Shown in pieces: positions 1 to 64,000 of a stretch of 64,000 bases of DNA. This DNA comes from an uncultured Bacilli bacterium (lineage in GTDB: Bacteria > Bacillota_I > Bacilli_A > RF39 > UBA660): contig CANRCR010000001.1 of the NCBI GenBank assembly GCA_947629165.1, positions 86,246 through 150,245 of the forward strand, written 5' to 3'. The notes below the pieces were generated by a model, which did not search any database, was not told the origin of the DNA, and saw nothing but the letters and a program-made list of their open reading frames with translations. Made by a program: the position numbers and the translations under genes. The first letter of the stretch is position 1. Each line of letters begins with the position of its first letter.

Positions 1-704
1 GCATCGATGAAAAAGGAATTTTTTATAATCCCGCTTCGCAAGAAGTGCGGGATTTGGTAGTGGCAGGGGTGGAAGAAATTTTAAAAAATTATGATGTCGA
101 TGGTATTCTTTTCGATGATTATTTTTATCCGGATGCTTCGATTGATTTAGATAATTATCAAGATTATGTAGCTTCGGGAGGTAATCTTTCTTTGACAGAT
201 TATCGCCTCGATCAAGTTAATCAGTTAGTTCGGGCAGTTTATGAAATGGTTCATTCTTATCATAAGGTTTTTAGTATCAGTCCCGAAGGAAACATAGATA
301 ACAATTATGAAATAAACTATGCAGATACTAAACGATGGATGCAAGAAGATGGGTATATTGATTACATTATTCCACAAATATATTTTGGGTTTGATAACGA
401 ACGAAAACCTTTTTATGAAACGGTACGAGAATGGAATAATATGATTACAAATGATTCCGTTCAATTGCTTCCGGCCTTGGCTTTTTATAAAGCGGGAACG
501 GAAGATTATTATGCTTTACAAGGTTCTAAAGAGTGGCAATTACATCAAGATATTATTCGAAGACAGATTATTACTTCCCGTGCTGTTAGCCATTATAAAG
601 GCTTTGCTTTGTTTCGATACGAGTATGTTTTTGGAACTCGTTATGAAAATGATTCGGTTTTAAAAGAACGTGAAGCACTTGTCTCTTTATTACAACTCCC
701 ATAA
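1..704 (+). CDS. Glycosyl-hydrolase-like 10 (GHL10/YngK-type) family protein, C-terminal part; 5' end lies outside the window
   Basis: The reading frame is open from the window edge. The motif DGILFDDYFYP and the overall composition match the GHL10 family (B. subtilis YngK-like lipoproteins). Confidence 0.55.
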   Translation, partial: IDEKGIFYNPASQEVRDLVVAGVEEILKNYDVDGILFDDYFYPDASIDLDNYQDYVASGGNLSLTDYRLDQVNQLVRAVYEMVHSYHKVFSISPEGNIDNNYEINYADTKRWMQEDGYIDYIIPQIYFGFDNERKPFYETVREWNNMITNDSVQLLPALAFYKAGTEDYYALQGSKEWQLHQDIIRRQIITSRAVSHYKGFALFRYEYVFGTRYENDSVLKEREALVSLLQLP

Positions 705-762
705 TTCTTGACATTTTTAACTTTTTATGTTATAATGTTGACAATTTAAAGGGGGTGGCATC

Positions 763-1623
763 ATGAATTTACCAGAATATTATAATAGTGAAAAAATGAG
801 TCAAGAAGAAGCGTTTGAATGTATTGAATTCCTTTTTGATGGATATAAGACGCGCCGTCGTAAAAAAGATCTTTATCACCCGAACGATCCTGTTCCTCGG
901 ATGATTATTGGAACGTATTATCGTTTTATTGAAAATCCGGATTTTGATGAAATTTTCGATTCATTTAAGAAAAATTATATTACCAATGAAAGTAGACTTG
1001 AAGAAGTGACTACGATTAAGGAAAGACAAGGATTAGGAGTTGTTTACGATTATATTCGGTCGTTTGATGTAAATTCATCGATGAATGTTTACACTTTATT
1101 AAAATTACATCAATTACTTTTTTCGAAAGCGCCTCATCCTGAATGTGCGGGATCTTTACGTACTTACGATGTTTATTTACCGAATACGGGTATTACTGTT
1201 CCGACGTGGACAGATGTTCCGAAAATGATGCAACAATTATATTTCGATTCGCTTCCACTTTTCCAAGAAGGAAAATACATTCGTGAAAGTAAAGATATGA
1301 GTCATTTGATTCCTTATATTGATCATTGTATCGAATTAAACTGTAAACTAATCCAAATACAACCTTTTATAGATGGAAATAAACGAACTAGTCGTGCATT
1401 AATGAATTTGATGTTTAAAACAGTTAATATTCCACCGGTTTATGTAAAGATTAGTGAAGCGGAAGAGTATGGACGAGCAATGAATAAGGCCATCAATGAA
1501 CAAGATTATACGGATATTAAAACCTTTTATTACTATAAAATATGCGATTCTATTTATGAACTTGGTGTTAAACCTAAAAAGAATATGGCGTCTACCGATC
1601 CTGCTAAAGTGATAAAAAAGTAA
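763..1623 (+). CDS. Fic/Doc family protein (putative AMPylase/toxin-type)
   Basis: Fic core motif HPFIDGNKRTSRAL, a variant of HxFx(D/E)GNGRxxR. It has its own promoter-like sequence and an RBS (aagggggtg) upstream. Confidence 0.75.
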   Translation: MNLPEYYNSEKMSQEEAFECIEFLFDGYKTRRRKKDLYHPNDPVPRMIIGTYYRFIENPDFDEIFDSFKKNYITNESRLEEVTTIKERQGLGVVYDYIRSFDVNSSMNVYTLLKLHQLLFSKAPHPECAGSLRTYDVYLPNTGITVPTWTDVPKMMQQLYFDSLPLFQEGKYIRESKDMSHLIPYIDHCIELNCKLIQIQPFIDGNKRTSRALMNLMFKTVNIPPVYVKISEAEEYGRAMNKAINEQDYTDIKTFYYYKICDSIYELGVKPKKNMASTDPAKVIKK

Positions 1624-1701
1624 ATTAAAAAAAGAAATTCTATCTTAGGACTTCCTTTTTTTTTGGTTTTCAGTTATAATTGTTAATAGTAGGAGGTCAA
1701 T

Positions 1702-2235
1702 ATGAAAGATAAGAGAGGATTTACATTAGTTGAACTTTTGGCAGTACTCGTTGTTTTGGGAATCATTATGTTAATTGCTGTTCCTAATGTATTATCGACG
1801 ATGGATAATAATAAGAAAGAAATTTATATTACGGATGCAGGTAAGATGGTTACAATGGCGGAATACGCTATTCGATCGAATACGGATATTGCTTTACCAA
1901 CGGCCACTGAAATATTAATTCTTCCTTTATCAACCATTAACAATGGGGACTTGGAAGAAGATCCTGAAGGACGTACTTATTCACCTACCGACTCTTATGT
2001 TGCTATTATGAAGAATAATGGATTTGATGAGTATTGGGTGAATTTGGTTGGCGAAGAAGGAACGAGAAATCGTGGTATTCGTCTTACCAAATACGATGAT
2101 TTAAAAAAATCAGATCGTTTGAATCGCGTAGTTCTTGACATGAATGTTATAAAGACGACAAATACGGGTGGTATTGCACAAACCATGTGTGGTACTACTA
2201 GTTGTAAAACAGTTCGTGTTTATGCTTCAAAATAG
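1702..2235 (+). CDS. Prepilin-type N-terminal cleavage/methylation domain protein (type IV pilin / ComG-like pseudopilin) 1
   Basis: N-terminus MKDKRGFTLVELLAVLVVLGIIMLIAVP is a class III signal (G|FTLxE plus a hydrophobic helix). RBS taggaggt upstream. Confidence 0.8.
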   Translation: MKDKRGFTLVELLAVLVVLGIIMLIAVPNVLSTMDNNKKEIYITDAGKMVTMAEYAIRSNTDIALPTATEILILPLSTINNGDLEEDPEGRTYSPTDSYVAIMKNNGFDEYWVNLVGEEGTRNRGIRLTKYDDLKKSDRLNRVVLDMNVIKTTNTGGIAQTMCGTTSCKTVRVYASK

Positions 2236-2248
2236 GGGGGTATCTGTT

Positions 2249-2800
2249 ATGAAAAAGAAGAATGGTTTTACCTTAATTGAACTTTTGATTGTTGTAGTTA
2301 TTTTAGGTATTATGATTTTACTATCTACTTATATTCTTACGAATACCATCAATAATTCTCGAAAGGATTCTTTTATTCGAACCGTCGATAGTTATATAGC
2401 GCATGCGCGGACACAAATGTATTCGACAACTTATCCGATGCCTTTTAACCCGGATACGGCTGTTATTGTAAGTTTGCGTAGTCTCGATTTGGATGGACAA
2501 GATTCTGCTACTGCCAAATCGCCTTATGATGAACTTTGGGATATGGACGAAACATATACGGCAGCATATGTCGTTATTCACAACTACAATACGGCGGCTA
2601 ATCCACAGTGGACTTACTACTTTATTGCAAGAGATAAAGGCGGAAATTGTATTGAAATGACCGAAGAGGGACAAGCTACTAGAGAGAAGATTACGGTTGG
2701 TTGTGATATTCCTATTATTACTGCTGATTCTAAGACGTTATATATCCCTAATGAAGATAAAGAAGTACAGTTGACACCTAATTACATATTTTTGCGATAA
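2249..2800 (+). CDS. Prepilin-type N-terminal cleavage/methylation domain protein 2 (paralog of pilin 3)
   Basis: MKKKNGFTLIELLIVVVILGIMILL. I re-assigned the start to the ATG at 2249 behind RBS gggggg; the ORF-track start at 2168 overlaps the upstream gene. The C-terminal domain is paralogous to the 2867 protein (VVSLRSLDLDG...YVVI.N..TAA.P...YYF.A.D..GNCI). Confidence 0.8.
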   Translation: MKKKNGFTLIELLIVVVILGIMILLSTYILTNTINNSRKDSFIRTVDSYIAHARTQMYSTTYPMPFNPDTAVIVSLRSLDLDGQDSATAKSPYDELWDMDETYTAAYVVIHNYNTAANPQWTYYFIARDKGGNCIEMTEEGQATREKITVGCDIPIITADSKTLYIPNEDKEVQLTPNYIFLR

Positions 2801-2866
2801 GTTGTGTAAAATTGGTTGACCTTAAAAAGAATATATGATAATTTTAAATTAGAAGGAGAATGAAAT

Positions 2867-3457
2867 ATGAAAAAGAATTTAAACAAAAAAGGTTTTACTT
2901 TAGTTGAATTACTTGCTGTTATCGTTATTTTAGGTATTATTATGTTAATTGCTATTCCAAGTATTGCAGGAATTATTACCAATGCTCGGAAAGACTCATT
3001 TGTACAATCAATGGGACAATACATCAAAGCTGTTCACACAATGGATATTTCTCAAACTGTAGAAAGACAATACGATCCTACAAAGGCTACGGTTGTTAGT
3101 TTGAGAGCGGTTGACTTGGATAACAAAGAAGGAGATAAAGCTACATCGACATTTGGTGCTGCTTGGGATGCTTCCGATACTGAAACAAGAGCTTATGTAG
3201 TTATTTGGAACCGTCGTACTGCTGCTGACCCGGATTTCAAATATTACTTTGCTGCAGCCGATATGGCTGGTAACTGCATCGCTTTAACACTTGAAGGTGA
3301 TGCTGAACGTACAGATATTCAAACTGGTTGTACGATTACTCCAATTAATGAAAATACTTCGACATTAACAATTAATGTAGATGGCTCGGAATCAAAAACG
3401 GTAAACCTTGACAAAGATCATATCTATTTAACAAGAGCTTCTTATGGAAATGAATAA
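2867..3457 (+). CDS. Prepilin-type N-terminal cleavage/methylation domain protein 3
   Basis: MKKNLNKKGFTLVELLAVIVILGIIMLIAIP. Own promoter (ttgacc..17..tatgataat) and RBS aggagaa. A terminator hairpin follows. Confidence 0.8.
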   Translation: MKKNLNKKGFTLVELLAVIVILGIIMLIAIPSIAGIITNARKDSFVQSMGQYIKAVHTMDISQTVERQYDPTKATVVSLRAVDLDNKEGDKATSTFGAAWDASDTETRAYVVIWNRRTAADPDFKYYFAAADMAGNCIALTLEGDAERTDIQTGCTITPINENTSTLTINVDGSESKTVNLDKDHIYLTRASYGNE

Positions 3458-3484
3458 TTTTTAGAGAAGATAATTAAGTAATCT

Positions 3485-3518
3485 AAAGATTAAAACAAAA
3501 AGTTTTGATCTTTTTTTG
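3485..3518 (+). terminator. Rho-independent terminator after the pilin trio
   Basis: Imperfect hairpin agattaaaac/gttttgatct followed by a T-run. Confidence 0.5.
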
Positions 3519-3576
3519 TAAATGTGCTTCAACAGTCTCTTTCTTTTTAGTATAATTAATTTGAAGGAGTGATATT

Positions 3577-4470
3577 ATGTTAATCATTGGTTCACACGTT
3601 TCCTTTGGGAAAGATAAGCAATTGTTAGGAAGTGTTGAAGAGGCCCTTTCTTACGGAAGTAACACTTTTATGTTTTATACGGGTGCTCCTCAAAATACAG
3701 TTCGTTATCCACTTTCGGATACATTAAAAAAGGAAGCTCTAGAAAAAATGACTGAAGCAGGAATTGATTTTCATAATGTCGTTGTTCATGCTCCTTATAT
3801 TATCAATTTAGCTAATCCAGATCCTTCGAAATACGATTTTTCAGTTCGTTTTTTAGAAGAAGAGATAAAACGTTGTGATTTTTTAGGCATTTCGCGTATG
3901 GTTCTTCATTCGGGAAGTCATGTGGGAGTTTCGTTAGATATTGGGATTAAATCCATTATTCAAGGTTTAAATCAGTTATTATCGACTGATTCAAAAGTGA
4001 TGATTCTTCTAGAGACCATGGCTGGAAAAGGGAATGAAGTTGGTCGTACACTCGAAGAAGTAAAACAAATAATTGATGGCGTTCAAAATAAAGAACGTAT
4101 CGGTGTTTGTATCGACACTTGTCATTTGAATGATGCAGGATACGATTTGTCCGATTTTGATGCTTTTTTAAATTTATTCGATCAAATAATTGGTCTTTCT
4201 TACATTCAATGTGTTCATGTAAACGATAGTAAGAACGAACGAGGAAGTCATAAGGATCGTCATGAAAATATTGGCTTTGGAACGATTGGTTTTGATACCT
4301 TACAATCAATTATTTATCATCCGGCTTTAGAAAAGGTTCCTAAAATTTTAGAAACGCCGTATGTAGATCGTCTTTTTCCTCCTTACAAAGAAGAAATTCA
4401 GATGATTCGAAATCGAAATTTTGATCCGGATTTAATTGAAAAAATACGAATTACAAAAACCGACGAATAA
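3577..4470 (+). CDS. nfo: Endonuclease IV (deoxyribonuclease IV, AP endonuclease family 2)
   Basis: 297 aa, MLIIGSHVSF..., HAPYIINLANPD, metal-binding His/Asp/Glu pattern typical of Nfo. RBS gaaggagtg. Confidence 0.85.
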   Translation: MLIIGSHVSFGKDKQLLGSVEEALSYGSNTFMFYTGAPQNTVRYPLSDTLKKEALEKMTEAGIDFHNVVVHAPYIINLANPDPSKYDFSVRFLEEEIKRCDFLGISRMVLHSGSHVGVSLDIGIKSIIQGLNQLLSTDSKVMILLETMAGKGNEVGRTLEEVKQIIDGVQNKERIGVCIDTCHLNDAGYDLSDFDAFLNLFDQIIGLSYIQCVHVNDSKNERGSHKDRHENIGFGTIGFDTLQSIIYHPALEKVPKILETPYVDRLFPPYKEEIQMIRNRNFDPDLIEKIRITKTDE

Positions 4471-4516
4471 TTATTTTCATTCTATTTTGAATGTGTTACA
4501 ATGAATATAGGAGGTT

Positions 4517-5149
4517 TTGTGTATGTTATGGTTAATGAAAGATAATCAAAATGTTTTACAAGGGAATCGTATTACGGTTACGAATTTAACAGGAGCTAAA
4601 AAATTAAATGAAATATTGAATGAGAACTACCATTTGGTTCGTTCTAGTTATTATAAAACAATTGCTACAGCTAATCCTGGGAAGGATTATTTAGTTATTG
4701 ATACCGAAGTGGGAACGCATCGCTTTTATTTGATGAATACAACAGCTGTTTCGAATCGAATTCTTCGCTCGGCGCTCGGTTTAAGAGAGAAGGGCGATAG
4801 TGCACTTATCTCTTTTATGGATTTATTCCCTCGAAGAGAGGAACATTTTAAATTAGCACAGTCTTTATTCGAGCAATTACCCTTTGCTGATTACGAAGCA
4901 ACGATTTCATCGATGATGCCTGATTTTGATTGCTTTTATCGTCAAGTTTTACCAGTTGTTTCATTTGAGGAAAAAAGTTCTTACGATCTCGATTATTTAA
5001 AACAATTGGAATTACAAGCAAAAGCGGATGAAATTCCCCTTAAATTTGATCATCTTTTTGAAAAAGAAGCCGTGGCTCGGTCGAATCAGGCGGTTTATGA
5101 TTTTACCCAAAAGGTACTTACCAAGAAAAAGGAAACTACGGAAGCGTAG
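4517..5149 (+). CDS. Hypothetical protein (tandem paralog A)
   Basis: 210 aa ORF with RBS taggaggtt. It shares a motif (FPDF.CFYRQV.P) with the next gene. Confidence 0.5.
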   Translation: MCMLWLMKDNQNVLQGNRITVTNLTGAKKLNEILNENYHLVRSSYYKTIATANPGKDYLVIDTEVGTHRFYLMNTTAVSNRILRSALGLREKGDSALISFMDLFPRREEHFKLAQSLFEQLPFADYEATISSMMPDFDCFYRQVLPVVSFEEKSSYDLDYLKQLELQAKADEIPLKFDHLFEKEAVARSNQAVYDFTQKVLTKKKETTEA

Positions 5150-5209
5150 TTTTTTCTTGTGCTTTTGGTCAAATTATGGTATAATTAGAACGTTTTAGGG
5201 GGTTATACC

Positions 5210-5668
5210 ATGATATTATTAGTGAATGATCAAGCTTTAACACACAACTATGTGTTAAGTAAGGATTTAGGAAAATTGAAATCTTGTCAAATTTTATGTG
5301 ATGACTATTCTTTTAGACTAAAACATAATGCTTCGATGGCGGTCGTCGAGGAAGCATTAAGTGTATCTTCTGGACTTTTTCGTAGAAAAATTAATTTTGA
5401 AGATATGATTCATCATAATATTTCGAATTTGTCTTTAATCGAAGATATGATTGAACATTTATCGACGGAACATTGTACTATTGCACTTTCTCGATTATTC
5501 CCTGACTTTAGTTATTTTTATCGAGAAGTGTATCCTTTTATTGAAATTCGTACCAACGATGTTTGTTCGTTCGATATTGCTCGACGAACTCATTCAAAAG
5601 ATCTTTCCATTGCCGAAACGAATTCCAAAGTATTGTCTTTAGTGGACCGTGCTTTTCAATTAAAATAA
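5210..5668 (+). CDS. Hypothetical protein (tandem paralog B)
   Basis: 152 aa, RBS tagggggtt. Motif FPDFSYFYREVYP parallels MPDFDCFYRQVLP of the upstream protein. Confidence 0.5.
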   Translation: MILLVNDQALTHNYVLSKDLGKLKSCQILCDDYSFRLKHNASMAVVEEALSVSSGLFRRKINFEDMIHHNISNLSLIEDMIEHLSTEHCTIALSRLFPDFSYFYREVYPFIEIRTNDVCSFDIARRTHSKDLSIAETNSKVLSLVDRAFQLK

Positions 5669-5700
5669 AAATTACGGATGATTATCCGTAATTTTATTTT
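5667..5700. terminator. Bidirectional rho-independent terminator between convergent genes
   Basis: Perfect hairpin aaaattacggatgattatccgtaatttt flanked by an A-run and a T-run. Confidence 0.7.
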
Positions 5701-5938
5701 GATATTCTTTCCATAAATCAATTCCTAATTGATAGGTGGCAGGCTCTAATTTTCCTTTTAACGCTGCAATAATGGACTCTGGATTTCCTTTATAAAAAAC
5801 TTTCCACTTTTTTTGCGCAGTGTCGAGTAGTAATTGTGCATCTTGCATACTTATTTGAACCCCTTTTTCTTTCGCATACTGGATAATGTCTTTTGTCGTT
5901 AAATTTTTTATATATTGACTGATTAGGTATTCGTACAT
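5672..5938 (-). CDS. Small hypothetical protein (88 aa)
   Basis: Intact ORF on the minus strand, convergent with paralog B. RBS aggagga (rev-comp tcctcct) immediately upstream of the ATG. Confidence 0.5.
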   Translation of the reverse strand: MYEYLISQYIKNLTTKDIIQYAKEKGVQISMQDAQLLLDTAQKKWKVFYKGNPESIIAALKGKLEPATYQLGIDLWKEYQNKITDNHP

Positions 5939-6008
5939 GATTTCCTCCTATCTTAAAATATGAGGATAATTTAAAGAAAATAACCGAAACTATAGATGAG
6001 GGATATAC

Positions 6009-8063
6009 ATGAAAAGAAAACGAAAGAAAAAGATACCATCTCGTTATGTTAAGTATCATTTTGAACGACGTTTTTTATTCGTTCAAATGCTTTTTCTTGG
6101 ACTTTTTTTACTTTTGAGTTTTTATCTTACGAAAATATTTGTTTTAGAAAAAGATTTTTATCAAGAAAAATTATTATCTTTGACAGATAAGATTGTTGAA
6201 GGAGAAAGTGCACCTCGTGGTAGAATATATGATCGCAATTATAAATTACTAGTAGATAATGTACAAGTTCCGACGATTTATTATCAGGATAGTAAGGATT
6301 ATAGTACTCAAGAAAAAATCAATCTTGCTTATCGATTAGGAGAGGTCATTGAGGTTCCTTTTGAAAAATTAGCATTAATTAATTTAAAAGAGTTTTTTTT
6401 AGCGGAGTATCCGAATGTTGGAAAAAGTAAAATCACAGAGGAAGAATGGAAAGCTTATGAAGAACGAAAATTATCTTCTCGCGATATTGAAAAATTAAAA
6501 ATCGAACGTATTACTTCCGACGATTTAGCAATTTATAATGATTCATCGAAGAAGGCGGCTTACTTTTATTATTATATGAATAAAGGCTATATTTATCAGA
6601 AAAAAACTTTAAAAACAAATGCTTCTGTAGAAGAGATTGCCTATCTTGCCGAACACAGTACGATGTTTGAAGGAATCAGTGTGGAACAAAACTGGGAAAG
6701 AGTTTATTATTACGGCGATACTTTTCGATCGATTTTAGGAACGGTTTCCAGTTCTTTTCAAGGATTACCGAGCGAGGAAGTAGCGATGTATCTTGAAAAA
6801 GGGTACGCCTTAAACGACCGCGTGGGGACTAGTTACTTAGAAAAGCAATACGAATCCTTACTTAAAGGAACCAAAGCGAAGTATCGTGTTACGAATAGTG
6901 ACGAGATGACGCTTATAGAAGAAGCCAAACGTGGAAAAGATATCGTGCTTACAATCGATATTGAATTACAGCAGGAAGTTGATCGCATTTTAAGTGAACA
7001 GTTAATCCGCGCTAAATCGGAGCCCAATACTGGTTACTTTAATCGCAGTTTTGTAGTTATTCAAGAACCGAATACCGGGGAGATTTTAGCAATGAGTGGG
7101 AAACAAGTTATAAAAGAGATGGACACTTGGGTAGTACGAGACTATACGCCGGGTATATTGACTTCTCCGATGACTCCTGGAAGTGTCGTCAAAGGGGCTA
7201 CCATGTTAGTAGGTTATAACACGGGTGTCCTTCAAATTGGAGAGGTCATGCAGGATGAATGTATTAAAATAGCGGGTACTCCTAAAAAATGTTCGCATGC
7301 TAATCTCGGCCGCATTAACGATATTATGGCACTTGCCCAATCTTCCAATGTTTATCAGTTTAAAATTGCGATGCGTGTTGCAGGAGCAACTTATCGTTAC
7401 AACCAACCTTTATATATTAATCCTGTCGCTTTTTCTATTTATCGTAAGACGTTAGGCGAGTTTGGATTAGGCGTAAAGACAGGAATCGATTTACCTGTTG
7501 AAAGTTTAGGTTATATCGGAACTAAAACGGATCCTGGGTTACTTTTAGATTTGTCGATGGGACAGTATGATACGTATACACCTATTCAATTATCGCAATA
7601 TATTACTACACTAGCGTCTAACGGGGTACGTTATCAACCACATCTTTTAAAAGAAGTTCATAGTTCTACTTCATCGAACGAATTAGGTGCATTAGAGCAA
7701 ACTTTTGTACCGGTTGTTTTAAATACGGTCACCACAGAAGAACGCTTTTTAAATCGTATCAAAGAAGGATTTCGAGCAGTGATGACGGTTGGTCTTGGAA
7801 AAGGAGTGATGGGAACGAGTCCCAATCCGGCCGGAAAAACGGGAACCAGTGAATCTTTTCTCGATACCGATGGAGATGGTGTTATCGATAGTGCATCGGT
7901 CAGTAACGCTTTCGTCGGGTTCGCCCCTTACGATCACCCTCGAATGACGATTACGGTTACTTCTCCCGATGTCGAAAAACCTTCTGGATATACTTATCAC
8001 AGTTATGTCAATCGTCGTATTGCCCGTGAAATATCGAGTCGTTTTTTTGAACTTTATCCTTAA
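6009..8063 (+). CDS. Class B penicillin-binding protein (transpeptidase, PBP2B/SpoVD-like)
   Basis: 684 aa. N-terminal membrane anchor. Transpeptidase motifs SVVK (SxxK), SSN and KTGT are all present in the correct order. Confidence 0.85.
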   Translation: MKRKRKKKIPSRYVKYHFERRFLFVQMLFLGLFLLLSFYLTKIFVLEKDFYQEKLLSLTDKIVEGESAPRGRIYDRNYKLLVDNVQVPTIYYQDSKDYSTQEKINLAYRLGEVIEVPFEKLALINLKEFFLAEYPNVGKSKITEEEWKAYEERKLSSRDIEKLKIERITSDDLAIYNDSSKKAAYFYYYMNKGYIYQKKTLKTNASVEEIAYLAEHSTMFEGISVEQNWERVYYYGDTFRSILGTVSSSFQGLPSEEVAMYLEKGYALNDRVGTSYLEKQYESLLKGTKAKYRVTNSDEMTLIEEAKRGKDIVLTIDIELQQEVDRILSEQLIRAKSEPNTGYFNRSFVVIQEPNTGEILAMSGKQVIKEMDTWVVRDYTPGILTSPMTPGSVVKGATMLVGYNTGVLQIGEVMQDECIKIAGTPKKCSHANLGRINDIMALAQSSNVYQFKIAMRVAGATYRYNQPLYINPVAFSIYRKTLGEFGLGVKTGIDLPVESLGYIGTKTDPGLLLDLSMGQYDTYTPIQLSQYITTLASNGVRYQPHLLKEVHSSTSSNELGALEQTFVPVVLNTVTTEERFLNRIKEGFRAVMTVGLGKGVMGTSPNPAGKTGTSESFLDTDGDGVIDSASVSNAFVGFAPYDHPRMTITVTSPDVEKPSGYTYHSYVNRRIAREISSRFFELYP

Positions 8064-8189
8064 GAAATACTCGAAAATAAGCAAAAATTGAGAATAGGGT
8101 TGCAAAACACCGGTAAATATGATAAAATTCTTTTGCAATTGGAGGAGAAACTCTGATATAATAGAAAAAGGAAATGAGGAGGGAAGACC

Positions 8190-8354
8190 ATGGCAAAAGT
8201 AGGAAATAGACAATTAAAAACACTTGTTTGTTCCGTTTGTAACAACGAAAATTATCGTACTGAAAAAAATGTTAGAAACACGACTGACCGTTTAACGCTC
8301 AATAAATATTGTCCTGTTTGCAAAAAACATACAGAACACAAGGAAAAGAAATAA
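8190..8354 (+). CDS. rpmG: 50S ribosomal protein L33
   Basis: 54-aa ORF, below the ORF-track cutoff: [54 protein letters not shown]. It has the CxxC...CxxC zinc ribbon, and the '(D/E)RLxLxKYCP' segment is typical of L33. Promoter TTGCAA-17-TATAAT and RBS gaggaggg upstream. Confidence 0.85.
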
Positions 8355-8383
8355 AATAGTATAGAAAGGGCGTGTAAGCCATG

Positions 8384-8941
8384 ATGATCAGTGTTAATGA
8401 TTTTAAAACAGGAATGACCATTATTTATGAAGATGCCATTTATCAAGTATTGGAATTCCAACATGTAAAACCTGGAAAAGGTGCTGCATTTGTAAAAGCA
8501 AAATTACGTAATTTAAGAACAGGTTCTATTATTGAAAAAACTTTTAATTCTTCTGTTCGTGTTGAACAGGCTAGAATTGAAAAAAGAGATATGCAATTTT
8601 TATATTCACAAGGCGATTCTTATTTCTTTATGAATATGGAAACTTACGATCAAGTTGAACTTACTGAAAAACAATTAGGTGATGAGATTAAGTTCTTAAA
8701 AGAAAATTTAATCGTTACTATTTCTTTCTACGAAGGAGAAGTTTTAGGACTTATTTTACCGGATAAAATTGAGATGAAGATCGTACATTCGGAACCTGCA
8801 GTAAAAGGAAATACTTCAAGTGGAGCGATGAAAGATGCGACGCTTGAAACTGGAATGGTTATTAAAGTTCCATTGTTTGTCGAAGAAGGAGAAACCGTTG
8901 TTATCTCTACTTCGGATGGAAAATATGTATCTCGTGCATAA
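8384..8941 (+). CDS. efp: Elongation factor P
   Basis: MISVNDFKTGMTI...KPGKGAAFVKAKLRNL matches EF-P, including the conserved Lys loop (PGKG). The start is chosen at the second Met. Confidence 0.9.
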   Translation: MISVNDFKTGMTIIYEDAIYQVLEFQHVKPGKGAAFVKAKLRNLRTGSIIEKTFNSSVRVEQARIEKRDMQFLYSQGDSYFFMNMETYDQVELTEKQLGDEIKFLKENLIVTISFYEGEVLGLILPDKIEMKIVHSEPAVKGNTSSGAMKDATLETGMVIKVPLFVEEGETVVISTSDGKYVSRA

Positions 8942-8942
8942 G

Positions 8943-8966
8943 AAGTAATTTACTTCTTTTTTCTTT
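8943..8966 (+). terminator. Rho-independent terminator after efp
   Basis: Hairpin gaagtaatttacttc followed by a T-run. Confidence 0.6.
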
Positions 8967-9030
8967 GCCCAAAAAAATGTCATATCTTTTTTCTTCGTTC
9001 ATATAGTGTATTAGAAATGAGGGAAAATGA

Positions 9031-9540
9031 GTGATTAACAAGCAAAATTTGTGGTTCTTAACATTATTTAGTTTGATTTTAGTATTAAGTGTTTATTACA
9101 TTACGATGCCGAGTGAATTGCTTCTTACCAATAACAGTAATTACGATACGAATGTTTCTAGTGATTCGGATACCGATGTTGTTCAGATCGAAGAAAGCGA
9201 TTTACTAACGGCCATGCGTGTCAGTTTAGATGAAGAACGACTTGAGTTACAAAATACACTTCAGGAAACTTTAACATCTACTTCTTCTTCGACCGAGGAT
9301 AAGAATGAAGCTTATGAAAAATTAAGACATCTCGACGAAGTAAAAGGAAAAGAAGAGACACTCGAAAATAAAATAAAAACAAATTTTAAACTGGATAACT
9401 TTATTAAAATTGATGGTAGTGAAATTCAAGTAGTTGTTGTTGCACAAGAACATAGTAGTGAACTTGCGAATAACATTATGCGTAGCATACAAGAAGAGTT
9501 TCCAGAAAAAGTATATGTGACTGTAAAATTTGAAAAGTAA
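9031..9540 (+). CDS. spoIIIAH: Stage III sporulation protein AH-like (SpoIIIAH family)
   Basis: GTG start. The N-terminus MINKQNLWFLTLFSLILVLSVYYI closely parallels B. subtilis SpoIIIAH (…WLLTMLSLVVVLSVYYI…). Single TM segment followed by a YscJ/FliF-like domain. It sits directly downstream of efp, as the spoIIIA operon does in Bacillus. Confidence 0.65.
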   Translation: MINKQNLWFLTLFSLILVLSVYYITMPSELLLTNNSNYDTNVSSDSDTDVVQIEESDLLTAMRVSLDEERLELQNTLQETLTSTSSSTEDKNEAYEKLRHLDEVKGKEETLENKIKTNFKLDNFIKIDGSEIQVVVVAQEHSSELANNIMRSIQEEFPEKVYVTVKFEK

Positions 9541-9633
9541 AATAATTTAGGCAAAATTACTATGCTTTTACCCTTCGAACTCATAAAATAATATGAGTCT
9601 ATATCAAAATGTTTTAGGAGAAGGAGTGAAAGT

Positions 9634-9843
9634 GTGCGCAAAGGTATTTTAACGAAAAGAGAAAAAGAAGTATTTAATCTCTTGGTTTTAAATAAAACGA
9701 CAAAAGAAATTGCTTTTGATTTAGGTATCAGTGAGAAAACCGTTCGTAATCATATTTCGAATGCTATGCAAAAATTGGGCGTTAAAGGTAGGGCAGGAGC
9801 GGTTGTCGAATTGTTAAAACTAAATGAAATCAGTCTCTCGTAA
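9634..9843 (+). CDS. gerE: Sporulation transcription regulator GerE (LuxR/FixJ-type HTH)
   Basis: 69 aa. ...LLTKREKEVFNLLVLNKTTKEIAFDLGISEKTVRNHISNAMQKLGVKGRAGAVVELL is nearly identical across its length to B. subtilis GerE. GTG start behind RBS aggagaaggag. Confidence 0.85.
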   Translation: MRKGILTKREKEVFNLLVLNKTTKEIAFDLGISEKTVRNHISNAMQKLGVKGRAGAVVELLKLNEISLS

Positions 9844-9870
9844 GAAAGATATAAAAATCTTTCTTTTTTG
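9843..9870 (+). terminator. Rho-independent terminator after gerE
   Basis: Hairpin agaaagatataaaaatctttct followed by a T-run. Confidence 0.65.
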
Positions 9871-9914
9871 TTATTTTAAAAACTTTCATTTCATACAATT
9901 GATTAGGTGATAAC

Positions 9915-10859
9915 ATGTTAAAACAAAAGGCCTTACGTAAAATTTTAGTAACTACTTTTGCCGTTTTTATTTTGTTTGTACTTTATTTAATTCCGGATAT
10001 TCAACCTACGAATCGGTTAAATCCTGTCACGGAAGTAGAATATGTCGACGAATTAAATACCAATGTTGTCTATCTCTTAAGTAATGATCGTTATTTAGTA
10101 AAAGCGCATCTTTTGCTAGAGGGAAATGATACTTTAAGTAAAGCGAAAAGCATTGTAAAAACTTTAACGATTAATCAAAATAAAAATTTACCAAGTGGTT
10201 TTACAGGAATTATTCCTGAAAAAACAATTTTAGAGGAAGTTACATTTGATAAAGGAATTTTAACACTTAATTTTAATAAAGAACTTTTATCGATCGATGC
10301 TGATTTAGAAGAACGAATGGTGGAGGCACTCGTTTATAGTCTTACTTCTTTGGATGGCGTAGAAGGAATTACGATCCGTGTAGAAAACGAAGTTTTAGAA
10401 GCTTTGCCACATCGTAAAAAGCCCCTTTCTTCTATTCTTACTACTGATTTTGGAATTAATAAAGTGTACGAATTTTCTCAAAAAGACGATATTCATAAAG
10501 TTGTTGTTTACTATCTTTTAGAAAATGATGATACGTATTATGTTCCCGTAACGAAATATGTAAATGATAGTCGTGATAAGATTGAAATTATTATTGATAA
10601 CTTATCGAGTAGTTATATTTATCAACCTAATTTGACTTCTTTTTTGGATCGAGAAGCAAGTTTGTTAAATTATGAAATTTCGGATGGATTAATGATTTTG
10701 GAGTTTAATGATCATCTTTTTGATGGCAATCAAAAAGTGTTAGAAGAGGTACTTTATACCATTTCGTATTCTGTTTTTGATAACTATGATGTCAATGAAG
10801 TACTATTTCAAGTAGGAGAGGAATCGGTCTTTAAACAGTTACGCACGGAACTACCATAA
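9915..10859 (+). CDS. gerM: GerM-like sporulation/germination protein (two GerMN domains, N-terminal membrane anchor)
   Basis: N-terminal TM helix. There are two repeats with the GerMN pattern (VVYLL...; IPEKT.LEEVTFDKGILTLNF...VYSLTSLDGVEGITIRVENE; and a second copy VVVYYLLENDD...GLMILEFNDHLF...LYTISYSVFDNYDVNEVLFQV). Confidence 0.55.
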   Translation: MLKQKALRKILVTTFAVFILFVLYLIPDIQPTNRLNPVTEVEYVDELNTNVVYLLSNDRYLVKAHLLLEGNDTLSKAKSIVKTLTINQNKNLPSGFTGIIPEKTILEEVTFDKGILTLNFNKELLSIDADLEERMVEALVYSLTSLDGVEGITIRVENEVLEALPHRKKPLSSILTTDFGINKVYEFSQKDDIHKVVVYYLLENDDTYYVPVTKYVNDSRDKIEIIIDNLSSSYIYQPNLTSFLDREASLLNYEISDGLMILEFNDHLFDGNQKVLEEVLYTISYSVFDNYDVNEVLFQVGEESVFKQLRTELP

Positions 10860-10901
10860 AAATTAATCCCTAAATTAAGCATAAAATGGAGCTATCTTCG
10901 A

Positions 10902-10929
10902 GGGAAGTTTAAAATACTTCCCTTTTTGT
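10902..10929 (+). terminator. Rho-independent terminator after the gerM-like gene
   Basis: Hairpin gggaagtttaaaatacttccc followed by ttttg. Confidence 0.65.
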
Positions 10930-11012
10930 CGTATCTTTTTCGAAAAAAAGATTGAATTATATCCTTTAGTTGTTGTATAATGAGAGTGCAAAATGAATTT
11001 ATTTTGTTTTAT

Positions 11013-11089
<77 letters not shown>

Positions 11090-11126
11090 TTTCGTTTTTT
11101 ACTCGATTGTTCGAGTTTGATTAAAT

Positions 11127-11152
11127 ACGACTTTTTTAAGTCGTTTTTTTCT
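11127..11152 (+). terminator. Rho-independent terminator after tRNA-Arg
   Basis: Hairpin acgacttttttaagtcgt followed by a T-run. Confidence 0.6.
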
Positions 11153-11244
11153 TTTCTTGACGATTATTTGTCAATTCATTTTTACTTTTTTTATTATTTC
11201 GAATATAATAAAATTAAAGTTATAAAAATAGAAAGGAGTATTTA

Positions 11245-11385
11245 TAACTAGCGCTAGGACCAGGATGGTTGACGAGGTTAACAGTGGTCGAAAGATTCAG
11301 CGGATGCTGTTACGGATACTACGTTCGTTAGACTATTCAAAAAAGACAAAATTAAAATTGTAACAAAGGAATAGTTTAGTAGTAG
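11245..11385 (+). ncRNA. glmS ribozyme (GlcN6P-responsive self-cleaving riboswitch) in the glmS leader
   Basis: Leader contains AGCGCUAGGACCAGG...GACGAGG...CGGAUGC, which matches the conserved glmS ribozyme core blocks (AGCGCC.G..., GACGAGG, GGAUGCC). It is positioned directly 5' of glmS, as in Gram-positives. Confidence 0.65.
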
Positions 11386-11396
11386 GAGGTTATAAT

Positions 11397-13163
11397 ATGT
11401 GTGGTATTGTAGGATACCTAGGAAATAGAAAAGCAATTCCTGTAATTATGCAGGGGTTAAAGAGTTTGGAATATCGTGGTTACGATTCTTCTGGAATTGC
11501 GTACGTTCAAGATCAGATGATTCACGTACTAAAAAAAGAAGGAAAAATAGAAAATTTAGATACCCTGTTGGATTATGATACGGATACCTATTTAGGAATC
11601 GCCCATACAAGGTGGGCTACGCATGGGAAGGCAAACGATATTAATGCTCATCCTCATACTTCAGGAAAAATCACTTTAGTTCATAATGGAATTATTGAAA
11701 ATTATGCCCAATTAAAGAAAAAACTCATTGAAAAAGGAAAAACTTTTGTCAGTGAAACCGATACGGAAGTCGTTGCTTGTTTACTCGATACTCTTTATGA
11801 AGAAACCAAAGATTTACTTAAAGCAATTGCACTTTTATCTGAAAAGGTAATCGGTTCTTATGCGTTAAATATTCTTTGTGAAGATGAACTCGATACTTTG
11901 TATGCCGTTCGAAAAGATAGTCCTTTGATTGTTGGAAGGGGGAATCAGGAATTTATTTTAGCGAGTGATATTCCAGCTTTACTTCCTGTTACGAATCATT
12001 ATTATCTTTTAGATAATTATGAAATTGTTAAAATAACCAAAGAAGGGATTTCTTTCTATGATCAAAAGTTAAATAAAATTACGAAAGTAGAACAGGAATA
12101 TACGGGTGACTTGGAAGTTTCTTCTAAAAAAGGATACGACCACTTTATGTTAAAGGAAATCAATGAACAACCGGAAGTAATTAAAAACTTACTTGCAAAA
12201 TATGTTGTAGAAGATCATCTTCAAAATGTTTTCGATATCAAAAAATATCAAACCATTGAAATTGTTGCCTGTGGAAGTGCCTATCATGCAGGTTTAATTG
12301 GCAAGTATTATTTGGAAAATTTAGCATCGATTCCAACGCGTGTCACTTATTCTTCCGAATATCGTTATCAGAAGAATTTCTTTGATAAGAATAATTTAGT
12401 TATTGTAATTTCACAATCTGGAGAAACGGCGGACACGTTAGCTGCTTTGAAATTAGCCAAAGAGCATGGAATCGACACGTTAGCGATTGTCAATGTGGTT
12501 TCTTCTTCGATTGCCCGTGAAGCAGATCATGTATTTTATACGGATGCCGGTATTGAAGTTGCGGTAGCGACTACCAAAGCTTATTTTGCTCAAGTAGTAT
12601 CGTTATTACTTCTTGCCGTGGCAACCTTAAAAGAACAAGCATCGATTCTTGCTTCATTGAAACAACTACCTTCGCTTATTTCGAAATATATTCATCATTT
12701 TGATTATGAAACACTTGCGAAACGTTTTATAGGTCGGGAACATATTTTCTATTTAGGAAGAGGCGTTGACTTTTCACTCGCAATGGAAGGAAGTTTAAAA
12801 TTAAAAGAAATTTCTTATATCCATAGTGAAGCTTATCCTGCTGGAGAATTAAAACATGGAACGATTTCACTAGTGGACGAAGAAACTGGAATTATTGCGG
12901 TTGTACTCGATCATACCATTAAAGAAAAGACGATTAGTAACTTGAAAGAAGTTGCTTCAAGGGGTGCTCAAGTGGTTGCTATTACGAACGATGCTACCGA
13001 TGAATTTTGTGATGAAAAAATACTTCTCGAAGATTATGATGCAGTGATTAATCCGTTAGTTGCGATTATTCCTATGCAATTATTAGCTTATCATGTTGCC
13101 AAGTTAAAAAAATGTGATATTGATAAACCACGCAATCTTGCGAAATCGGTTACCGTGGAATAA
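11397..13163 (+). CDS. glmS: Glutamine--fructose-6-phosphate aminotransferase
   Basis: N-terminal MCGIVGY (Ntn Cys). Two SIS domains. 588 aa. RBS taggaggtt. Confidence 0.9.
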   Translation: MCGIVGYLGNRKAIPVIMQGLKSLEYRGYDSSGIAYVQDQMIHVLKKEGKIENLDTLLDYDTDTYLGIAHTRWATHGKANDINAHPHTSGKITLVHNGIIENYAQLKKKLIEKGKTFVSETDTEVVACLLDTLYEETKDLLKAIALLSEKVIGSYALNILCEDELDTLYAVRKDSPLIVGRGNQEFILASDIPALLPVTNHYYLLDNYEIVKITKEGISFYDQKLNKITKVEQEYTGDLEVSSKKGYDHFMLKEINEQPEVIKNLLAKYVVEDHLQNVFDIKKYQTIEIVACGSAYHAGLIGKYYLENLASIPTRVTYSSEYRYQKNFFDKNNLVIVISQSGETADTLAALKLAKEHGIDTLAIVNVVSSSIAREADHVFYTDAGIEVAVATTKAYFAQVVSLLLLAVATLKEQASILASLKQLPSLISKYIHHFDYETLAKRFIGREHIFYLGRGVDFSLAMEGSLKLKEISYIHSEAYPAGELKHGTISLVDEETGIIAVVLDHTIKEKTISNLKEVASRGAQVVAITNDATDEFCDEKILLEDYDAVINPLVAIIPMQLLAYHVAKLKKCDIDKPRNLAKSVTVE

Positions 13164-13256
13164 GAGATAAAAGTACTTGTTAAAACAAGTGCTTTTTGTT
13201 TACTTTTGAATATTGCTATGTTATGATAATAATTATCATTATTAGGAGGTTTTGGA

Positions 13257-13733
13257 ATGAAAAAGATAATGTCTGTAGCAGGAGCAGCTGCTTTAGGAGT
13301 TACTTCTTTGGCAGGAACTGCGGCTATTGTTGCAAAAGGATGTATTGATGTTACCGCACATATGGTAGATAAAGGATATAAATTAAATAAGGATGCTTAT
13401 TTAGCTTATTCAAAAGAGCATAATGCATCGAAAGAAAAAGAAAAGACTTTTAAAGACACCTTATGTACTTTTCTTACTTACGTGCCGGTAGTTAATGTCG
13501 GAATATCACTTTACGTAATGCACGAAGTTACTAAAATGTTTGATGATGTAGAGGAGATATCTCCTTATCTTGAACCTTTAACAGAAAATGAAAAAATCGA
13601 ACGTGCTGGACTTCATAATAATTTTGAAAAAGCAATGTATTTTATAGAAGCTTCCGGATTAACCAAGGACGAAATCGAGTCATGTCTCGCAGAAGAAAAA
13701 GGTCCTACGTATATTAAACTTCCAACTGAATAG
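13257..13733 (+). CDS. Hypothetical protein with N-terminal hydrophobic/signal-like segment
   Basis: 158 aa, RBS taggaggtt, N-terminus MKKIMSVAGAAALGVTSLAGTAAIVA. A terminator follows. Confidence 0.5.
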   Translation: MKKIMSVAGAAALGVTSLAGTAAIVAKGCIDVTAHMVDKGYKLNKDAYLAYSKEHNASKEKEKTFKDTLCTFLTYVPVVNVGISLYVMHEVTKMFDDVEEISPYLEPLTENEKIERAGLHNNFEKAMYFIEASGLTKDEIESCLAEEKGPTYIKLPTE

Positions 13734-13736
13734 ATG

Positions 13737-13767
13737 AAAACGTATTTTTAAAATACGTTTTTTTTTG
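13737..13767 (+). terminator. Rho-independent terminator
   Basis: Hairpin aaaacgtatttttaaaatacgtttt followed by a T-run. Confidence 0.65.
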
Positions 13768-13824
13768 TAAAAAAAATTAGTATTCGTTTTATTTTTTCGG
13801 AATGATATCTTTGGAGGTGAAAAA

Positions 13825-15912
13825 ATGAAACATTACGAATGTGTTCGACAAGATGGAACGAAAGATTGTGGAATTGCTTCTTTACTTACTATTGTAAAAA
13901 CGTATGGTGGCTCCGTTTCGAAAGAGTATTTACGCACACTTACTAGGACAGGGAAGAATGGAGTGAATGCCTATTACTTACTCGAAGCAGGAAAAACATT
14001 AGGTTTTATGGCACAAGGAGTAGAAGCAGATTTTCGTACTTTTTCGAATCAAAATTTACCTTGTATTGCGCATATTACCGTTAATGAAAGTTATCAACAT
14101 TTTGTCGTCATTCATGCTATTCAAAAGGAAAAAGAATATCTTGTGGTAGCAGATCCAGCCGTTGGTATTCGAACGATTTCTTTTGCTGAATTCGACCGAT
14201 TATCTACTGGAAAATATTTGCTTTTTACTTTAACGAAACCCTTATTACAACAACAAAAGAGTCCATCTACTAAAAAGATTATTAACCTCACTTTAAAAAA
14301 CCATTATAAACTCTTGATTTTGATTTTCATATTTTCCTTTATTTATCTTTTTTTAGAGTTATTGACTTCTTTTGCATTTCAACTATTTCTTGAAGAAGGA
14401 ATGATTGGTTCCATCAAGCAAAATTTATTACTCGCTTTTGTTACTTTTTTAGGATTTACTTTTTTTCTTGAAGTGTTTCAATATCTTCGAAGAGTTTTTG
14501 TTTTTTACCTTTCTAATCATATCGATTTCGTACTTTTTAAACAACTCATCGAACATCTTTTTTCACTTCCGTATCTTTATTTTAAAAATCGCCCAACAGG
14601 AGAAGTTTTAGCGCGTCTTTCCGATCGACAGCAATTACAAGAAGGAATCACCCAATTCTTTTTATCTTTTTGTTTTGACGCCTTGGCCTTTTTATTTTTG
14701 TTTTTCTTTTTAAGTTGGTTTTTAAATTCGTTTTTTTGGGTACTTATCATCGGTTTTGTATTATTCGCTTTTGTATCCTATTATTTATTTCGACCAATCA
14801 AAGAAAAAATAGCTATTTGGACTAAAGAACGTGGAATGCATTTTTCTATGTTAACCGAGTCTCTTCGAGGAATTAGTTCCTTACAACATCTTGATCTTAC
14901 TACTTCTCATAGTCACTCTTTAATCTATGCGTATCGAAAGATACTAGGAGAACAAAATATTTTACAGAAGGATTTATCTCGTTTATTCGTATTTCGTGAA
15001 TTCGTTCAAAAAATATTATTACTCATCTATCTCTATTGGGGTGGTTTACAAGTCGTTCAAGGAACTTTATCTTTTGGTCGTTTTTTTGTTTGTTATACGT
15101 TTATTCATTATTTTATTGATCATTTTTCAAATTTACTTTTCTTTTTTGAAAATTATCAATCGATGGGGATTGTTATCGATCGACTCGATGAATTATTGCA
15201 GTGTCCTTCTCAAGAATTCCTATTTGAAGTAGGTGCCTCCCTAAAGAAATGGGAGCAAGGTATATCGATTCGAAACTTATCGTATTCCTATATTCCTCAT
15301 GACTTTGTTATTCGAAATTTTTCACTCGAAATAAAACCAGGTATGCGCCTTTTAATCTATGGAGAAAGTGGTAGTGGCAAAAGTACGTTGGCTAAACTGC
15401 TATTACGTTATTTTGAAGTTGCTCCTCATACCATTTATATCGACAATACGGATCTATCTGATTTTAATCTCTTACAATTACGGCAACAAATTTCTTATCT
15501 TTCTCAAGAAGAATTTCTTTTTACAGATAGTGTTTATCAAAATGTAGTACTGTATCGGGATGTTTCGTACGATGCTTTTTTAAAAGTGGCTAGGCTCGTC
15601 CGACTTGATTTTATTAAAGATAAAAGTAGTCTAGGATATCATTACTTACTGGAAGAAGATGGATTTAATTTAAGTGGTGGAGAAAGGCAACGTATTTTAT
15701 TAGCTCGAGCTTTATTAAAAGAGGCACAATTATATATTTTTGATGAAAGTTTTAGTGAAATTGATGTTCCTACTGAAAGAAAAATTTTAAAAGATCTTTT
15801 TCATACTTATCCGAATAAGACTTTTCTTATTATTTCTCATCGGCTATCCAATCAAGATTTATATGACCGAAAAATTTGTTTCCAAAAGGAGGGGATTCGT
15901 CGTGCAGTATGA
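13825..15912 (+). CDS. Bacteriocin-processing ABC transporter with N-terminal C39 peptidase domain (ComA/LagD/SunT type; ATP-binding plus permease)
   Basis: N-terminal C39 domain (QDGTKDCGIASL... catalytic Cys; H in HFVVIHA; D in ADPAVG). Six-helix TM region. ABC ATPase with Walker A GESGSGKST, signature LSGGERQRILLARAL, Walker B LYIFDES and H-loop ISHRLS. Confidence 0.85.
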   Translation: MKHYECVRQDGTKDCGIASLLTIVKTYGGSVSKEYLRTLTRTGKNGVNAYYLLEAGKTLGFMAQGVEADFRTFSNQNLPCIAHITVNESYQHFVVIHAIQKEKEYLVVADPAVGIRTISFAEFDRLSTGKYLLFTLTKPLLQQQKSPSTKKIINLTLKNHYKLLILIFIFSFIYLFLELLTSFAFQLFLEEGMIGSIKQNLLLAFVTFLGFTFFLEVFQYLRRVFVFYLSNHIDFVLFKQLIEHLFSLPYLYFKNRPTGEVLARLSDRQQLQEGITQFFLSFCFDALAFLFLFFFLSWFLNSFFWVLIIGFVLFAFVSYYLFRPIKEKIAIWTKERGMHFSMLTESLRGISSLQHLDLTTSHSHSLIYAYRKILGEQNILQKDLSRLFVFREFVQKILLLIYLYWGGLQVVQGTLSFGRFFVCYTFIHYFIDHFSNLLFFFENYQSMGIVIDRLDELLQCPSQEFLFEVGASLKKWEQGISIRNLSYSYIPHDFVIRNFSLEIKPGMRLLIYGESGSGKSTLAKLLLRYFEVAPHTIYIDNTDLSDFNLLQLRQQISYLSQEEFLFTDSVYQNVVLYRDVSYDAFLKVARLVRLDFIKDKSSLGYHYLLEEDGFNLSGGERQRILLARALLKEAQLYIFDESFSEIDVPTERKILKDLFHTYPNKTFLIISHRLSNQDLYDRKICFQKEGIRRAV

Positions 15913-16330
15913 AAAAGTGTACTATAAAGATGCTCTTACTTTTCCGTTAGTTCCTATCTTTATAGGAATAGTATTTGTTTTTTTAATTATTTTCTTTGGT
16001 TGGTTGATTCAATTCTTTTATTATCATTCGGCACTTACTGTACAAGGTGCATTTACCAAGGAAGAAAAAATGTATATTCTTTTTCCGAGTGCTTATGAAT
16101 CTACCATTTTTAAAAGTTCTTCAGTAACGATTGCCAATCAAACGATTCCGGTTTTAACAATCGAAGTGATTGGAAATAAAGTGATCGATGGAAACTTATA
16201 TACCGAAGCCTATTTGCATCTCGAATCCAGTTCTTTTTTGCCTTATCATTATTACGAAGTTACTTTGTTAGGTGAAAAGAAAAACTTTTGGGATTATCTC
16301 ATCAGTTATGGAAAGGAGGTGATGGCATGA
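15902..16330 (+). CDS. Small membrane protein co-transcribed with the bacteriocin ABC exporter (accessory or immunity candidate)
   Basis: In-frame GTG at 15902 overlaps the transporter stop. There is a long hydrophobic N-terminal segment (LVPIFIGIVFVFLIIFFGWLIQFFYY) followed by a soluble domain of about 100 aa. No recognisable HlyD fold. Confidence 0.45.
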   Translation: MQYEKVYYKDALTFPLVPIFIGIVFVFLIIFFGWLIQFFYYHSALTVQGAFTKEEKMYILFPSAYESTIFKSSSVTIANQTIPVLTIEVIGNKVIDGNLYTEAYLHLESSSFLPYHYYEVTLLGEKKNFWDYLISYGKEVMA

Positions 16331-16470
16331 GAGTGTTATCTTCCCAAGAACTCGTTCAGATGGAAGGAGGGAGTATTTCTTTATGGGTGAGTTGTGGGAT
16401 TGTTGCTTTGGTTGTTTTAGCCGCGGGTATTATCGATGGTTTCACCCGACCATTAAAATGTAATGATTAA
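16327..16470 (+). CDS. Double-glycine-leader bacteriocin precursor peptide A
   Basis: ATG at 16327 behind RBS aaggaggtg. MRVLSSQELVQMEGG | SISLWVSCGIVALVVLAAGIIDGFTRPLKCND. The leader fits the LSxxELxxIxGG consensus. The mature peptide is a 33-aa hydrophobic peptide with a GxxxG motif and 2 Cys. Confidence 0.75.
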   Translation: MRVLSSQELVQMEGGSISLWVSCGIVALVVLAAGIIDGFTRPLKCND

Positions 16471-16480
16471 AGGAGGTATT

Positions 16481-16648
16481 ATGAAATTATTAACGACGGA
16501 TGAATTATTGCAAATAGAAGGTGGTGTATCTCTTTCGGGGTCACTTATTAATGCCGTAGGTAGTATTATTAAGATTGTACTCGAAGTAGGACGAAGTATC
16601 GGAAGTGGGCTACGTCGTTTATATGACGATTCTATGTGCACTTTATGA
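16481..16648 (+). CDS. Double-glycine-leader bacteriocin precursor peptide B
   Basis: ATG at 16481 behind RBS aaggaggt. MKLLTTDELLQIEGG | VSLSGSLINAVGSIIKIVLEVGRSIGSGLRRLYDDSMCTL. Canonical GG leader. The mature peptide is 41 aa, amphipathic and Gly-rich, with a GxxxG motif. Confidence 0.75.
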   Translation: MKLLTTDELLQIEGGVSLSGSLINAVGSIIKIVLEVGRSIGSGLRRLYDDSMCTL

Positions 16649-16818
16649 GAACCTTTTTCGTAACCCATAAAAAGACTTTTTTTCTTGGTGGACAAATTCT
16701 CTTTATTCTAATTTTTATCCTTTATGGTGTTCCTATATTATTTCATGTTGGGACTTATATCGGATCTTTTTTACGGTATGTTTTTATCGTTTTTTATAAA
16801 TTGGCACACCTGTTGTAA
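16636..16818 (+). CDS. Small two-helix hydrophobic protein (candidate bacteriocin immunity protein)
   Basis: 60 aa: ...FFLGGQILFILIFILYGVPILFHVGTYIGSFLRYVFIVFY. Located immediately 3' of the peptide genes. Confidence 0.4.
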   Translation: MHFMRTFFVTHKKTFFLGGQILFILIFILYGVPILFHVGTYIGSFLRYVFIVFYKLAHLL

Positions 16819-16891
16819 ATTTTTTGTCAAATTAGTGGTATTTCTTTTGTTTCTTTACTATAATAGAAAGTATTAGAAATGAGGAAAGAAA

Positions 16892-17293
16892 ATGACAGAA
16901 AAAAAAGATTTTGATGTAACAACTATTTACGATGTTTTTGATTATTACACTTTTGAAGGTGTTGAAAGAGATGATCCAACGGCTCAAATGATTAAACGTT
17001 TAGGAACTATCGTTGTAGCCGAGGAATTGGGAGGTATTTTACCCGAAACAGAAAAAACAGTTTATCAACAAGTTTCGGTAGAAACGATCGACCGTGTCAA
17101 AGAAGCTATTTATCGTCATCCACTCGAGATGATTGAAAAAATGTTTTTCCCTGTAACCGACGCCTGGCGTGTATCGGGTTATGCTTTGTTTCCGAACGGT
17201 TACCAACAAATTAAAGAACAATTTTTAAAAGAAGTTTCTTCCGTTCAAACATCGTCAGCAAACGTATCGACTCAAAAGGTCAAAAAACGTTAA
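16892..17293 (+). CDS. Hypothetical protein (133 aa)
   Basis: Intact ORF with RBS gaggaaag. No family recognised. Confidence 0.5.
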   Translation: MTEKKDFDVTTIYDVFDYYTFEGVERDDPTAQMIKRLGTIVVAEELGGILPETEKTVYQQVSVETIDRVKEAIYRHPLEMIEKMFFPVTDAWRVSGYALFPNGYQQIKEQFLKEVSSVQTSSANVSTQKVKKR

Positions 17294-17381
17294 TTTTTTT
17301 GCAAAAAAAGTAAAAAATTGTTGAAATATCAAGGAGTTTTTGCTATAATCGATTTTAGTAATGCGGAAGGGAGGGGAAATA

Positions 17382-17621
17382 ATGAATACAGTAACCGTTA
17401 AAAATGGTAATTTGGACATGGCTTTAAGAAAGTTCAAACAAAAACAAGCTAGAGACGGAGTCCCTTCTGAATGCAAAAAAAGAGAAGCTTACGATAAACC
17501 TGGAGTTCGTAGAAGATTAGCGAAAAAAGAAGGTATTAAAAATACTCGTAAGCGTAATAAAGCATCAAAAACTGGACATGTTTCACACGGAGGACATGGA
17601 TCACATGATTATAATGACTAA
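17382..17621 (+). CDS. rpsU: 30S ribosomal protein S21 with a His/Gly-rich C-terminal tail
   Basis: MNTVTVKNGNLDMALRKFKQ...REAYDKPGVRRRLAKKEG matches S21. The start is taken at the ATG behind ggaagggagggg. Promoter TTGAAA-17-TATAAT. Extra tail KTGHVSHGGHGSHDYND. Confidence 0.85.
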   Translation: MNTVTVKNGNLDMALRKFKQKQARDGVPSECKKREAYDKPGVRRRLAKKEGIKNTRKRNKASKTGHVSHGGHGSHDYND

Positions 17622-17670
17622 GAAATTAGTCTTTTTTTTTCGCTCGTTTTTGATATAATTAAAGAAGGAG

Positions 17671-18123
17671 ATGAATGATATGAATTTAGTAGAACGTCTT
17701 GAAAACGATTTAAAAGAAGCAATGCGGAATCGTGATAAAGATACCCTTGCTACTTTACGTATGGTAAAAGGAGCGCTTCAATTAGAAAAAATCAATAATA
17801 AGAAAGAGATTGACGATGCGCTTGTAATCGATGTTATCATGAAACAAATTAAAACGCGCAATGAGTCGATTAAAGAATTTGAAAAAGGAAACCGGATGGA
17901 TTTAGTTGCTCAAACACAAAAAGAAATTGCTTTATTAGAGCCTTATTTGCCTCAACCATTGAGTGATGAGGAATTAAATAGTATTATTGATCAAGTATTT
18001 GCTAAAGTACAACCTACCGGTCCTTCGGATATGGGTAAAGTAATGCGTGAGGTAACGCCTTTAGTAAAAGGAAAAGCCGATATGGGTAAGGTTTCTGCTT
18101 TGATTAAAGAACGTTTAAATTAA
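17671..18123 (+). CDS. yqeY: GatB/YqeY domain protein
   Basis: LVERLENDLKEAMRNRDKDTLATLRMVKGAL... matches YqeY. Adjacent to rpsU as in Bacillus. The real start is possibly the third ATG at 17680. Confidence 0.8.
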   Translation: MNDMNLVERLENDLKEAMRNRDKDTLATLRMVKGALQLEKINNKKEIDDALVIDVIMKQIKTRNESIKEFEKGNRMDLVAQTQKEIALLEPYLPQPLSDEELNSIIDQVFAKVQPTGPSDMGKVMREVTPLVKGKADMGKVSALIKERLN

Positions 18124-18185
18124 TTATTTAAGTACCGGATTTCGGTACTTTTCTTTTACTAACTTTTCTTTTCGATACATATACT

Positions 18186-18446
18186 TTGATAGGTGAGTTT
18201 ATGTTAAAACAAGTTAAAAATTATTGTCTTGATTCCACCTTTCAATTTCATTATCAAAACGGGCAATTAGATGTCATCAATTACCTTGAACTTGTGGTGC
18301 TCGAGGCGAGTCGTATTTCATTGCGATGTGATATGGGACTTTTTATCGTTAAAGGGGAAGATTTAACGATTCAAAAATTACTCGATCAAGAGATACTTAT
18401 CTCCGGTCAAATTCATACGATTGAAATCGAGGAATCTTATGCTTGA
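18186..18446 (+). CDS. yqfC: Sporulation protein YqfC
   Basis: 86-aa protein directly upstream of yqfD, with YqfC-like size and position. Confidence 0.6.
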   Translation: MIGEFMLKQVKNYCLDSTFQFHYQNGQLDVINYLELVVLEASRISLRCDMGLFIVKGEDLTIQKLLDQEILISGQIHTIEIEESYA

Positions 18447-19605
18447 GAATCGTTATCTAGTTAAAATTGAGGGAAAAGATCCGCATCGTTTTTTGTTAAA
18501 CTTAATTAAAATGAATTTTCAATTTTATCGGATAAAAGAAAAATCCTCCAGTTTAGAATTATTACTTAACGAAGCAAACTACCAACGTTTAATGGAAATG
18601 AAAACGATCTATCAGATCACTTTAAAACGGATTTATGGACCTAAAGCGCTTTGGCAACAAATTTGGAATAAGCGTATTTTTGGGGGCTCCTTTTTGCTTG
18701 GATGTTTAGTCTTTTTTCTTTTGACACATATCATTTTTAGTGTCGAAGTAATTCATACAAAAAAAGTTATTCGCGATATGTTATACGAGGAACTTGCTCA
18801 ATATGGCATCACGCGATTTCATTTTTGTGTTTCATTTGAACAGAAAGAAAAGATTCGGTCCGAAATATTGGCGAAGCATAAAGATATCCTCGAGTGGATG
18901 GAAATCGAACGAATAGGAACCAAGTATGTTGTTCGAGTCGAAGAGCGAATGTTAAATGATCCTACCGAGACACCTACCGTTCGCGATATTGTTGCTCGAA
19001 AAGATGGAATCATTACACGTATTGAAGCTTCTCAAGGAGAAATCGTCACTAAAAAAGATCAATATGTTCGAAAAGGAGATCTTTTAATTACGGGCGTAAT
19101 TCATAATAAAGAAGAGGCGCAAGCTTATGTGATGGCAAAAGGAAACGTATATGCTGAGACCTGGTATAAAGTTACCGTTTCTATGCCACTTCATTATCAT
19201 GAAGAAAAAACAACGGGTAAAAAGACTCGATTGTTACAAGTAAATTTTTTAAATCATACTTTTTCATTGTTTGATTTTGCCCATTATAGAAATAAAAAAT
19301 CAACCGTCACCAATCTATTAAAAAATCCTTTATTTCCACTTTCTTTTGATTATGTTGTCGAACAGGAAATGGAGGTGATTGACGAAAATTATACGCCGGA
19401 AGAAGCTACTCAAAAAGCAAATGAAATGGCGGCTTCAAAAGTGCTCGAACAGTTAAATGTCAATGGTCGTATCCTCCAGCAAAAAGATTTGAAAATTACG
19501 CAAGAAGATAGTAAAATAGTAATAGAAGTATTCTTGAAGGTGGAAGAGGATATTACCGATTTTAGACCAATCGTTCTTCCTAATCAAGAGTCGAGCGAGG
19601 AGTAG
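18439..19605 (+). CDS. yqfD: Sporulation protein YqfD (stage IV sporulation-like)
   Basis: About 390 aa, MLENRYLVKIEGKDPHRFLNL..., central TM segment. The yqfC-yqfD pair is syntenic with Bacillus. The start is taken at the ATG at 18439, overlapping yqfC. Confidence 0.7.
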   Translation: MLENRYLVKIEGKDPHRFLLNLIKMNFQFYRIKEKSSSLELLLNEANYQRLMEMKTIYQITLKRIYGPKALWQQIWNKRIFGGSFLLGCLVFFLLTHIIFSVEVIHTKKVIRDMLYEELAQYGITRFHFCVSFEQKEKIRSEILAKHKDILEWMEIERIGTKYVVRVEERMLNDPTETPTVRDIVARKDGIITRIEASQGEIVTKKDQYVRKGDLLITGVIHNKEEAQAYVMAKGNVYAETWYKVTVSMPLHYHEEKTTGKKTRLLQVNFLNHTFSLFDFAHYRNKKSTVTNLLKNPLFPLSFDYVVEQEMEVIDENYTPEEATQKANEMAASKVLEQLNVNGRILQQKDLKITQEDSKIVIEVFLKVEEDITDFRPIVLPNQESSEE

Positions 19606-19615
19606 AGGTGATACT

Positions 19616-20233
19616 ATGATGCCATCCCTTACATCTTTAGATCATACCATTCGTGGGGTGATGTCTTTTACTTGGCCGATGATTGTCGTCAGTGTACTTA
19701 CGGTTGCTTCTTTGCGAATTGTTTATTTAGTAAAGAATAAAAAACCATTTGTTTTCTACCGAGAACTTTTGGCTTTATTCTTTTTAATTTATATTTTGTG
19801 TTTATTCCAAGTAGTTACAGTACAAGATGTTTCGCAATATGGCGAAGGAAGTAATTTTATTCCTTTTCAAGAAATCTTTCGATATCGTTTTGGAAGTAGA
19901 CTTTTTCTAAAACAAGTAATTGGAAATGTCCTCATGTTTGTTCCTTATGGATTTTTTGCTTCCTATTACATCCGTTCCGATCGTCCATGGATTCCACTTT
20001 TTTTAATTAGCTTTGCTTCGTTATCTATCGAGGTTACACAATTGATGATTGGACGTATTTTTGATATCGATGATATTATTTTAAATATCGTTGGAGGAAT
20101 GTTTGGTTATTTTGTTTATCGATTATCTATGCATATACGAAATCTTCTTCCACGCAAAGAATGGATTTTAAATATGGTCTCTCTCGTGATTGTTATCGTA
20201 TTTATTTTTTATCTTTATAGGTTGGTGATATAA
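19616..20233 (+). CDS. VanZ-like family membrane protein
   Basis: Motifs GNVLMFVPYGFF, EVTQL and RIFDIDDIILNIVGGMFGY are typical of VanZ. Confidence 0.7.
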   Translation: MMPSLTSLDHTIRGVMSFTWPMIVVSVLTVASLRIVYLVKNKKPFVFYRELLALFFLIYILCLFQVVTVQDVSQYGEGSNFIPFQEIFRYRFGSRLFLKQVIGNVLMFVPYGFFASYYIRSDRPWIPLFLISFASLSIEVTQLMIGRIFDIDDIILNIVGGMFGYFVYRLSMHIRNLLPRKEWILNMVSLVIVIVFIFYLYRLVI

Positions 20234-20679
20234 TGAATAAAGTGTGTGTTTTTAATGAAACGAAAGAAGATCTTCGCACTTATGAAAAAGAAGTTAAAAA
20301 ATTACTTGTTTACGCTTTAAAAAAAGAGCAAGTTAAGAAATCTGAATGTAATGTCATATTTGTTGATAACGAACGAATTCAAGAAATAAATCGTACGTAT
20401 CGAAAAATTGACCGGGTTACCGATGTTATTAGTTTTGCCCTCGAGGATAATTTAGAAATAACTTTGGAAGTACGTATTTTAGGAGATATTTATATTTCGA
20501 TTGATCGTGCTCGTGAACAGGCTTCTAGTTATGGTCATTCTTTACAACGAGAAATTTGCTTTTTAGCCGTGCATGGGCTTTATCATCTGCTAGGTTATAA
20601 TCACGAGAAAAAAGAAGAAGAGAAAATCATGTTTCAAAAGCAGGAGGAGGTTTTAGCTGCCTATGGGATTGTTCGATAG
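20233..20679 (+). CDS. ybeY: Endoribonuclease YbeY (rRNA maturation factor)
   Basis: HGLYHLLGYNHE zinc-binding H3 motif. 148 aa. Confidence 0.85.
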   Translation: MNKVCVFNETKEDLRTYEKEVKKLLVYALKKEQVKKSECNVIFVDNERIQEINRTYRKIDRVTDVISFALEDNLEITLEVRILGDIYISIDRAREQASSYGHSLQREICFLAVHGLYHLLGYNHEKKEEEKIMFQKQEEVLAAYGIVR

Positions 20680-21085
20680 ATTTAGAAAAAATAAGAAAAT
20701 TATTCGTAATAAAGATACAGGAACTCCTATCGAGCGTTATCGTAAGAGTTTCTTTCATGCCATCGATGGCTTTGTTTATGCGGTTAAAGAAGAGCATAAC
20801 ATGATCATTATCGTTTTAGCTGCTATTCTTGTTACCATTGCTGGATTTTGTTATTCGATTTCGGAAAGTGAGTGGCTATTTGTGATTATTGTGGTCGGAA
20901 TGACCGCTGCCAGTGAAATGATCAATACGGCTATTGAAGCTACGATCGATTTGGCAATGCCTCAGATTCATCCACTTGCTAAAATTGCCAAAGATACGGC
21001 CTCGACGGCAACCTTAATCTGTTCTATTACTGCTTTTGTGGGAGGTTGTGTTATTTTTATTCCAAAAGTAATCGCTTTGTTATAG
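20663..21085 (+). CDS. dgkA: Diacylglycerol/undecaprenol kinase
   Basis: 140 aa, three TM helices, motifs EEHNM and AASEMINTAIE. Follows ybeY as in Bacillus. Confidence 0.8.
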   Translation: MGLFDRFRKNKKIIRNKDTGTPIERYRKSFFHAIDGFVYAVKEEHNMIIIVLAAILVTIAGFCYSISESEWLFVIIVVGMTAASEMINTAIEATIDLAMPQIHPLAKIAKDTASTATLICSITAFVGGCVIFIPKVIALL

Positions 21086-21096
21086 GAGTTGATAAT

Positions 21097-21489
21097 ATGA
21101 ATATTAAAGATGAATTAAAAGATTTATTAGATCATAGTTATGCCCCTTATTCTAATTTTCATGTGGCAAGTATTGTCGTTATGAAAGATGGCACTTGTTT
21201 TAAGGGAGTCAATGTCGAAAATGCTAGTTATGGTGCTACGATTTGTGCGGAACGGGTAGCGATTACAGCAGCCGTTACGGCCGGTTATCAAAAAGGTGAT
21301 TTCGAGCGACTTTATGTCATGGTCGATAGCGATAAGATCAGTTCTTCTTGCTTTCTATGCCGTCAAGTCATCAGTGAGTTTTTTGCTCGAGATGCCGAAA
21401 TAATTTTTAGTAATCGGTTAGGTGACGCCAAACGTTATACAGTGGAAGAATTATGTCCAGTTCCTTTTGACAGTGAGGATTTGTTATGA
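21097..21489 (+). CDS. cdd: Cytidine deaminase
   Basis: Zinc-binding motifs CAERVAI and SCFLCRQ. Start taken at the ATG at 21097 behind taggag. Confidence 0.85.
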   Translation: MNIKDELKDLLDHSYAPYSNFHVASIVVMKDGTCFKGVNVENASYGATICAERVAITAAVTAGYQKGDFERLYVMVDSDKISSSCFLCRQVISEFFARDAEIIFSNRLGDAKRYTVEELCPVPFDSEDLL

Positions 21490-22367
21490 AAAGTGGATTT
21501 GTTAGCATCGTCGGACGTCCCAATGTAGGGAAGAGTACTTTACTAAATAGTTTATTGCAAGCAAAAATTGCGATTACTTCCAACAAGGCTCAAACGACCA
21601 GAAATAGTATTCAAGGAATTTATACCGATTCCGAAGCACAAATCGTTTTTATCGATACGCCGGGTATTCATAAACCGGTTCATAAATTAGGTAATGTGCT
21701 CAATAAAAAAGCATATCAAAGTGTCGAAGATGTCGACGTCGTATTATTTTTAATCGATGTCGAAGGTGGCTTTGGCAAAGGTGATCAATTTATTTTAAAT
21801 CGTCTTAAAGAAGAAAAAGCGAAAGTAATTTTAATTTTAAATAAAGTGGATCGTATTCCAAAGGAAAAACTTTTACCTTTGATCGATTCTTACAAAGATC
21901 TTTATCCATTTGAAGAAATAGTACCGATTTCGGCTTTAAAAGGAGACAATGTTGCCGCTTTAATCGAGGTCGTTAAAAAGTATTTAACAGGAACTGAAAA
22001 GTTGTACGATGAGGATACGATTACGAATGTATCCAACTATTTTTATATTAGTGAGATTGTTCGGGAAAAGGTATTACGTTTTACCGAAAAGGAAGTACCT
22101 CATGCCGTTACTTGTTACGTCGAAACGTATGAAGATAAAGAAGATTATATTGAAATTGGTGTCGTTTTAGTAGTTGACCGTGATAATCTTAAAAAGATTA
22201 TTATTGGAAAACAGGGAAGTATGTTAAAACAAATTGGCAGTGCTGCCCGGGTCGATTTAGAAGAATATTTAGGGAAAAAAGTTTTTTTAAAAACGTATGT
22301 TAAAACGATGGAGGATTGGCGTGATAAAGAAAATATCCTTACGGAACTAGGACTTAAAGACGAATAA
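21486..22367 (+). CDS. era: GTPase Era
   Basis: G1 GRPNVGKST, G3 DTPG, G4 NKVD, C-terminal KH domain. Confidence 0.9.
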   Translation: MKSGFVSIVGRPNVGKSTLLNSLLQAKIAITSNKAQTTRNSIQGIYTDSEAQIVFIDTPGIHKPVHKLGNVLNKKAYQSVEDVDVVLFLIDVEGGFGKGDQFILNRLKEEKAKVILILNKVDRIPKEKLLPLIDSYKDLYPFEEIVPISALKGDNVAALIEVVKKYLTGTEKLYDEDTITNVSNYFYISEIVREKVLRFTEKEVPHAVTCYVETYEDKEDYIEIGVVLVVDRDNLKKIIIGKQGSMLKQIGSAARVDLEEYLGKKVFLKTYVKTMEDWRDKENILTELGLKDE

Positions 22368-22410
22368 AAAAAGATGGTTTACCTCATTATAAAAATAGAG
22401 GTGAACGAAT

Positions 22411-22497
22411 ATGACTAAGTTATTATGGGAACTTTTTCAAAAAACAGGAAATATCCGTTATTATTTACTTGCCAAGAAAATACAGGAAAAGAAGTGA
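22411..22497 (+). CDS. yqzL: YqzL-like small protein (28 aa)
   Basis: MTKLLWELFQKTGNIRYYLLAKKIQEKK with RBS agaggtga. It has the same position (era-yqzL-recO) and the W..F..TGN...YLL motif as Bacillus YqzL. It falls below the ORF-track cutoff. Confidence 0.6.
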   Translation: MTKLLWELFQKTGNIRYYLLAKKIQEKK

Positions 22498-22501
22498 TTA
22501 T

Positions 22502-23239
22502 ATGGCTCTTATTGAAGTAGAAGGAATTGTTATCGGGGAAACGAATTACAGTGAATCTTCGAAAATTCTAACGGTCCTTACAGAATCTTATGGAAAAATC
22601 GGTGTTCTTTCGAAAGGATGCCGTTCCCTTAAAAGTAAACTTCGGAGTGTCAGTACCCGATTTACCTATGGTACTTTTCATCTTTATTATAAAAAAGAAG
22701 GACTTTCTACTTTACGTTGTGTTGATGTACTTCATCCTTTTTCACATCTGTTGAGTGATATAACGAAAATTAGTTATGCGACTTATTTAATTGATTTAGC
22801 GGATCAAGTTCTTTCTCAAACCGAAACTTCTACGGGGTATACGATTTTAATCGAAAGTTTAAAAAAGATAGATGAGGGGATGGATCCTCGTTTAATAACT
22901 TCGATTGTCGAACTAAAATTTTTAGATGAATTAGGGGTTCGTCCAAATATCGACGGTTGCAATGTTTGTGGCAATACGAAAAATATTGTGACTATCAATG
23001 TAGAGGCTGGAGGCTATCTCTGTGCGAACTGTTATCATCAAGAAAAAATATACAGTGATAAAATGGTTCAATTAATGCGTCTTTTTTACTATGTCGATAT
23101 TGCAAAAATTTCTTCTTTGTCCGTGCGCGATTCTGTAAAAAAAGAAATCGAAGAATTTATTGATGCTTATTACGATCAATATACGGGTCTTTATTTAAAA
23201 AGCAAACAATTTTTGAACAATTTGAAAAAACTAGGATAG
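22502..23239 (+). CDS. recO: DNA repair protein RecO
   Basis: MALIEVEGIVIGETNYSESSKIL (OB fold) plus a C-terminal Cys4 zinc motif CNVCG...CANC. Confidence 0.85.
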   Translation: MALIEVEGIVIGETNYSESSKILTVLTESYGKIGVLSKGCRSLKSKLRSVSTRFTYGTFHLYYKKEGLSTLRCVDVLHPFSHLLSDITKISYATYLIDLADQVLSQTETSTGYTILIESLKKIDEGMDPRLITSIVELKFLDELGVRPNIDGCNVCGNTKNIVTINVEAGGYLCANCYHQEKIYSDKMVQLMRLFYYVDIAKISSLSVRDSVKKEIEEFIDAYYDQYTGLYLKSKQFLNNLKKLG

Positions 23240-25948
23240 GTGAAGTATATGAAGAAACAACGAAATGTTCGGCCATATCTTATTACGAGTGGTATTATAT
23301 TAGGTATTTTTACACTTTTATTTTGTGTCAAAGGAATTTATCCTTTTGGTAATAATTCACTTATTTGGGGCGATATGCACGACCAAGTAACCGCTTTTTA
23401 TTATCATTTTTATGATGTCTTTCATGGCGATGCTTCTTTACTTGTCAATTTCAGTACGAGTGGAGGTATCAATTTTTTAGGAATTTTAGCTTATTATCTA
23501 TTAAGTCCCATCAGTTTTTTGATATTACTTTTTCCACGAAATGATATCTATCAAGCAATCTCTATTTTAATTGCAATTAAAGTATTACTATCGGGTTTAA
23601 CTTGTCTTTACTTTATTCGAACTTATTTTAAAAATACCCCTCATTATATCAGTGTTTTACTAGCTATCTTATATGCTTTTTCAGGCTATCAACTATTACT
23701 TTATCAAATTACGGCTTGGATCGATATCGTATACTTATTCCCACTTTTATTAATTGGACTTAAAAAGGTACTTGATCTTGAAAGTCCGGTAGGTTATACG
23801 CTTCTTCTTGCACTTTGTTTTATCTTTTCATTTTATTTAGCCGTACTTTTAGTTTTCTTCTTATTCTTTGTATCTTTCATTTATCTTTATTATTTTCGTC
23901 CGAAAGAAACACATAAGAAGGCAATTGTCGGTTTAGGAATATCGACGGTTCTCGCTTTGCTTTTATCTTGTTTCGTTTTACTTCCAGCGGTTGGACAAAT
24001 TTCGGTTTCATCTCGTGTTGGATTTAATATTAATACTTTATTAAATTCAAAGTTTGGGGCATTAAACGATAAACTTTGTTTCTTTATTACTGCTTCTTTT
24101 TCGATTGTCGGCGCACTTCTTTTGATGGTTACTGGATGGAAGAAAAAGAAACATAAAAATGTGGTTTTGTTCTTTTTAACTTGTTTTGTTCTTTTACTTA
24201 TTCCGGTCTTTATCGAACCCGTAAATAAGATGTGGCATCTCGGATCTTATGCTTTTTTCCCTCTTCGAACGGGATTTGTTCTTTTGTTTTTATTATTAAT
24301 TGCCACGCTTTACTATTTTACCCATTTATCGAAAGAAAAACCGTTTCCGAAAAAGAATATTATTTATGCTATTTTGATTACGATTGCTGTCGTAGTTACC
24401 AACGTTACGATTACGGTATGTAACTATCGCTTTTTACAAAATAAAATCTATGGTATCTCTTTAGGAAAAGATGTTCAGGTAGCGGCAACGTTATTAATCA
24501 TGATGGCTATTTTTGCCCTTGGTATTTTCTTAATTCTTTGGCTACATCATTTCTGTTATAGTAAACTTACTTTCACTTTTATTTGGATTTTAGCTTTGAC
24601 TAATATTTTGTGTTGTTCTTTCTTGTACTTTGGTATCGATTCTCATCAAAAAGAATTAACCGGAGTCTATGTCGACATGCAAGAGATGAGTACTTCTTAT
24701 CAAGAAGACGATTATATGCGCGTGAAGGATTTATATCCAAAGTTAGTTATGAATAATGGAATGGTTACTCGGTATCATACGTTAGATCATTTTACTTCGT
24801 TAACCGATAAAAGTAATATGGAAACGTTAAAGAAGATGGGTTATTCTTCCTATTGGGTTAAAACTTATTCGATTGGCGGAACTCTTTTCAGTGATGCGGT
24901 TCTTGCTAACCAATATTTGATTAGTAAAGATCCGTATATTAATCCTTACTATTCTTATGTAACTAACTATGGTGATTTCTTATTCTATCGTCATAATTTG
25001 GAGATTCCGTACGGTCTTATGATCGATCATGATGTTTCAATTATGGACTTTGACAATGCTTTTGAAATTCAAAATGCCATTTATCAAGGTATCACTGGGG
25101 AAGCGGATTCTATATTTACAATCAGTGATACTCCTTGGACTAGAAAGAATTTATTCTGTTTTAAAGAAAAAGAGACGGATACTTTCAATCGGTATCTTAT
25201 TCGTAAAAATGAACGAATTGCTTATTTAGAAAAAGAAATTGATGTTAAAGGAAGACAAAATTTATATTTGGAATTGTTACTTTCGATCGACAACACGAAA
25301 AATAGTGAGATTTTAGAAAGTACCAATATTTATATCAATGGCAAACTTTATCGGGAAAAGTTCCCAGAAGAGATCGATAACGGTTTACTTGACTTAGGTA
25401 TCTTCGAGGATGAAAAAGTAAAAATTCGAATCGAATTCAATAAATCGACTTATTTTAGCGTTATCGAAGTAGGAATGTTGGATTTAGACCGATATGAATC
25501 TTTTGTTGCTAACGAAAAACTTCCACTTACTATCGACTTTACTAGAAATGAAATTCATGTTCAAGTTCCGAGTGATAAAGCGGGTGTACTGTTCTTACCG
25601 ATTGCTTATAACGACGGTTATGACGTTACCGTTAATGGAACGCATCAAGAAGTCCTCGATTTGTTCGATAACTTTTTAGGAGTCAAGGTCGAAGAAGGGG
25701 ATAATGAGATTGTCTTCACTTATACTCCTCCTTACTTTAAAATCGGATGTCTTATTAGTATCGTTGCCCTTATCGGTATGCTTCTTCTTTATGGTACACG
25801 GCTTTACGAACGAATTTTATCATTTCACCTTCTTCAGAATATTGCTTATTATCTTTATTTAGGAATCTATTTGATACTACTCGTAGCCTTTTATATCGTA
25901 CCAATTTTAGGATTCTTGTTATCTTTCTTCTTTTATATTAAATTATAG
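23240..25948 (+). CDS. YfhO-family polytopic membrane protein (putative glycosyltransferase for cell-envelope glycopolymers)
   Basis: 902 aa with more than 12 TM helices. The N-terminal region (GIYPFGNNSLIWGDMHDQ...) is typical of the YfhO family. Confidence 0.65.
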   Translation: MKYMKKQRNVRPYLITSGIILGIFTLLFCVKGIYPFGNNSLIWGDMHDQVTAFYYHFYDVFHGDASLLVNFSTSGGINFLGILAYYLLSPISFLILLFPRNDIYQAISILIAIKVLLSGLTCLYFIRTYFKNTPHYISVLLAILYAFSGYQLLLYQITAWIDIVYLFPLLLIGLKKVLDLESPVGYTLLLALCFIFSFYLAVLLVFFLFFVSFIYLYYFRPKETHKKAIVGLGISTVLALLLSCFVLLPAVGQISVSSRVGFNINTLLNSKFGALNDKLCFFITASFSIVGALLLMVTGWKKKKHKNVVLFFLTCFVLLLIPVFIEPVNKMWHLGSYAFFPLRTGFVLLFLLLIATLYYFTHLSKEKPFPKKNIIYAILITIAVVVTNVTITVCNYRFLQNKIYGISLGKDVQVAATLLIMMAIFALGIFLILWLHHFCYSKLTFTFIWILALTNILCCSFLYFGIDSHQKELTGVYVDMQEMSTSYQEDDYMRVKDLYPKLVMNNGMVTRYHTLDHFTSLTDKSNMETLKKMGYSSYWVKTYSIGGTLFSDAVLANQYLISKDPYINPYYSYVTNYGDFLFYRHNLEIPYGLMIDHDVSIMDFDNAFEIQNAIYQGITGEADSIFTISDTPWTRKNLFCFKEKETDTFNRYLIRKNERIAYLEKEIDVKGRQNLYLELLLSIDNTKNSEILESTNIYINGKLYREKFPEEIDNGLLDLGIFEDEKVKIRIEFNKSTYFSVIEVGMLDLDRYESFVANEKLPLTIDFTRNEIHVQVPSDKAGVLFLPIAYNDGYDVTVNGTHQEVLDLFDNFLGVKVEEGDNEIVFTYTPPYFKIGCLISIVALIGMLLLYGTRLYERILSFHLLQNIAYYLYLGIYLILLVAFYIVPILGFLLSFFFYIKL

Positions 25949-26070
25949 TTTGAAAAGGAATAAAGTAATTGACTTTGTTCTTTTTTTTAATTAGAATAAT
26001 TGACTACAATTAGTTTCATATAAACATGGATTAATTATTTGGTAAATCCATTTTGAAGAGAGTGATTCTT

Positions 26071-26904
26071 ATGGAAAAATTTACTTTAACTCTTTTAACG
26101 GCGCAAGAAATTGGACGGGTAGGAGCAACTGATTCCGTTGAACCAATTTATTATTTGGAATGTAGGCCAACTTCCTTTGCACTTGCGACGGGTGCTTATA
26201 ATGAGGGCTTTTATTGGACTCGTTCTTGGCGTGACTCAGGAGGCCTTTTCTGTTCTCGTAATGGCGATCCTGCCACTTGCCGTTACGAGGGGATTCGTCC
26301 GGTTTTATGTCCGAAAGATGAAAGTTTCTATCAACAACTTTTAGATGAAAGTACGATTTTTCAAAGTTCGCTTTACCATGATCATGCACCGCTTGTATTT
26401 TATGGCGAATATCCGTGTGAAAAGGTTTCGGATGAGGAACAACTTAATTTAGAAACGGATTATAAAAATGAACGTTTGAGCACTACTTCAAAAATATATA
26501 CGTTTGATTCCAATGTCCCACATGCGTCGGGATTTGCTTTTGCTCCTGAAACTTATCTGGAATTTGAATGTTTAGGAGAAAAATATATTCGTTATAAGAG
26601 TTATTACTCAAAATATGAAGGAAATTGGTTTCGAGTACAACCCATTCCGTGGTATATCGATTTAAAAAATCATCGTTTAATTTCGCAAAATATTCTTGTT
26701 GCCGGTATTCAGTTTAACGATCTTTTACAACCGGATGGTATCGATTTTGAAAAGACCCGTATGAAATGGTATCTCGATACTCATTTAGCTCCTAATATTT
26801 TGCCTTCGCACGAAAGCATCTTACAGCAAAATGAACCTTTACGACAATTTGTTTATCGTAAATCTTATTCTAATCGACAAAAAAAGGAAAACGAAGATAG
26901 GTGA
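26071..26904 (+). CDS. DUF6273-like family paralog 1 (function unknown)
   Basis: Start taken at the ATG at 26071 (MEKFTLTLLT...). Shares WT/WYW and RYEGIRPV N-terminal signatures, and C-terminal FYGEYP...WFRVQPIPWYIDL...LISQNILVAGIQF, with four other proteins in this window. Confidence 0.6.
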   Translation: MEKFTLTLLTAQEIGRVGATDSVEPIYYLECRPTSFALATGAYNEGFYWTRSWRDSGGLFCSRNGDPATCRYEGIRPVLCPKDESFYQQLLDESTIFQSSLYHDHAPLVFYGEYPCEKVSDEEQLNLETDYKNERLSTTSKIYTFDSNVPHASGFAFAPETYLEFECLGEKYIRYKSYYSKYEGNWFRVQPIPWYIDLKNHRLISQNILVAGIQFNDLLQPDGIDFEKTRMKWYLDTHLAPNILPSHESILQQNEPLRQFVYRKSYSNRQKKENEDR

Positions 26905-26908
26905 TTTT

Positions 26909-27775
26909 ATGGATTTTAAGATATCAATTCCTAGTGCTTACGATATTGGAAGAGCATCCTCTATTTCGAAAGCAGATAATAATCCGCCTTCCTATTTAAG
27001 TGCTTATGCCATGTTTAAAATACATCCTAAGTTAGCTATTCCACTTACTGATTTTGCAATGGTGGTTACACCGAGTCGCTATTCGACTCCGTTTTGGACT
27101 AAAACACCTTTTGATGATCAAATGTATAATTCTTCGTATTTTTCTTATCCGTATGCTACTAATATTTCCGTTTTACCAACATTAAAACCTTCGGAGTCGC
27201 TCTATAAAGATTTGTTTTTAGAGGGAAATTTTTCAGAATCGATTCCAACGGTTCAATTTGGTACCTATCCACAAAATTATGTAACAGATGTAGCTCTTTG
27301 GACAGAATTGAACGAAGCATATCAAGCTAGGACATTACCCAAGACAGGAAACCAATATACTTTTTATCGGAACGAAGCACTCGGAAATTATAAGACGGGA
27401 AGGCTTTGCACTTATGAATCTTTTACTTGGGAAGATCGACAATTTCTTTTTCTTCCAAGTCTTAGAGAAACATTTGCTATTACCTATGATATTTTAGTTC
27501 TTCCCAATCAGCCTATTTGGATTGAAATTCTTCCGGTCGAGTGGAAGATCGATACAAAGCATCAGGTGCTTGTTGCTAGTAAAGTTTTACTTTCAGGTAT
27601 ACCACTTCACAATGACGACTGGTATTCGGGCGATTTTGAAGATAGTTTTTTATATGGCTATCTCAATCATCATTTTAAAAAGCAATTACTTTTTTCTTCA
27701 ACTCCCGTTTCATCCTTGGTCGATACGCATGAAGATTTAAATAAGTTGATGTATAAAAAATTTGGAAAAAGATAA
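26909..27775 (+). CDS. DUF6273-like family paralog 2 (divergent)
   Basis: Start at the ATG at 26909. C-terminal block FGTYPQ...PIWIEILPVEWKIDTKHQVLVASKVLLSGIPL parallels the other paralogs. The N-terminal part is more divergent. Confidence 0.55.
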   Translation: MDFKISIPSAYDIGRASSISKADNNPPSYLSAYAMFKIHPKLAIPLTDFAMVVTPSRYSTPFWTKTPFDDQMYNSSYFSYPYATNISVLPTLKPSESLYKDLFLEGNFSESIPTVQFGTYPQNYVTDVALWTELNEAYQARTLPKTGNQYTFYRNEALGNYKTGRLCTYESFTWEDRQFLFLPSLRETFAITYDILVLPNQPIWIEILPVEWKIDTKHQVLVASKVLLSGIPLHNDDWYSGDFEDSFLYGYLNHHFKKQLLFSSTPVSSLVDTHEDLNKLMYKKFGKR

Positions 27776-27855
27776 TTTTGTTAAAATTTAATTTCGTTTT
27801 ATTTTATCGAACAGTTATGCTTGACGAATTCATTTTAATGTAATAAAATGTAAGT

Positions 27856-27980
27856 AATTGATGCGATGACGGGCTTGGAAACCTAACAGCAATATAGTTT
27901 GAGGGATTCTTATGGAATAAGTAGAGTGGAACCGCGGAGAAACCGTCTCTACAAAATAAGGGTCTTTTTTATTTTCAAGG
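27856..27980 (+). promoter_or_regulatory. T-box riboswitch leader (likely tRNA-Pro-responsive) controlling proS
   Basis: Promoter TTGACG-17-TAAAAT at 27821-27849. Conserved T-box sequence AGAGUGGAACCGCGG at 27923-27937. A candidate specifier CCU (Pro) sits in an A-rich loop around 27882. A U-rich terminator region lies before the RBS. Confidence 0.6.
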
Positions 27981-27990
27981 AGGAATGTTT

Positions 27991-29415
27991 ATGAAAAACA
28001 AAAGTATTACCCCAAGAGATGAAGATTTTGGAAAGTGGTATACCGATGTCGTACAAGCGGCTCATTTAGCGGCTTATTCGAATGTTAAAGGTTGTATTGT
28101 AATGGAACCGAACGGATATGCAATTTGGGAAAATATTCAAAAAGGTTTGGATCGTATGTTTAAGGAAACAGGACATCAAAATATTTGTATGCCTTTATTA
28201 ATTCCTGAAAACTTACTTCGTAAAGAGAGTGATTTAATTAATGGTTTTGCTCCCGAAGTGGCTTGGGTAACGAAAGGGGGAGAAAAAGAACTCGAAGAAC
28301 GGATGTGTATTCGTCCCACTTCGGAAACCCTTTTTAGCGATTACTATAGTACTCTTGTTAAAAGTTATCGTGATTTACCTGTAAAGTACAATCAGTGGTG
28401 TAATGTACTTCGTTGGGAAAAAGAAACACGTCCTTTTTTGCGAGGAAGAGAATTCTTGTGGCAGGAAGGTCATACGATTCATGAAACGAGTGAAGAAGCA
28501 GAACAAGAAACGAGACAGATGTTAGCTATCTATCGTCGGTTCTTTGAAGAGTATTTAGCGATTCCTGTCATTACCGGTAGAAAGACAGAAAAAGAAAAAT
28601 TTGCTGGCGCTGAATACACTTTAACGGTCGAAGCGATGATGCATAGTGGTGTCTCTCTCCAATCGGCTACGAGTCATTATTTTGGACAAAAGTTTTCGCG
28701 CGCATACGACATCAAATTTTTAGATCGAAATAACGAATGGCAATATGCTTATCAAACTTCGTGGGGTGCATCTACACGAATGATTGGTGGACTTATTATG
28801 GTTCATAGCGATGATAATGGATTAGTACTTCCGCCAAAGATTGCGCCTCAACAAGTAGTTATTATTCCAATTAAAGAAAGCGATGCTGTTAACCAATATA
28901 TCGAACCTCTTTTTGAAGCACTTAAAGCAAGTGGTTTAACCGTTCGCGTGGATCGAAGTGATAAATCGGCAGGATTTAAATTCGCCGAGGCGGAAGTCAA
29001 TGGTATTCCAGTTCGAATCGAAGTAGGGGACCGGGATTTACAAGAAGGAAAAGTGACCCTTGTCCGTCGTGATACGAGAGAAAAAATAAACGTAGATAAA
29101 GATAGTGATGTGGTCTCTACCGTTCTCGATTTGTTAGATACAATTCAAAAAGATATGTATTTACGTGCTAAAGAAAATAGAGATCGTTATACCTATGAAG
29201 CCCATACTTTCGAAGAAGTTCAAAAGATTATGGAAACGCATCCCGGTTTTGTTAAAGCAATGTGGTGTGGCGATGAAGCTTGTGAACTTAAGATGAAAGA
29301 GATTAAGGGAACCAAATCTCGTTGTATTTTAGAAGATGCCGAACCGATTGATGATAAGTGTGTTGTTTGTGGCAAGGAAGCAAAACATTTAGTTGTTTGG
29401 GATATTCAATATTAG
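27991..29415 (+). CDS. proS: Proline--tRNA ligase (archaeal/eukaryotic-type ProRS)
   Basis: About 475 aa, class II motifs, C-terminal zinc-binding domain (CGDEAC...CVVCG). Start taken at the ATG at 27991 behind aaggagga. Confidence 0.85.
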   Translation: MKNKSITPRDEDFGKWYTDVVQAAHLAAYSNVKGCIVMEPNGYAIWENIQKGLDRMFKETGHQNICMPLLIPENLLRKESDLINGFAPEVAWVTKGGEKELEERMCIRPTSETLFSDYYSTLVKSYRDLPVKYNQWCNVLRWEKETRPFLRGREFLWQEGHTIHETSEEAEQETRQMLAIYRRFFEEYLAIPVITGRKTEKEKFAGAEYTLTVEAMMHSGVSLQSATSHYFGQKFSRAYDIKFLDRNNEWQYAYQTSWGASTRMIGGLIMVHSDDNGLVLPPKIAPQQVVIIPIKESDAVNQYIEPLFEALKASGLTVRVDRSDKSAGFKFAEAEVNGIPVRIEVGDRDLQEGKVTLVRRDTREKINVDKDSDVVSTVLDLLDTIQKDMYLRAKENRDRYTYEAHTFEEVQKIMETHPGFVKAMWCGDEACELKMKEIKGTKSRCILEDAEPIDDKCVVCGKEAKHLVVWDIQY

Positions 29416-29424
29416 GAGGATGTC

Positions 29425-30795
29425 ATGGAAAAATTAACAATGGAAAAGTTAGTCAATTTTTGTAAACAGTACGGTTTTATTTTTCAGGGAAGTGAAATAT
29501 ATGGAGGACTTGCTAATACGTGGGATTACGGTCCTTTAGGAAGCCGTTTAAAAAATAATATTAAAGATACTTGGCGAAAACGTTTTATTCAAGAAAGACC
29601 CAATGCTTACGAAGTGGATGCCGCTATTTTAATGCATCCTCGTGTTTGGGAAGCCAGTGGCCATGTTGCTAGTTTCTCAGACCCTTTAATCGATTGTAAA
29701 AATTGTAAGATGCGGCATCGTGTCGATAACTTAATTGATGATTTTGATAAAAACGCTCATGCGGACGGAATGACGCAAGATGAAATGATGGCCTATGTTA
29801 AAGAACATAAAGTTCCATGCCCTAAGTGCGGAAAGAGTGACTTTACTCCTATTCGACAATTTAATCTTATGTTTGAAACTTATCGTGGGGTAACCGAAGA
29901 TAGTAAGAATAAAATTTACTTGCGTCCTGAAAATGCGCAAGGAGAGTACGTTAACTTTTTAAATGTACAACGTTCGATGCGCGCAAAACTTCCTTTTAGT
30001 ATCGGTCAGGTTGGAAAAGCTTTTCGAAACGAAATTACACCAGGTAATTTTACTTTTCGAACAATCGAATTTGAACAAATGGAATACCAAACTTTCTGTA
30101 AAGAAGGTACGGATAGTGAACTTTATGCCTATTTCAAGGAATATGCTAAAAAATATTTTATGGATTTAGGACTTCCTGAAAATAAACTTCGTTATCACGA
30201 TCATGAAAAACTAGCTCATTATGCGAAAGAAGCTTGTGATATCGAATACGAATTTAATTTTGGTTGGGGTGAGATTAACGGAACCCATAATCGTACAGAT
30301 TACGATTTGAGTCGTCACCAAGAATATTCGACCGAATCGCAAGCATATTTGGATCCGGATACCAACGAAAAATATATTCCATATATTATTGAATCTACGG
30401 TCGGATGTGATCGTTTGGTTTTAGCTATTTTAGATCAATGTTACGAGGAAGAAACATTGAAAGATGGAACGACGCGCGAAGTAATGCATTTTCATCCATT
30501 CCTTGCTCCTTACAAAGTAGCCGTATTACCACTCGTTAAGAAATTCCATAGCGAAAAAGCAAGTGAGATTTATACTATGTTAAGTAAACATTTTATGACG
30601 AGTTACGATGAAGCAGGAAACATCGGAAAACGTTATCGTAGACAAGATGCCGTTGGAACTCCTTTTGTAATCACCGTGGATGATGAAACTTTAAATCATA
30701 ATACCGTAACGCTTCGTTTCCGGGATTCTATGGAACAAATCACTTTACCACTCGATGAAGTAGTCGATTATATTCAAGCGCGAATCACATTTTAA
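29425..30795 (+). CDS. glyQS: Glycine--tRNA ligase (homodimeric alpha2 type)
   Basis: EIYGGLANTWDYGPLG signature. 456 aa. Confidence 0.9.
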   Translation: MEKLTMEKLVNFCKQYGFIFQGSEIYGGLANTWDYGPLGSRLKNNIKDTWRKRFIQERPNAYEVDAAILMHPRVWEASGHVASFSDPLIDCKNCKMRHRVDNLIDDFDKNAHADGMTQDEMMAYVKEHKVPCPKCGKSDFTPIRQFNLMFETYRGVTEDSKNKIYLRPENAQGEYVNFLNVQRSMRAKLPFSIGQVGKAFRNEITPGNFTFRTIEFEQMEYQTFCKEGTDSELYAYFKEYAKKYFMDLGLPENKLRYHDHEKLAHYAKEACDIEYEFNFGWGEINGTHNRTDYDLSRHQEYSTESQAYLDPDTNEKYIPYIIESTVGCDRLVLAILDQCYEEETLKDGTTREVMHFHPFLAPYKVAVLPLVKKFHSEKASEIYTMLSKHFMTSYDEAGNIGKRYRRQDAVGTPFVITVDDETLNHNTVTLRFRDSMEQITLPLDEVVDYIQARITF

Positions 30796-30824
30796 AAGAC
30801 CTATTTATCTATAGGTCTTTTGTT
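30795..30824. terminator. Bidirectional terminator between glyQS and the convergent gene
   Basis: Perfect hairpin aaagacctatttatctataggtcttt. Confidence 0.65.
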
Positions 30825-31826
30825 TGCCGATTTCGAATTACGATAGACGTATTGTAACGCTGGATTTTCTTTTTTAATCTTGGAAATTATTTTTTCATCA
30901 ATTATTTTTTTAGTTTGTACTAGTTGATCGTATAATTGATCCCGTTCGAAAGGAGTCATTGGTCGCGATAGAAATGAGTCCGTGTTTATTCCATTTTTTG
31001 CGATGGTGCCATAAGTAAGATTGTAAGTCCATTCTTCTTGCTTATTATTTTCTTCTCGATAGACGATTACTTTCTCGTGGTTATCAACTACATCGTGCGA
31101 GATTTCTATGATAGAATGATCTTTCTTAGTTGTTGAATAGTGGCTAAAATAACGTAAACTAGAGCGATGAAACCATGTTTTCATACCATTTTCATCATCT
31201 ATACATTCAAAGTATATACTGTCGTCTCCATTTCCACTAAAGTGGACTTTATCATCTATAGTTATATAATTTTTTAAAGTAATACTGGAGTCTAGATAAG
31301 GATTTACCGCTTTATCAAAGTTCGTAAGGGCTTCTCGAAAATATCTTCCTAGTGTCGTACTTTTACTTTTTTGGATACTTTCTTTTACCGCATTCATCGA
31401 CTGCCTAGTTAGCCACTCATCGAGGGTAAGCGAAGGATTCAACTGCTCTAGTAGCCAGGCATTTAGTTTGACTTTGTTTTCTTCTATCTTTTGAACACTC
31501 GTAGCTTCTTTTCCTTTCTCTTCATCATAGGCATCTTTAAGATGAGACAACACGATTAAAATATTTTCCATTGAATCAGTAAAATAGGTATAATGTCCTT
31601 GATCAATTAATTCACTAAAAACGAACTTTTCTTTACCATAGATCCTCAGTTTAGAAATGACTTTGTAAGGAAGCCTTCCACTAATACACATGGTCTTTTT
31701 TTTCTTTCCTGTTGTAATAACAATCGGGGAGTCCTGTCTTAGGATGATTTCTCCTGTTGTTTTCTTTACTTCATAGTCTTTAAAAGATAAAAGATCAAGT
31801 ATTTGTTGGATGATTTCGATTTGCAT
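30801..31826 (-). CDS. Hypothetical protein (341 aa)
   Basis: Intact minus-strand ORF with RBS aggaggt. No family recognised. Confidence 0.5.
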   Translation of the reverse strand: MQIEIIQQILDLLSFKDYEVKKTTGEIILRQDSPIVITTGKKKKTMCISGRLPYKVISKLRIYGKEKFVFSELIDQGHYTYFTDSMENILIVLSHLKDAYDEEKGKEATSVQKIEENKVKLNAWLLEQLNPSLTLDEWLTRQSMNAVKESIQKSKSTTLGRYFREALTNFDKAVNPYLDSSITLKNYITIDDKVHFSGNGDDSIYFECIDDENGMKTWFHRSSLRYFSHYSTTKKDHSIIEISHDVVDNHEKVIVYREENNKQEEWTYNLTYGTIAKNGINTDSFLSRPMTPFERDQLYDQLVQTKKIIDEKIISKIKKENPALQYVYRNSKSANKRPIDK

Positions 31827-31886
31827 AAGAACCTCCTTTTGGAAATGCCTCTATTGTACCATAAACATCGTTAAAGCAAAAGAACC

Positions 31887-32657
31887 TTAAGTTAAAAAGG
31901 TTCTAATGATCTTATATACATAGTAGGGATTTTCTAAATAGGGAAAGTGTCCTGTTCCTTCAATTAAAACAAGTCCTGAATCCGAAATTTCTGCTTTCAT
32001 CTTTTTGCCATCTTCAAAAGGAGTAGTGGCATCTTTTTCACCCCAAATCAGTAATGTTGGAGCATTTATTTCTTTTAAATAGGGAAAGAGATCCTCTTTG
32101 ACAACATTTTGAAAAGTTTTTCGCATATCGATGGGAAGACTTCGATAATCACTCGAACCAAACTTTTGAAGTAACCATTCAAGGTATTTTTTCTGTTGTT
32201 TTTTAGGAAAAATAGTTCCTAGTTTTTTTAAGATTCGATAAATTTTATTTTTTATTTTTTGATAGAAAGTTTGGGTAGGAAGAATACCGGCACTATCTAA
32301 GAGGATGATTTTAGAAATTGGTAAGTGGTAGTATCCTGCTAAAAGGATGGCGATTCTTCCACCAAAGGAGTGTCCTATTAAAATAGGTTCTTTGAGTTCT
32401 TCTTTTTCGACAAAGGCTTTGATTAGTAACGCATAGTCATAAATTGTTAAATCGTGATGGGGAAACTTCGTGTTTCCAAATCCGGGGTAGTCAAAGATAT
32501 AGATGGTGTGTTCTTTTTGTAATTCTTCAAGGAGATAATGAAAAGTTTTTCTAGTGTCTCCCCATCCAGGTAGTAGAAGAATGGCATGCTCTTTTTCTTC
32601 TCCGTATTTTTCATAATAAAGCGAAATATCTTGATTATCAAAATACATTATCTTCAC
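31887..32657 (-). CDS. Alpha/beta-hydrolase fold protein (esterase/lipase-like)
   Basis: Nucleophile elbow GHSFGG. 256 aa. Confidence 0.7.
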   Translation of the reverse strand: MKIMYFDNQDISLYYEKYGEEKEHAILLLPGWGDTRKTFHYLLEELQKEHTIYIFDYPGFGNTKFPHHDLTIYDYALLIKAFVEKEELKEPILIGHSFGGRIAILLAGYYHLPISKIILLDSAGILPTQTFYQKIKNKIYRILKKLGTIFPKKQQKKYLEWLLQKFGSSDYRSLPIDMRKTFQNVVKEDLFPYLKEINAPTLLIWGEKDATTPFEDGKKMKAEISDSGLVLIEGTGHFPYLENPYYVYKIIRTFLT

Positions 32658-32754
32658 CTAGTATAATGTATGTTTGGAGTGGTTTTATTGTTCCAAAGTG
32701 ACAAATGAAGAAAAATTAGTATATTTTTTTACAAATTATGATATAATAGAATTG

Positions 32755-32972
32755 TCTAGAGGGTTTTCGATTGTTATCCAATATAAAACCGACTAAAATA
32801 ACGATACGGGAGTTCGGATCAGTCGTCGGTGTTGAAGACCTTTTCCTTTTCGATTAGGGATCCTAATGGCGGCGTATGGACACCCACCTGTACATGGGTG
32901 CAGGTTTTATCGTTGATAGCGTCGACCCTTTGGACTTATTTGATATGTTACAAGCGCCTGCTTGTTTTTTTC
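32755..32972 (+). ncRNA. Candidate stand-alone structured small RNA (unassigned; 6S-like size)
   Basis: Extended -10 promoter (TGATATAAT at 32739-32747). About 215 nt with several strong local hairpins (attagg/cctaat; cacccA/Tgggtg), visibly GC-richer than the flanks. Ends in a clean intrinsic terminator (acaagcgcctgcttgt plus T7 at 32950-32972). The downstream gene has its own TTGCTT-17-TATAAT promoter. Confidence 0.45.
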
Positions 32973-33030
32973 TTGCTTTTTTTATAATTCATTTATATAA
33001 TGTCTATAGGTAGTAAGGCGGTTAGATAAC

Positions 33031-33723
33031 ATGTATTATTTTCCGGTATTAAATAAAAATCATATGGATTTATACAAATTAGTTTTAAAGGATGCCCGTT
33101 TTGAAAAACAAACGGGGAGTCGGTCGATCGACGACTTGAAACTTTCTTTTGTACCCAAAGATGAAGAAACTGTCTGTGAAGTACCTTTTTATGGAAATGA
33201 TTTGTTACCTTGGGATATCGTATCTACTTTAGCTCAAAGTACTCGTGATACTTACTGTATAAAAGGTCGGGAAGGGGATTATATTATTCCTATTCCTACT
33301 TTATCAACGGCTTATGGATTTCGGGCGATGGCACGAGGAACGCTCTATTATCATTTGCTTTATCAGATGGCGGATGAAACGATGCAGGATGAATTTTTTG
33401 ATCTAGCTCATTTTGTCAATCGAAAGGGCGCTTTTCAAACAGTCATTGATTCTTTCGAACAAACTGGATTTTGTCCTTGGAAACAAAAAGATAAAAATGT
33501 GCTTCCTTCTTTTGTAGAACCTGTTTTAGTGAAAAGTTTACCGGTGGTTCGACTTGCCACTTTTACTAAAAAAGAACGAATGTATACTTGGAACCGGTAT
33601 TGGAATAATTATTTATCTCTTGCCAAGCAAAATGGAGATATTATCTATCCAGAACTAATCGATACTATTCCTCCTGTTGAACAAGAAGTAGATCAAGCCG
33701 TTTTCCAAAAAATATTAAAGTAG
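33031..33723 (+). CDS. Hypothetical protein (230 aa)
   Basis: Intact ORF with its own promoter and RBS ggcgg. Confidence 0.5.
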   Translation: MYYFPVLNKNHMDLYKLVLKDARFEKQTGSRSIDDLKLSFVPKDEETVCEVPFYGNDLLPWDIVSTLAQSTRDTYCIKGREGDYIIPIPTLSTAYGFRAMARGTLYYHLLYQMADETMQDEFFDLAHFVNRKGAFQTVIDSFEQTGFCPWKQKDKNVLPSFVEPVLVKSLPVVRLATFTKKERMYTWNRYWNNYLSLAKQNGDIIYPELIDTIPPVEQEVDQAVFQKILK

Positions 33724-33730
33724 GGATGAT

Positions 33731-34417
33731 ATGCGAAAAGAATTTGAACGATTTGAAAAATTAATAGGAACGGAATCACTTTTAAATCTTTCTCGTAAAA
33801 CCGTTTGTATCGTCGGTTTGGGAGGGGTTGGAGGTTACGTTCTTGAAGCCTTGGCACGAAGTGGTATCACGTCTTTTGTGTTAGTAGATTTTGATGTTGT
33901 CGATAGGACCAATATCAACCGACAAATTATTGCTTTACAGTCGACTATCGGACAAAAGAAAATCGAGGCTTGGAAAAAGCGGTTACTGGATATTAATCCC
34001 GAAATTCGTGTCATTACTTATGACTTTTTCTATCAGGATACTTATGAAGCGACACTTTTTCAAAATAAAATCGACTTTTTAGTCGATGCTTGTGATTCGA
34101 TTCCTGCTAAAGAGAATTTAATACAGGCTTGTCTTACGCGAAAGATTCCTTTTATTTCCAGTATGGGAACCGGGAAGAGGTTAGATCCTAGTAAATTGTA
34201 TATTACCGATTTGACCAAGACTTCTTACGATCCGATTGCACGTATTTTAAGAAAATGGGCAAAAGATCAAGGGATAAAAGCTAAAATACCGGTTTTAACT
34301 TCCACGGAAATTCCTCGTAAAAGTGAAGGGACGACCGTTTCTTCGTGTGCTTTTGTTCCATCGAGTGCCGGGTTACTTATCGCTTCCTATGTCGTATCTC
34401 AACTACAAAAAAAATAG
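33731..34417 (+). CDS. ThiF/MoeB-family E1-like adenylyltransferase (TcdA/CsdL-like tRNA t6A dehydratase candidate)
   Basis: Nucleotide-binding motif VCIVGLGGVGGYVLEALARSGI and DFDVVDRTNINRQ. Confidence 0.7.
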   Translation: MRKEFERFEKLIGTESLLNLSRKTVCIVGLGGVGGYVLEALARSGITSFVLVDFDVVDRTNINRQIIALQSTIGQKKIEAWKKRLLDINPEIRVITYDFFYQDTYEATLFQNKIDFLVDACDSIPAKENLIQACLTRKIPFISSMGTGKRLDPSKLYITDLTKTSYDPIARILRKWAKDQGIKAKIPVLTSTEIPRKSEGTTVSSCAFVPSSAGLLIASYVVSQLQKK

Positions 34418-34443
34418 AGTTCCACGGGAACTCTTTTTCTTTT

Positions 34444-35061
34444 TTATAATTTTCTATATAATCCTACGACTTTTCCTAAAACCGTTACGTTTGCTAAGAT
34501 AATTGGTGCCATCGTATCATTTTCTGGTTGAAGGCGAAAGTGATCTTTTTCTTTATAAAAAGTTTTTACTGTCACTTCGTTTTGATCAGTCATCGCTACT
34601 ACGGTATCTCCGTTATTTGCCGTCGACTGTCTTTGAACAATTAAGATATCACCATCGTAAATACCGACGTTAATCATAGATTCACCACTTACTTTAAGGG
34701 TAAAAACTTCTTTTTTATTCGGAATTAAATTGATTGGTAGGGCAAAGAACTCATCGGGAACTTCGATTGCTTCAATCGGATTTCCTGCAGTTACTTTACC
34801 AAGTAAAGGTACTTGCACCACATCTTCTTTCGTTTCTTCGTATTCGTTTGGCACTAATAGTTCGATGGTTCTATTTTTGGATGCATCTTTTTTAATGTAT
34901 CCTTTTTCTTCGATTTTTTTAAGATGAAAATGGATGGTAGCGGGTGACTTTAAATCAAGCATAGCACCGATTTCTCGAACGGTAGGTGGGAAGCCTTTTT
35001 TAGCAATAAATTCTTTTACAGCTTTTAATATATCACTTTGACGTTTAGTTAGTTTTTCCAT
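34444..35061 (-). CDS. lexA: LexA repressor
   Basis: Start chosen at the Met behind a perfect RBS (rev-comp ggaggag). Winged HTH plus S24 peptidase with Ser/Lys dyad (GESM...K). Cheo-like boxes in its upstream region. Confidence 0.85.
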   Translation of the reverse strand: MEKLTKRQSDILKAVKEFIAKKGFPPTVREIGAMLDLKSPATIHFHLKKIEEKGYIKKDASKNRTIELLVPNEYEETKEDVVQVPLLGKVTAGNPIEAIEVPDEFFALPINLIPNKKEVFTLKVSGESMINVGIYDGDILIVQRQSTANNGDTVVAMTDQNEVTVKTFYKEKDHFRLQPENDTMAPIILANVTVLGKVVGLYRKL

Positions 35062-35136
35062 TTTATCTCCTCCTTCTATTTCTACTTTACCATAAGATGT
35101 GTCAATTGTCAAACAAATGTTCAAAAAACTATTGAC

Positions 35137-35150
35137 CGAACAGTTGTTCG
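35137..35150. promoter_or_regulatory. LexA (Cheo) box CGAACAGTTGTTCG inside the spacer of a TTGACC-17-TATAAT promoter
   Basis: Exact match to the Gram-positive SOS box CGAACRNRYGTTCG. It is flanked by a -35 at 35132-35137 and a -10 at 35155-35160. A second degenerate box AAACAAATGTTC lies at 35111-35123, toward lexA. Confidence 0.75.
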
Positions 35151-35189
35151 ATAATATAATGGAAGTATAAGAAAGAGAGGTAATGAAAA

Positions 35190-35339
35190 ATGAAATTGAA
35201 AAGACAAGTTAAAATGGTTTTAGTAGGATATCTTGTGGTCGCGCTTATTTCTGTGATTGCAATGAACCGAATCGAAAAATTAGAAAGTATGGAAGATGTT
35301 GCTACTTGTAATGAAAAAGTAGCACTTAATGTACAATAG
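35190..35339 (+). CDS. Small SOS-regulated membrane protein (49 aa), candidate cell-division inhibitor (YneA/SosA analog)
   Basis: MKLKRQVKMVLVGYLVVALISVIAMNRIEKLESMEDVATCNEKVALNVQ. Single TM segment, RBS gagagg, transcribed divergently from lexA and downstream of the Cheo box. Below the ORF-track cutoff. Confidence 0.5.
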   Translation: MKLKRQVKMVLVGYLVVALISVIAMNRIEKLESMEDVATCNEKVALNVQ

Positions 35340-35350
35340 TGGAGGCGTTT

Positions 35351-35734
35351 ATGCGTAGAGAATGTTATTATGTATCTGTTCTTACGATGGACCCTTCGAC
35401 TGGAAGAGTTCTTTTTATTTATCCTTCTAAGCGAAAACGATGTACTTTGCCTCAACTGAAAATTCTTTCCAATCAAGTGGCACCTTCGTATTTGAAAGAA
35501 AAAATTAAACGATGTACCGGATATGATATTTCTTTTTTAGGTCCTGTCCAAGAAAGCATTTTGGATTCTTACTTTAAAAAGAAGATTCCACATATTCAAT
35601 ATGTCGCTTATGTAACCGGTGGTTTTCCTTTAGATAATCAAAATAATTTTGTATGGCTAAACATTCATGAAATGGTCGAACGAAAGATTTCTCCAACGAT
35701 TATTGCAAGTGCTCGTTATTTCGGATGTTATTGA
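35351..35734 (+). CDS. Hypothetical protein (127 aa) in the LexA-regulated operon
   Basis: ATG at 35351 behind ggagg. No family recognised. Confidence 0.45.
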   Translation: MRRECYYVSVLTMDPSTGRVLFIYPSKRKRCTLPQLKILSNQVAPSYLKEKIKRCTGYDISFLGPVQESILDSYFKKKIPHIQYVAYVTGGFPLDNQNNFVWLNIHEMVERKISPTIIASARYFGCY

Positions 35735-35790
35735 AGTTTTTTATTTTGTCTCTCATGGAAACATGATATAATACCAATAGGTGATACTCA

Positions 35791-38436
35791 ATGAAAAAGG
35801 TAATTTTAATCGATGGAAATAACATCTTATTTCGAAGTTATTATGCCACCGCCTACAGTGGTAGCAATTTAAAAAATTCGAAAGGGTTTCCAACGAATGC
35901 ACTTTATGGATTTATCAATATGCTCAACAAAATTTTGAATGAAGAAAAACCGGAATACGTTATGATTGCTTTTGATAAAGGAAAAACTTTTCGCCATGAA
36001 AAGTATCCGGATTATAAAGGAGGAAGAGGTGCTACTCCCGAAGAGTTATTGCTGCAATTCCCTGTTGCCAAGCAGTTGACGGAAGCGATGGGAATGACTT
36101 ATGTCGAGACGGATTTGTACGAGGCCGATGATATTATTGGAACGTATGCTAAACGAATTGAAGAGGATGATCAATTTATTGGAACGATTATCAGTAGTGA
36201 TAAAGATTTATTACAATTAATATCGGATGAAATCGATGTAAAACTTTTAAAACAGGTCGGTTTTGTTCGAATGAATGTAGCTTCGTTTCGGGAAACCTAT
36301 GGCGTGGATCCTATTCGAATGATTGATTTAAAAGCCTTAATGGGAGACTCGAGTGATAATATTCCCGGGGTCAAAGGAATCGGTGAAAAGACCGCTATTT
36401 CACTTTTAAAAACGTATGACAATGTCGATAATTTATACGATCATATCGATGAGATAAAAGGAAAAGTACAAGAAAAATTAATTCTCGGAAAAGATTCTTG
36501 TTACATGAGTAAAGATTTAGCAACGATATATCGCGAAGTACCTATCGATACGGATTTAGAAAAAATTGCTTATCGTGGTATTGACCCTTTAAAGTACATT
36601 GCTTTATTAGAAGATTTGGAGTTTTATTCTCTAATTAAAAAAATTGATATTCCAAAAGATTTGATTCAGGAAGAAGAAAAGAAGCCGGAAGAGGATTCTC
36701 TTTCCGTTCAAATGATAAATGATAAAAAGGCGTTAGAAGCATTAAAATTAGATGAACCTTTTGCTTTTTATCTTGAAATATTAGGAAATAATTATCATCG
36801 TGATAAGAAGTTGGGATTTGGAATATATAATTCGAAAGTTCAAGCTTTTATTCCTTTTTCAGTACTTGCTAGTTGTCCTCATTTTTTTGATACTGCGGTC
36901 GATAAATATACGTATGATTTGAAAAAGATATTAGTTCCTTTTCTATATGCCAATTATACGATTAATGGAAATGTTTTCGATACGATGATTGCTGCTTATC
37001 TTTTAAATAAAAATATCAAAGATGATGTTTCTTATTTAGCTAATCAGATGCATTATTCGATTCCTTTTTATGAAGAAGTGTTTGGAACAAGTAATGTCAA
37101 TAGCCGCTTAAAAGAACCGGAATTAGAAGTGGTTGCTCAATTAGCCGTTCAAAAAGCTAAATTTATTTATGAGACACATGATTCTTTCGTCGAAGAATTA
37201 AAACAAGAAGAAGCCTATCCGCTTTTTGAAAAAATTGAGATGCCTTTAACTTATGTTTTGGCAGATATGGAGTATACCGGTATTTTAGTTGATCAACCTT
37301 ATTTGAAAACGATGAGTGAAGAATTAAAACAACAGATGGATGCTATCGAAAAAGAAATATTTACGCTAGCGGGATCCGAATTTAATTTGATGAGTCCTAA
37401 ACAATTGGGAGATGTTCTTTTTGACCAGTTAAAAATACCGTATCCTAAAAAGATTAATCAAGGACAACGTTATTTGACCAATAAAGAAATATTAGAAAAG
37501 TTAGCTCCTTCTTATCCGATTGTACAAAAGGTGCTCGAATACCGAACGGTTTCAAAGCTTTATACGACTTATGCCATCGGTTTGATGAATGAAATTCATG
37601 CCGATGGACGTATTCATACGATTTATACGCAGACGCTTACTCGAACAGGAAGACTTTCTTCTATTAATCCTAACTTACAAAATATTCCAGTACGGCTCGA
37701 ATATGGTCGTCTTATTCGTAAGGCCTTTATTCCATCGCCGGGTTGTTTCTTATTATCGAGCGACTATTCCCAAATCGAGTTACGGATGTTTGCCCATATG
37801 GCCCATGCAACTAATTTAATCGAAGCATTCCGAGAAGGAAAAGACATTCATATGAAGACTGCCATGGATATCTTTCATGTCCGTGAAGACCAAGTTACAA
37901 AGGATATGCGTCGTAGTGCTAAGGCTGTCAATTTTGGAATCTTGTATGGAATTAGCAGTTTCGGTTTAAGTGAAGATTTAGGTATCGATATTGCTAGTGC
38001 GAAAAATTTTATTAACGATTATTTGAATACGTATCCAGGAATTCGTGAATATATGAATGAAGTAATCGAGAAAGCCCACAAGTTGGGTTACGTTAAAACG
38101 ATTATGAATCGTAAGCGAACGATCGAAGAACTTCATAATAAGAACTATATGATTCGTAGTCAAGGAGAACGTATGGCATTAAATACACCGGTGCAAGGAA
38201 GTGCTGCCGACTTGTTAAAGAAAGCGATGATTGAAATTTTCGACGCGTTTAACGAAAAAGGTTTAAAAAGTAAAATGCTTTTACAAGTTCATGACGAATT
38301 AGTCTTTGATGTCGTACAAGAAGAAGCGGATGTAGTAAAACAAATTGTACAAGATATCATGGAAAATACGTATCAATTAGATGTTCCTCTCAAAGTTGAT
38401 ATTGAGACTGGAAGTAACTGGTACGAAGCGAAGTAG
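35791..38436 (+). CDS. polA: DNA polymerase I
   Basis: 881 aa. 5'-3' exonuclease N-terminal domain, 3'-5' exonuclease-like domain, and polymerase motifs (RRSAKAVNFGILYG; QVHDELVF). Confidence 0.95.
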   Translation: MKKVILIDGNNILFRSYYATAYSGSNLKNSKGFPTNALYGFINMLNKILNEEKPEYVMIAFDKGKTFRHEKYPDYKGGRGATPEELLLQFPVAKQLTEAMGMTYVETDLYEADDIIGTYAKRIEEDDQFIGTIISSDKDLLQLISDEIDVKLLKQVGFVRMNVASFRETYGVDPIRMIDLKALMGDSSDNIPGVKGIGEKTAISLLKTYDNVDNLYDHIDEIKGKVQEKLILGKDSCYMSKDLATIYREVPIDTDLEKIAYRGIDPLKYIALLEDLEFYSLIKKIDIPKDLIQEEEKKPEEDSLSVQMINDKKALEALKLDEPFAFYLEILGNNYHRDKKLGFGIYNSKVQAFIPFSVLASCPHFFDTAVDKYTYDLKKILVPFLYANYTINGNVFDTMIAAYLLNKNIKDDVSYLANQMHYSIPFYEEVFGTSNVNSRLKEPELEVVAQLAVQKAKFIYETHDSFVEELKQEEAYPLFEKIEMPLTYVLADMEYTGILVDQPYLKTMSEELKQQMDAIEKEIFTLAGSEFNLMSPKQLGDVLFDQLKIPYPKKINQGQRYLTNKEILEKLAPSYPIVQKVLEYRTVSKLYTTYAIGLMNEIHADGRIHTIYTQTLTRTGRLSSINPNLQNIPVRLEYGRLIRKAFIPSPGCFLLSSDYSQIELRMFAHMAHATNLIEAFREGKDIHMKTAMDIFHVREDQVTKDMRRSAKAVNFGILYGISSFGLSEDLGIDIASAKNFINDYLNTYPGIREYMNEVIEKAHKLGYVKTIMNRKRTIEELHNKNYMIRSQGERMALNTPVQGSAADLLKKAMIEIFDAFNEKGLKSKMLLQVHDELVFDVVQEEADVVKQIVQDIMENTYQLDVPLKVDIETGSNWYEAK

Positions 38437-38447
38437 AGGAGAATTTT

Positions 38448-39263
38448 ATGCCAGAAAAACCCGAAGTAATTACGGTTGCTAAATGTTTGGAACCGAAGAT
38501 TGTTGGAAGAACAATCGAACAAGTTCAAGTGTATTGGGATAATATCATTGCTTCTCCTTCGGTCGAACAATTTCAAAAACAACTATTACATCAAAAAATA
38601 ACGTCTATTTCGACGCGTGGCAAATGGATTTTAGTGTTTCTTTCGCAAGATTTATTACTCATTCATTTACGGATGGAAGGAAAATTCTTTTTCCGTAAAG
38701 AAGGAACTGTTCGCAATAAACACGAACATGTTGTGTTTACTTTAGATAATGGAATCGAGTGGCGTTTCCACGACGTTCGTAAATTTGGAAAGATGTGGCT
38801 TCTTCCAAAAGAAAATGCTTTTTTGGAAAAACCACTTTGTGATTTAGGACTCGAGTATGACGACGTTCATTTGACAGGGCAATATCTTTACGAAAAAATA
38901 CATGATCGTTCATTACCAATTAAAACGGTTTTACTCGATCAGTCGATTATCGCTGGAATCGGTAATATTTACGACGACGAAATCTTGTTTTTAAGTAAAA
39001 TTCGTCCTGCGACGAAAGCTCGACGCATTTCCAAAAAACAATGTGAATCACTCGTCATACATACCAAAGAAATATTAGATCGAGCCGTGTCTTTAGGAGG
39101 AACTACGATTCGTTCTTTCTCTTCAGAAGAAGGGGTTCACGGCTTATTTCAAAATGAATTATGTATTCACGGACAAAAAATATGTCCTCTCTGTCACGGA
39201 CCTGTTAAGAAGATTGTGGTCGGAGGAAGAGGAACTTATTACTGTCCGGTTTGTCAAAAATAA
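38448..39263 (+). CDS. mutM: Formamidopyrimidine-DNA glycosylase
   Basis: N-terminal MPEKPEV (catalytic Pro2/Glu), H2TH, C-terminal zinc finger CPLC...CPVC. Confidence 0.9.
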   Translation: MPEKPEVITVAKCLEPKIVGRTIEQVQVYWDNIIASPSVEQFQKQLLHQKITSISTRGKWILVFLSQDLLLIHLRMEGKFFFRKEGTVRNKHEHVVFTLDNGIEWRFHDVRKFGKMWLLPKENAFLEKPLCDLGLEYDDVHLTGQYLYEKIHDRSLPIKTVLLDQSIIAGIGNIYDDEILFLSKIRPATKARRISKKQCESLVIHTKEILDRAVSLGGTTIRSFSSEEGVHGLFQNELCIHGQKICPLCHGPVKKIVVGGRGTYYCPVCQK

Positions 39264-39284
39264 AAAAGTAAGAAGAGGTGTATT

Positions 39285-40688
39285 ATGAAAAAAACAAAAA
39301 TTATTTGTAGTATTGGTCCCGCATCGGATCGTTGGGAAGTTTTTAGTGGATTAGTGAAAGCTGGAATGAATGTGGCACGAATTAATTTTTCTCATGCGAC
39401 GGAAGAGGAGACTGCGAATGTTATTCAACTTGTTGAACGTGCCAATCAAGAATTACATGCCAATGTCGGTATTTTATACGATACGAAAGGACCAGATTTA
39501 AGAACGGGAGCATTCGCTCAAGACGAAATCGAATTGGTTGCAGGAAAAACGATTCGAATTGTCGAAACAGAAATAGTTGGAACGAACGAAGCATTTTCTT
39601 TAAACTATCGAGGAATATTATCTAAACTTTCGGTTGGAAATTCTATTTTACTCGATGATGGTTTTTATAAATTAAAAGTTATTTCTAAAGAAGAAGATGG
39701 CGTTACCTGTGAGATATTAAATTCCGGTAAAATAAAGAGTCATCGTGGAGTATGTATTCCTGGCGTTAAACTAGATTTACCTTTCTTGTCGGAAAAGGAT
39801 GAGGAAGATATTCGGTATGCCTGTACGCACGATGGGGACTTTTTAGCCTTATCTTTTGTTAATACCAAAGAAGATGTTTTATCGGCTCGCGCTCTATGCG
39901 AAAAGTATGGTCGAGGAGATATGACAATTATTTCGAAGATCGAGAGTCAATATGCCATTGATAATTTGCAAGAAATTATCGATGTTTCCGACTATCTTAT
40001 GGTTGCAAGAGGTGATTTAGGAATTGAAACAGGCATTGAAAATCTTCCTATTTACCAACAAAAAATGATTGATTTATGTCATGCTAATGGTGTCGGCGTC
40101 ATCATGGCTACCCAAATGATGTACAGTATGAAAAATAGTATTCGTCCAACGAATGCCGAAGTGACTGATGTGGCCAATGCCATTTTAGCTGGATGTGATG
40201 CGATTATGACGAGTGATGAAACAACGATTGGAAATTATCCTATCGAGACCGTTCAGGTTATGACTTCGATTGCCGAAAAGGTGGAACCGATTACTAAATA
40301 TAATTTAAGTGATTACAAACTTCGGGGAACAGAAATTCATAATACGATTGCTGAATGTGCTGTTAAAGCTACGACATCGCTTCCAATTCAAGCTGTCGTC
40401 GTATCTACTTTAACGGGTAAGACGGCCCTTGATATGGCGTCTCTTCGTCCTAATGCCATTATTGTTGCTACTGTGACGAATGAACGAGTAGCTCGAAGCC
40501 TATCGCTTAAATGGGGAATATATCCGCAACTCGTTCCATTACTCGACGATACCGATAGTATTGTGCGTGTCGGTACGATTGTAGCCAAAGATGTACTTCA
40601 TTTAAATCCATCCGATTTGATTGTTCTCATTGGAGGATTTCCTACCGAAGCCCATACTAACTTCATGAAAATAGAAGAAATTAAATAA
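39285..40688 (+). CDS. pyk: Pyruvate kinase
   Basis: MKKTKIICSIGPAS...MNVARINFSH...DTKGPDLRTG, 467 aa. Confidence 0.85.
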   Translation: MKKTKIICSIGPASDRWEVFSGLVKAGMNVARINFSHATEEETANVIQLVERANQELHANVGILYDTKGPDLRTGAFAQDEIELVAGKTIRIVETEIVGTNEAFSLNYRGILSKLSVGNSILLDDGFYKLKVISKEEDGVTCEILNSGKIKSHRGVCIPGVKLDLPFLSEKDEEDIRYACTHDGDFLALSFVNTKEDVLSARALCEKYGRGDMTIISKIESQYAIDNLQEIIDVSDYLMVARGDLGIETGIENLPIYQQKMIDLCHANGVGVIMATQMMYSMKNSIRPTNAEVTDVANAILAGCDAIMTSDETTIGNYPIETVQVMTSIAEKVEPITKYNLSDYKLRGTEIHNTIAECAVKATTSLPIQAVVVSTLTGKTALDMASLRPNAIIVATVTNERVARSLSLKWGIYPQLVPLLDDTDSIVRVGTIVAKDVLHLNPSDLIVLIGGFPTEAHTNFMKIEEIK

Positions 40689-40695
40689 AAAAAGA

Positions 40696-41853
40696 TCAAG
40701 ACTTTAACGGAGGAGTTTGATATTCCATTCGCGTTAATTGTTCTTGATCTTTTTTATCGAAACAAGTCGCGTAAATAGACGTTACTTGTTTTTCTTTTTG
40801 TAAAAGTGCATCCGCTTTTTTAAATTTGGTAATGAGAGGTAAAGTCATCTCTTTTTTTCTTTTATTTAATTCTTTTCTTCCTTGGGTACTAAAGCCTAGA
40901 ATACGAATATAGGGAACTTCTTTCCACCTCTTCGCTTCCTCTTTGGTAAACCCACATAAGATATGAGTAGCCATGCGACCGATTCGAGCATAGGTGTAAC
41001 GTTTGGATTTTACTTGCGCTACAAATTCTTCATAACTATGTACTTGGTCGATAATTTTTTCAATTCGTTTTTCAATTCCTTCTTCAACTGTTTGAAATTG
41101 GTCGAGATGATTTCGATTTACTTGAATTTGATATTTTAAGAAAGGAAAATAATCTTCCATCGTCGGTAATTTTTTCTTTAAATAAGGTAGTACCAAAGTA
41201 GGTACAACATCATTGATCTTGTTGCCTTTTTTTAAAGCTTGTCTAATACTGGTTGCGCTGGCTACCGCTTGGGTTATTTCGGTATCGTGATATTCTGTAG
41301 TCCGTTTGATACAGATGGGAGTAATTGCGGCATTTTGTCTTTTAATTTCACGAATGTAACTGAGCCCTAGAATATCGTTCGGTTCTTGAATCGTCCGATT
41401 TCCATTATTTTTTAAAGCATTTGCTAAGGCAGTTGGATAATTATTTCCTTTTTTTAATTCTTTTTTAATTTCTTCTTGATAGTCATTTGTCAATTGTACC
41501 TCGGCTAAATTAACTAGTTTTTTAATATCGTTGGATTCACTTCCAAATACTAAGTAATCTACTTTTAATTCTTTTAGAATTGTAATTGCCCCTTTGGCAA
41601 AAATATCGGCACTTTGCGTAGCAAACGGGAAGGGGAGTTCTACTACTAAATCCACTCCATAATGAAGCGCAATTTCCGTCTTGTCCCATTTATTTAAAAT
41701 ACTGGGGATTCCTCGCTCGGTAAAATGACCGGATAAAACAAGCACAATCAAACTATCAGGGAACCTTTTTTTAACTTGTTCTAAATGATAAAGATGTCCA
41801 TTATGGAAAGGATTGTATTCTGCAATAATACCTACTTTTTTCATTTTTTTCAC
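40696..41853 (-). CDS. tmcAL: tRNA(Met) cytidine acetate ligase (UPF0348/YlbM family nucleotidyltransferase)
   Basis: N-terminus GIIAEYNPFHNGHLYHL (HxGH nucleotidyltransferase motif), about 385 aa, YlbM-like. Confidence 0.75.
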   Translation of the reverse strand: MKKMKKVGIIAEYNPFHNGHLYHLEQVKKRFPDSLIVLVLSGHFTERGIPSILNKWDKTEIALHYGVDLVVELPFPFATQSADIFAKGAITILKELKVDYLVFGSESNDIKKLVNLAEVQLTNDYQEEIKKELKKGNNYPTALANALKNNGNRTIQEPNDILGLSYIREIKRQNAAITPICIKRTTEYHDTEITQAVASATSIRQALKKGNKINDVVPTLVLPYLKKKLPTMEDYFPFLKYQIQVNRNHLDQFQTVEEGIEKRIEKIIDQVHSYEEFVAQVKSKRYTYARIGRMATHILCGFTKEEAKRWKEVPYIRILGFSTQGRKELNKRKKEMTLPLITKFKKADALLQKEKQVTSIYATCFDKKDQEQLTRMEYQTPPLKS

Positions 41854-41952
41854 CTAGCGATATCATATCACAAAATAATGATTAAGCAAGTGTTTCGTTG
41901 ACTTTCCTTGCTTCTTATGATAAAATAAGGCTCTCATAAAAGGGGAGTTTTT

Positions 41953-42816
41953 ATGAATCATTTCGAGGATTATGAAAACAAATTAAGGACACTTTTGGCT
42001 AATTCAAAACAGCATCAAACACAAATGATTAATCGTCTCATGAATCAGGTCTTTATTACCCAACAAAGAGGATCGATGGACGATTTATCTTATTTACATC
42101 AAATACAGTTAGAAGAAGCTCCTTACGATGATTTAGCAAGTATTTATTACGTTTGTATGCAATGTGGCGATGATGATTTTTATCAAGAAGTCATTTCGCG
42201 TCTTTCTGGAGGACCTATTATTTATAATTATTTGCAAGATCATACACAAATTCGACCAGATACCCCTAAGACGAATTATATGCGTAATAATCATTTTTTG
42301 TATGCGCCTCATATCAAAGCATTTAAATTTCGTGAGCAACGTATTCAAATTAGTACTACGCTCGGACCGATTTCCTATTACCAAGCGAGTGATCGTTATT
42401 TACAGGATAATTTTGCTCTTAAAAATGCGGTTTTAAATGAACGTATTAAAGATGGCAATTATCGTTGTCATGAATTATCTTTAGATTTCATTCGAACGTA
42501 TCCTTCTAAAGCCGTTACTGGTCTTATCTCTAATACGGGCGGATGTTATTTTCACAGTTGGGTGGAGCAACGTAATTTTTGTATCGATATCGCTCATAAT
42601 TTAGTGCTTAAACGGGATGACTTTTATCGTTTATGTCAACCGGTGGTTTGGCATACTTTAAGTACCGAAGAAGCCGATAAGATGCAGTTGGAACCCTATA
42701 TCGAAATTTCGGTTGCAGGGAAAACTTATCATTATTTTTCACTCTATGCTTTAGCTTTATTAAGACATTATTCTCATAAAGATTTAGCGGAGGTAACTAA
42801 ACACAAAGTGAAATAA
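41953..42816 (+). CDS. Hypothetical protein (287 aa)
   Basis: Intact ORF with RBS aaaggggag. No family recognised. Confidence 0.5.
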   Translation: MNHFEDYENKLRTLLANSKQHQTQMINRLMNQVFITQQRGSMDDLSYLHQIQLEEAPYDDLASIYYVCMQCGDDDFYQEVISRLSGGPIIYNYLQDHTQIRPDTPKTNYMRNNHFLYAPHIKAFKFREQRIQISTTLGPISYYQASDRYLQDNFALKNAVLNERIKDGNYRCHELSLDFIRTYPSKAVTGLISNTGGCYFHSWVEQRNFCIDIAHNLVLKRDDFYRLCQPVVWHTLSTEEADKMQLEPYIEISVAGKTYHYFSLYALALLRHYSHKDLAEVTKHKVK

Positions 42817-42875
42817 TTCTTTTTCTTGCAATTTCCTAGAATATTATGTATAATGTTAGTGCCGGTGGTGATAAG

Positions 42876-43340
42876 ATGCTTGATTTAACTGCTTTAAATA
42901 GTCACGTTGTCGAACGAATTGACCTCGATGAAGAAGTAACTTTATCGGAAGATTATTATCGAGATACGGAAGTTTTAAAATTATCTCCTATTCAGGTAAA
43001 GGGATCAATTTATAAAGATAGCAATGATCAGAACGTGATTGATTTGGTTGCCAATGGAACCATGTGGATTCAAGATGCAATCAGTCTTGAAGAGGTGTCT
43101 TATCCATTTTCATTCGAACTTACGGAAGAATCTTTAGAAACCGAAGAAAGTAATCAAAATAGTCTTGATTTTCCAACACTTTTATGGCAAAATATTGTTT
43201 TAGAGATTCCATTAAAGTTTACCGAAGTGGATGATTTTAGTGAATTTCAAGGGACTGGCTGGAAATTATTAAGCGAGGATGAACTAAAGAATAATCAAAA
43301 TCCTTTTAATGATCTCTTGAGTAAATTTGGAGAGGAGTGA
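42876..43340 (+). CDS. yceD: YceD/DUF177 family protein (23S rRNA accumulation protein, rpmF operon)
   Basis: Acidic DUF177-like protein immediately upstream of rpmF. Start moved to the ATG at 42876 behind ggtggtga; the ORF-track ATG at 42846 lies inside the TTGCAA-17-TATAAT promoter. Confidence 0.7.
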
Positions 43341-43344
43341 TAAA

Positions 43345-43554
43345 ATGTTAAAATTAAACATTCAATTATTTGCGGTACCATTCCATCGTGTATCAAAAAC
43401 TAGAAAGAGAATGAGAAGAGCACACAATGCTTTAACCGCGAACGGAACGGTAAAATGCCCAAATTGTGGTGAAGCAATTCGTCCTCATAGAGTTTGTGCA
43501 AAATGTGGTTACTACAAAGGTAAAGAAGTTGTAGCCGTTAAGAACGAAGACTAA
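43345..43554 (+). CDS. rpmF: 50S ribosomal protein L32
   Basis: ...[21 protein letters not shown]...CPNCGE...[15 protein letters not shown] matches L32 with its Cys4 ribbon. ATG at 43345 behind GGAGAGGAG gives a 9-aa N-terminal extension (MLKLNIQLF). Confidence 0.8.
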
Positions 43555-43566
43555 TCGTTCTTTTTT

Positions 43567-43575
43567 TTCGACAAA
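43567..43575. promoter_or_regulatory. Spo0A-box-like 9-mer TTCGACAAA upstream of spoIIGA
   Basis: Exact reverse complement of the 0A box TTTGTCGAA, about 35 bp upstream of the spoIIGA start. The B. subtilis spoIIG promoter is Spo0A~P-activated. Confidence 0.45.
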
Positions 43576-43607
43576 TTATTGATCTTTTTTTTATTACAAT
43601 AGAACGG

Positions 43608-44399
43608 GTGAGTTTAGTGAAAATATATATCGATCTCGTTCTTTTTTTGAACTTTGCTTTTGATTTCTTCTTGTTATTAGCCGTATCTTATCTTTTGAAA
43701 AGACGCACTAAAATTCGTCGCCTTTTTTTAGGCGCGTTGGTGGGAAGTAGTAGCCTGCTAGCATTATTCTTATCTTTTAATTCTTTTACTTTATTTCTTT
43801 TTAAAATCGGAATCAGTGTTTTCATGATTCTTAGTACTTTTGGATTTCATAACCGAGCTACTTTCTTTAAAAATTTTATTTATCTTTACTTTGTCAGTAT
43901 ATTGCTAGGCGGGGGAATGTATCTTTTAAATATCCAATTTAGTTATAAAAACGAAGGTCTTATTTTTTTCTATCAGGGAATAAGTATCAATTTTTTACTT
44001 TTATTTCTTTTGGGACCTATCTTACTTTATTACTATGTAAAAGAAATCCATCATTTGCCATTCCATCGCTCGGTTTATCATTCGGTTACCCTTTATTTTT
44101 CTTCAAAAAAAATTCTTACATTACAAGGTTATTTAGATACAGGTAATCAGTTGTATGATCCTTATCATCATCGACCTATCTTGTTGGTTTCAAGTGCGTT
44201 TTTACATATTCCTTACGAAAAAGCGATTTTAGTTCCTTATGAAACCGTACAAGGAAAAGGAGTACTTCGATGTCGTAAAATTAAAAAAATGGTTATCGAT
44301 GAAGAAAATGTTTTTAAAAATGTATTAATTGCGCAAAGTAATAAAGAATTTCATTTACATGGAGCTGAGGTAATAATTCATCCGGATTTTATGAAGTAG
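43608..44399 (+). CDS. spoIIGA: Sporulation sigma-E processing aspartic protease SpoIIGA
   Basis: N-terminal five-helix membrane domain (KIYIDLVLFLNFAFDFFLLLAV...LGALVGS) and catalytic DTGN motif (YLDTGNQLYDP), 263 aa. Confidence 0.85.
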   Translation: MSLVKIYIDLVLFLNFAFDFFLLLAVSYLLKRRTKIRRLFLGALVGSSSLLALFLSFNSFTLFLFKIGISVFMILSTFGFHNRATFFKNFIYLYFVSILLGGGMYLLNIQFSYKNEGLIFFYQGISINFLLLFLLGPILLYYYVKEIHHLPFHRSVYHSVTLYFSSKKILTLQGYLDTGNQLYDPYHHRPILLVSSAFLHIPYEKAILVPYETVQGKGVLRCRKIKKMVIDEENVFKNVLIAQSNKEFHLHGAEVIIHPDFMK

Positions 44400-44406
44400 T
44401 CTTTCT

Positions 44407-44415
44407 TTCGACAAA
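44407..44415. promoter_or_regulatory. Second TTCGACAAA Spo0A-box-like 9-mer between spoIIGA and sigE
   Basis: Exact 9-mer, 8 bp after the spoIIGA stop. Confidence 0.35.
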
Positions 44416-44485
44416 ATAAAAGTAACGGTTTCTTTATAATATATTTATCATGTTTGACATAAGATGAATTAAAGGAGGGACATTC

Positions 44486-45175
44486 ATGATTACTTTATGG
44501 TTGTTCGTTAGTAAGTTGATGGAAAAAATTAATGTTTTATTCTATGTAGGAGCAACGGATGTTCTGCCTGAACCTTTATCGAAAGAGGAAGAAGAATATT
44601 ATCTTACCATGGCGGAAGATGGCGATTTATTTGCCCGTGATAAACTAATCGAGCATAATCTTCGACTCGTCGTTTTTCTTGCAAAGAAGTACGATAATAC
44701 CCGAGTCGATTTAGAAGATTTGGTGAGTATTGGTACCATCGGTTTGATTAAAGGTATCAAAACGTATCAGATGGATAAGAATATTAAACTGGCCACTTAT
44801 GCTTCCCGTTGTATCGACAATGAAATTTTAATGTATTTAAGAAAAAATAAAAAGGTTCGAACGGAAGTTAGTTTTGATGAATCTTTAAGTTTTGATCCAG
44901 ATGGAAATGAACTTCATTTAGAAGATATTTTAGGAACGGATGCCGATATTGTAACGCGGGGATTAGAAGAAGAAACCGAACGCGATTTAATGATGCAAGA
45001 AATTAATAAACTCGATTCGCGCGATCAAGAAATTATTAAATTACGTTACGGACTAGATGGTAAAGAAGAAATGACTCAAAAAGATGTGGCCGATCTATTA
45101 GGTATCAGTCAATCTTATATTTCACGTATTGAAAAAAAGGTCATTAAGCGATTAAAAAGTGTCGTCAAGTGTTAA
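44486..45175 (+). CDS. sigE: RNA polymerase sporulation sigma factor E precursor (pro-sigma-E)
   Basis: Pro-sequence plus YVGATDVLPEPLSKEEEEYYL...LIEHNLRLVVFLAKKY matches pro-sigma-E. Regions 2-4 are present. Confidence 0.85.
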   Translation: MITLWLFVSKLMEKINVLFYVGATDVLPEPLSKEEEEYYLTMAEDGDLFARDKLIEHNLRLVVFLAKKYDNTRVDLEDLVSIGTIGLIKGIKTYQMDKNIKLATYASRCIDNEILMYLRKNKKVRTEVSFDESLSFDPDGNELHLEDILGTDADIVTRGLEEETERDLMMQEINKLDSRDQEIIKLRYGLDGKEEMTQKDVADLLGISQSYISRIEKKVIKRLKSVVKC

Positions 45176-45275
45176 AAAAATAACTTTTTAATAAGTTGTT
45201 TTTTTATTGGCATAAAATTTTAGAAAGACTCGTTCGTTTTAAAAATCTATGTTATACTTTCTTTAGGTGAAGTTT

Positions 45276-45986
45276 ATGCAACGTTATTTTGTTACGAAGA
45301 AGAAAGATGATATTTTTTCTTTTTCGACAGAAGATAATCATCATATTAAAAATGTTATGCGCATGGAAATAGGGGAATGTGTCGAAATTGTCTATGAAAA
45401 TAATCTTTACCGGGCACATATTATTTCATTAGAACCGGTGCAAGCTCAAATTGCGGAAGAAGTACCTTCGAAGGATGCTATGAAGCCCTATATTACGCTT
45501 GCACAAGCACTGGTCAAAGAACAAAAGATGGATTTTATCTTGCAAAAGACGACGGAATTAGGAATCGATGAGATTATTCCTTTGACTACTGTGCGATCGG
45601 TGGTTAAAACTAATGATAAGACCTGTCAAAAAGTTGTTCGATGGCAACGTATTGTAAAAGAAGCAAGCGAACAATCGAAGCGGACAAGCATTCCCAAAGT
45701 TAATCTACCGAAATCGGTAAAAGAGGTCGCTTTACTCGATTACGATTTGAAAATTCTTTGTACTGTAAATGAGTTGTCAAAAAATTTAAATAAGGTATTA
45801 TCAAACCTTTCTAAGCGTGCTAGAATATTATTTGTAATAGGGGCGGAAGGTGGCTTTACAAAGGAAGAAGAGCAATATTTTCTTGACCACGGTTTTGTCT
45901 CTTGTTCGTTAGGTTCACTTGTTTTAAGAACCGAAACCGCATCCCTTTATGTAATGAGTGTTATCCAATTTTTATTGTCGAGGTGA
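45276..45986 (+). CDS. rsmE: 16S rRNA (uracil1498-N3)-methyltransferase RsmE
   Basis: MQRYFV... start and SPOUT-class fold. Start taken at the ATG at 45276 behind aggtga. Confidence 0.75.
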   Translation: MQRYFVTKKKDDIFSFSTEDNHHIKNVMRMEIGECVEIVYENNLYRAHIISLEPVQAQIAEEVPSKDAMKPYITLAQALVKEQKMDFILQKTTELGIDEIIPLTTVRSVVKTNDKTCQKVVRWQRIVKEASEQSKRTSIPKVNLPKSVKEVALLDYDLKILCTVNELSKNLNKVLSNLSKRARILFVIGAEGGFTKEEEQYFLDHGFVSCSLGSLVLRTETASLYVMSVIQFLLSR

Positions 45987-45991
45987 AGTCT

Positions 45992-46846
45992 ATGTCTTTC
46001 TTTAACGGTACTGTGATTAACCAAATTTATATTGTTTATGGTCTCATCGCGTTAGTATTAGTGTTGATTCTTATTTTAGTAATACTTGATCGAAGAGAAA
46101 AGAAAAAATGTTCCAAAAGTTTTATGGAACCCGTTTTGAAAAAAGACAAAGAAGAAGTAGCACCCCCTGTGACCACTAATGTTGAAATTCCGATTATCGA
46201 GCCGGTAGAACCGGATCCACCAATAGCGTCTATCAAAGAAGATAATACTCCTAATGAAGTAGTAGATGAAACGCTCGATACGATGGAAGAAGATCCCGAT
46301 TTAGAAAAAACGCAAGCTCAAATTGAAATTCAACAGCTTACAAAAGCGTTAGAAAAAGCGGAAGAAGAAGACGATAAGATTAAACTTACGCATTTTGAAC
46401 AAGAACAAGAAGCCAATGCGATTATCAGTATTAATGAGTTAATGAAAAAGAGTAATGATCTCTATCAAAAAAATGAGACGGTTCAGTATATGGATGAAGG
46501 AAATGAACCGATTAATTTAGAAGAATTAAAAGCAAAATATGAACAAGAAAGTACTCCGGTAGAAGAAACTCTTTCTGTTTCGGCAACCAAAGAGAAGTTA
46601 CCTGATTTTGCAACCGAAAAAGAATTAGCTACGGCGAAAGAAAATAATCGTAAACCATCGAAATTTAAAAGCAGTCCTATTATCTCTCCCGTTTATGGAA
46701 TTGAAAAAGGGACGGAATCAACTCCTCGTAAGGAGCCGCCTATCGAATTAGAAAATACGGCGGATCTCGATCAATTAGATGATGAAATTCGAAAGACTAA
46801 TGAATTTTTACGAATTTTAAAAGAATTAAAAAAGAATCTTCAGTAA
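45992..46846 (+). CDS. Membrane-anchored acidic low-complexity protein (284 aa)
   Basis: ATG at 45992 behind gaggtga. N-terminal TM (IYIVYGLIALVLVLILILVIL) then an E/D/K-rich coiled-coil-like region. The ORF-track start at 45902 overlaps rsmE. Confidence 0.5.
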   Translation: MSFFNGTVINQIYIVYGLIALVLVLILILVILDRREKKKCSKSFMEPVLKKDKEEVAPPVTTNVEIPIIEPVEPDPPIASIKEDNTPNEVVDETLDTMEEDPDLEKTQAQIEIQQLTKALEKAEEEDDKIKLTHFEQEQEANAIISINELMKKSNDLYQKNETVQYMDEGNEPINLEELKAKYEQESTPVEETLSVSATKEKLPDFATEKELATAKENNRKPSKFKSSPIISPVYGIEKGTESTPRKEPPIELENTADLDQLDDEIRKTNEFLRILKELKKNLQ

Positions 46847-46859
46847 GAGATTCTTTTTT

Positions 46860-47777
46860 TTATATAATTAATGTTCTAAGAATACGTCCCGTATTTAGAA
46901 AGTTTAGTTTTGCTACTTCATTTAATTTTTCTTTGCCATATTTTTCGACGATTTCTTGTCCAATTGCGTCGACATTACTTCCTGCTCCTTTTGGAAGCGG
47001 AATATGAAGTTCATCACTTAATTTATCAAATTCTTTAATAAAAATGTAACGTGATATGACACTGGCACAAGCGACTGCTAGATTTTTATCTTCGGCTTTG
47101 GTCATAAAAGTTATTCCTCTTTGAATATGGGTACTATCTTGAATATATTCATAATATTTATGTTCTTTTGCAAATTCATCGACGATGATATAATCGTATG
47201 TCGGTTTTTCTTCTTGAATTAATTGATATAACATTTTATTATGTAAAATCGCTTTAATCTTATTCATATTGACATCTGTACTATATTTTTCGTTATACTC
47301 TTTATTCGATAGAATAATGCTTCGATATTTAATTCGTTTGGCAATTTGGGGAGCTAGTTTTAATATTTTTTCATCCGTTAATTTTTTTGAATCACGAATA
47401 CCTAATTCGGTTAAATAGGGGACGTCTTCTTTCGTTACATAAGCACTTGTTACGACAATGGGACCAAAATAATCTCCGGTTCCTACCTCATCACTTCCAA
47501 CGGAAGAACAATTATAGTATTTTCTTTCTTTTTTTTCTTTTTCTTCGGCTGTTTCTCCATCGGCACTTTGTCCATCTACGGATTTCCACATATTTGCATC
47601 GACATCGGCACTGGTCCCTTGAAACATTACTTTTCCAGACTCGTACATCGTAATGACGGTATCTTCTTCTTCCGCTTGAAAAATAGCATAAGGAATGACT
47701 TTATCTCTTTTTTTATCTTTATAGTAATCAATCATTTTTGCTTTGGTTTCGTCGCTTACTTTAATAACTACGTTCAT
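46860..47777 (-). CDS. rnhC: Ribonuclease HIII
   Basis: N-terminal TBP-like domain plus RNase HII/HIII catalytic domain (DEVGTGDYFGP), 305 aa. Confidence 0.85.
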   Translation of the reverse strand: MNVVIKVSDETKAKMIDYYKDKKRDKVIPYAIFQAEEEDTVITMYESGKVMFQGTSADVDANMWKSVDGQSADGETAEEKEKKERKYYNCSSVGSDEVGTGDYFGPIVVTSAYVTKEDVPYLTELGIRDSKKLTDEKILKLAPQIAKRIKYRSIILSNKEYNEKYSTDVNMNKIKAILHNKMLYQLIQEEKPTYDYIIVDEFAKEHKYYEYIQDSTHIQRGITFMTKAEDKNLAVACASVISRYIFIKEFDKLSDELHIPLPKGAGSNVDAIGQEIVEKYGKEKLNEVAKLNFLNTGRILRTLII

Positions 47778-47930
47778 ATATATATTCCTCCCGTTTTATC
47801 TATTTCTATTATAGCGGTAAATGGAAACGTTTTTAAAGAGTTTTTACACATTTCTTATAAAGAAATATGGTTTTGTTGGTAAATTTTACAACTATCGGTT
47901 ATAATATTATTATAGAAGGAAGGGAAGTAA

Positions 47931-48647
47931 ATGAATATTGTTGATGCTATTATTATTTTACTTATTTTAATGTTTGGGGTTATTGGTTTTAAAAGAGGTG
48001 TATTTGAATCTTTAGTAACTACGGTCGGAACGATCATTGTATTGATACTTGCTTTTTATTTAAAGAACCCGGTTGCTAGTTTCTTATGTGATATGTTCCC
48101 ATTTTTTGAATTTTGGGGACCCTTTTCAGGACTCACTTCATTAAATATTGTCTTGTATCAATTACTTGCATTTTTAATTGTTTGTGTCATTTTATATGCT
48201 TTGTTAAATGCTTTGATTCGGATGACGGGTGTATTGGAAAAGATTTTAAAATGTACGATTATTTTAGGAATTCCTTCTCAATTATTGGGAGCAGTAGTTG
48301 GATTTATCGAAGGATTTGTCGTTGTCTTTGTTGCTTTGTTTTTCTTGAATCAACCGGCATTTAATATTGGTATAGTACAAGGCTCTCAACTTAAAGATCC
48401 GATTTTAAATAGTACGCCATTCTTATCTTCAATCGTATCGGACTTCAATCAGGCTTTTACGGATATTTACGAATTATCTCATCATTATGAAGAAAACGCA
48501 GATAAAAACAGTTTCAATTTGGAAACCATTAATATTTTATTAAAATACAATATTGCCGAGGTTGATTTTGTCGATCATTTAGTAAGAAATGGAAAACTTG
48601 AAATTACAGGAATCGATTCGGTTTTAAATCAGTATCGGGAGGATTAA
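47931..48647 (+). CDS. cvpA: CvpA family membrane protein
   Basis: MNIVDAIIILLILMFGVIGFKRG. Four TM helices. rnhC-cvpA neighbourhood as in Bacillus. Confidence 0.75.
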   Translation: MNIVDAIIILLILMFGVIGFKRGVFESLVTTVGTIIVLILAFYLKNPVASFLCDMFPFFEFWGPFSGLTSLNIVLYQLLAFLIVCVILYALLNALIRMTGVLEKILKCTIILGIPSQLLGAVVGFIEGFVVVFVALFFLNQPAFNIGIVQGSQLKDPILNSTPFLSSIVSDFNQAFTDIYELSHHYEENADKNSFNLETINILLKYNIAEVDFVDHLVRNGKLEITGIDSVLNQYRED

Positions 48648-48648
48648 T

Positions 48649-48948
48649 ATGTTAATTCATTTCAAAAATGAAAAATTTGATGATCTTATTAAAGAAGGGA
48701 AGGTCGTCGTCGATTTTTATGCGGATTGGTGTGGACCTTGTAAAATGTTAGCACCTATTATCGAAACATTAGCACAAGAAAATGAAAAAATCACTTTTGT
48801 TAAAGTGAATGTCGACGAACAAGAAGAACTTGCTCAAAGTTATGGTGTAATGTCAATTCCTACTATCCTTTTATTTAAAGAGGGTAATTTAGAAAAAAAA
48901 CAAATCGGTTTTATGCCAAAAGAAGTGTTGGAAGAATGGATAAAGTAA
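48649..48948 (+). CDS. trxA: Thioredoxin
   Basis: WCGPCK active site, 99 aa. Confidence 0.9.
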   Translation: MLIHFKNEKFDDLIKEGKVVVDFYADWCGPCKMLAPIIETLAQENEKITFVKVNVDEQEELAQSYGVMSIPTILLFKEGNLEKKQIGFMPKEVLEEWIK

Positions 48949-48980
48949 GCAAAATTGTTGCTTACTTTTCTTTTTTTATA
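48946..48980. terminator. Bidirectional terminator between trxA and yigZ
   Basis: Hairpin agtaagcaaaattgttgcttact followed by a T-run. Confidence 0.6.
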
Positions 48981-49564
48981 TCGATTGTTTCGAGGATTTG
49001 GATGTGGTATCCTTTTTCTTTGAGTTCTTTGGCTAATTCTTTTGTAACTTCTACATCGTAGGTGATTGTACTTTCAAAATTTTTTTTACGAATGGTATTT
49101 TCTTTTAGTAGGTAATCTATTTTCCCTTGGGCTTCATAAGGAAAAGAAAGTTGTATTAAATAACCTTTTTGTAAATCGATTATCAAAGCTCTATTTAATG
49201 CTTCCATCGTGGCTTTTGTATAGGCTCTCACTAATCCGCCCGTACCTAATTTTATTCCTCCAAAATACCGAATAACGACTCCACATACATGATCTAATCC
49301 CTGTTGTTTTAAGACGTTTAGAATAGGGAATCCCGCTGTTTTGGCAGGTTCTTTATCATCGCTACAATAGATTTCTTGATCAATTATATACGCGTAACAG
49401 TAATGACTTGCGTTCGGATAAAGTTGTTTCCATTTTTCCATCTTTTCTTTTACTTCTTCTTTTTGATTTACGCGGTCTAGGATGGCAATAAAACGGGACT
49501 TTTTTTCTTCGATTTCATGTATTACTTGTTTTTCTATGGATTTCATCTTATCATCCTCTTGCAT
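48962..49564 (-). CDS. yigZ: IMPACT/YigZ family protein (UPF0029)
   Basis: ...GFPILNVLKQQGLDHVCGVVIRYFGGIKLGTGGLVRAY is the IMPACT core. Confidence 0.75.
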   Translation of the reverse strand: MQEDDKMKSIEKQVIHEIEEKKSRFIAILDRVNQKEEVKEKMEKWKQLYPNASHYCYAYIIDQEIYCSDDKEPAKTAGFPILNVLKQQGLDHVCGVVIRYFGGIKLGTGGLVRAYTKATMEALNRALIIDLQKGYLIQLSFPYEAQGKIDYLLKENTIRKKNFESTITYDVEVTKELAKELKEKGYHIQILETIDIKKEK

Positions 49565-49633
49565 TAATTATAATCGTTTCGAAAATACCCTGTCAAATTA
49601 TTTCCTTTTTTGGTATAATATTTATAGTTTTGG

Positions 49634-51427
49634 ATGGGAGGGATGACTATGAATGAAGAGACCAAGCGACATATTAAAGAAAAACTTGCCTTGGTACCGA
49701 ATTTACCGGGTAGTTATCAGATGAAAAATAAAGATGGTTTAATTATTTATGTCGGTAAAGCAAAAAATTTAAAAAATCGTTTAAAAAGTTACTTTACCGG
49801 TACTGTGACTGGAAAAACGGCTATGCTCGTTCAAGATATTGCAACGTTTGAATACATTGTCACTTCTTCCGAATTAGAATCCCTTATCTTAGAAATTACA
49901 TTAATTAAAAAATATAATCCTAAATATAATATTTTATTAAAAGATGATAAAAGTTATCCTTATATCGAACTTACGAATGAAAATTATCCGCGGTTACGTG
50001 TCGTTCGAAATGTGAATCGAAAACGGCATAAGAGCCGGTTGTTTGGACCTTATCCGAACGTGACTAGTGCCCGTAAAACAGTAGAGATGTTAGGAAGAAT
50101 GTATCCTTTACGAAAATGTGATCGTCTTAAAAAAGATGTTTGTCTATACTACCATTTAGGAGAATGTTTGGGGTACTGTAAAAAAGAAGTCAATTCGCAA
50201 GAAGTCCAACAGATGGTCGATGAAATTACCACTTTCTTAAAAGGCGATAGTAGTATTTTAACAAAACGAATTAAAGAAGATATGGAAAAAGCAAGTGCTA
50301 TGATGAATTATGAAAAAGCACTCGAACTTAAAACGATGCTCGATGATATCGAGATTACCTTACGACATCAAAAAATCGACCTTAATCGAAATTATAATTT
50401 TGATTTATTTGCGTATTATGAAGACAAAAACTTTTTATCGATCCAATGCTTTTTTATTCGGGAAGGATTGCTTTTTGGAAGACACAGTGATATTATAGCG
50501 ACGTTGGATGATTCCAAGGAAGAAATGATGGAATATATTATCAAATTCTATGAAAAAAACAGTATTCTTCCGAAAGAAATTGTCGTTCCAGACACGTTGG
50601 ATAGTGCCTTGCTACAAGACTATTTGCAAGTGAAAGTGATTAGTCCAACCCGAGGGGATATTAAAAAATTAATTTTATTAGCTTCGGATAATGCGAAAGT
50701 AGCCTTAGAAGAGAAAGAGGATTTATTAAAACAAAATGATGAAGCAAGATTGGAAGCAATCGAAGAATTAAAGAAGTTGTTAGGATTAGAAAAAGTATCT
50801 CGGATGGAAGCTTTTGATAACTCTCATTTGTTTGGAACCTTTTACGTTGGGGGAATGGTTGTATTCGATGATTTTTTACCTTTAAAAAATGAATATCGAA
50901 AGTTTAAAATATCGACGGAGGTAAAAGATGATTTAGGGGCAATGCGGGAAGTTATCTACCGTCGTTATTACCGCGTGTTGATGGAAAACCTTACAAAACC
51001 AGATTTGATTATCATGGATGGTGGGGAAACGCAGGTCGCAGTTTGTAAAGAAATTATTGATTCTCTTCATTTGGATATTCCGATTATCGGTTTAAAGAAA
51101 GATGAACACCATCGAACGAATATCTTAATTAATATGTATGGAGAAGTTTTGCCATGTGATCCCAAAAGTCATTTATTTGTTTTTCTTTCCAAGATTCAGG
51201 AAGAAGTCCATCGTTATGCCATCAGTTATCACCGTACGTTAAAACAAAAAGGCAGTCTTGCTAGTTTACTCGATGTAGTACCGGGAGTTGGCGAAGTAAG
51301 ACGAAAAGAACTTTTACGAAAATTTGGTTCTTTAAAGAAAATGAAGGAAGCTTCGATCGAGGATTTAGCAACGGTCGTAAATCGTGACGTTGCCGAGGCG
51401 TTGTATCATTATTTACGGGAATTATAG
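49634..51427 (+). CDS. uvrC: Excinuclease ABC subunit C
   Basis: N-terminal GIY-YIG (PGSYQMKNKDGLIIYVGKAKNLKNR), UvrBC domain, RNase H-like, C-terminal HhH. 597 aa. Confidence 0.9.
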   Translation: MGGMTMNEETKRHIKEKLALVPNLPGSYQMKNKDGLIIYVGKAKNLKNRLKSYFTGTVTGKTAMLVQDIATFEYIVTSSELESLILEITLIKKYNPKYNILLKDDKSYPYIELTNENYPRLRVVRNVNRKRHKSRLFGPYPNVTSARKTVEMLGRMYPLRKCDRLKKDVCLYYHLGECLGYCKKEVNSQEVQQMVDEITTFLKGDSSILTKRIKEDMEKASAMMNYEKALELKTMLDDIEITLRHQKIDLNRNYNFDLFAYYEDKNFLSIQCFFIREGLLFGRHSDIIATLDDSKEEMMEYIIKFYEKNSILPKEIVVPDTLDSALLQDYLQVKVISPTRGDIKKLILLASDNAKVALEEKEDLLKQNDEARLEAIEELKKLLGLEKVSRMEAFDNSHLFGTFYVGGMVVFDDFLPLKNEYRKFKISTEVKDDLGAMREVIYRRYYRVLMENLTKPDLIIMDGGETQVAVCKEIIDSLHLDIPIIGLKKDEHHRTNILINMYGEVLPCDPKSHLFVFLSKIQEEVHRYAISYHRTLKQKGSLASLLDVVPGVGEVRRKELLRKFGSLKKMKEASIEDLATVVNRDVAEALYHYLREL

Positions 51428-51440
51428 GAGGTTATGGTGA

Positions 51441-51845
51441 ATGGAAAGAGGAGAAGGCTTTGAATATAATATCAACCGAAAAGTAACCAATAATTCGGAT
51501 AAGTTTTGTCCTTTTGTCACCGGATCTGTTTATTTTGATAAGTTCATTAACTATTACCGTCTTGCTACTTTTATAGATAAAAAAGGAAAAGATCATTATT
51601 ATATCGTGTACGATAAAAATGCGAGTGCGGGGTTTGGTTCTTTTCATGAGTTGACGGAGGTCGAAAGTGGGGTTACCATCTTCCATGGAACTTTCTATGA
51701 TAATGATGCCCCTTCTACGATAGAAGAGTTAAAAGCATACTTAATCACGTATGAGATGTTACAATTAGAATATCAGTTTTCAGATGTAGAGCACTTACTT
51801 CAATTGATTCGTGAAGATAAAAAAGAAAAAACGTTAATACGTTAA
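51441..51845 (+). CDS. Hypothetical protein (134 aa)
   Basis: Intact ORF between uvrC and mutL. No family recognised. Confidence 0.45.
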   Translation: MERGEGFEYNINRKVTNNSDKFCPFVTGSVYFDKFINYYRLATFIDKKGKDHYYIVYDKNASAGFGSFHELTEVESGVTIFHGTFYDNDAPSTIEELKAYLITYEMLQLEYQFSDVEHLLQLIREDKKEKTLIR

Positions 51846-51864
51846 AAAAGAAAGAGGGAACTGT

Positions 51865-53652
51865 ATGAGTGTCATTCAAATTATGGAGGAAGATCTTGCG
51901 AATAAGATTGCCGCTGGAGAAGTAGTCGAACGAACTATGAATGTCGTCAAAGAATTAGTAGAAAATTCCATCGATGCTCAAAGTACCGAAATTAAAATTG
52001 AATTAGTCGATGCGGGTGTTAAAGAAATTCGGGTCATCGATAATGGAGTAGGGATGAGTAAAGAAGATGCGGTATTATCTTTTTCTCGACACGCGACTTC
52101 AAAACTAAAAAATATTGACGACTTATTTCATATTCATTCGCTCGGGTTTCGGGGAGAAGCACTCCCTTCGATTGCCGCTGTATCGCATCTTACGATGAAA
52201 ACAAGTAATCAAGAAGAGGGAACTTATATCGAAATTAATGGCGGTAAACTCGAAAAAGTAACGGCGTGTGATTTACGTCAAGGAACGGATATTACTGTTT
52301 CGGATTTATTTTACAATACGCCTGTCCGCCTTAAATATTTAAAAAATCTTTATACGGAACTTGCCCATATTACCGATTATGTTCATAAGATGGCGTTATC
52401 GTATCCTGCTATCCAATTCGTCTTAAAAAATAACGGAAAGCTTCTTTTGAGTACGGATGGAAGTAATCGTTTACTAAAAGTAATTAATGATATCTATGGA
52501 TTATCGGTCACTAAAAAGATGGTCGAAATCAAAGGTGAAAATGATGATTATACTGTTTCTGGATATATTTCTTATCCCGAACTTATGAAAAGTAATCGTA
52601 ATGCGGTTACTATCTTAGTTAATGGGCGATTTATTAAAAATACTGAACTTTTACGAACGATTGTCGATTGTTATCACACGTATATGCCACCGGATAAATA
52701 TCCGATTGTCGTTCTTAATATCGAAGCAGATCCGATTTTAATCGATGTAAATGTTCATCCTACAAAAATGGATATTAAGTTTTCTAAAATAGATTCTTTA
52801 AAAACTTTACTAACGTCTTTAATTACTGATCAGTTAGAACATCTCACTTTAATTCCCGATGCGTCTACTTCGACGGTCATGGAAGGAAACGAAACAAAGA
52901 TCAGTAATCATTACAGTACTCCTGCGGTCGATACTTTTAATCCTTCCGAAAAAGAACAAGAGTATGCGTCTTTTGAGAAAATGACATTCGATCTTGAAGT
53001 AAAAGAAGAAGATGCTATTACGGACCGATTAAAAGAAGAATTACCTTTCGAAGACGAAGAAGAAACTCCTCGTATTAAAGAAATGTATCCCGTTGGTTTA
53101 GTTCACGCGACTTATATTGTGGCCGAAAATGAAGGTGGTATGTTTTTGATTGATCAACATGCAGCGAACGAGCGAATTAACTACGAATATTATTTAAAAG
53201 AGATGAGTCGACCTAAAAAAGAAAAAATGGATTTATTGGTTCCGATTACTGTCGAGTTACCGAGTGATGAATATCTTATCTTAAAAGAAAATTTTGATGT
53301 GTTGGAACGGCTCGGTTTTGAGTTTGAAGAATTCGGATTTAACAGTATTGTCATTCGCACGATGCCCATTTGGTTACAACGAGCTCGTCAAGAGGATGCC
53401 ATTCATAAAATTATTGATATTATTATTGAAACCGAAGATTTTAATAGTGAAAAGTTCTTTCATTATATTGCAGCAACCGTGGCTTGTAAAGCTTCGATTA
53501 AAGCGAATGATTATATTACACTCGATGAGATGCGAACATTATTATCGCGCTTAAGAGCTTGTAAAAATCCATTTACTTGTCCACATGGAAGACCTACTAT
53601 TATTACGTATTCGAAATATGAGTTGGAACGTTTATTTAAACGTGCTATGTAG
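51865..53652 (+). CDS. mutL: DNA mismatch repair protein MutL
   Basis: GHKL ATPase N-terminus (IAAGEVVERTMNVVKELVENSIDAQ) and C-terminal dimerisation domain with DQHAANERI. Confidence 0.9.
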   Translation: MSVIQIMEEDLANKIAAGEVVERTMNVVKELVENSIDAQSTEIKIELVDAGVKEIRVIDNGVGMSKEDAVLSFSRHATSKLKNIDDLFHIHSLGFRGEALPSIAAVSHLTMKTSNQEEGTYIEINGGKLEKVTACDLRQGTDITVSDLFYNTPVRLKYLKNLYTELAHITDYVHKMALSYPAIQFVLKNNGKLLLSTDGSNRLLKVINDIYGLSVTKKMVEIKGENDDYTVSGYISYPELMKSNRNAVTILVNGRFIKNTELLRTIVDCYHTYMPPDKYPIVVLNIEADPILIDVNVHPTKMDIKFSKIDSLKTLLTSLITDQLEHLTLIPDASTSTVMEGNETKISNHYSTPAVDTFNPSEKEQEYASFEKMTFDLEVKEEDAITDRLKEELPFEDEEETPRIKEMYPVGLVHATYIVAENEGGMFLIDQHAANERINYEYYLKEMSRPKKEKMDLLVPITVELPSDEYLILKENFDVLERLGFEFEEFGFNSIVIRTMPIWLQRARQEDAIHKIIDIIIETEDFNSEKFFHYIAATVACKASIKANDYITLDEMRTLLSRLRACKNPFTCPHGRPTIITYSKYELERLFKRAM

Positions 53653-53662
53653 AGGGGATTTT

Positions 53663-54265
53663 ATGGAAATTAAATTTAATATGCAGACTGAGTATCAACG
53701 TGCTATGAAACTACGGCGAAAGGAATTTCCGTACGAGGCATTTGTTCAAGAACGAAAAGAACAAGCGAAAGTTTTTTTTGATACGTATTTCGATTTTTAT
53801 GGACCCGTGCTCGATACGGATTTGGTCGAATTTACGATGGATACCAATACGGGAGTGAGTGATTATTTTATTAATCCCGAAAAGAAATACAAAATGCGGT
53901 ATATCAGTCAAATTTCGATTGAGAACCGGCTTTCGAATAAAGTACCATACTTTTTGTTACCGGAATATTCTACGATTGTGGCCGCAGGGAGTTATCCTTT
54001 GTTAAATCGTTCAATTTTTGAAATGGCTACGCAAGAAGCAAGTTTCTTTTTCATGGGTGGTGTTTACGGTTCTATCCGAGATCCTTATTTTCTTCGTCAA
54101 GTTCAAAGTTACGAAAAATTAGCCGATCAATTAATGACTTATTATCGATTACCAGAATCGATTTTGGACCGGGTTCATTATGGTCCCGACAAACAATTTG
54201 TCTATGTCAATTATATGCAAGATATCGTCATTCCGTCTCCCAAATATTTTCGCTATTTGAGTTAG
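53663..54265 (+). CDS. Hypothetical protein (200 aa)
   Basis: ATG at 53663 behind gagggga; the ORF-track start overlaps mutL. Confidence 0.45.
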   Translation: MEIKFNMQTEYQRAMKLRRKEFPYEAFVQERKEQAKVFFDTYFDFYGPVLDTDLVEFTMDTNTGVSDYFINPEKKYKMRYISQISIENRLSNKVPYFLLPEYSTIVAAGSYPLLNRSIFEMATQEASFFFMGGVYGSIRDPYFLRQVQSYEKLADQLMTYYRLPESILDRVHYGPDKQFVYVNYMQDIVIPSPKYFRYLS

Positions 54266-54273
54266 GAGGTTCT

Positions 54274-55149
54274 ATGATTCCGATTATTGTTATTTGTGGT
54301 CCTACGGCAGTAGGGAAAACCGCTTTAAGTATCGCTCTTGCCAAACGATTTCATGGTGAAATAATCAATGCCGACAGTATGCAATTTTACAAAGGATTAG
54401 ATATCGGTACCGCCAAGATTCGTCCGGAAGAAAAAGAAGGCGTTATTCATCATCTACTCGATTGTTGTGATGTTACTTGCTTTTATACAGTTTATCAGTA
54501 TCAAAAAGAAGCTCGTAAATGTATCGAAGAAATTCGTAGTAGGGGACATGTTCCTATTTTTGTAGGAGGAACGGGACTTTATATTAAAGCGGCTTTATAC
54601 GATTATGAATTTCAAGAAGAAAAGAAAGTTTCTTGTCCGTTATCGGATGAAGAACTCTATACCTTTGTTCAAACACACTTACCGGATGCTCAAATACATC
54701 CTCATAATCGCCGTCGCTTAGAACGAGCTTATACGCAAATTCAAAATAAAAGTTATCATCATGGAAAAAAGGAACAAGCGCTTTACGATTTTATCTGTAT
54801 TGGACTTACGACCGATCGAAAACTTCTCTACGAAAAAATTAATGAACGGGTCGATACCATGGTTCGTCAAGGATTGATCGAAGAAGTTTCCCAGTTTTAT
54901 CAAAAAAACATTCGTAGTAAAGCTTTGATGACCGGAATTGGATATAAAGAACTTTATCGTTATTTCGATGGTGAAATTCAGCTAGTGGAAGCAATCGATT
55001 TAATTAAGAAGAATTCTCGCCATTATGCTAAACGACAATATACTTTCTTTACGCATCAACTTCCTGTACAATGGATTACTACCGATTATGACGATTTTTC
55101 AAAAACCGTGGAAGAAGCGAGTAATTTAATCAATAAAAAAAGAAGCTAA
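54274..55149 (+). CDS. miaA: tRNA dimethylallyltransferase
   Basis: P-loop GPTAVGKT and DSMQFYKGLDIGTAK. Confidence 0.9.
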   Translation: MIPIIVICGPTAVGKTALSIALAKRFHGEIINADSMQFYKGLDIGTAKIRPEEKEGVIHHLLDCCDVTCFYTVYQYQKEARKCIEEIRSRGHVPIFVGGTGLYIKAALYDYEFQEEKKVSCPLSDEELYTFVQTHLPDAQIHPHNRRRLERAYTQIQNKSYHHGKKEQALYDFICIGLTTDRKLLYEKINERVDTMVRQGLIEEVSQFYQKNIRSKALMTGIGYKELYRYFDGEIQLVEAIDLIKKNSRHYAKRQYTFFTHQLPVQWITTDYDDFSKTVEEASNLINKKRS

Positions 55150-55635
55150 ATAAACTTCTTTTAATTTTCTTGGATAATTCCTTTCATATCTTTCTTCTTT
55201 TAAGATAGGCCCAAAGTTCCTGCTATCCAAAGAAATAGTTCGATTATCTCCTAAAACATAATATTCATTTTCTTTTAACGTAACGGTTATATTTTCTTCC
55301 GATGAAAACGTTTGAAAGTCATCTTTAATTTCTTTTCCATTGATTAGAACGGTTCCATTTTTTATCGTAACAGTTTCACCAGGTAATCCATATACTCTTT
55401 TAATAAGTACTTCATTTTCTTTATTAAAACAAACAATATCGTATCGTTTTATGGAATTACTTACGATATATGTTTTTATTTCACCATTTTTTAAAGTGGG
55501 TTCCATGGAATCTCCCGTTACTTTAACCCGAAGTTGATTGGTATCGGTTGAAAAGGCAGGGACTATGATTTGAAAGATTGCTAGTGCACCTAGTATTCCA
55601 ATTATGATCCATATAATGCTATTTTTCGATTTCAT
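55126..55635 (-). CDS. lepB: Signal peptidase I
   Basis: S26 motifs GDSMEPTL (Ser) and ...K..YVLGDNR. N-terminal TM. Confidence 0.85.
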   Translation of the reverse strand: MKSKNSIIWIIIGILGALAIFQIIVPAFSTDTNQLRVKVTGDSMEPTLKNGEIKTYIVSNSIKRYDIVCFNKENEVLIKRVYGLPGETVTIKNGTVLINGKEIKDDFQTFSSEENITVTLKENEYYVLGDNRTISLDSRNFGPILKEERYERNYPRKLKEVYLASFFID

Positions 55636-55655
55636 AGGAATTCCTCGTTTTATAT

Positions 55656-56582
55656 TTAAATGGCTTCTTTGTAAACGTTTTTATCAAAAGTATGTTGGTT
55701 TGTTTTTAAATTTTCTAATTCTTCTGTAGTAATTAAGAAGAAATTGTATTCGAGAATATCTTTTCCGTTTTGTGATACGGGATCATCCCAGGTTAAGTCT
55801 AGGTGATACCAATCTCCATTAATATAAACGAGATTCCATACATGATTTTCACTAGCAATTTTATAATTTGGAATATTTAGACGATCTAGGAAAATCTTCA
55901 TACTATCGGTGTAGCCACCACAAATACCATATCCTTGAATTAAATTTCCATAGGCAGTATCCGAATCATATTTTGCAATTTGATCGTCCGCCCGTTCACT
56001 ATCGTATTTACTATTATTGATTATATAATCGTGTACTGCTTTAATTTTTTCTTCATCGCTCATCTCTGGTTGATAAATTTCTTTTTCAATTTCTTCTACT
56101 TTTTTGTTAATCTCATCGATTTTTTCTTGAGAGTAGGTATGGGTTATATGAATATCGACTCTTCCTAATTTATCGTATTCGGTTTTAATACTTTTAAATC
56201 CATTATAAGCGTGTACAAAATTATTAATATGGGATACTAATGTTTTATCGTTCGATATATCAATTACATCATTAATACAATCTTTATATTTATCCTCACA
56301 ATAGAAGGTAAAGTCCGTTAAACCAGAATTTAGAATCGTATAATATATATTTAGTAAATCTTGTTTATTTTGAGGCTGAAACGAATCGGTATTTTTTATA
56401 AATTCGAATTGGTAATCGAGATAGTATTCGTTTTTTTGTTCCTTTTCTAATAATACAGTATGATCGCTACGATCAAATGTTTTCATAACGAAAGTAATTA
56501 TATTTTCTCGGTATAAAAAAACGATTCCAAAAATTAATAGAACGAATCCTAGTGTCGCAATTTTTTTATTTATATTGTTCAT
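55656..56582 (-). CDS. Membrane-anchored transglutaminase-like cysteine protease domain protein
   Basis: N-terminal TM. Core GICGGYTDSMKIF...HVWNLV...WYHLDLTWDD (Cys-His-Asp). Confidence 0.7.
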   Translation of the reverse strand: MNNINKKIATLGFVLLIFGIVFLYRENIITFVMKTFDRSDHTVLLEKEQKNEYYLDYQFEFIKNTDSFQPQNKQDLLNIYYTILNSGLTDFTFYCEDKYKDCINDVIDISNDKTLVSHINNFVHAYNGFKSIKTEYDKLGRVDIHITHTYSQEKIDEINKKVEEIEKEIYQPEMSDEEKIKAVHDYIINNSKYDSERADDQIAKYDSDTAYGNLIQGYGICGGYTDSMKIFLDRLNIPNYKIASENHVWNLVYINGDWYHLDLTWDDPVSQNGKDILEYNFFLITTEELENLKTNQHTFDKNVYKEAI

Positions 56583-56635
56583 ATTTTCACCCTAATAATA
56601 TTATAGCAAAGAAGCCACAAAAAAAGAAGTAAAAA

Positions 56636-56899
56636 TTACTTCATTTCGTTTACCATTTTAGTTAATCTTGATTTATCACGTGCTGCTTTATTTGTTTTGA
56701 TGATTCCACTAGCAAGTGCTTTATCAATTTTTTTATTTGCGGTTGTTAAATTTTTACTAGCAGCCTCTTTGTTGTTTTCTTTTACGGCTTTTTCTACTTT
56801 TTTAACCGCTGATTTCATACTTGACTTTACAACGGTATTGTTATCTCCTTTTTTGGCATTCGTTATAACGCGCTTTTTAGCACTTTTAATATTTGGCAT
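56636..56899 (-). CDS. rpsT: 30S ribosomal protein S20
   Basis: MPNIKSAKKRV...KNKAARDKSRL matches S20. Confidence 0.9.
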   Translation of the reverse strand: MPNIKSAKKRVITNAKKGDNNTVVKSSMKSAVKKVEKAVKENNKEAASKNLTTANKKIDKALASGIIKTNKAARDKSRLTKMVNEMK

Positions 56900-57000
56900 T
56901 TTTTCACCTCACTTTTTGTAACATCTTAATTCTAGCAAAAAATAAGGAAAAAAGCAAATAGAAAATGTTTCTTTTGCCATAATAATAAAGGTGATAGTAA

Positions 57001-58041
57001 ATGAAACATGAAATTGACCTCAGTCTTTATTCTATTCGAACGGATTTAGTTATCGATACCATTACGCAAGAACAGGCTTCTTTAGTTACCGAAAAGAAAA
57101 CAGCATACGATGCTATTTCTGTTTCCGAGGTAAATATCGATTCAAAAAACAGTGCACTTTTAGGCAAAAAAGAAGGAAAGTATATCACGATTAAATTTGA
57201 GGATGTCACCGATCACGTGAATCGGGCCAATTTAATTGAAGTGGTGACCCAAGAGTTACGGGAATTACTGGATTATTTGCATATTGCTCCTTCGGATAAA
57301 TGCTTTGTCGTAGGACTTGGAAATCGTAATTCTACGCCGGATGCTTTAGGCCCTAAAACACTCGATCAATGTTTTATTACCAAATATTTATTTGATATGG
57401 AAGGGGCAGAAGTGGAACCGGGAATTCGTAATGTATCTGGTTTTGTTCCTGGCGTCATGGGAAGTACAGGAATCGAAAGTAGCGATGTTATTTTAGGTAT
57501 TGTCGAAAAGACGAGGCCGGATTTTATTTTGGCTATCGATGCGTTAGCTTCTTCGAGTATGGAACGACTTTCTAAAACAATTCAAATGACCGATACTGGA
57601 ATCCATCCTGGAAGTGGGGTGGGAAATAGTCGGAAAGAAATCTCGCAAGCTACGATTGGAATTCCGGTGATTGCAATCGGTATTCCGATGGTCGTCGATT
57701 TGGCCACCATCGTGTCCGATACGATTCATTATTTTTTAAGACAGATGAGTTATAATAAAGAAAACTATTCGAAGGGAAGTCATAAATTAACGCCGGTTAC
57801 GGCAAGAAACTATTTGAAGCATCAAGAACATCTTTCTAAGGAAGAAAAAGAAAAATTACTGGGAATGGTTGGAACTCTTTCGGAAGAAGCTATTAAATCG
57901 TTAATGTTCGAAGTGTTAACGCCCATCGGTTTTAATATGATGGTAACTCCTAAGGAAGTCGATTTTGTCGTCGATTATTTAAGTGAAGTTTTAGGAAAAA
58001 GTATCAATCAGTCATTACATACTAAATCTTTGTCGAATTAA
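57001..58041 (+). CDS. gpr: Germination protease GPR (spore SASP endopeptidase)
   Basis: ...DLSLYSIRTDLVID...VVGLGNRNSTPDALGPKT...VPGVMGSTGIESSDVILGIV...PDFILAIDALAS...DTGIHPGSGVGNSRKEIS...IGIPVIAIGIP is collinear with B. subtilis GPR. Divergent from rpsT as in Bacillus. Confidence 0.85.
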   Translation: MKHEIDLSLYSIRTDLVIDTITQEQASLVTEKKTAYDAISVSEVNIDSKNSALLGKKEGKYITIKFEDVTDHVNRANLIEVVTQELRELLDYLHIAPSDKCFVVGLGNRNSTPDALGPKTLDQCFITKYLFDMEGAEVEPGIRNVSGFVPGVMGSTGIESSDVILGIVEKTRPDFILAIDALASSSMERLSKTIQMTDTGIHPGSGVGNSRKEISQATIGIPVIAIGIPMVVDLATIVSDTIHYFLRQMSYNKENYSKGSHKLTPVTARNYLKHQEHLSKEEKEKLLGMVGTLSEEAIKSLMFEVLTPIGFNMMVTPKEVDFVVDYLSEVLGKSINQSLHTKSLSN

Positions 58042-58068
58042 GCCTTTTAAATAAGGTTTTTTTCTTTT

Positions 58069-58077
58069 GTTCGACAA
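58069..58077. promoter_or_regulatory. Third TTCGACAAA Spo0A-box-like 9-mer upstream of spoIIP
   Basis: Exact 9-mer about 58 bp upstream of the spoIIP start. Confidence 0.3.
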
Positions 58078-58134
58078 AAAGAGTACGTCTTTCTTGCTAA
58101 AATAATTCATATCTTATTAAAAGGAGGGATCCTA

Positions 58135-59127
58135 TTGTATCATCGTAAAAAAATCTATAAAAAATCACACCATCGTTCAATCTCATTAAAAATAAAATTA
58201 CTCTTTCTTTGTACTATTTTAATAAGTTGTATCTACTTTCTCTATCAAGGTGTTTTATGGCTTACCCAAACATCTTTTCATCTATCTTTTTTAGAACAAG
58301 TTTTAGAAGAAAGTATCCCTTATCCAAAGGAAAATAATTATTCTTTCAAGTGGGTTTCTTCACTTACGCATTTTTTAACACGTGTCAATGTTCAAGAACC
58401 TTCTTCTATTTTAAGTCAAGGTTCCGTTTATTTTGCAGAAAATGTTCCTCAAGAAGAACTTGTTTTTGATTCCCCTTTGCCATCACAAGAAGTTGCTCAA
58501 GATGATCCTCTTCCGATTGTTTATCTTTACAATAGTCATCCGAACGAAGAGTATAGTGCATCCAATCTTGAACCTTACAATATTACTCCTAACGTGACCA
58601 TGATCAATTATATTTTAAAGGAAAATTTAGCTAAACAAGGTATTTATTCCATAGTTGAAGAACAGAGTGTTCCTGAAATATTACGACTCCATCAATGGAA
58701 TTATGCTTCGAGTTACAAGGCGACTCGTCTCTTAATGGAAGATGCAAAAGAAAAGAATCCTCAACTTGTCTATTTTATCGATCTTCATCGAGATTCGGTT
58801 GGAAAAAGTATTTCGACCGCGACGATTCAAGGCCTTACTTATGCAAAAGTGCTATTTTTAATCGGTTTGGAAAATGAAAACTATGCTCCCAATCTCGCTT
58901 TTACTGAAAAAATCAACCAACGATTAGAAAGTACTTATCCCGGAATCAGTCGGGGTATCTATAAAAAAGAAGGTCCTGGAGTGAATGGGGTTTATAATCA
59001 AGATTTTAGTCCGCGAACGATTTTGATCGAAGTGGGTGGACAAGCGAATACTATCGATGAAGTTTTCCGTACTACGGAAGCGATTAGTAATGTATTAGGG
59101 GCCATTATTAAGGAGGAATCGGTATGA
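58135..59127 (+). CDS. spoIIP: Stage II sporulation protein P (SpoIIP, engulfment amidase/peptidase)
   Basis: 330 aa, N-terminal TM, located directly after gpr (Bacillus synteny). SpoIIP-like size and composition. Confidence 0.65.
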   Translation: MYHRKKIYKKSHHRSISLKIKLLFLCTILISCIYFLYQGVLWLTQTSFHLSFLEQVLEESIPYPKENNYSFKWVSSLTHFLTRVNVQEPSSILSQGSVYFAENVPQEELVFDSPLPSQEVAQDDPLPIVYLYNSHPNEEYSASNLEPYNITPNVTMINYILKENLAKQGIYSIVEEQSVPEILRLHQWNYASSYKATRLLMEDAKEKNPQLVYFIDLHRDSVGKSISTATIQGLTYAKVLFLIGLENENYAPNLAFTEKINQRLESTYPGISRGIYKKEGPGVNGVYNQDFSPRTILIEVGGQANTIDEVFRTTEAISNVLGAIIKEESV

Positions 59128-59450
59128 ATTGGAATCAGTTTGCAGGAATTAGTTTTTTACTTTTGTTTTTAGTTTTTGTAGGTCTTTATTTTACGGCTTC
59201 TAGTGGCTATTACGAAACGGAGGAACGTAAGAAGATGACCCTTACGGAAGAACAGATTGCGCTTTTTGAAAAAGATGTAGCGGAAGGAAAACAGATCGAT
59301 ATCGAAGATTACTTATCACTTCATGAAAAACATTATGACAATGCGATTTCGTCTACCACTTTATCTTTATCGCATAAGATTGGAGAATATTTTGAACAGG
59401 GACTCAACGCCTTTTTTGAAGCGATGGCAAGTGCTATGAATTCACAATAG
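59124..59450 (+). CDS. yqxA: YqxA-like small membrane protein (DUF3679)
   Basis: 108 aa, N-terminal TM, overlaps the spoIIP stop. It is in the position of B. subtilis yqxA. Confidence 0.5.
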   Translation: MNWNQFAGISFLLLFLVFVGLYFTASSGYYETEERKKMTLTEEQIALFEKDVAEGKQIDIEDYLSLHEKHYDNAISSTTLSLSHKIGEYFEQGLNAFFEAMASAMNSQ

Positions 59451-59494
59451 CACTTGTTTTTTTTAATTTTCCGTTATACTATAATAATTGTAGG

Positions 59495-60100
59495 GTGGTG
59501 TTTGGAATGAAGGAATCGGTTTTACCGAAAATTGTTTTCATCGATCAGGACGAATGTCTCGTTTCCGGAGGATGGCTTTATTTATTGAACGAATTTTTAG
59601 GAACACATTATGTTATGAGTGATTTTTCATCTTATTTTATCGAAGAGGAAGCCATTCAAGATCCGATGCTTCGAAAAGAGTTTTATCAATATCTTTTAAA
59701 TAAAAATATATATCGTTATGTCGAATATTTACCGGGTGCTTTAGCGGCCATGGAAAAGTTATGCCGAAGTTCTTTGTATCGGCCGTATATTCTAACAAGT
59801 TACAGTATTCCTCAAGTGTATGAATCGTGTGGTATTTTAGCTGCCCAAAAGCATGATTTCTTTGTTCGAACAATGCCTTTTTTACCACGTGGTCGGCTTT
59901 TATTGACGAGCGGGGATAAGATGATTTTTCGAGGCGATATTCGAATCGACGATCTCGTTAAAAATTTAGAAAATGCCGATCAAAAAATATTGATGACTTC
60001 ATTTCATAACGAAAAGGTGCCTATTCAAACACTAGAAGAACAGGGAATTATTCGAGTGAAAGATTGGTATGAAGTTGAAAAAGTATTAAAATTAAAGTAG
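59495..60100 (+). CDS. HAD-superfamily 5'(3')-deoxyribonucleotidase-like protein (putative)
   Basis: 201 aa. N-terminal KIVFIDQDECLVSG resembles a DxDx(T/V/C) HAD motif I of the NT5C-type. Confidence 0.35.
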   Translation: MVFGMKESVLPKIVFIDQDECLVSGGWLYLLNEFLGTHYVMSDFSSYFIEEEAIQDPMLRKEFYQYLLNKNIYRYVEYLPGALAAMEKLCRSSLYRPYILTSYSIPQVYESCGILAAQKHDFFVRTMPFLPRGRLLLTSGDKMIFRGDIRIDDLVKNLENADQKILMTSFHNEKVPIQTLEEQGIIRVKDWYEVEKVLKLK

Positions 60101-60113
60101 GGAGTGAATTTAA

Positions 60114-60752
60114 ATGAAAGAAAAAGAATATAATACTTCGGTTATCATAACGCATTTTGATGTCGATTGGATGCGCATTAAATCTGCCTGTATGACAACG
60201 ATTAGTAAACAGGCTGGAACTAAAGAACCATCGGGATTATGGAAAAAGAAACTTTTAATCTGTCGCCATTCTCCTATCCGAAGAGGGGAAGTGAGTTGGA
60301 AATGGCCACAAATACCTTACGCTATTTCGACACATTTTGCACGGCATCACGAAGGATGCGAAAAGTTTATTGGAACGGAACGTACGGATCGTACGAATGT
60401 CGATCGTGAAACAAGAAGTCAAATGAATTATGTTCCAATGGAAATGGATGCCAATTTACAAGCGTTAATGAGTATTTCAGAACGGCGACTCTGTACGAAT
60501 GCCGACCCGCTTACTCGCAAATATTGGAGTTCACTTGTGGATGCACTTCAAGCCTATGATCCTTATGTCGCTTGGAGTAACGTTCCTCAATGTGTTGTTC
60601 GAGGGGGATGTTGTGAACCTTTCAGTCCTTGTCTTTTCTATGACAACTTAATGAAAGATGCCACCGAAGAAGAAAAAACATCACTTATTAAACGTTACGA
60701 TTTTTATAATCGAAAAACACGGGGATTAGTTCTTCCAACCGATACGAAATAA
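60114..60752 (+). CDS. Cys/His/Arg-rich hypothetical protein with elevated GC
   Basis: 212 aa with RBS tagggagtg. Composition is visibly GC-richer (about 40+%) than the flanks. No family recognised with confidence. Confidence 0.5.
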   Translation: MKEKEYNTSVIITHFDVDWMRIKSACMTTISKQAGTKEPSGLWKKKLLICRHSPIRRGEVSWKWPQIPYAISTHFARHHEGCEKFIGTERTDRTNVDRETRSQMNYVPMEMDANLQALMSISERRLCTNADPLTRKYWSSLVDALQAYDPYVAWSNVPQCVVRGGCCEPFSPCLFYDNLMKDATEEEKTSLIKRYDFYNRKTRGLVLPTDTK

Positions 60753-60843
60753 ATCCTTTGAAAAGGCTTTTTTCTTTACTTTTAAAACTAAAGAAATTAT
60801 AATAAAAAGTACTTTATTTTATCGATTAAGGAGCAATTTTTCT

Positions 60844-61692
60844 ATGAATAATTATGAACTTTCTATACTTTCCTATAAAGATGTGCATGGCGATGAAAAT
60901 ACGGATTCCATTATTAAAAATCATAGAAAAGCGGAAATTACGGATTTTGCGCTTCTTTTAGGTGGGGAAAGTACCGAGACAGGAACTTGGTGGTATTGGA
61001 TTAATGGAGTCAATACTCCTTACAGTGCTGTCGATTCTACTGGGCGTTTCTGTAATACCCGTCTTTCTCGGCGTAGTGGCGGAATACGTCCTTGTTTAAA
61101 AGTTTCTAACTTGAGTCGGATTCCTTACGAAATAATCGAAAATAGATTTGTAGAAGAAGTGATTTTCGGCGAATATCCGCAGTTTTCTGCTCGTACTTTG
61201 TCTCCTATATTAGAAAATGAGTATCAAAATGGTTTGCTTTCGGAAAGTGGTAAATATTACTCGAGTGATTCTCAAGAATGGACAGAGGAAGAGGGACCTT
61301 TTAAAGAACGCCGATTCACCGAATATATTTATCATAATCGGAAATTTATTCGTGTCATCGGGGATGAGAATGGCATAAATAATCATTTAAGTGATGGGGA
61401 AACTGTATATGTTGGGACCCCTTATTGGTTGGAAGTAACCCCTGTTCATTGGTATTTAGATGAAGCAAACCAGCAACTTATTTCACGTTATATTTTAGTT
61501 TCTGGTGTTCGTTATAGTAATCGTTCGAGTAAAATTATTACTGAGAGTGAAATTTATCATTTTTTACAAGATTATATGTTAGGTAATATTTATAATTCTT
61601 CTGATACTTCAATTTTGGGCCATAACAAGGATTTACGTAGCTTTGTCTATCGAAAAAAGATGTCCAAAAAAGCCACGTCAGGGGATGAGTAA
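60844..61692 (+). CDS. DUF6273-like family paralog 3
   Basis: N-terminus YELSILSYKDV...ITDFALLLGG...TWWYWING...RRSGGIRPCLKV. C-terminus FGEYPQF...YWLEVTPVHWYLD...LISRYILVSGVRY. Confidence 0.6.
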   Translation: MNNYELSILSYKDVHGDENTDSIIKNHRKAEITDFALLLGGESTETGTWWYWINGVNTPYSAVDSTGRFCNTRLSRRSGGIRPCLKVSNLSRIPYEIIENRFVEEVIFGEYPQFSARTLSPILENEYQNGLLSESGKYYSSDSQEWTEEEGPFKERRFTEYIYHNRKFIRVIGDENGINNHLSDGETVYVGTPYWLEVTPVHWYLDEANQQLISRYILVSGVRYSNRSSKIITESEIYHFLQDYMLGNIYNSSDTSILGHNKDLRSFVYRKKMSKKATSGDE

Positions 61693-62490
61693 ATGAATAC
61701 TTTCAAATTGTCTTTACCTACGTATCAAGATTTACATGAAGGAGTTTATTATCCGCTCGATGTTTGTGCAAGAGCTACAGATTATGCTTTTCTAACTGGA
61801 TGTGGCGGTTCCTTTGATCATTACGGTTGGTACTGGCTCAAAGCAGATAATAGTTCCGTTAATTCGGTTTCTACGACAGGTGGGATTTCTTCAGAAAATA
61901 AAGGACGTCGTTGTGGGGGAATACGACCTTCTATTTATGTTGCATCGTTACTTCCTTCTTCTAAGAAAATTATATCTTTCGGTGAATATCCTCAATTTTA
62001 CGATTATAGCGATAATGAGGAAATCGAATCTGCCTTTCAACGCAATCAACTTAGTCCTACTGGAAAGTTCTATTCGCTCGATAGTTGTCATTGGAATGAT
62101 GTCGATTCTCCTTTTCAACTTCGAAGATTTCCTGAATATAAATATAATAACAAAAAATATATCCGCTTGGTCGGGGATTTTAATAGCGATGGCGCTATTC
62201 TTAATAATGGAGAACGAGTCGTCGAAAATAATCCGTATTGGATCAAGGTAGAACCGATTCTTTGGATTCCTGATTATGACCACCATCTACTTCTATCAAA
62301 ATATGTTCTTTTATCGGGAATTCGTTATCATAGCGACATCTTTTATGATTCTTTTGATAATACTGAAATGAATAACTATCTTAGTAAATATATGACGCAA
62401 GAAATTAGCCCAGATGCATATCAGTCGACAGTTATTGATCATCATCCTAATTTACAACAATTTATTTACCGTAAACTTCCTAGAAAATAA
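61693..62490 (+). CDS. DUF6273-like family paralog 4
   Basis: FKLSLPTYQDL...ATDYAFLTGCGG...YGWYWLKAD...RRCGGIRPSIYV; FGEYPQF...YWIKVEPILWIPD...LLSKYVLLSGIRY. Start is 1 nt after the paralog 3 stop. Confidence 0.6.
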   Translation: MNTFKLSLPTYQDLHEGVYYPLDVCARATDYAFLTGCGGSFDHYGWYWLKADNSSVNSVSTTGGISSENKGRRCGGIRPSIYVASLLPSSKKIISFGEYPQFYDYSDNEEIESAFQRNQLSPTGKFYSLDSCHWNDVDSPFQLRRFPEYKYNNKKYIRLVGDFNSDGAILNNGERVVENNPYWIKVEPILWIPDYDHHLLLSKYVLLSGIRYHSDIFYDSFDNTEMNNYLSKYMTQEISPDAYQSTVIDHHPNLQQFIYRKLPRK

Positions 62491-62536
62491 TTTACTTTAA
62501 TCGATACCAGCGTTATAATAGGTATACTTTCTCGTT

Positions 62537-63340
62537 TTGTGGGGTGAATCTATGGAAAAATATAAACTCACTTTAATGAATAAAGATGATTTTCAATTTC
62601 TTTCGGGAAACTATGCTATTATGATCGATAGTGAAGCACGTGCGACCGATTTACATATTCTTTCAGGGGGTGGAGCCACCTCTCGCTTTGTTGCTTGGTA
62701 TTGGATTACGAGGTGCAATAACAATTCGAATAATTGTGTCAATTCGGATGAACATATTTCTGTTGAACGTGAAACCCGTCGTTGTGGAGGCATTCGTCCG
62801 GTTATTGAAGTGGAAGATTTAAATGATATTTCTTATATCCCTCAAGATAATGGGAAAGTTCTTTTTGGGGAGTACCCACAATTTTATGTTCCAGATCTTA
62901 GTCCCGAGTTAGAAAGAGTTTATCAAAACGGAATGCTTTCTACTACGGAAAGACATTATTCGCTCGATGGTACCTTTTGGCAATATGAGTCTCCTGATTT
63001 TAAACTTCGCACTTTTCGTGAATACACTTATAAGGATCGTCATTTTATTCGCTTTGTGGGGGACGAGAACGGTTGCCATGAAAATTTATGGAACTTGGAT
63101 AAAATAGAAATGAATAAAGCTTATTGGATTGAGGTAAAACCGGTTACTTGGTATTTAGATGAAAATAGACAACGACTTATTTCCAAATATGTTCTTCTTT
63201 CGGGCATTCGTTATGTCGATTTAGAATCCTATTTAAAATTATATATGACTCCGGAAATTGCTTCACGCCGTTCCAATTCATTTATTTTAGATTCGAATCA
63301 AGATTTACGTAGTTTGGTATATCGTAAAATTAAAAAATAG
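62537..63340 (+). CDS. DUF6273-like family paralog 5
   Basis: YKLTLMNKDDF...ATDLHILSGGG...VAWYWITRCN...RRCGGIRPVIEV; FGEYPQF...YWIEVKPVTWYLD...LISKYVLLSGIRY. Confidence 0.6.
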   Translation: MWGESMEKYKLTLMNKDDFQFLSGNYAIMIDSEARATDLHILSGGGATSRFVAWYWITRCNNNSNNCVNSDEHISVERETRRCGGIRPVIEVEDLNDISYIPQDNGKVLFGEYPQFYVPDLSPELERVYQNGMLSTTERHYSLDGTFWQYESPDFKLRTFREYTYKDRHFIRFVGDENGCHENLWNLDKIEMNKAYWIEVKPVTWYLDENRQRLISKYVLLSGIRYVDLESYLKLYMTPEIASRRSNSFILDSNQDLRSLVYRKIKK

Positions 63341-63417
63341 AAAAAAAGGGAAGGAAACTTTACCTTTTCTTTTGGTTTAATTTTTAGTATAATAAGTTTA
63401 GTTTAGAGGTGGATTCC

Positions 63418-64000
63418 ATGCGACAAGATTTTATTCGAAATTTTTCTATTATTGCCCATATCGACCATGGGAAAAGTACCTTGGCAGATCGTATTTTAGA
63501 AGTGACCGGAGCAGTTTCTAAAAGAGAAGCGAAGAATCAACTTTTAGACAACATGGATATCGAACGGGAACGGGGTATCACGATTAAGTTAAATGCCGTT
63601 CAACTAACGTACACCTACCAAAATCAAACGTATTATTTACATCTTATTGATACGCCGGGACACGTCGATTTTAGTTATGAAGTGAGTCGTAGTTTAGCTG
63701 CCTGTGAAGGAGCTCTTCTCGTTGTCGATGCCGCGCAAGGGGTGGAAGCCCAAACATTGGCAAATCTATATCTTGCGATGGAACATGACCTTACGATTAT
63801 TCCCGTGATTAATAAAATTGATTTACCGAATGCCGATGTTGAAAAGGTCAAAAGAGAACTTGTCGAAGAACTTGGCTTTCGGGAAGATGAAATTCTTTTG
63901 ACAAGTGCTAAAAATGGAACTGGAATCGTCGAACTAATCGAAGCCATTATTACACGCATTCCTGCGCCGAAAGGAAATCCTAAAGCACCGTTACAAGGAC
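63418..64000 (+). CDS. lepA: Elongation factor 4 (LepA), N-terminal part; 3' end outside the window
   Basis: [28 protein letters not shown]... (G1), ...DTPGHVDF (G3), NKIDL (G4). RBS agaggtgg. The minus-strand ORF 63675..63959 is an antisense artefact. Confidence 0.9.

Follow-up and report, generated by a model that had tools for sequence, protein, structure and literature searches.

A phage-affiliated ThyX-like gene kept in an old, mosaic accessory patch between yqxA and lepA of an uncultured gut Bacilli lineage

Introduction

In Bacillus subtilis, yqxA adjoins lepA directly, in the order gpr–spoIIP–yqxA–lepA. In the 64,000 nt stretch of DNA from an uncultured Bacilli bacterium that was analysed (the window), five ORFs, all co-directional on the + strand, lie between a yqxA-like gene and lepA. 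The locus raises the question of what these five genes are, and whether they form one acquired or expanded island, as the original prediction held, or an older and less uniform patch.

Gene order and borders of the islet

The predicted arrangement, rpsT / gpr–spoIIP–yqxA followed by lepA with five co-directional extra genes in between, is borne out. The genes gpr and spoIIP are supported by Pfam, the lepA N-terminus is canonical, and rpsT lies on the − strand beside gpr, with gpr, spoIIP and the yqxA-like gene on the + strand. The features are as follows, L004, L005 and L011 being the three closest related species.

57001–58041, + strand: gpr, encoding the germination protease, at the left of the conserved block; Pfam Peptidase_A25, 3.6e-108
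58135–59127, + strand: spoIIP; Pfam SpoIIP, 2.7e-52
59124–59450, + strand: yqxA-like gene for a small membrane protein of 108 aa, forming the left border of the islet and overlapping the spoIIP stop with its start
59451–59506, + strand: intergenic region with promoter-like TATACT/TATAAT, kept in an alignment of the window, L011, L005 and L004
59495–60100, + strand: NT5C-family 5′(3′)-deoxyribonucleotidase (HAD), PF06941
60114–60752, + strand: divergent ThyX-fold protein of 212 aa with phage affinity and four extra conserved cysteines
60775–60803, + strand: promoter-like TTTACT-17-TATAAT 5′ of paralog 1 (consensus match only)
60844–61692, + strand: paralog 1, 282 aa; its family is rare and DUF6273/C-type-lectin-like
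61693–62490, + strand: paralog 2, 265 aa; its start abuts the paralog 1 stop
62491–62519, + strand: second promoter-like TTTACT-17-TATAAT, 5′ of paralog 3 (consensus match)
62537–63340, + strand: paralog 3, 267 aa, with a probable start at ATG 62552
63344–63373, + strand: terminator-like hairpin followed by a T-run, end of the islet
63418–64000, + strand: 5′ part of lepA (start at 63418), right border; an upstream GTATAAT is kept in L011 and L004
26053–26904, + strand: fourth member of the paralog family, between YfhO and proS; hmmsearch with the family profile, 2.4e-45
26831–27775, + strand: fifth member of the paralog family; hmmsearch with the family profile, 3.2e-34

The true start of the NT5C gene is likely ATG 59507, as that of paralog 3 is likely ATG 62552. 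The yqxA-like ORF had no match in the Pfam scan, and its identity therefore rests on position, size and conservation in relatives; it is kept 3′ of spoIIP in 37 related loci at 31–78 % identity.

Transcription of all five genes as a single operon appears unlikely from the sequence, given the gaps of 91 bp before paralog 1 and 46 bp before paralog 3, the promoter-like site within each, and the terminator-like hairpin after paralog 3. The promoter-like and terminator-like calls are not above shuffled expectation.

The 212-aa protein has a ThyX fold

The second gene was originally described as encoding a protein of no recognisable family. This holds for sequence libraries, as the window protein has no match in Pfam (E ≤ 0.1), NCBIfam or PDB sequences and does not reach the gathering score of PF02511 (Thy1), but it does not hold for the fold, which is the ThyX alpha/beta fold. 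Homology to ThyX is bridged by relatives 38–41 % identical (P0147, P0140, P0256 and others) that pass Pfam Thy1 at 25–38 bits against a cut-off of 24.8, P0256 matching the full-length profile. A PDB sequence search with a diverse family profile returned ThyX chains only at the top (E 0.036–0.05), and hhalign against Thermotoga maritima ThyX gave 77.8 % probability over 141 columns.

In that alignment H52, S53, P54, R77-H78, N114 and R125 of the window protein pair with H53, T55, P56, R78-H79, N163 and R174 of T. maritima; R56 lies at E58 and Q116 at R165, and R147 stands opposite a gap, R98 and R101 being close by. The dUMP- or FAD-contacting residues of T. maritima ThyX are H53, T55, E58, R78, R90, R147, N163, R165 and R174. 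By this alignment, the paired residues of ThyX (PF02511; T. maritima TM0449, M. tuberculosis ThyX, PBCV-1 A674R) have counterparts in the window protein; identity to the solved ThyX structures is 9–15 %. Where ThyX has RHRX7S, the window protein has R77-H78-H79-X8-T88-x-R90, in which the third Arg of the signature is not conserved and the spacing is one residue longer. Conservation across the family reaches at least 90 % at R77, H78 and R90, and the H79 position differs from RHR. With E58 replaced by R56, R165 by Q116 and the signature altered, flavin binding or substrate could differ from those of ThyX.

A metal-binding Cys/His cluster had been proposed around the CRHSP stretch, but CRHSP and ARHH are ThyX-type active-site motifs. 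The candidate metal site is instead predicted at C127/C160/C166/C173; in 60 sequences of 28–75 % identity, the first and third of these never vary and the other two are at least 90 % conserved. The C-terminal region of ThyX is replaced in the window protein by the segment carrying C160, C166 and C173, conserved together with C127.

Phage affinity and possible function

The ThyX-like family comprises at least 770 clusters at 50 % identity, and homologues are present at 51 loci in IMG/VR. Apart from the orthologues, the most similar copy (77 % identity) is encoded between DNA polymerase III alpha and RecD2 helicase genes. Orthologues are 71–78 % identical to each other, the window copy is 75–77 % identical to phage copies, and in a neighbour-joining tree, which carries no support values, the lepA-locus copies are one clade nested within the viral copies. 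Given such a tree and the high conservation of the protein, the direction of transfer is not secure. Relatives in GenBank phages are annotated as ThyX or FAD-dependent thymidylate synthase, including gp64 of Thomasclavelia phage TR-TP1 (‘FAD-dependent thymidylate synthase’) and a protein of bajarodcaudo virus 1 (‘ThyX protein’), both annotated by structure comparison and 37–41 % identical to the window protein. The module around TR-TP1 gp64 also contains NrdD/NrdG and a dUTPase-like gene. In contrast to these phage genes, the window gene is single and chromosomal, and at least four bacterial species have it fixed at a site flanked by genes for sporulation and translation. Single chromosomal copies also occur among other housekeeping genes of sporulating bacteria, at ruvB-queA and leuS in addition to lepA, and the gene is under strong purifying selection.

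thyX is reportedly common to viruses and hosts in ANME-1 archaea. Those archaea belong to a different domain of life and have canonical ThyX, whereas the window encodes a divergent ThyX-fold protein. A paper on ANME-1 virus–host dynamics (Laso-Perez et al. 2023; PMC9894754) names thyX 30 times.

Among the 54 phage-type loci (the 51 from IMG/VR and L001–L003), approximately 23 have a thymidine kinase gene just upstream, and NrdD, NrdG, dUTPase and DUF1599 are also found near the ThyX-like gene. P0224 is a family member fused to a nucleotide-kinase domain; others carry HNH homing endonucleases. The fetched flanks yielded no canonical ThyA or ThyX. Recurrent neighbours of the phage copies include DUF1599 (‘nucleotide modification associated domain 1’) as well as a class-V aminotransferase. 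Together with the altered signature, the four added cysteines and the failure of Pfam Thy1 to detect the window protein, they would suit a different enzyme that modifies pyrimidine nucleotides. This could be a PolB-like methylase or hydroxymethylase of UMP/dUMP or dCMP, or an enzyme supplying precursors for modified phage DNA, with the bacterial copies kept for another purpose. We consider this unlikely. A dTMP synthase is classically accompanied by thymidine kinase, dUTPase and NrdDG, the counterparts of the dUMP-binding arginines (R77, R90, R125) are conserved, and single chromosomal copies among housekeeping genes fit a core metabolic role better than DNA hypermodification. Synthesis of dTMP thus stays the preferred reading; the protein would bind dUMP and flavin in the manner of ThyX, and its four added cysteines may hold a structural or redox metal.

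A broader and, as a whole, quite doubtful proposal is that the 212-aa protein represents an uncharacterised ThyX-fold class, marked by a conserved metal or Fe-S centre of four cysteines and by changes in the flavin/substrate pocket. The class would be widespread among large gut phages and would have entered the housekeeping blocks (lepA, ruvB-queA, leuS) of uncultured sporulating Bacilli several times. There it might be the sole thymidylate synthase, with a different electron route or another pyrimidine product.

The NT5C-family deoxyribonucleotidase

The first gene, predicted to be HAD-like, is indeed of the HAD/NT5C type (PF06941, 2.4e-16, 60.6 bits against a cut-off of 24.8, profile positions 3–174 of 180), with a match to phrog_420 in PHROGs (2.3e-18). 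Its translation contains HAD motif I DxD (FIDQDEC) and motif IV DD (IRIDDL), and orthologues in L005 and L011 are 62–64 % identical. Phages of the SPbeta/phi3T type have an annotated YorS-type 5′(3′)-deoxyribonucleotidase of the same family, 27 % identical to the window protein, and phi3T also carries the thymidylate synthase gene thyP3. In contrast to those modules, no phage protein is closely homologous to the window NT5C. The gene is missing from L004 and from every phage locus that bears the ThyX-like gene, and the two genes are therefore not an obligate pair. Where both are present, the nucleotidase may bleed off dUMP or dTMP and so balance the pool.

The lectin-like paralogs

The last three ORFs are paralogs, as the original prediction stated, and are 35–42 % identical pairwise; the prediction's description of them as DUF6273-like is weakly supported. 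None of the three matched DUF6273 (PF19789) at E ≤ 0.1, paralog 1 not even at E ≤ 10, and one of nine family members reaches E 0.015, short of the threshold. The motifs GIRP, FGEYPQ and W..V.P..W resemble those of DUF6273, in an order that looks permuted. Only 31 homologues were found among 5.8 billion proteins, none with a precomputed Pfam domain. By fold, the best match is to an IgA peptidase that bears DUF6273, with C-type lectins next (PMC12402451, PMC10743442). Possible points of likeness to DUF6273 recognition domains (the N-terminal domain of the T. ramosa IgA peptidase; phage tentaclins targeted by diversity-generating retroelements, DGRs) are this fold match, the motifs and the E 0.015 score in a relative; the window paralogs differ in being stand-alone proteins of ~270 aa, in tandem and with no DGR. 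A search of the 64-kb window for a DGR found neither an ORF of 250 aa or more with YxDD nor a repeat of the paralog DNA anywhere but in the paralogs themselves. The paralogs have no signal peptide or anchoring domains, and are probably cytoplasmic ligand-recognition proteins.

The family is not confined to the islet: the second tandem pair at 26053–27775 lies outside it, and single members occur among housekeeping genes in other chromosomes. Between sister species whose gpr is 80 % identical, the paralogs are only ~30 % identical. L011 carries four paralogs where the window has three, and in L004 their place is taken by a Fic gene matching the PADLOC candidate PDC-S04 (4.5e-100) and SoFic (9.6e-24). 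This Fic gene, the rapid divergence and variable copy number of the paralogs, the differing cargo at the junction among relatives and the use of DUF6273/C-lectin domains elsewhere as variable ligand-binding modules (PMC10743442) raise the possibility of a small anti-phage defence islet, in which the paralogs would be a diversifying recognition or defence family and NT5C and the ThyX-like protein would alter the nucleotide pool during infection. Such a role seems decidedly unlikely. None of the five window proteins matched PADLOC at E ≤ 0.01, the window holds no reverse transcriptase or template repeat, the paralog family also sits singly among housekeeping genes, and the selection on the ThyX-like gene and its unrelated housekeeping contexts likewise argue against it.

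Distribution, composition and age

With gpr as bait, 80 related loci were fetched, and the comparison of relatives called for by the original prediction could be made. The yqxA–lepA junction is polymorphic among species-level relatives, being empty, occupied by other cargo, or occupied by window-type cargo. In five more distant relatives (L006, L021, L050, L054, L061) yqxA and lepA are 77–244 bp apart, which supports the claimed insertion into a Bacillus-type block. Six or seven relatives that keep the block have other, unrelated cargo of 0.5–1.6 kb at the junction. Window-type content is common only to L004, L005 and L011, whose gpr is 77–80 % identical. The left border intergenic DNA is kept in the window, L011, L005 and L004, and the right (lepA upstream) in L011 and L004. 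In L004, the left intergenic region runs straight into the ThyX-like gene. The single five-gene island first proposed does not survive the comparison, given the lack of NT5C and presence of Fic in L004, the fourth paralog of L011, and the paralog family members elsewhere.

Composition gives no sign of foreign origin. The ThyX-like gene, thought to be GC-richer than all its neighbours, has a GC content of 0.399 (z = +2.0, 63 ORFs) and is exceeded by the lepA fragment (0.412; gpr, 0.380). It is native in GC3 (0.296, z = 0.6) and in codon-usage distance (z = −0.4), the GC excess being attributable to amino-acid composition, and none of the five genes departs from the window mean by more than 1 sd in GC3 or codon usage. 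As predicted, no integrase or transposase was found among the five ORFs (Pfam, PHROGs, NCBIfam), nor were phage structural domains (Pfam, PHROGs). Direct repeats are lacking at the borders, where the one repeat seen is inverted, imperfect and AT-rich. As a genomic island the yqxA–lepA cargo is ordinary, and not a new kind of mobile island.

Native composition together with uniform carriage by relatives had been named as evidence against an insertion; the composition is native, but the content is limited to the three closest species. That all three share it with conserved borders and native composition, and that many relatives lack an intact block, could suggest five genes ancestral to the block and deleted in other lineages, but this is highly improbable given the direct adjacency of yqxA and lepA in five distant relatives and in B. 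subtilis, the unrelated cargo at the same junction in others, and a ThyX-like gene that nests among the phage copies and whose locus differs in other bacteria. The islet, a well-adapted, mosaic accessory patch, is old: its border sequences recur in the three sister species, and it is native in GC3 and codon usage.

Proposed history and significance

We regard the following history as fairly probable overall. The yqxA–lepA junction of this uncultured gut Bacilli lineage would be a small variable slot between core genes, into which the islet arrived in an ancestor that the window genome shares with at least three sister species. The islet would since have been remodelled, with base composition and codon usage becoming native, and cargo may be exchanged by homologous recombination through the flanking core genes. 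The islet has two parts that are unrelated to each other. The first is a putative deoxypyrimidine module of NT5C and the ThyX-like protein, the nearest relatives of the latter being encoded by large gut phages; the second is the paralog array, which probably expands, contracts and is replaced independently of the first. As an instance of a fast-evolving lectin-like family the array is compact, and in one sister species the variable slot where it sits is occupied by a candidate defence gene.

The locus probably shows a gut bacterium retaining a nucleotide gene of phage origin. Should the ThyX-like protein be active as a thymidylate synthase, it would add to the flavin-dependent thymidylate synthases a large family of at least 770 clusters that is missed by current HMM libraries, and a gut bacterial lineage would rely on a phage-type enzyme for dTMP. 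Its four added cysteines would then be a new feature to explain mechanistically. Activity would also bear on ThyX-targeted inhibitors, on the conversion of phage auxiliary genes into host genes, and on metabolic reconstruction, in which uncultured Bacilli could wrongly be called thymidine auxotrophs.

Gene order at the yqxA–lepA junction

Five co-directional ORFs lie between the yqxA-like gene and lepA; the gene order over 57001–64000 is the following.

rpsT (minus strand)
gpr (Pfam Peptidase_A25, 3.6e-108)
spoIIP (Pfam, 2.7e-52)
yqxA-like small membrane ORF of 108 aa, its start overlapping the spoIIP stop, without a Pfam match
59495–63340, the five ORFs: an NT5C gene, the gene of a 212-aa ThyX-like protein, and paralogs 1–3
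from 63418, lepA, with a canonical N-terminus

The probable true starts of the first and fifth ORFs are ATG 59507 and ATG 62552. Pfam, PHROGs and NCBIfam scans of the five ORFs gave no integrase, transposase or phage structural family, and neither direct repeats nor att sites were found at the borders of the stretch. The sole border feature is a 33 nt AT-rich imperfect inverted repeat (59454–59486 and 63310–63342, 79 % complementary), whose position exactly at both borders is probably due to chance in AT-rich DNA.

A gpr protein scan, limited to one genome per species, gave 80 loci onto which the window proteins were mapped. All 80 are from MAGs of uncultured gut Bacilli; many come from rabbit, and some bear the label Tenericutes, Mollicutes or Erysipelotrichaceae. 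Five loci that keep the block (L006, L021, L050, L054 and L061) have a yqxA–lepA gap of 77–244 bp, and six or seven others carry unrelated cargo of 0.5–1.6 kb at this junction. The genes that the window has at this junction are shared only with its three closest species, L004, L005 and L011 (gpr 77–80 % identical). Occupants of the junction are as follows.

L022, L056 and L030: hypothetical ORFs of 152–201 aa
L010: a reverse-strand ORF
L064 3874–4680 and L077 5737–6540, more distant relatives: a kinase-like ORF of ~267 aa
L011 (same locus as L137): four paralogs, together with NT5C and the ThyX-like gene
L005: NT5C, the ThyX-like gene and at least two paralogs up to the contig end
L004: no NT5C, so that the ThyX-like gene is the first one past the yqxA intergenic region, then a Fic-domain gene and no paralogs

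The kinase-like ORF of L064, the only copy scanned, gave faint matches to the PADLOC model PD-T4-6 (E 0.003–0.006). The block itself is not universal in the lineage, since lepA is absent from the fetched downstream sequence (3.4–8.8 kb) of 19 other loci in which yqxA is present, and spoIIP/yqxA do not adjoin gpr in 43 loci.

The intergenic DNA 3′ of yqxA and 5′ of lepA can be aligned across the four genomes (the window, L011, L005 and L004), which points to one ancestral insertion that would later have been remodelled internally. The observation of the original prediction stands once corrected. The insertion put forward there is upheld at the level of the lineage, given the short gap in five relatives, but not as one acquired five-gene operon; the islet is old, ameliorated and mosaic.

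The intergenic gaps are 44–56 bp from yqxA to NT5C, 13 bp from NT5C to the ThyX-like gene, 91 bp from there to paralog 1, 0 bp between paralogs 1 and 2, and 46–61 bp between paralogs 2 and 3. An identical promoter-like sequence, TTTACT-17-TATAAT, is located 5′ of paralog 1 (60775–60803) and of paralog 3 (62491–62519), a terminator-like hairpin is found 3′ of paralog 3, and a separate conserved GTATAAT serves as the promoter-like site of lepA. A division into three units (NT5C plus the ThyX-like gene, the first two paralogs, and paralog 3) seems likelier than a single operon; it is only suggestive, because counts of promoter- and terminator-like sites are not above shuffled expectation.

The paralogs and their slot

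Paralogs 1–3 are 35–42 % identical to each other and share the motifs GIRP, FGEYPQ and YW..V.P..W. The family is rare, with 2 homologues by single-sequence search and 31 by profile (none of the 31 with a precomputed Pfam domain). Only one of nine members reaches Pfam DUF6273, and then at E 0.015 only. A confident AlphaFold model was obtained for a paralog (pLDDT 86.4). PADLOC, BFVD folds and GenBank phages gave no match, PDB sequence matches were of no value, and none of the fetched phage loci has a member of the family. The N-termini show no signal peptide. Identity between the window paralogs and the copies in L011 and L005 is only ~30 %, vs 78–80 % for gpr, and copy number is three in the window islet and four in L011. 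A DGR was considered and rejected, as the 64 kb window has neither a reverse transcriptase nor a template repeat. The paralogs are read as putative cytoplasmic ligand-recognition proteins under rapid diversification.

Single members of the family are found among housekeeping genes on other related chromosomes, and the window holds a second tandem pair, with YfhO (a membrane protein) on one side and proS on the other, within an era–recO ... glyQS-type region.

23240–25948, YfhO membrane protein
26053–26904, plus strand, first member of the second pair
26831–27775, plus strand, second member of the second pair

Over this pair the greedy ORF finder called an antisense ORF (26081–26389, GC 0.43), which gives an apparent GC anomaly.

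In L004 the paralog slot is occupied by a 246-aa Fic-domain protein (5759–6499, plus strand) that matches the PADLOC candidate PDC-S04 at 4.5e-100 and SoFic at 9.6e-24. Because this protein takes the place of the paralogs and matches PDC-S04, a defence-related reading of the slot is conceivable.

Other features of the window were also recorded. A 226-aa ORF (53585–54265, plus strand) located between mutL and miaA matches no Pfam family above threshold; it is evolving fast inside an otherwise conserved block, since it is only 39 % identical in L011 vs 73–82 % for its neighbours. A tRNA gene is located at 11013–11086, and a glmS ribozyme (11239–11385; Rfam RF00234, 64.7 bits) lies directly upstream of a 588-aa ORF (11397–13163).

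The 212-aa protein as a ThyX-like protein

The 212-aa protein has no match in Pfam, NCBIfam or PADLOC, none in the PDB by phmmer, and a single match at 0.02 in PHROGs. A word-indexed search returned 769 homologues, the best 120 of which are 66–99 % identical to the window protein and carry no Pfam domain. Exhaustive phmmer against 1.84 billion cluster representatives gave 774 at E <= 1e-3 and 400 at E <= 1e-10. AlphaFold gave a model of high confidence (pLDDT 84.7, pTM 0.84).

The link to ThyX emerged only with a diverse profile of 60 members (A3); the window protein itself and a profile of close homologues (A1) fall short. With A1, only chance VEGF matches were obtained in the PDB, and Thermotoga maritima ThyX was given 0.5 % probability. 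With A3, ThyX chains top the PDB sequence search (E 0.036–0.05), and T. maritima ThyX is matched at 77.8 % probability (E 1.9e-5) over 141 columns. Family members 38–41 % identical to the window protein score above the cut-off of Pfam Thy1, and in one case the match spans the whole model. GenBank phage relatives are 33–46 % identical; among them are proteins labelled ‘ThyX protein’ and others named ‘FAD-dependent thymidylate synthase’ on the basis of structure comparison. The gene is a phage-type, Cys-bearing ThyX-like gene, from a large family missed by current HMM libraries. Some distant members carry additional domains: an HNH/I-HmuI-type homing endonuclease (P0138, P0158 and P0256), an N-terminal guanylate/dNMP-kinase-like nucleotide-kinase domain (P0224), or a GH108 lysozyme domain with a peptidoglycan-binding domain (P0192).

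The A3 alignment pairs window residues with those of T. maritima ThyX as H52/H53, S53/T55, P54/P56, R77/R78, H78/H79, N114/N163 and R125/R174. The RHRX7S signature becomes R77-H78-H79-X8-T88-x-R90, and the window protein has R56 in place of E58 and Q116 in place of R165 (T. maritima numbering). Given this pairing, the ‘CRHSP’ and ‘ARHH’ stretches are predicted ThyX-type active-site motifs and not a metal cluster. Four family-conserved cysteines are absent from T. maritima ThyX (C127 and C166 invariant, C160 and C173 at least 90 % conserved), from which we infer a candidate metal or Fe–S site.

Composition was compared over the 63 ORFs of the window (mean GC 0.346, sd 0.027). The 212-aa gene has a GC of 0.399 (z = +2.0), a GC3 of 0.296 (z = 0.6) and a codon-usage distance of z = -0.4; none of the other four islet genes deviates by more than 1 sd in any of these values. 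It is not GC-richer than everything around it, as had been claimed, since the lepA fragment (0.412) exceeds it and gpr (0.380) is similar. With native GC3 and codon usage, and with comparable GC in gpr and lepA, the excess stems from amino-acid composition, the protein being conserved and rich in Arg, Cys and Gly, and not from foreign DNA. A foreign composition of the islet was rejected on these values.

Phage and bacterial contexts

Homologues occur in 51 IMG/VR loci, on contigs of 6.8–181 kb, mostly 65–181 kb. Neighbouring genes were clustered and scanned against Pfam for these and three ~185 kb contigs (L001–L003), 54 phage-type loci in all. Thymidine kinase is present in 23 of the 54, usually directly upstream of the ThyX-like homologue; also recurrent nearby are NrdD (anaerobic ribonucleotide reductase), NrdG activase, dUTPase, DUF1599, RuvC and class-V aminotransferase. 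About a dozen IMG/VR contigs of 66–131 kb (L102–L114, L121) have a conserved phage module in the order RuvC-like, unknown 200 aa, NrdD, thymidine kinase, ThyX-like, unknown 198 aa, NrdG, DUF1599, dUTPase and class-V aminotransferase (cysteine-desulfurase-like), after which comes an opposite-strand tail-fibre gene.

Among copies that are not orthologues, P0003 is the closest (77 % identical); it has DNA polymerase III alpha on one side and a helicase of RecD2 type on the other. Around the 75 %-identical copies of L001–L003 the genes are small and hypothetical, and matches there are HslV-like, Lon-like or to endonuclease VII, and a 181 kb IMG/VR contig has a 71 %-identical copy. Outside the lepA locus, single bacterial copies (69–73 % identical) are found inside housekeeping blocks of related bacteria.

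L135 8001–8621 (GCA_947627225.1): ThyX-like copy between a leuS region and cse60/femAB/nrdD
L143 3334–3954 (another MAG): ThyX-like copy between ruvB and queA–tgt

In an NJ tree of this very conserved protein, drawn without support values, the four lepA-locus copies form one clade, with the leuS-locus copy and the ~185 kb elements as its sister, all of them nested among viral copies. This nesting favours, if loosely, transfer from phage to host, which may have occurred more than once.

NT5C and thymidylate metabolism

The first ORF clearly encodes a HAD phosphatase of the NT5C family, with both the DxD and the DD motif present. Identity is 62–64 % for the orthologues in L005 and L011, and 27 % for the nearest phage relatives, SPbeta/phi3T-type 5′(3′)-deoxyribonucleotidases. 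NT5C is found neither in L004 nor in any fetched phage locus, so that its pairing with the ThyX-like gene is confined to this clade. A 201-aa gene upstream of the L001 phage copy was considered as an NT5C homologue and is not homologous. Enzymes of the NT5C class dephosphorylate dUMP and dTMP and form substrate cycles with thymidine kinase; on this general knowledge of the class, the pair would adjust the dTMP/dUMP pool.

Neither Escherichia coli ThyA nor T. maritima ThyX had a tblastn match in the 2.1 Mb of fetched sequence, a result that speaks for these stretches only. The phage-type, Cys-bearing ThyX-like gene is the most interesting component of the islet, and a role as sole thymidylate synthase is possible for its predicted product.

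Follow-up and report, generated by a model that had tools for sequence, protein, structure and literature searches.

What is encoded by the gene at positions 60114–60752 of this locus, and does its unusual composition mean that it came from elsewhere? The stretch of DNA analysed here, which we call the window, covers 64,000 nucleotides from an uncultured Bacilli bacterium. A preliminary description, made from the sequence alone, had reported there a Cys/His/Arg-rich protein with anomalous GC content that headed a genomic island and could not be assigned to a family. Our ORF call agrees exactly with the coordinates and the ATG start given there (60114..60752, + strand, 212 aa), and each of the motifs quoted from the protein, i.e., ICRHSPIRRG, HFARHHEGCEKF, CTNADP and VVRGGCCEPFSPC, was located in it. 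We annotate this CDS as a ThyX-like protein on the basis of the ORF call, the 769 close homologues and the ThyX fold described below, and the dN/dS ratio. The ORF is real and intact, and it is under purifying selection: in comparison to the syntenic orthologues in two related genomes (L015 and L016) the dN/dS ratio is about 0.13–0.15, at saturated dS, a value which falls between those of gpr (0.08) and spoIIP (0.2–0.3).

The composition of the protein and the GC content of its gene were compared with those of the 62 remaining window ORFs that encode 120 aa or more. Cysteine makes up 3.8% of the 212 residues in comparison to 1.1% in the background (rank 2), arginine 7.5% in comparison to 4.1% (rank 1), and tryptophan 2.8% in comparison to 0.7% (rank 1). 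Histidine, however, is present at 2.4% against 2.0% and ranks only 21st; the protein is rich in Cys and Arg, as had been claimed, but not in His. The GC content of the ORF (0.401) is indeed the highest of all 63, at 0.345 ± 0.022 for the others (z = 2.6), whereas its GC3 of 0.297 differs little from their 0.265 ± 0.033 (z = 1.0), and the excess is carried by codon position 2 (0.432). When the expected GC was calculated from the amino acids of this protein and the codon usage of the window itself, the result was 0.397. The difference between observed and expected values is thus +0.004, while the other ORFs give −0.001 ± 0.012, and the GC content, once computed in this way, is essentially uniform. 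The normal GC3, the position-2 excess and the expected value together show that the raised GC reflects amino-acid composition and is not a signature of foreign DNA. It is a by-product of encoding a protein rich in Arg, Cys, Trp and Gly, and the codon usage is native; the elevation itself is real, but it is no anomaly. A foreign origin of the gene by horizontal transfer, considered because of its GC, is rejected on the basis of the composition-expected GC and the native codon usage.

The identity of the protein became apparent from its relatives and from its fold. Taken alone, the window protein matches nothing among PDB sequences, nor in Pfam or NCBIfam at E values of up to 10 and 1, respectively; it lies under the cut-offs of PF02511 and TIGR02170 (0 families matched in Pfam/NCBIfam), and a PHROG search returned nothing useful. 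A match of the close-family profile to VEGF in the PDB (E ~0.8) was rejected as spurious. The protein has 769 close homologues with 56–99% identity, none of which bears a precomputed Pfam domain, and the sources that name them call them hypothetical. An exhaustive profile search extended the family to 967 clusters at 50% identity (E ≤ 1e-3), 619 of them with E ≤ 1e-10. The preliminary description had proposed a fold search on an AlphaFold model, and this was made with Foldseek, using an AlphaFold2 model built from 34 homologues (pLDDT 83.7, pTM 0.83). The best 50 matches in the PDB are all ThyX, with TM 0.43–0.50, and the H53D mutant structure 4KAR is found among the PDB matches; the viral structures matched in BFVD bear the name thymidylate synthase.

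Sequence profiles lead to the same family. Weak matches to PF02511 (Thy1), below the threshold, occur in 27 of 34 close relatives, more distant family members exceed the Pfam Thy1 gathering score (e.g., P0158, with 38.3 bits vs 24.8), and the NCBIfam model TIGR02170 (thyX) matches 29 of 48 diverse members, with a best E of 3.8e-9. We also compared, by using hhalign, the alignment of 53 family members with that of nine canonical ThyX proteins, namely T. maritima TM0449 (identical in sequence to PDB 1KQ4/1O26) and eight phage ThyX. The two profiles align over 170 columns with 97.4% probability and E = 3.8e-11. The link required this more diverse family alignment together with a ThyX alignment: when the profile of the close family was aligned to just one ThyX sequence, the probability was 0.6%, although the segment aligned was the correct one. 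In view of the hhalign result and of the Pfam and NCBIfam matches of the relatives, membership of the ThyX superfamily is secure, and we conclude that the window protein belongs to the ThyX (Thy1) superfamily as a compact and divergent form that keeps the ThyX core. A faint resemblance to ThyX had been noticed in the preliminary description and then discarded; the fold search, the profile–profile alignment and the matches of the relatives favour it after all, and a protein that could not be placed now has confident homology to a known family.

Residues were mapped by a joint MAFFT alignment with T. maritima (Tm) ThyX, which is consistent with hhalign; conservation is given for the 53 diverse members (identity ~30–78%). 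The residues of ThyX that bind FAD are S30, T55, E58, R78–I81, N163, R165, N169, R174 and H178 (Tm numbering). His53 stacks on folate and flavin, R147 is a dUMP phosphate ligand contributed by the neighbouring subunit, and R174 is the catalytic arginine. The counterparts of Tm H53, T55, R78, H79, S88, R90, R147, N163 and R174 are each conserved in 81–100% of the family. Tm H53 corresponds to an invariant H52 (100% of the 53 members), followed by S53-P54 in place of T55-P56 (S53 in 98%); this motif, H52-S-P-I-R56 (60267..60281, + strand), is the counterpart of H53-x-T55-P-F-E58, as shown by conservation and mapping. R78-H79 is kept as R77-H78 (R77 in 94%), S88 as T88 (T or S in 53/53 aligned members), and R90 as an invariant R90 (100%). 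The equivalent of R147 is R98 (60405..60407, + strand; by alignment, 83% conserved). Further on, hhalign places N114...R125-L-C127 (60453..60494, + strand) on the helix N163...R174 of ThyX, with N114 kept, R125 invariant (100%) and the first conserved cysteine of the family directly after it. According to the alignment, all four arginines that bind or activate dUMP (Tm R78, R90, R147 and R174) therefore have counterparts, R77, R90, R98 and R125.

The preliminary description had stated that the RHRx7S motif is absent, and the strict motif is indeed missing. The corresponding segment, RHHEGCEKFIGTERTDR (60342..60392, + strand), is a degenerate ThyX motif recognised by conservation and by the joint alignment; it contains R77, H78, G81, T88, R90, D92 and R93, and it reads R77-H78-H79-x8-T88-x-R90-T. 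The x8 spacing of this RHH-x8-T-x-R arrangement and the Gly at +4 are also present in canonical phage ThyX (RHRSGWSYNEESGRY, KHQTGFSWNEVSRRY), and the first and third motif positions vary in some of these (KHQ, KHM). The placement of T88-x-R90 was ambiguous in short-segment hhalign, which gave two options, and it was settled by the joint MAFFT alignment together with the x8-spaced canonical ThyX. D92 is an invariant residue specific to this family.

Not all of the ThyX site is preserved. From the FAD-site set, T29 (Tm S30), S53, R77, H78, N114, S120 (Tm N169; N in the family consensus) and R125 are kept. Glu58, a residue of the FAD site in ThyX, is replaced by R56, a charge reversal found as Arg in 98% of the family; R165 is replaced by Q116, at a variable, non-conserved position, and H178 by N129, likewise changed and not conserved. 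Outside this set, Q75 is changed to H74, and R80 corresponds to H79, which varies across the family. The ThyX helical subdomain of about 50 residues (Tm ~92–143), which contributes to both the tetramer and the active site of ThyX, is missing from the window protein. Since E58 is reversed in charge, R165 and H178 are lost and the helical subdomain is absent, flavin binding is uncertain and the canonical mechanism is not assured.

The second distinctive property of the family is a set of cysteines. C127, C160, C166 and C173 are conserved in 100%, 98%, 100% and 100% of the 53 members, respectively, down to about 30% identity. The clustered potential metal ligands that had been suspected in this protein are borne out for cysteine, but the supposed enrichment in histidine does not hold. 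C127 is located two residues past R125, the R174 equivalent, and the other three lie in the C-terminal segment CVVRGGCCEPFSPC (60591..60632, + strand), which contains C160, C166, C167 and C173 and is defined by its conservation and by a pLDDT of 89–96 in the AlphaFold2 model. Because of the four-Cys pattern close to R125, we propose that a putative Cys4 metal site lies beside the active-site helix, likely formed by C127 together with C160, C166 and C173. The spacing across the family is C-x32-C-x5-C-x6-C, with no CxxC pairs; in the window protein the C-terminal part reads C160-x5-C166-C167-x5-C173, and the close subfamily has the motif CxxCxxC-x6-C. Judged from what is known of Fe-S repair enzymes and of RumA, the family-wide spacing looks more like that of a [4Fe-4S] site than like a zinc ribbon, and the site would thus probably hold a [4Fe-4S] cluster or, alternatively, a structural Zn. 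Weak matches to Fer4_8 were obtained for 10 of 34 close relatives, the bearers of CxxCxxC (best E = 0.0011), while the window protein contains neither the ferredoxin motif CxxCxxCxxxCP nor any Fer4 match. A ferredoxin-type domain is ruled out by this result and by the ThyX fold. At 60591–60614 close relatives show CVRCGGCV and the window protein CVVRGGCC; in the latter a non-conserved Cys at position 163 is lost and a new one has appeared at 167, with the four family-wide cysteines intact.

The gene order in the window is gpr (57001), spoIIP (58135), a yqxA-like gene (59124), an NT5C gene (59495), the ThyX-like gene (60114), three paralogs (60844–63340) and lepA (~63415). The gene immediately upstream, at 59495..60100 (+ strand, with an alternative ATG start at 59507), encodes an NT5C-type 5'(3')-deoxyribonucleotidase (Pfam PF06941, E = 2.4e-16) and has the same orientation. 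Only 13 nt separate the two genes. The ribosome-binding site read in front of the ThyX-like gene, GGGAG (60100..60104, + strand), lies 9 nt before the ATG and overlaps the last base of the NT5C stop codon (60098–60100). As the NT5C stop codon abuts this site, both proteins are probably translated from one transcript, and the two genes probably form a co-transcribed unit. Just past the stop codon of the ThyX-like gene, a weak 4-bp hairpin (CCTT-tgaa-AAGG) is followed by a T-run (60755..60773, + strand). This could be a weak terminator, although it was noted by sequence reading, scores under the threshold of the terminator scan and is of low confidence. A promoter-like site, TTTACT-17-TATAAT (60775..60803, + strand; a consensus match only), precedes the paralogs and appears to mark the boundary of the NT5C/ThyX-like unit.

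The three tandem paralogous ORFs (60844–61692, 61693–62490 and 62537–63340, + strand) encode proteins of 282, 265 and 267 aa. They have no Pfam match at E ≤ 1, DUF6273 included, and the label of DUF6273-like proteins that they had been given finds no support. The paralogs were found again in just two loci, the closest syntenic ones (L015 and L016). Their copy number in the syntenic MAG loci is two in L015 and at least four in L016, with none detected in L013. The ThyX-like gene does head the supposed island by position, in the stretch from the yqxA-like gene to lepA; however, it forms a two-gene unit with NT5C, its upstream neighbour, and a promoter-like site of their own precedes the paralogs. 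The suggestions that its product is a regulator or a partner of the adjacent paralog family fare no better, since the gene is present in many genomes and phages that lack the paralogs and the promoter-like site lies between them. On these grounds, paralog-free loci and a separate promoter-like site, a link to the paralog array is rejected. The neighbourhood gpr-spoIIP-yqxA-lepA is contiguous in B. subtilis, with yqxA and lepA adjacent there. In the window, five genes (NT5C, ThyX-like and the three paralogs) are inserted between the yqxA-like gene and lepA (59124–63415), and the N-terminus of lepA begins at about 63415.

Three related MAGs of uncultured Bacilli, obtained from rabbit gut (L013, L015 and L016), show the arrangement of the window as well. 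NT5C is directly paired with the ThyX-like gene also in L015 and L016, and in L013 neither NT5C nor the paralog array is present. A more distant Bacilli MAG (L034:154-3002) has a ThyX-like gene of 57% identity that adjoins gpr-spoIIP-yqxA but lies upstream of gpr and is divergent. In other Bacilli MAGs the gene occupies different chromosomal sites, where genes for the metabolism of thymidine and thymidylate repeatedly occur close by. Thus, tmk (thymidylate kinase) is directly downstream in L031, tdk (thymidine kinase) is directly upstream in L033 and two genes upstream in L024, and pdp (pyrimidine-nucleoside phosphorylase) is upstream in L021. A natural fusion was also found, P0239, in which an N-terminal guanylate-kinase-like P-loop kinase is joined to the ThyX-like domain.

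Several side observations were made in this material. P0146, P0165, P0185 and P0239 are longer proteins with a ThyX-like domain; two of the four have a C-terminal HNH_3 segment (possible homing-endonuclease fusions or read-throughs), and one has GH108 lysozyme and PG_binding_3 domains. The contigs bearing L026, L014, L028, L031 and P0081 were binned as Methanobrevibacter, Methanosphaera or Muribaculaceae MAGs, and they look like mis-binned phage or Bacilli contigs. The gene order of L026 matches that of the phage-like contigs L029 and L032, and L014, L028 and L031 carry bacterial housekeeping or sporulation-type genes (rlmH-type SPOUT methyltransferase, SpoIVB peptidase, ruvB, tmk). At L018:4218-7073 a leucyl-tRNA synthetase gene contains a NUDIX domain (residues 387–504) embedded beside the editing domain; the LeuRS of L020 has no NUDIX domain.

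The family is also widespread in phages. We examined the surroundings of the ThyX-like gene in 44 IMG/VR loci, on contigs mostly of 60–180 kb. The same-strand module around it includes NrdD in 31/44 loci, dUTPase in 31/44, NrdG in 27/44, Pol III alpha in 25/44 and thymidine kinase (TK) in 23/44. TK lies within 100 bp of the ThyX-like gene in 18 of the 38 loci in which the ORF belonged to the main cluster of the neighbour analysis. In large gut phages the gene sits inside modules of the type NrdD-TK-[ThyX-like]-NrdG-dUTPase, and no canonical ThyA or ThyX gene was found within ±10 kb of it in any of the 44 loci. In the complete genome of a cultured phage, Thomasclavelia phage TR-TP1, the family member gp64 is the only gene resembling a thymidylate synthase; it stands alongside NrdD/G, dUTPase-like, nucleotide kinase and NT5C-like genes, and the depositors annotated it, from a structure match, as FAD-dependent thymidylate synthase. 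A few phage records already name distant family members ThyX. A pairing with NT5C was considered for phage L007 and rejected, as the 201-aa upstream gene there is not NT5C. In TR-TP1 an HNH endonuclease gene interrupts the gene for the large subunit of the anaerobic ribonucleotide reductase, leaving it as two CDSs (L088:17758-20881, gp86–gp88), and the DNA polymerase gene is likewise split, by gp95.

The homology and fold described above, together with the conserved residues, the gene neighbourhoods and the purifying selection, are best explained, in our opinion, if the gene encodes an as yet uncharacterised variant of thymidylate synthase, converting dUMP to dTMP in a clade of anaerobic gut Bacilli and in large gut phages. 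We assign to this reading a probability of roughly 0.6. The substrate, the use of flavin and folate, the identity and role of the metal and the oligomeric state of such an enzyme are inferred. The ThyX-like protein of the window would be translated from the two-gene unit with NT5C. It would hold dUMP by means of R77, T88, R90, R98 and R125 and methylate it at C5 as ThyX does, with H52 stacking on folate and flavin in the manner of His53. The truncated core might be stabilised by the Cys4 centre; alternatively, as a [4Fe-4S] cluster, this centre might relay electrons to the flavin. An oxygen-labile cluster is plausible, given a strictly anaerobic habitat and the oxygen sensitivity of the NrdD/NrdG encoded alongside. 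The adjacent NT5C enzyme may dephosphorylate excess dUMP or dTMP and so trim the pool. A stronger version, according to which the family is a distinct class of thymidylate synthase, with a minimal ThyX core and a [4Fe-4S] cluster two residues from the catalytic Arg, and provides a dTMP route specific to anaerobes and phages, is much more tentative. In such a class the flavin would be reduced by ferredoxin or flavodoxin via the cluster, in place of NAD(P)H, or the cluster would take over part of the redox chemistry.

Other readings of the same data have to be weighed against the thymidylate synthase variant. An enzyme of ThyX fold could act on another substrate or by another chemistry, as a C5-methylase of UMP or dCMP comparable to PolB, a hydroxymethylase or another pyrimidine modifier, and yield a non-canonical nucleotide. 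With such an enzyme phages would modify their DNA, and bacteria would have acquired the gene secondarily. The changes at the ThyX cofactor site (E58 to R, R165 to Q, loss of H178) could be understood in this way, the extra Cys4 site suggests altered redox chemistry, and the family is abundant in large phages, some of which have DUF1599 and PAPS-reductase-like genes nearby. However, the chromosomal copies in Bacilli adjoin the housekeeping genes tdk, tmk, pdp and NT5C, and the phage modules are a standard set for dNTP supply (NrdD/G, dUTPase, TK) in which the slot of thymidylate synthase is vacant. Moreover, no recurrent glycosyl-, amino- or other transferases occur among the top phage neighbour clusters, and the arginines for the nucleotide phosphate and the equivalent of the catalytic Arg are all retained. 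We thus regard a different substrate as unlikely.

The missing helical subdomain, the absence of some FAD-site residues and the tight adjacency to TK or NT5C genes would also suit a protein that has lost its activity and merely binds nucleotides, with a structural Zn(Cys)4, as a sensor of dUMP/dTMP or a regulator of the adjacent kinase or nucleotidase; a regulator was among the ideas of the preliminary description. Such a role is improbable, as the near-invariant residues are precisely those that are catalytic or activate the substrate in ThyX (R125 = R174, R90, H52 = H53), no DNA-binding domain was detected, and the gene fills the position of thymidylate synthase in phage nucleotide modules that contain no other one. 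A reading along the lines of the preliminary description, a horizontally acquired island gene whose product is a ferredoxin-like redox partner of the three paralogs, could appeal to the highest GC in the window, to the position between yqxA and lepA together with the paralogs and to the weak Fer4_8 matches in 10/34 relatives. It is largely refuted and retains hardly any probability: amino-acid composition fully explains the GC while GC3 and codon usage are native, the fold is that of ThyX and not of ferredoxin, members of the family are present at many loci, phage ones included, where the paralogs are absent, and a separate promoter-like site stands before these.

Thymidylate synthesis is essential, and ThyX is pursued as an antimicrobial target. 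Only two classes of enzymes are known to make thymidylate, ThyA and ThyX. The family described here is a large, unstudied and structurally distinctive branch of the ThyX superfamily, with about 1000 clusters at 50% identity. Public sources that name its proteins mostly call them hypothetical, and a full-text literature search retrieved no description of a Cys4 or Fe-S ThyX, nor of this clade. The family would fill the annotation gap of the 'missing thymidylate synthase' in gut Bacilli MAGs and in many large gut phages. If active, these compact proteins would define the minimal catalytic core of ThyX, and Fe-S-linked flavin reduction in anaerobes might come to light.

Among known systems, the closest is ThyX/Thy1 itself (PF02511, TIGR02170; structures from T. 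maritima TM0449, 1O26; M. tuberculosis, 2AF6; H. pylori, 3AH5; and PBCV-1, 2CFA), to which profile–profile homology has a probability of 97%. Both share a genomic niche beside dUTPase, RNR, TK and Tmk genes. However, identity between the window protein and ThyX is only 10–15%, RHR-x7-S has become RHH-x8-T, Glu58 has become Arg, and R165 and H178 are not kept. In addition, the helical subdomain (Tm ~92–143) is deleted, a C-terminal segment is added, and the Cys4 site is present in no described ThyX. PolB, the C5-methylase of UMP/dUMP from polyoxin biosynthesis (PDB 4P5A), is a full-length protein of the ThyX type encoded in an antibiotic cluster, whereas the window family is truncated, bears cysteines and occurs in the context of DNA-precursor genes. 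RumA/RlmD is a uracil-C5 methyltransferase with a four-cysteine [4Fe-4S] cluster of non-obvious role and C-x5-C-type spacing. Its fold is unrelated to that of the window protein, it depends on SAM and its substrate is RNA, and the likeness is one of analogy only. The best Foldseek match in the PDB is the Thy1 of Thermus thermophilus with, according to the entry title, an extra C-terminal domain (6J61). It shows that a module can be appended to the C-terminus of a ThyX core, but unlike the window protein it has that core in full, the canonical motif included, and scores 223 bits to Tm ThyX.
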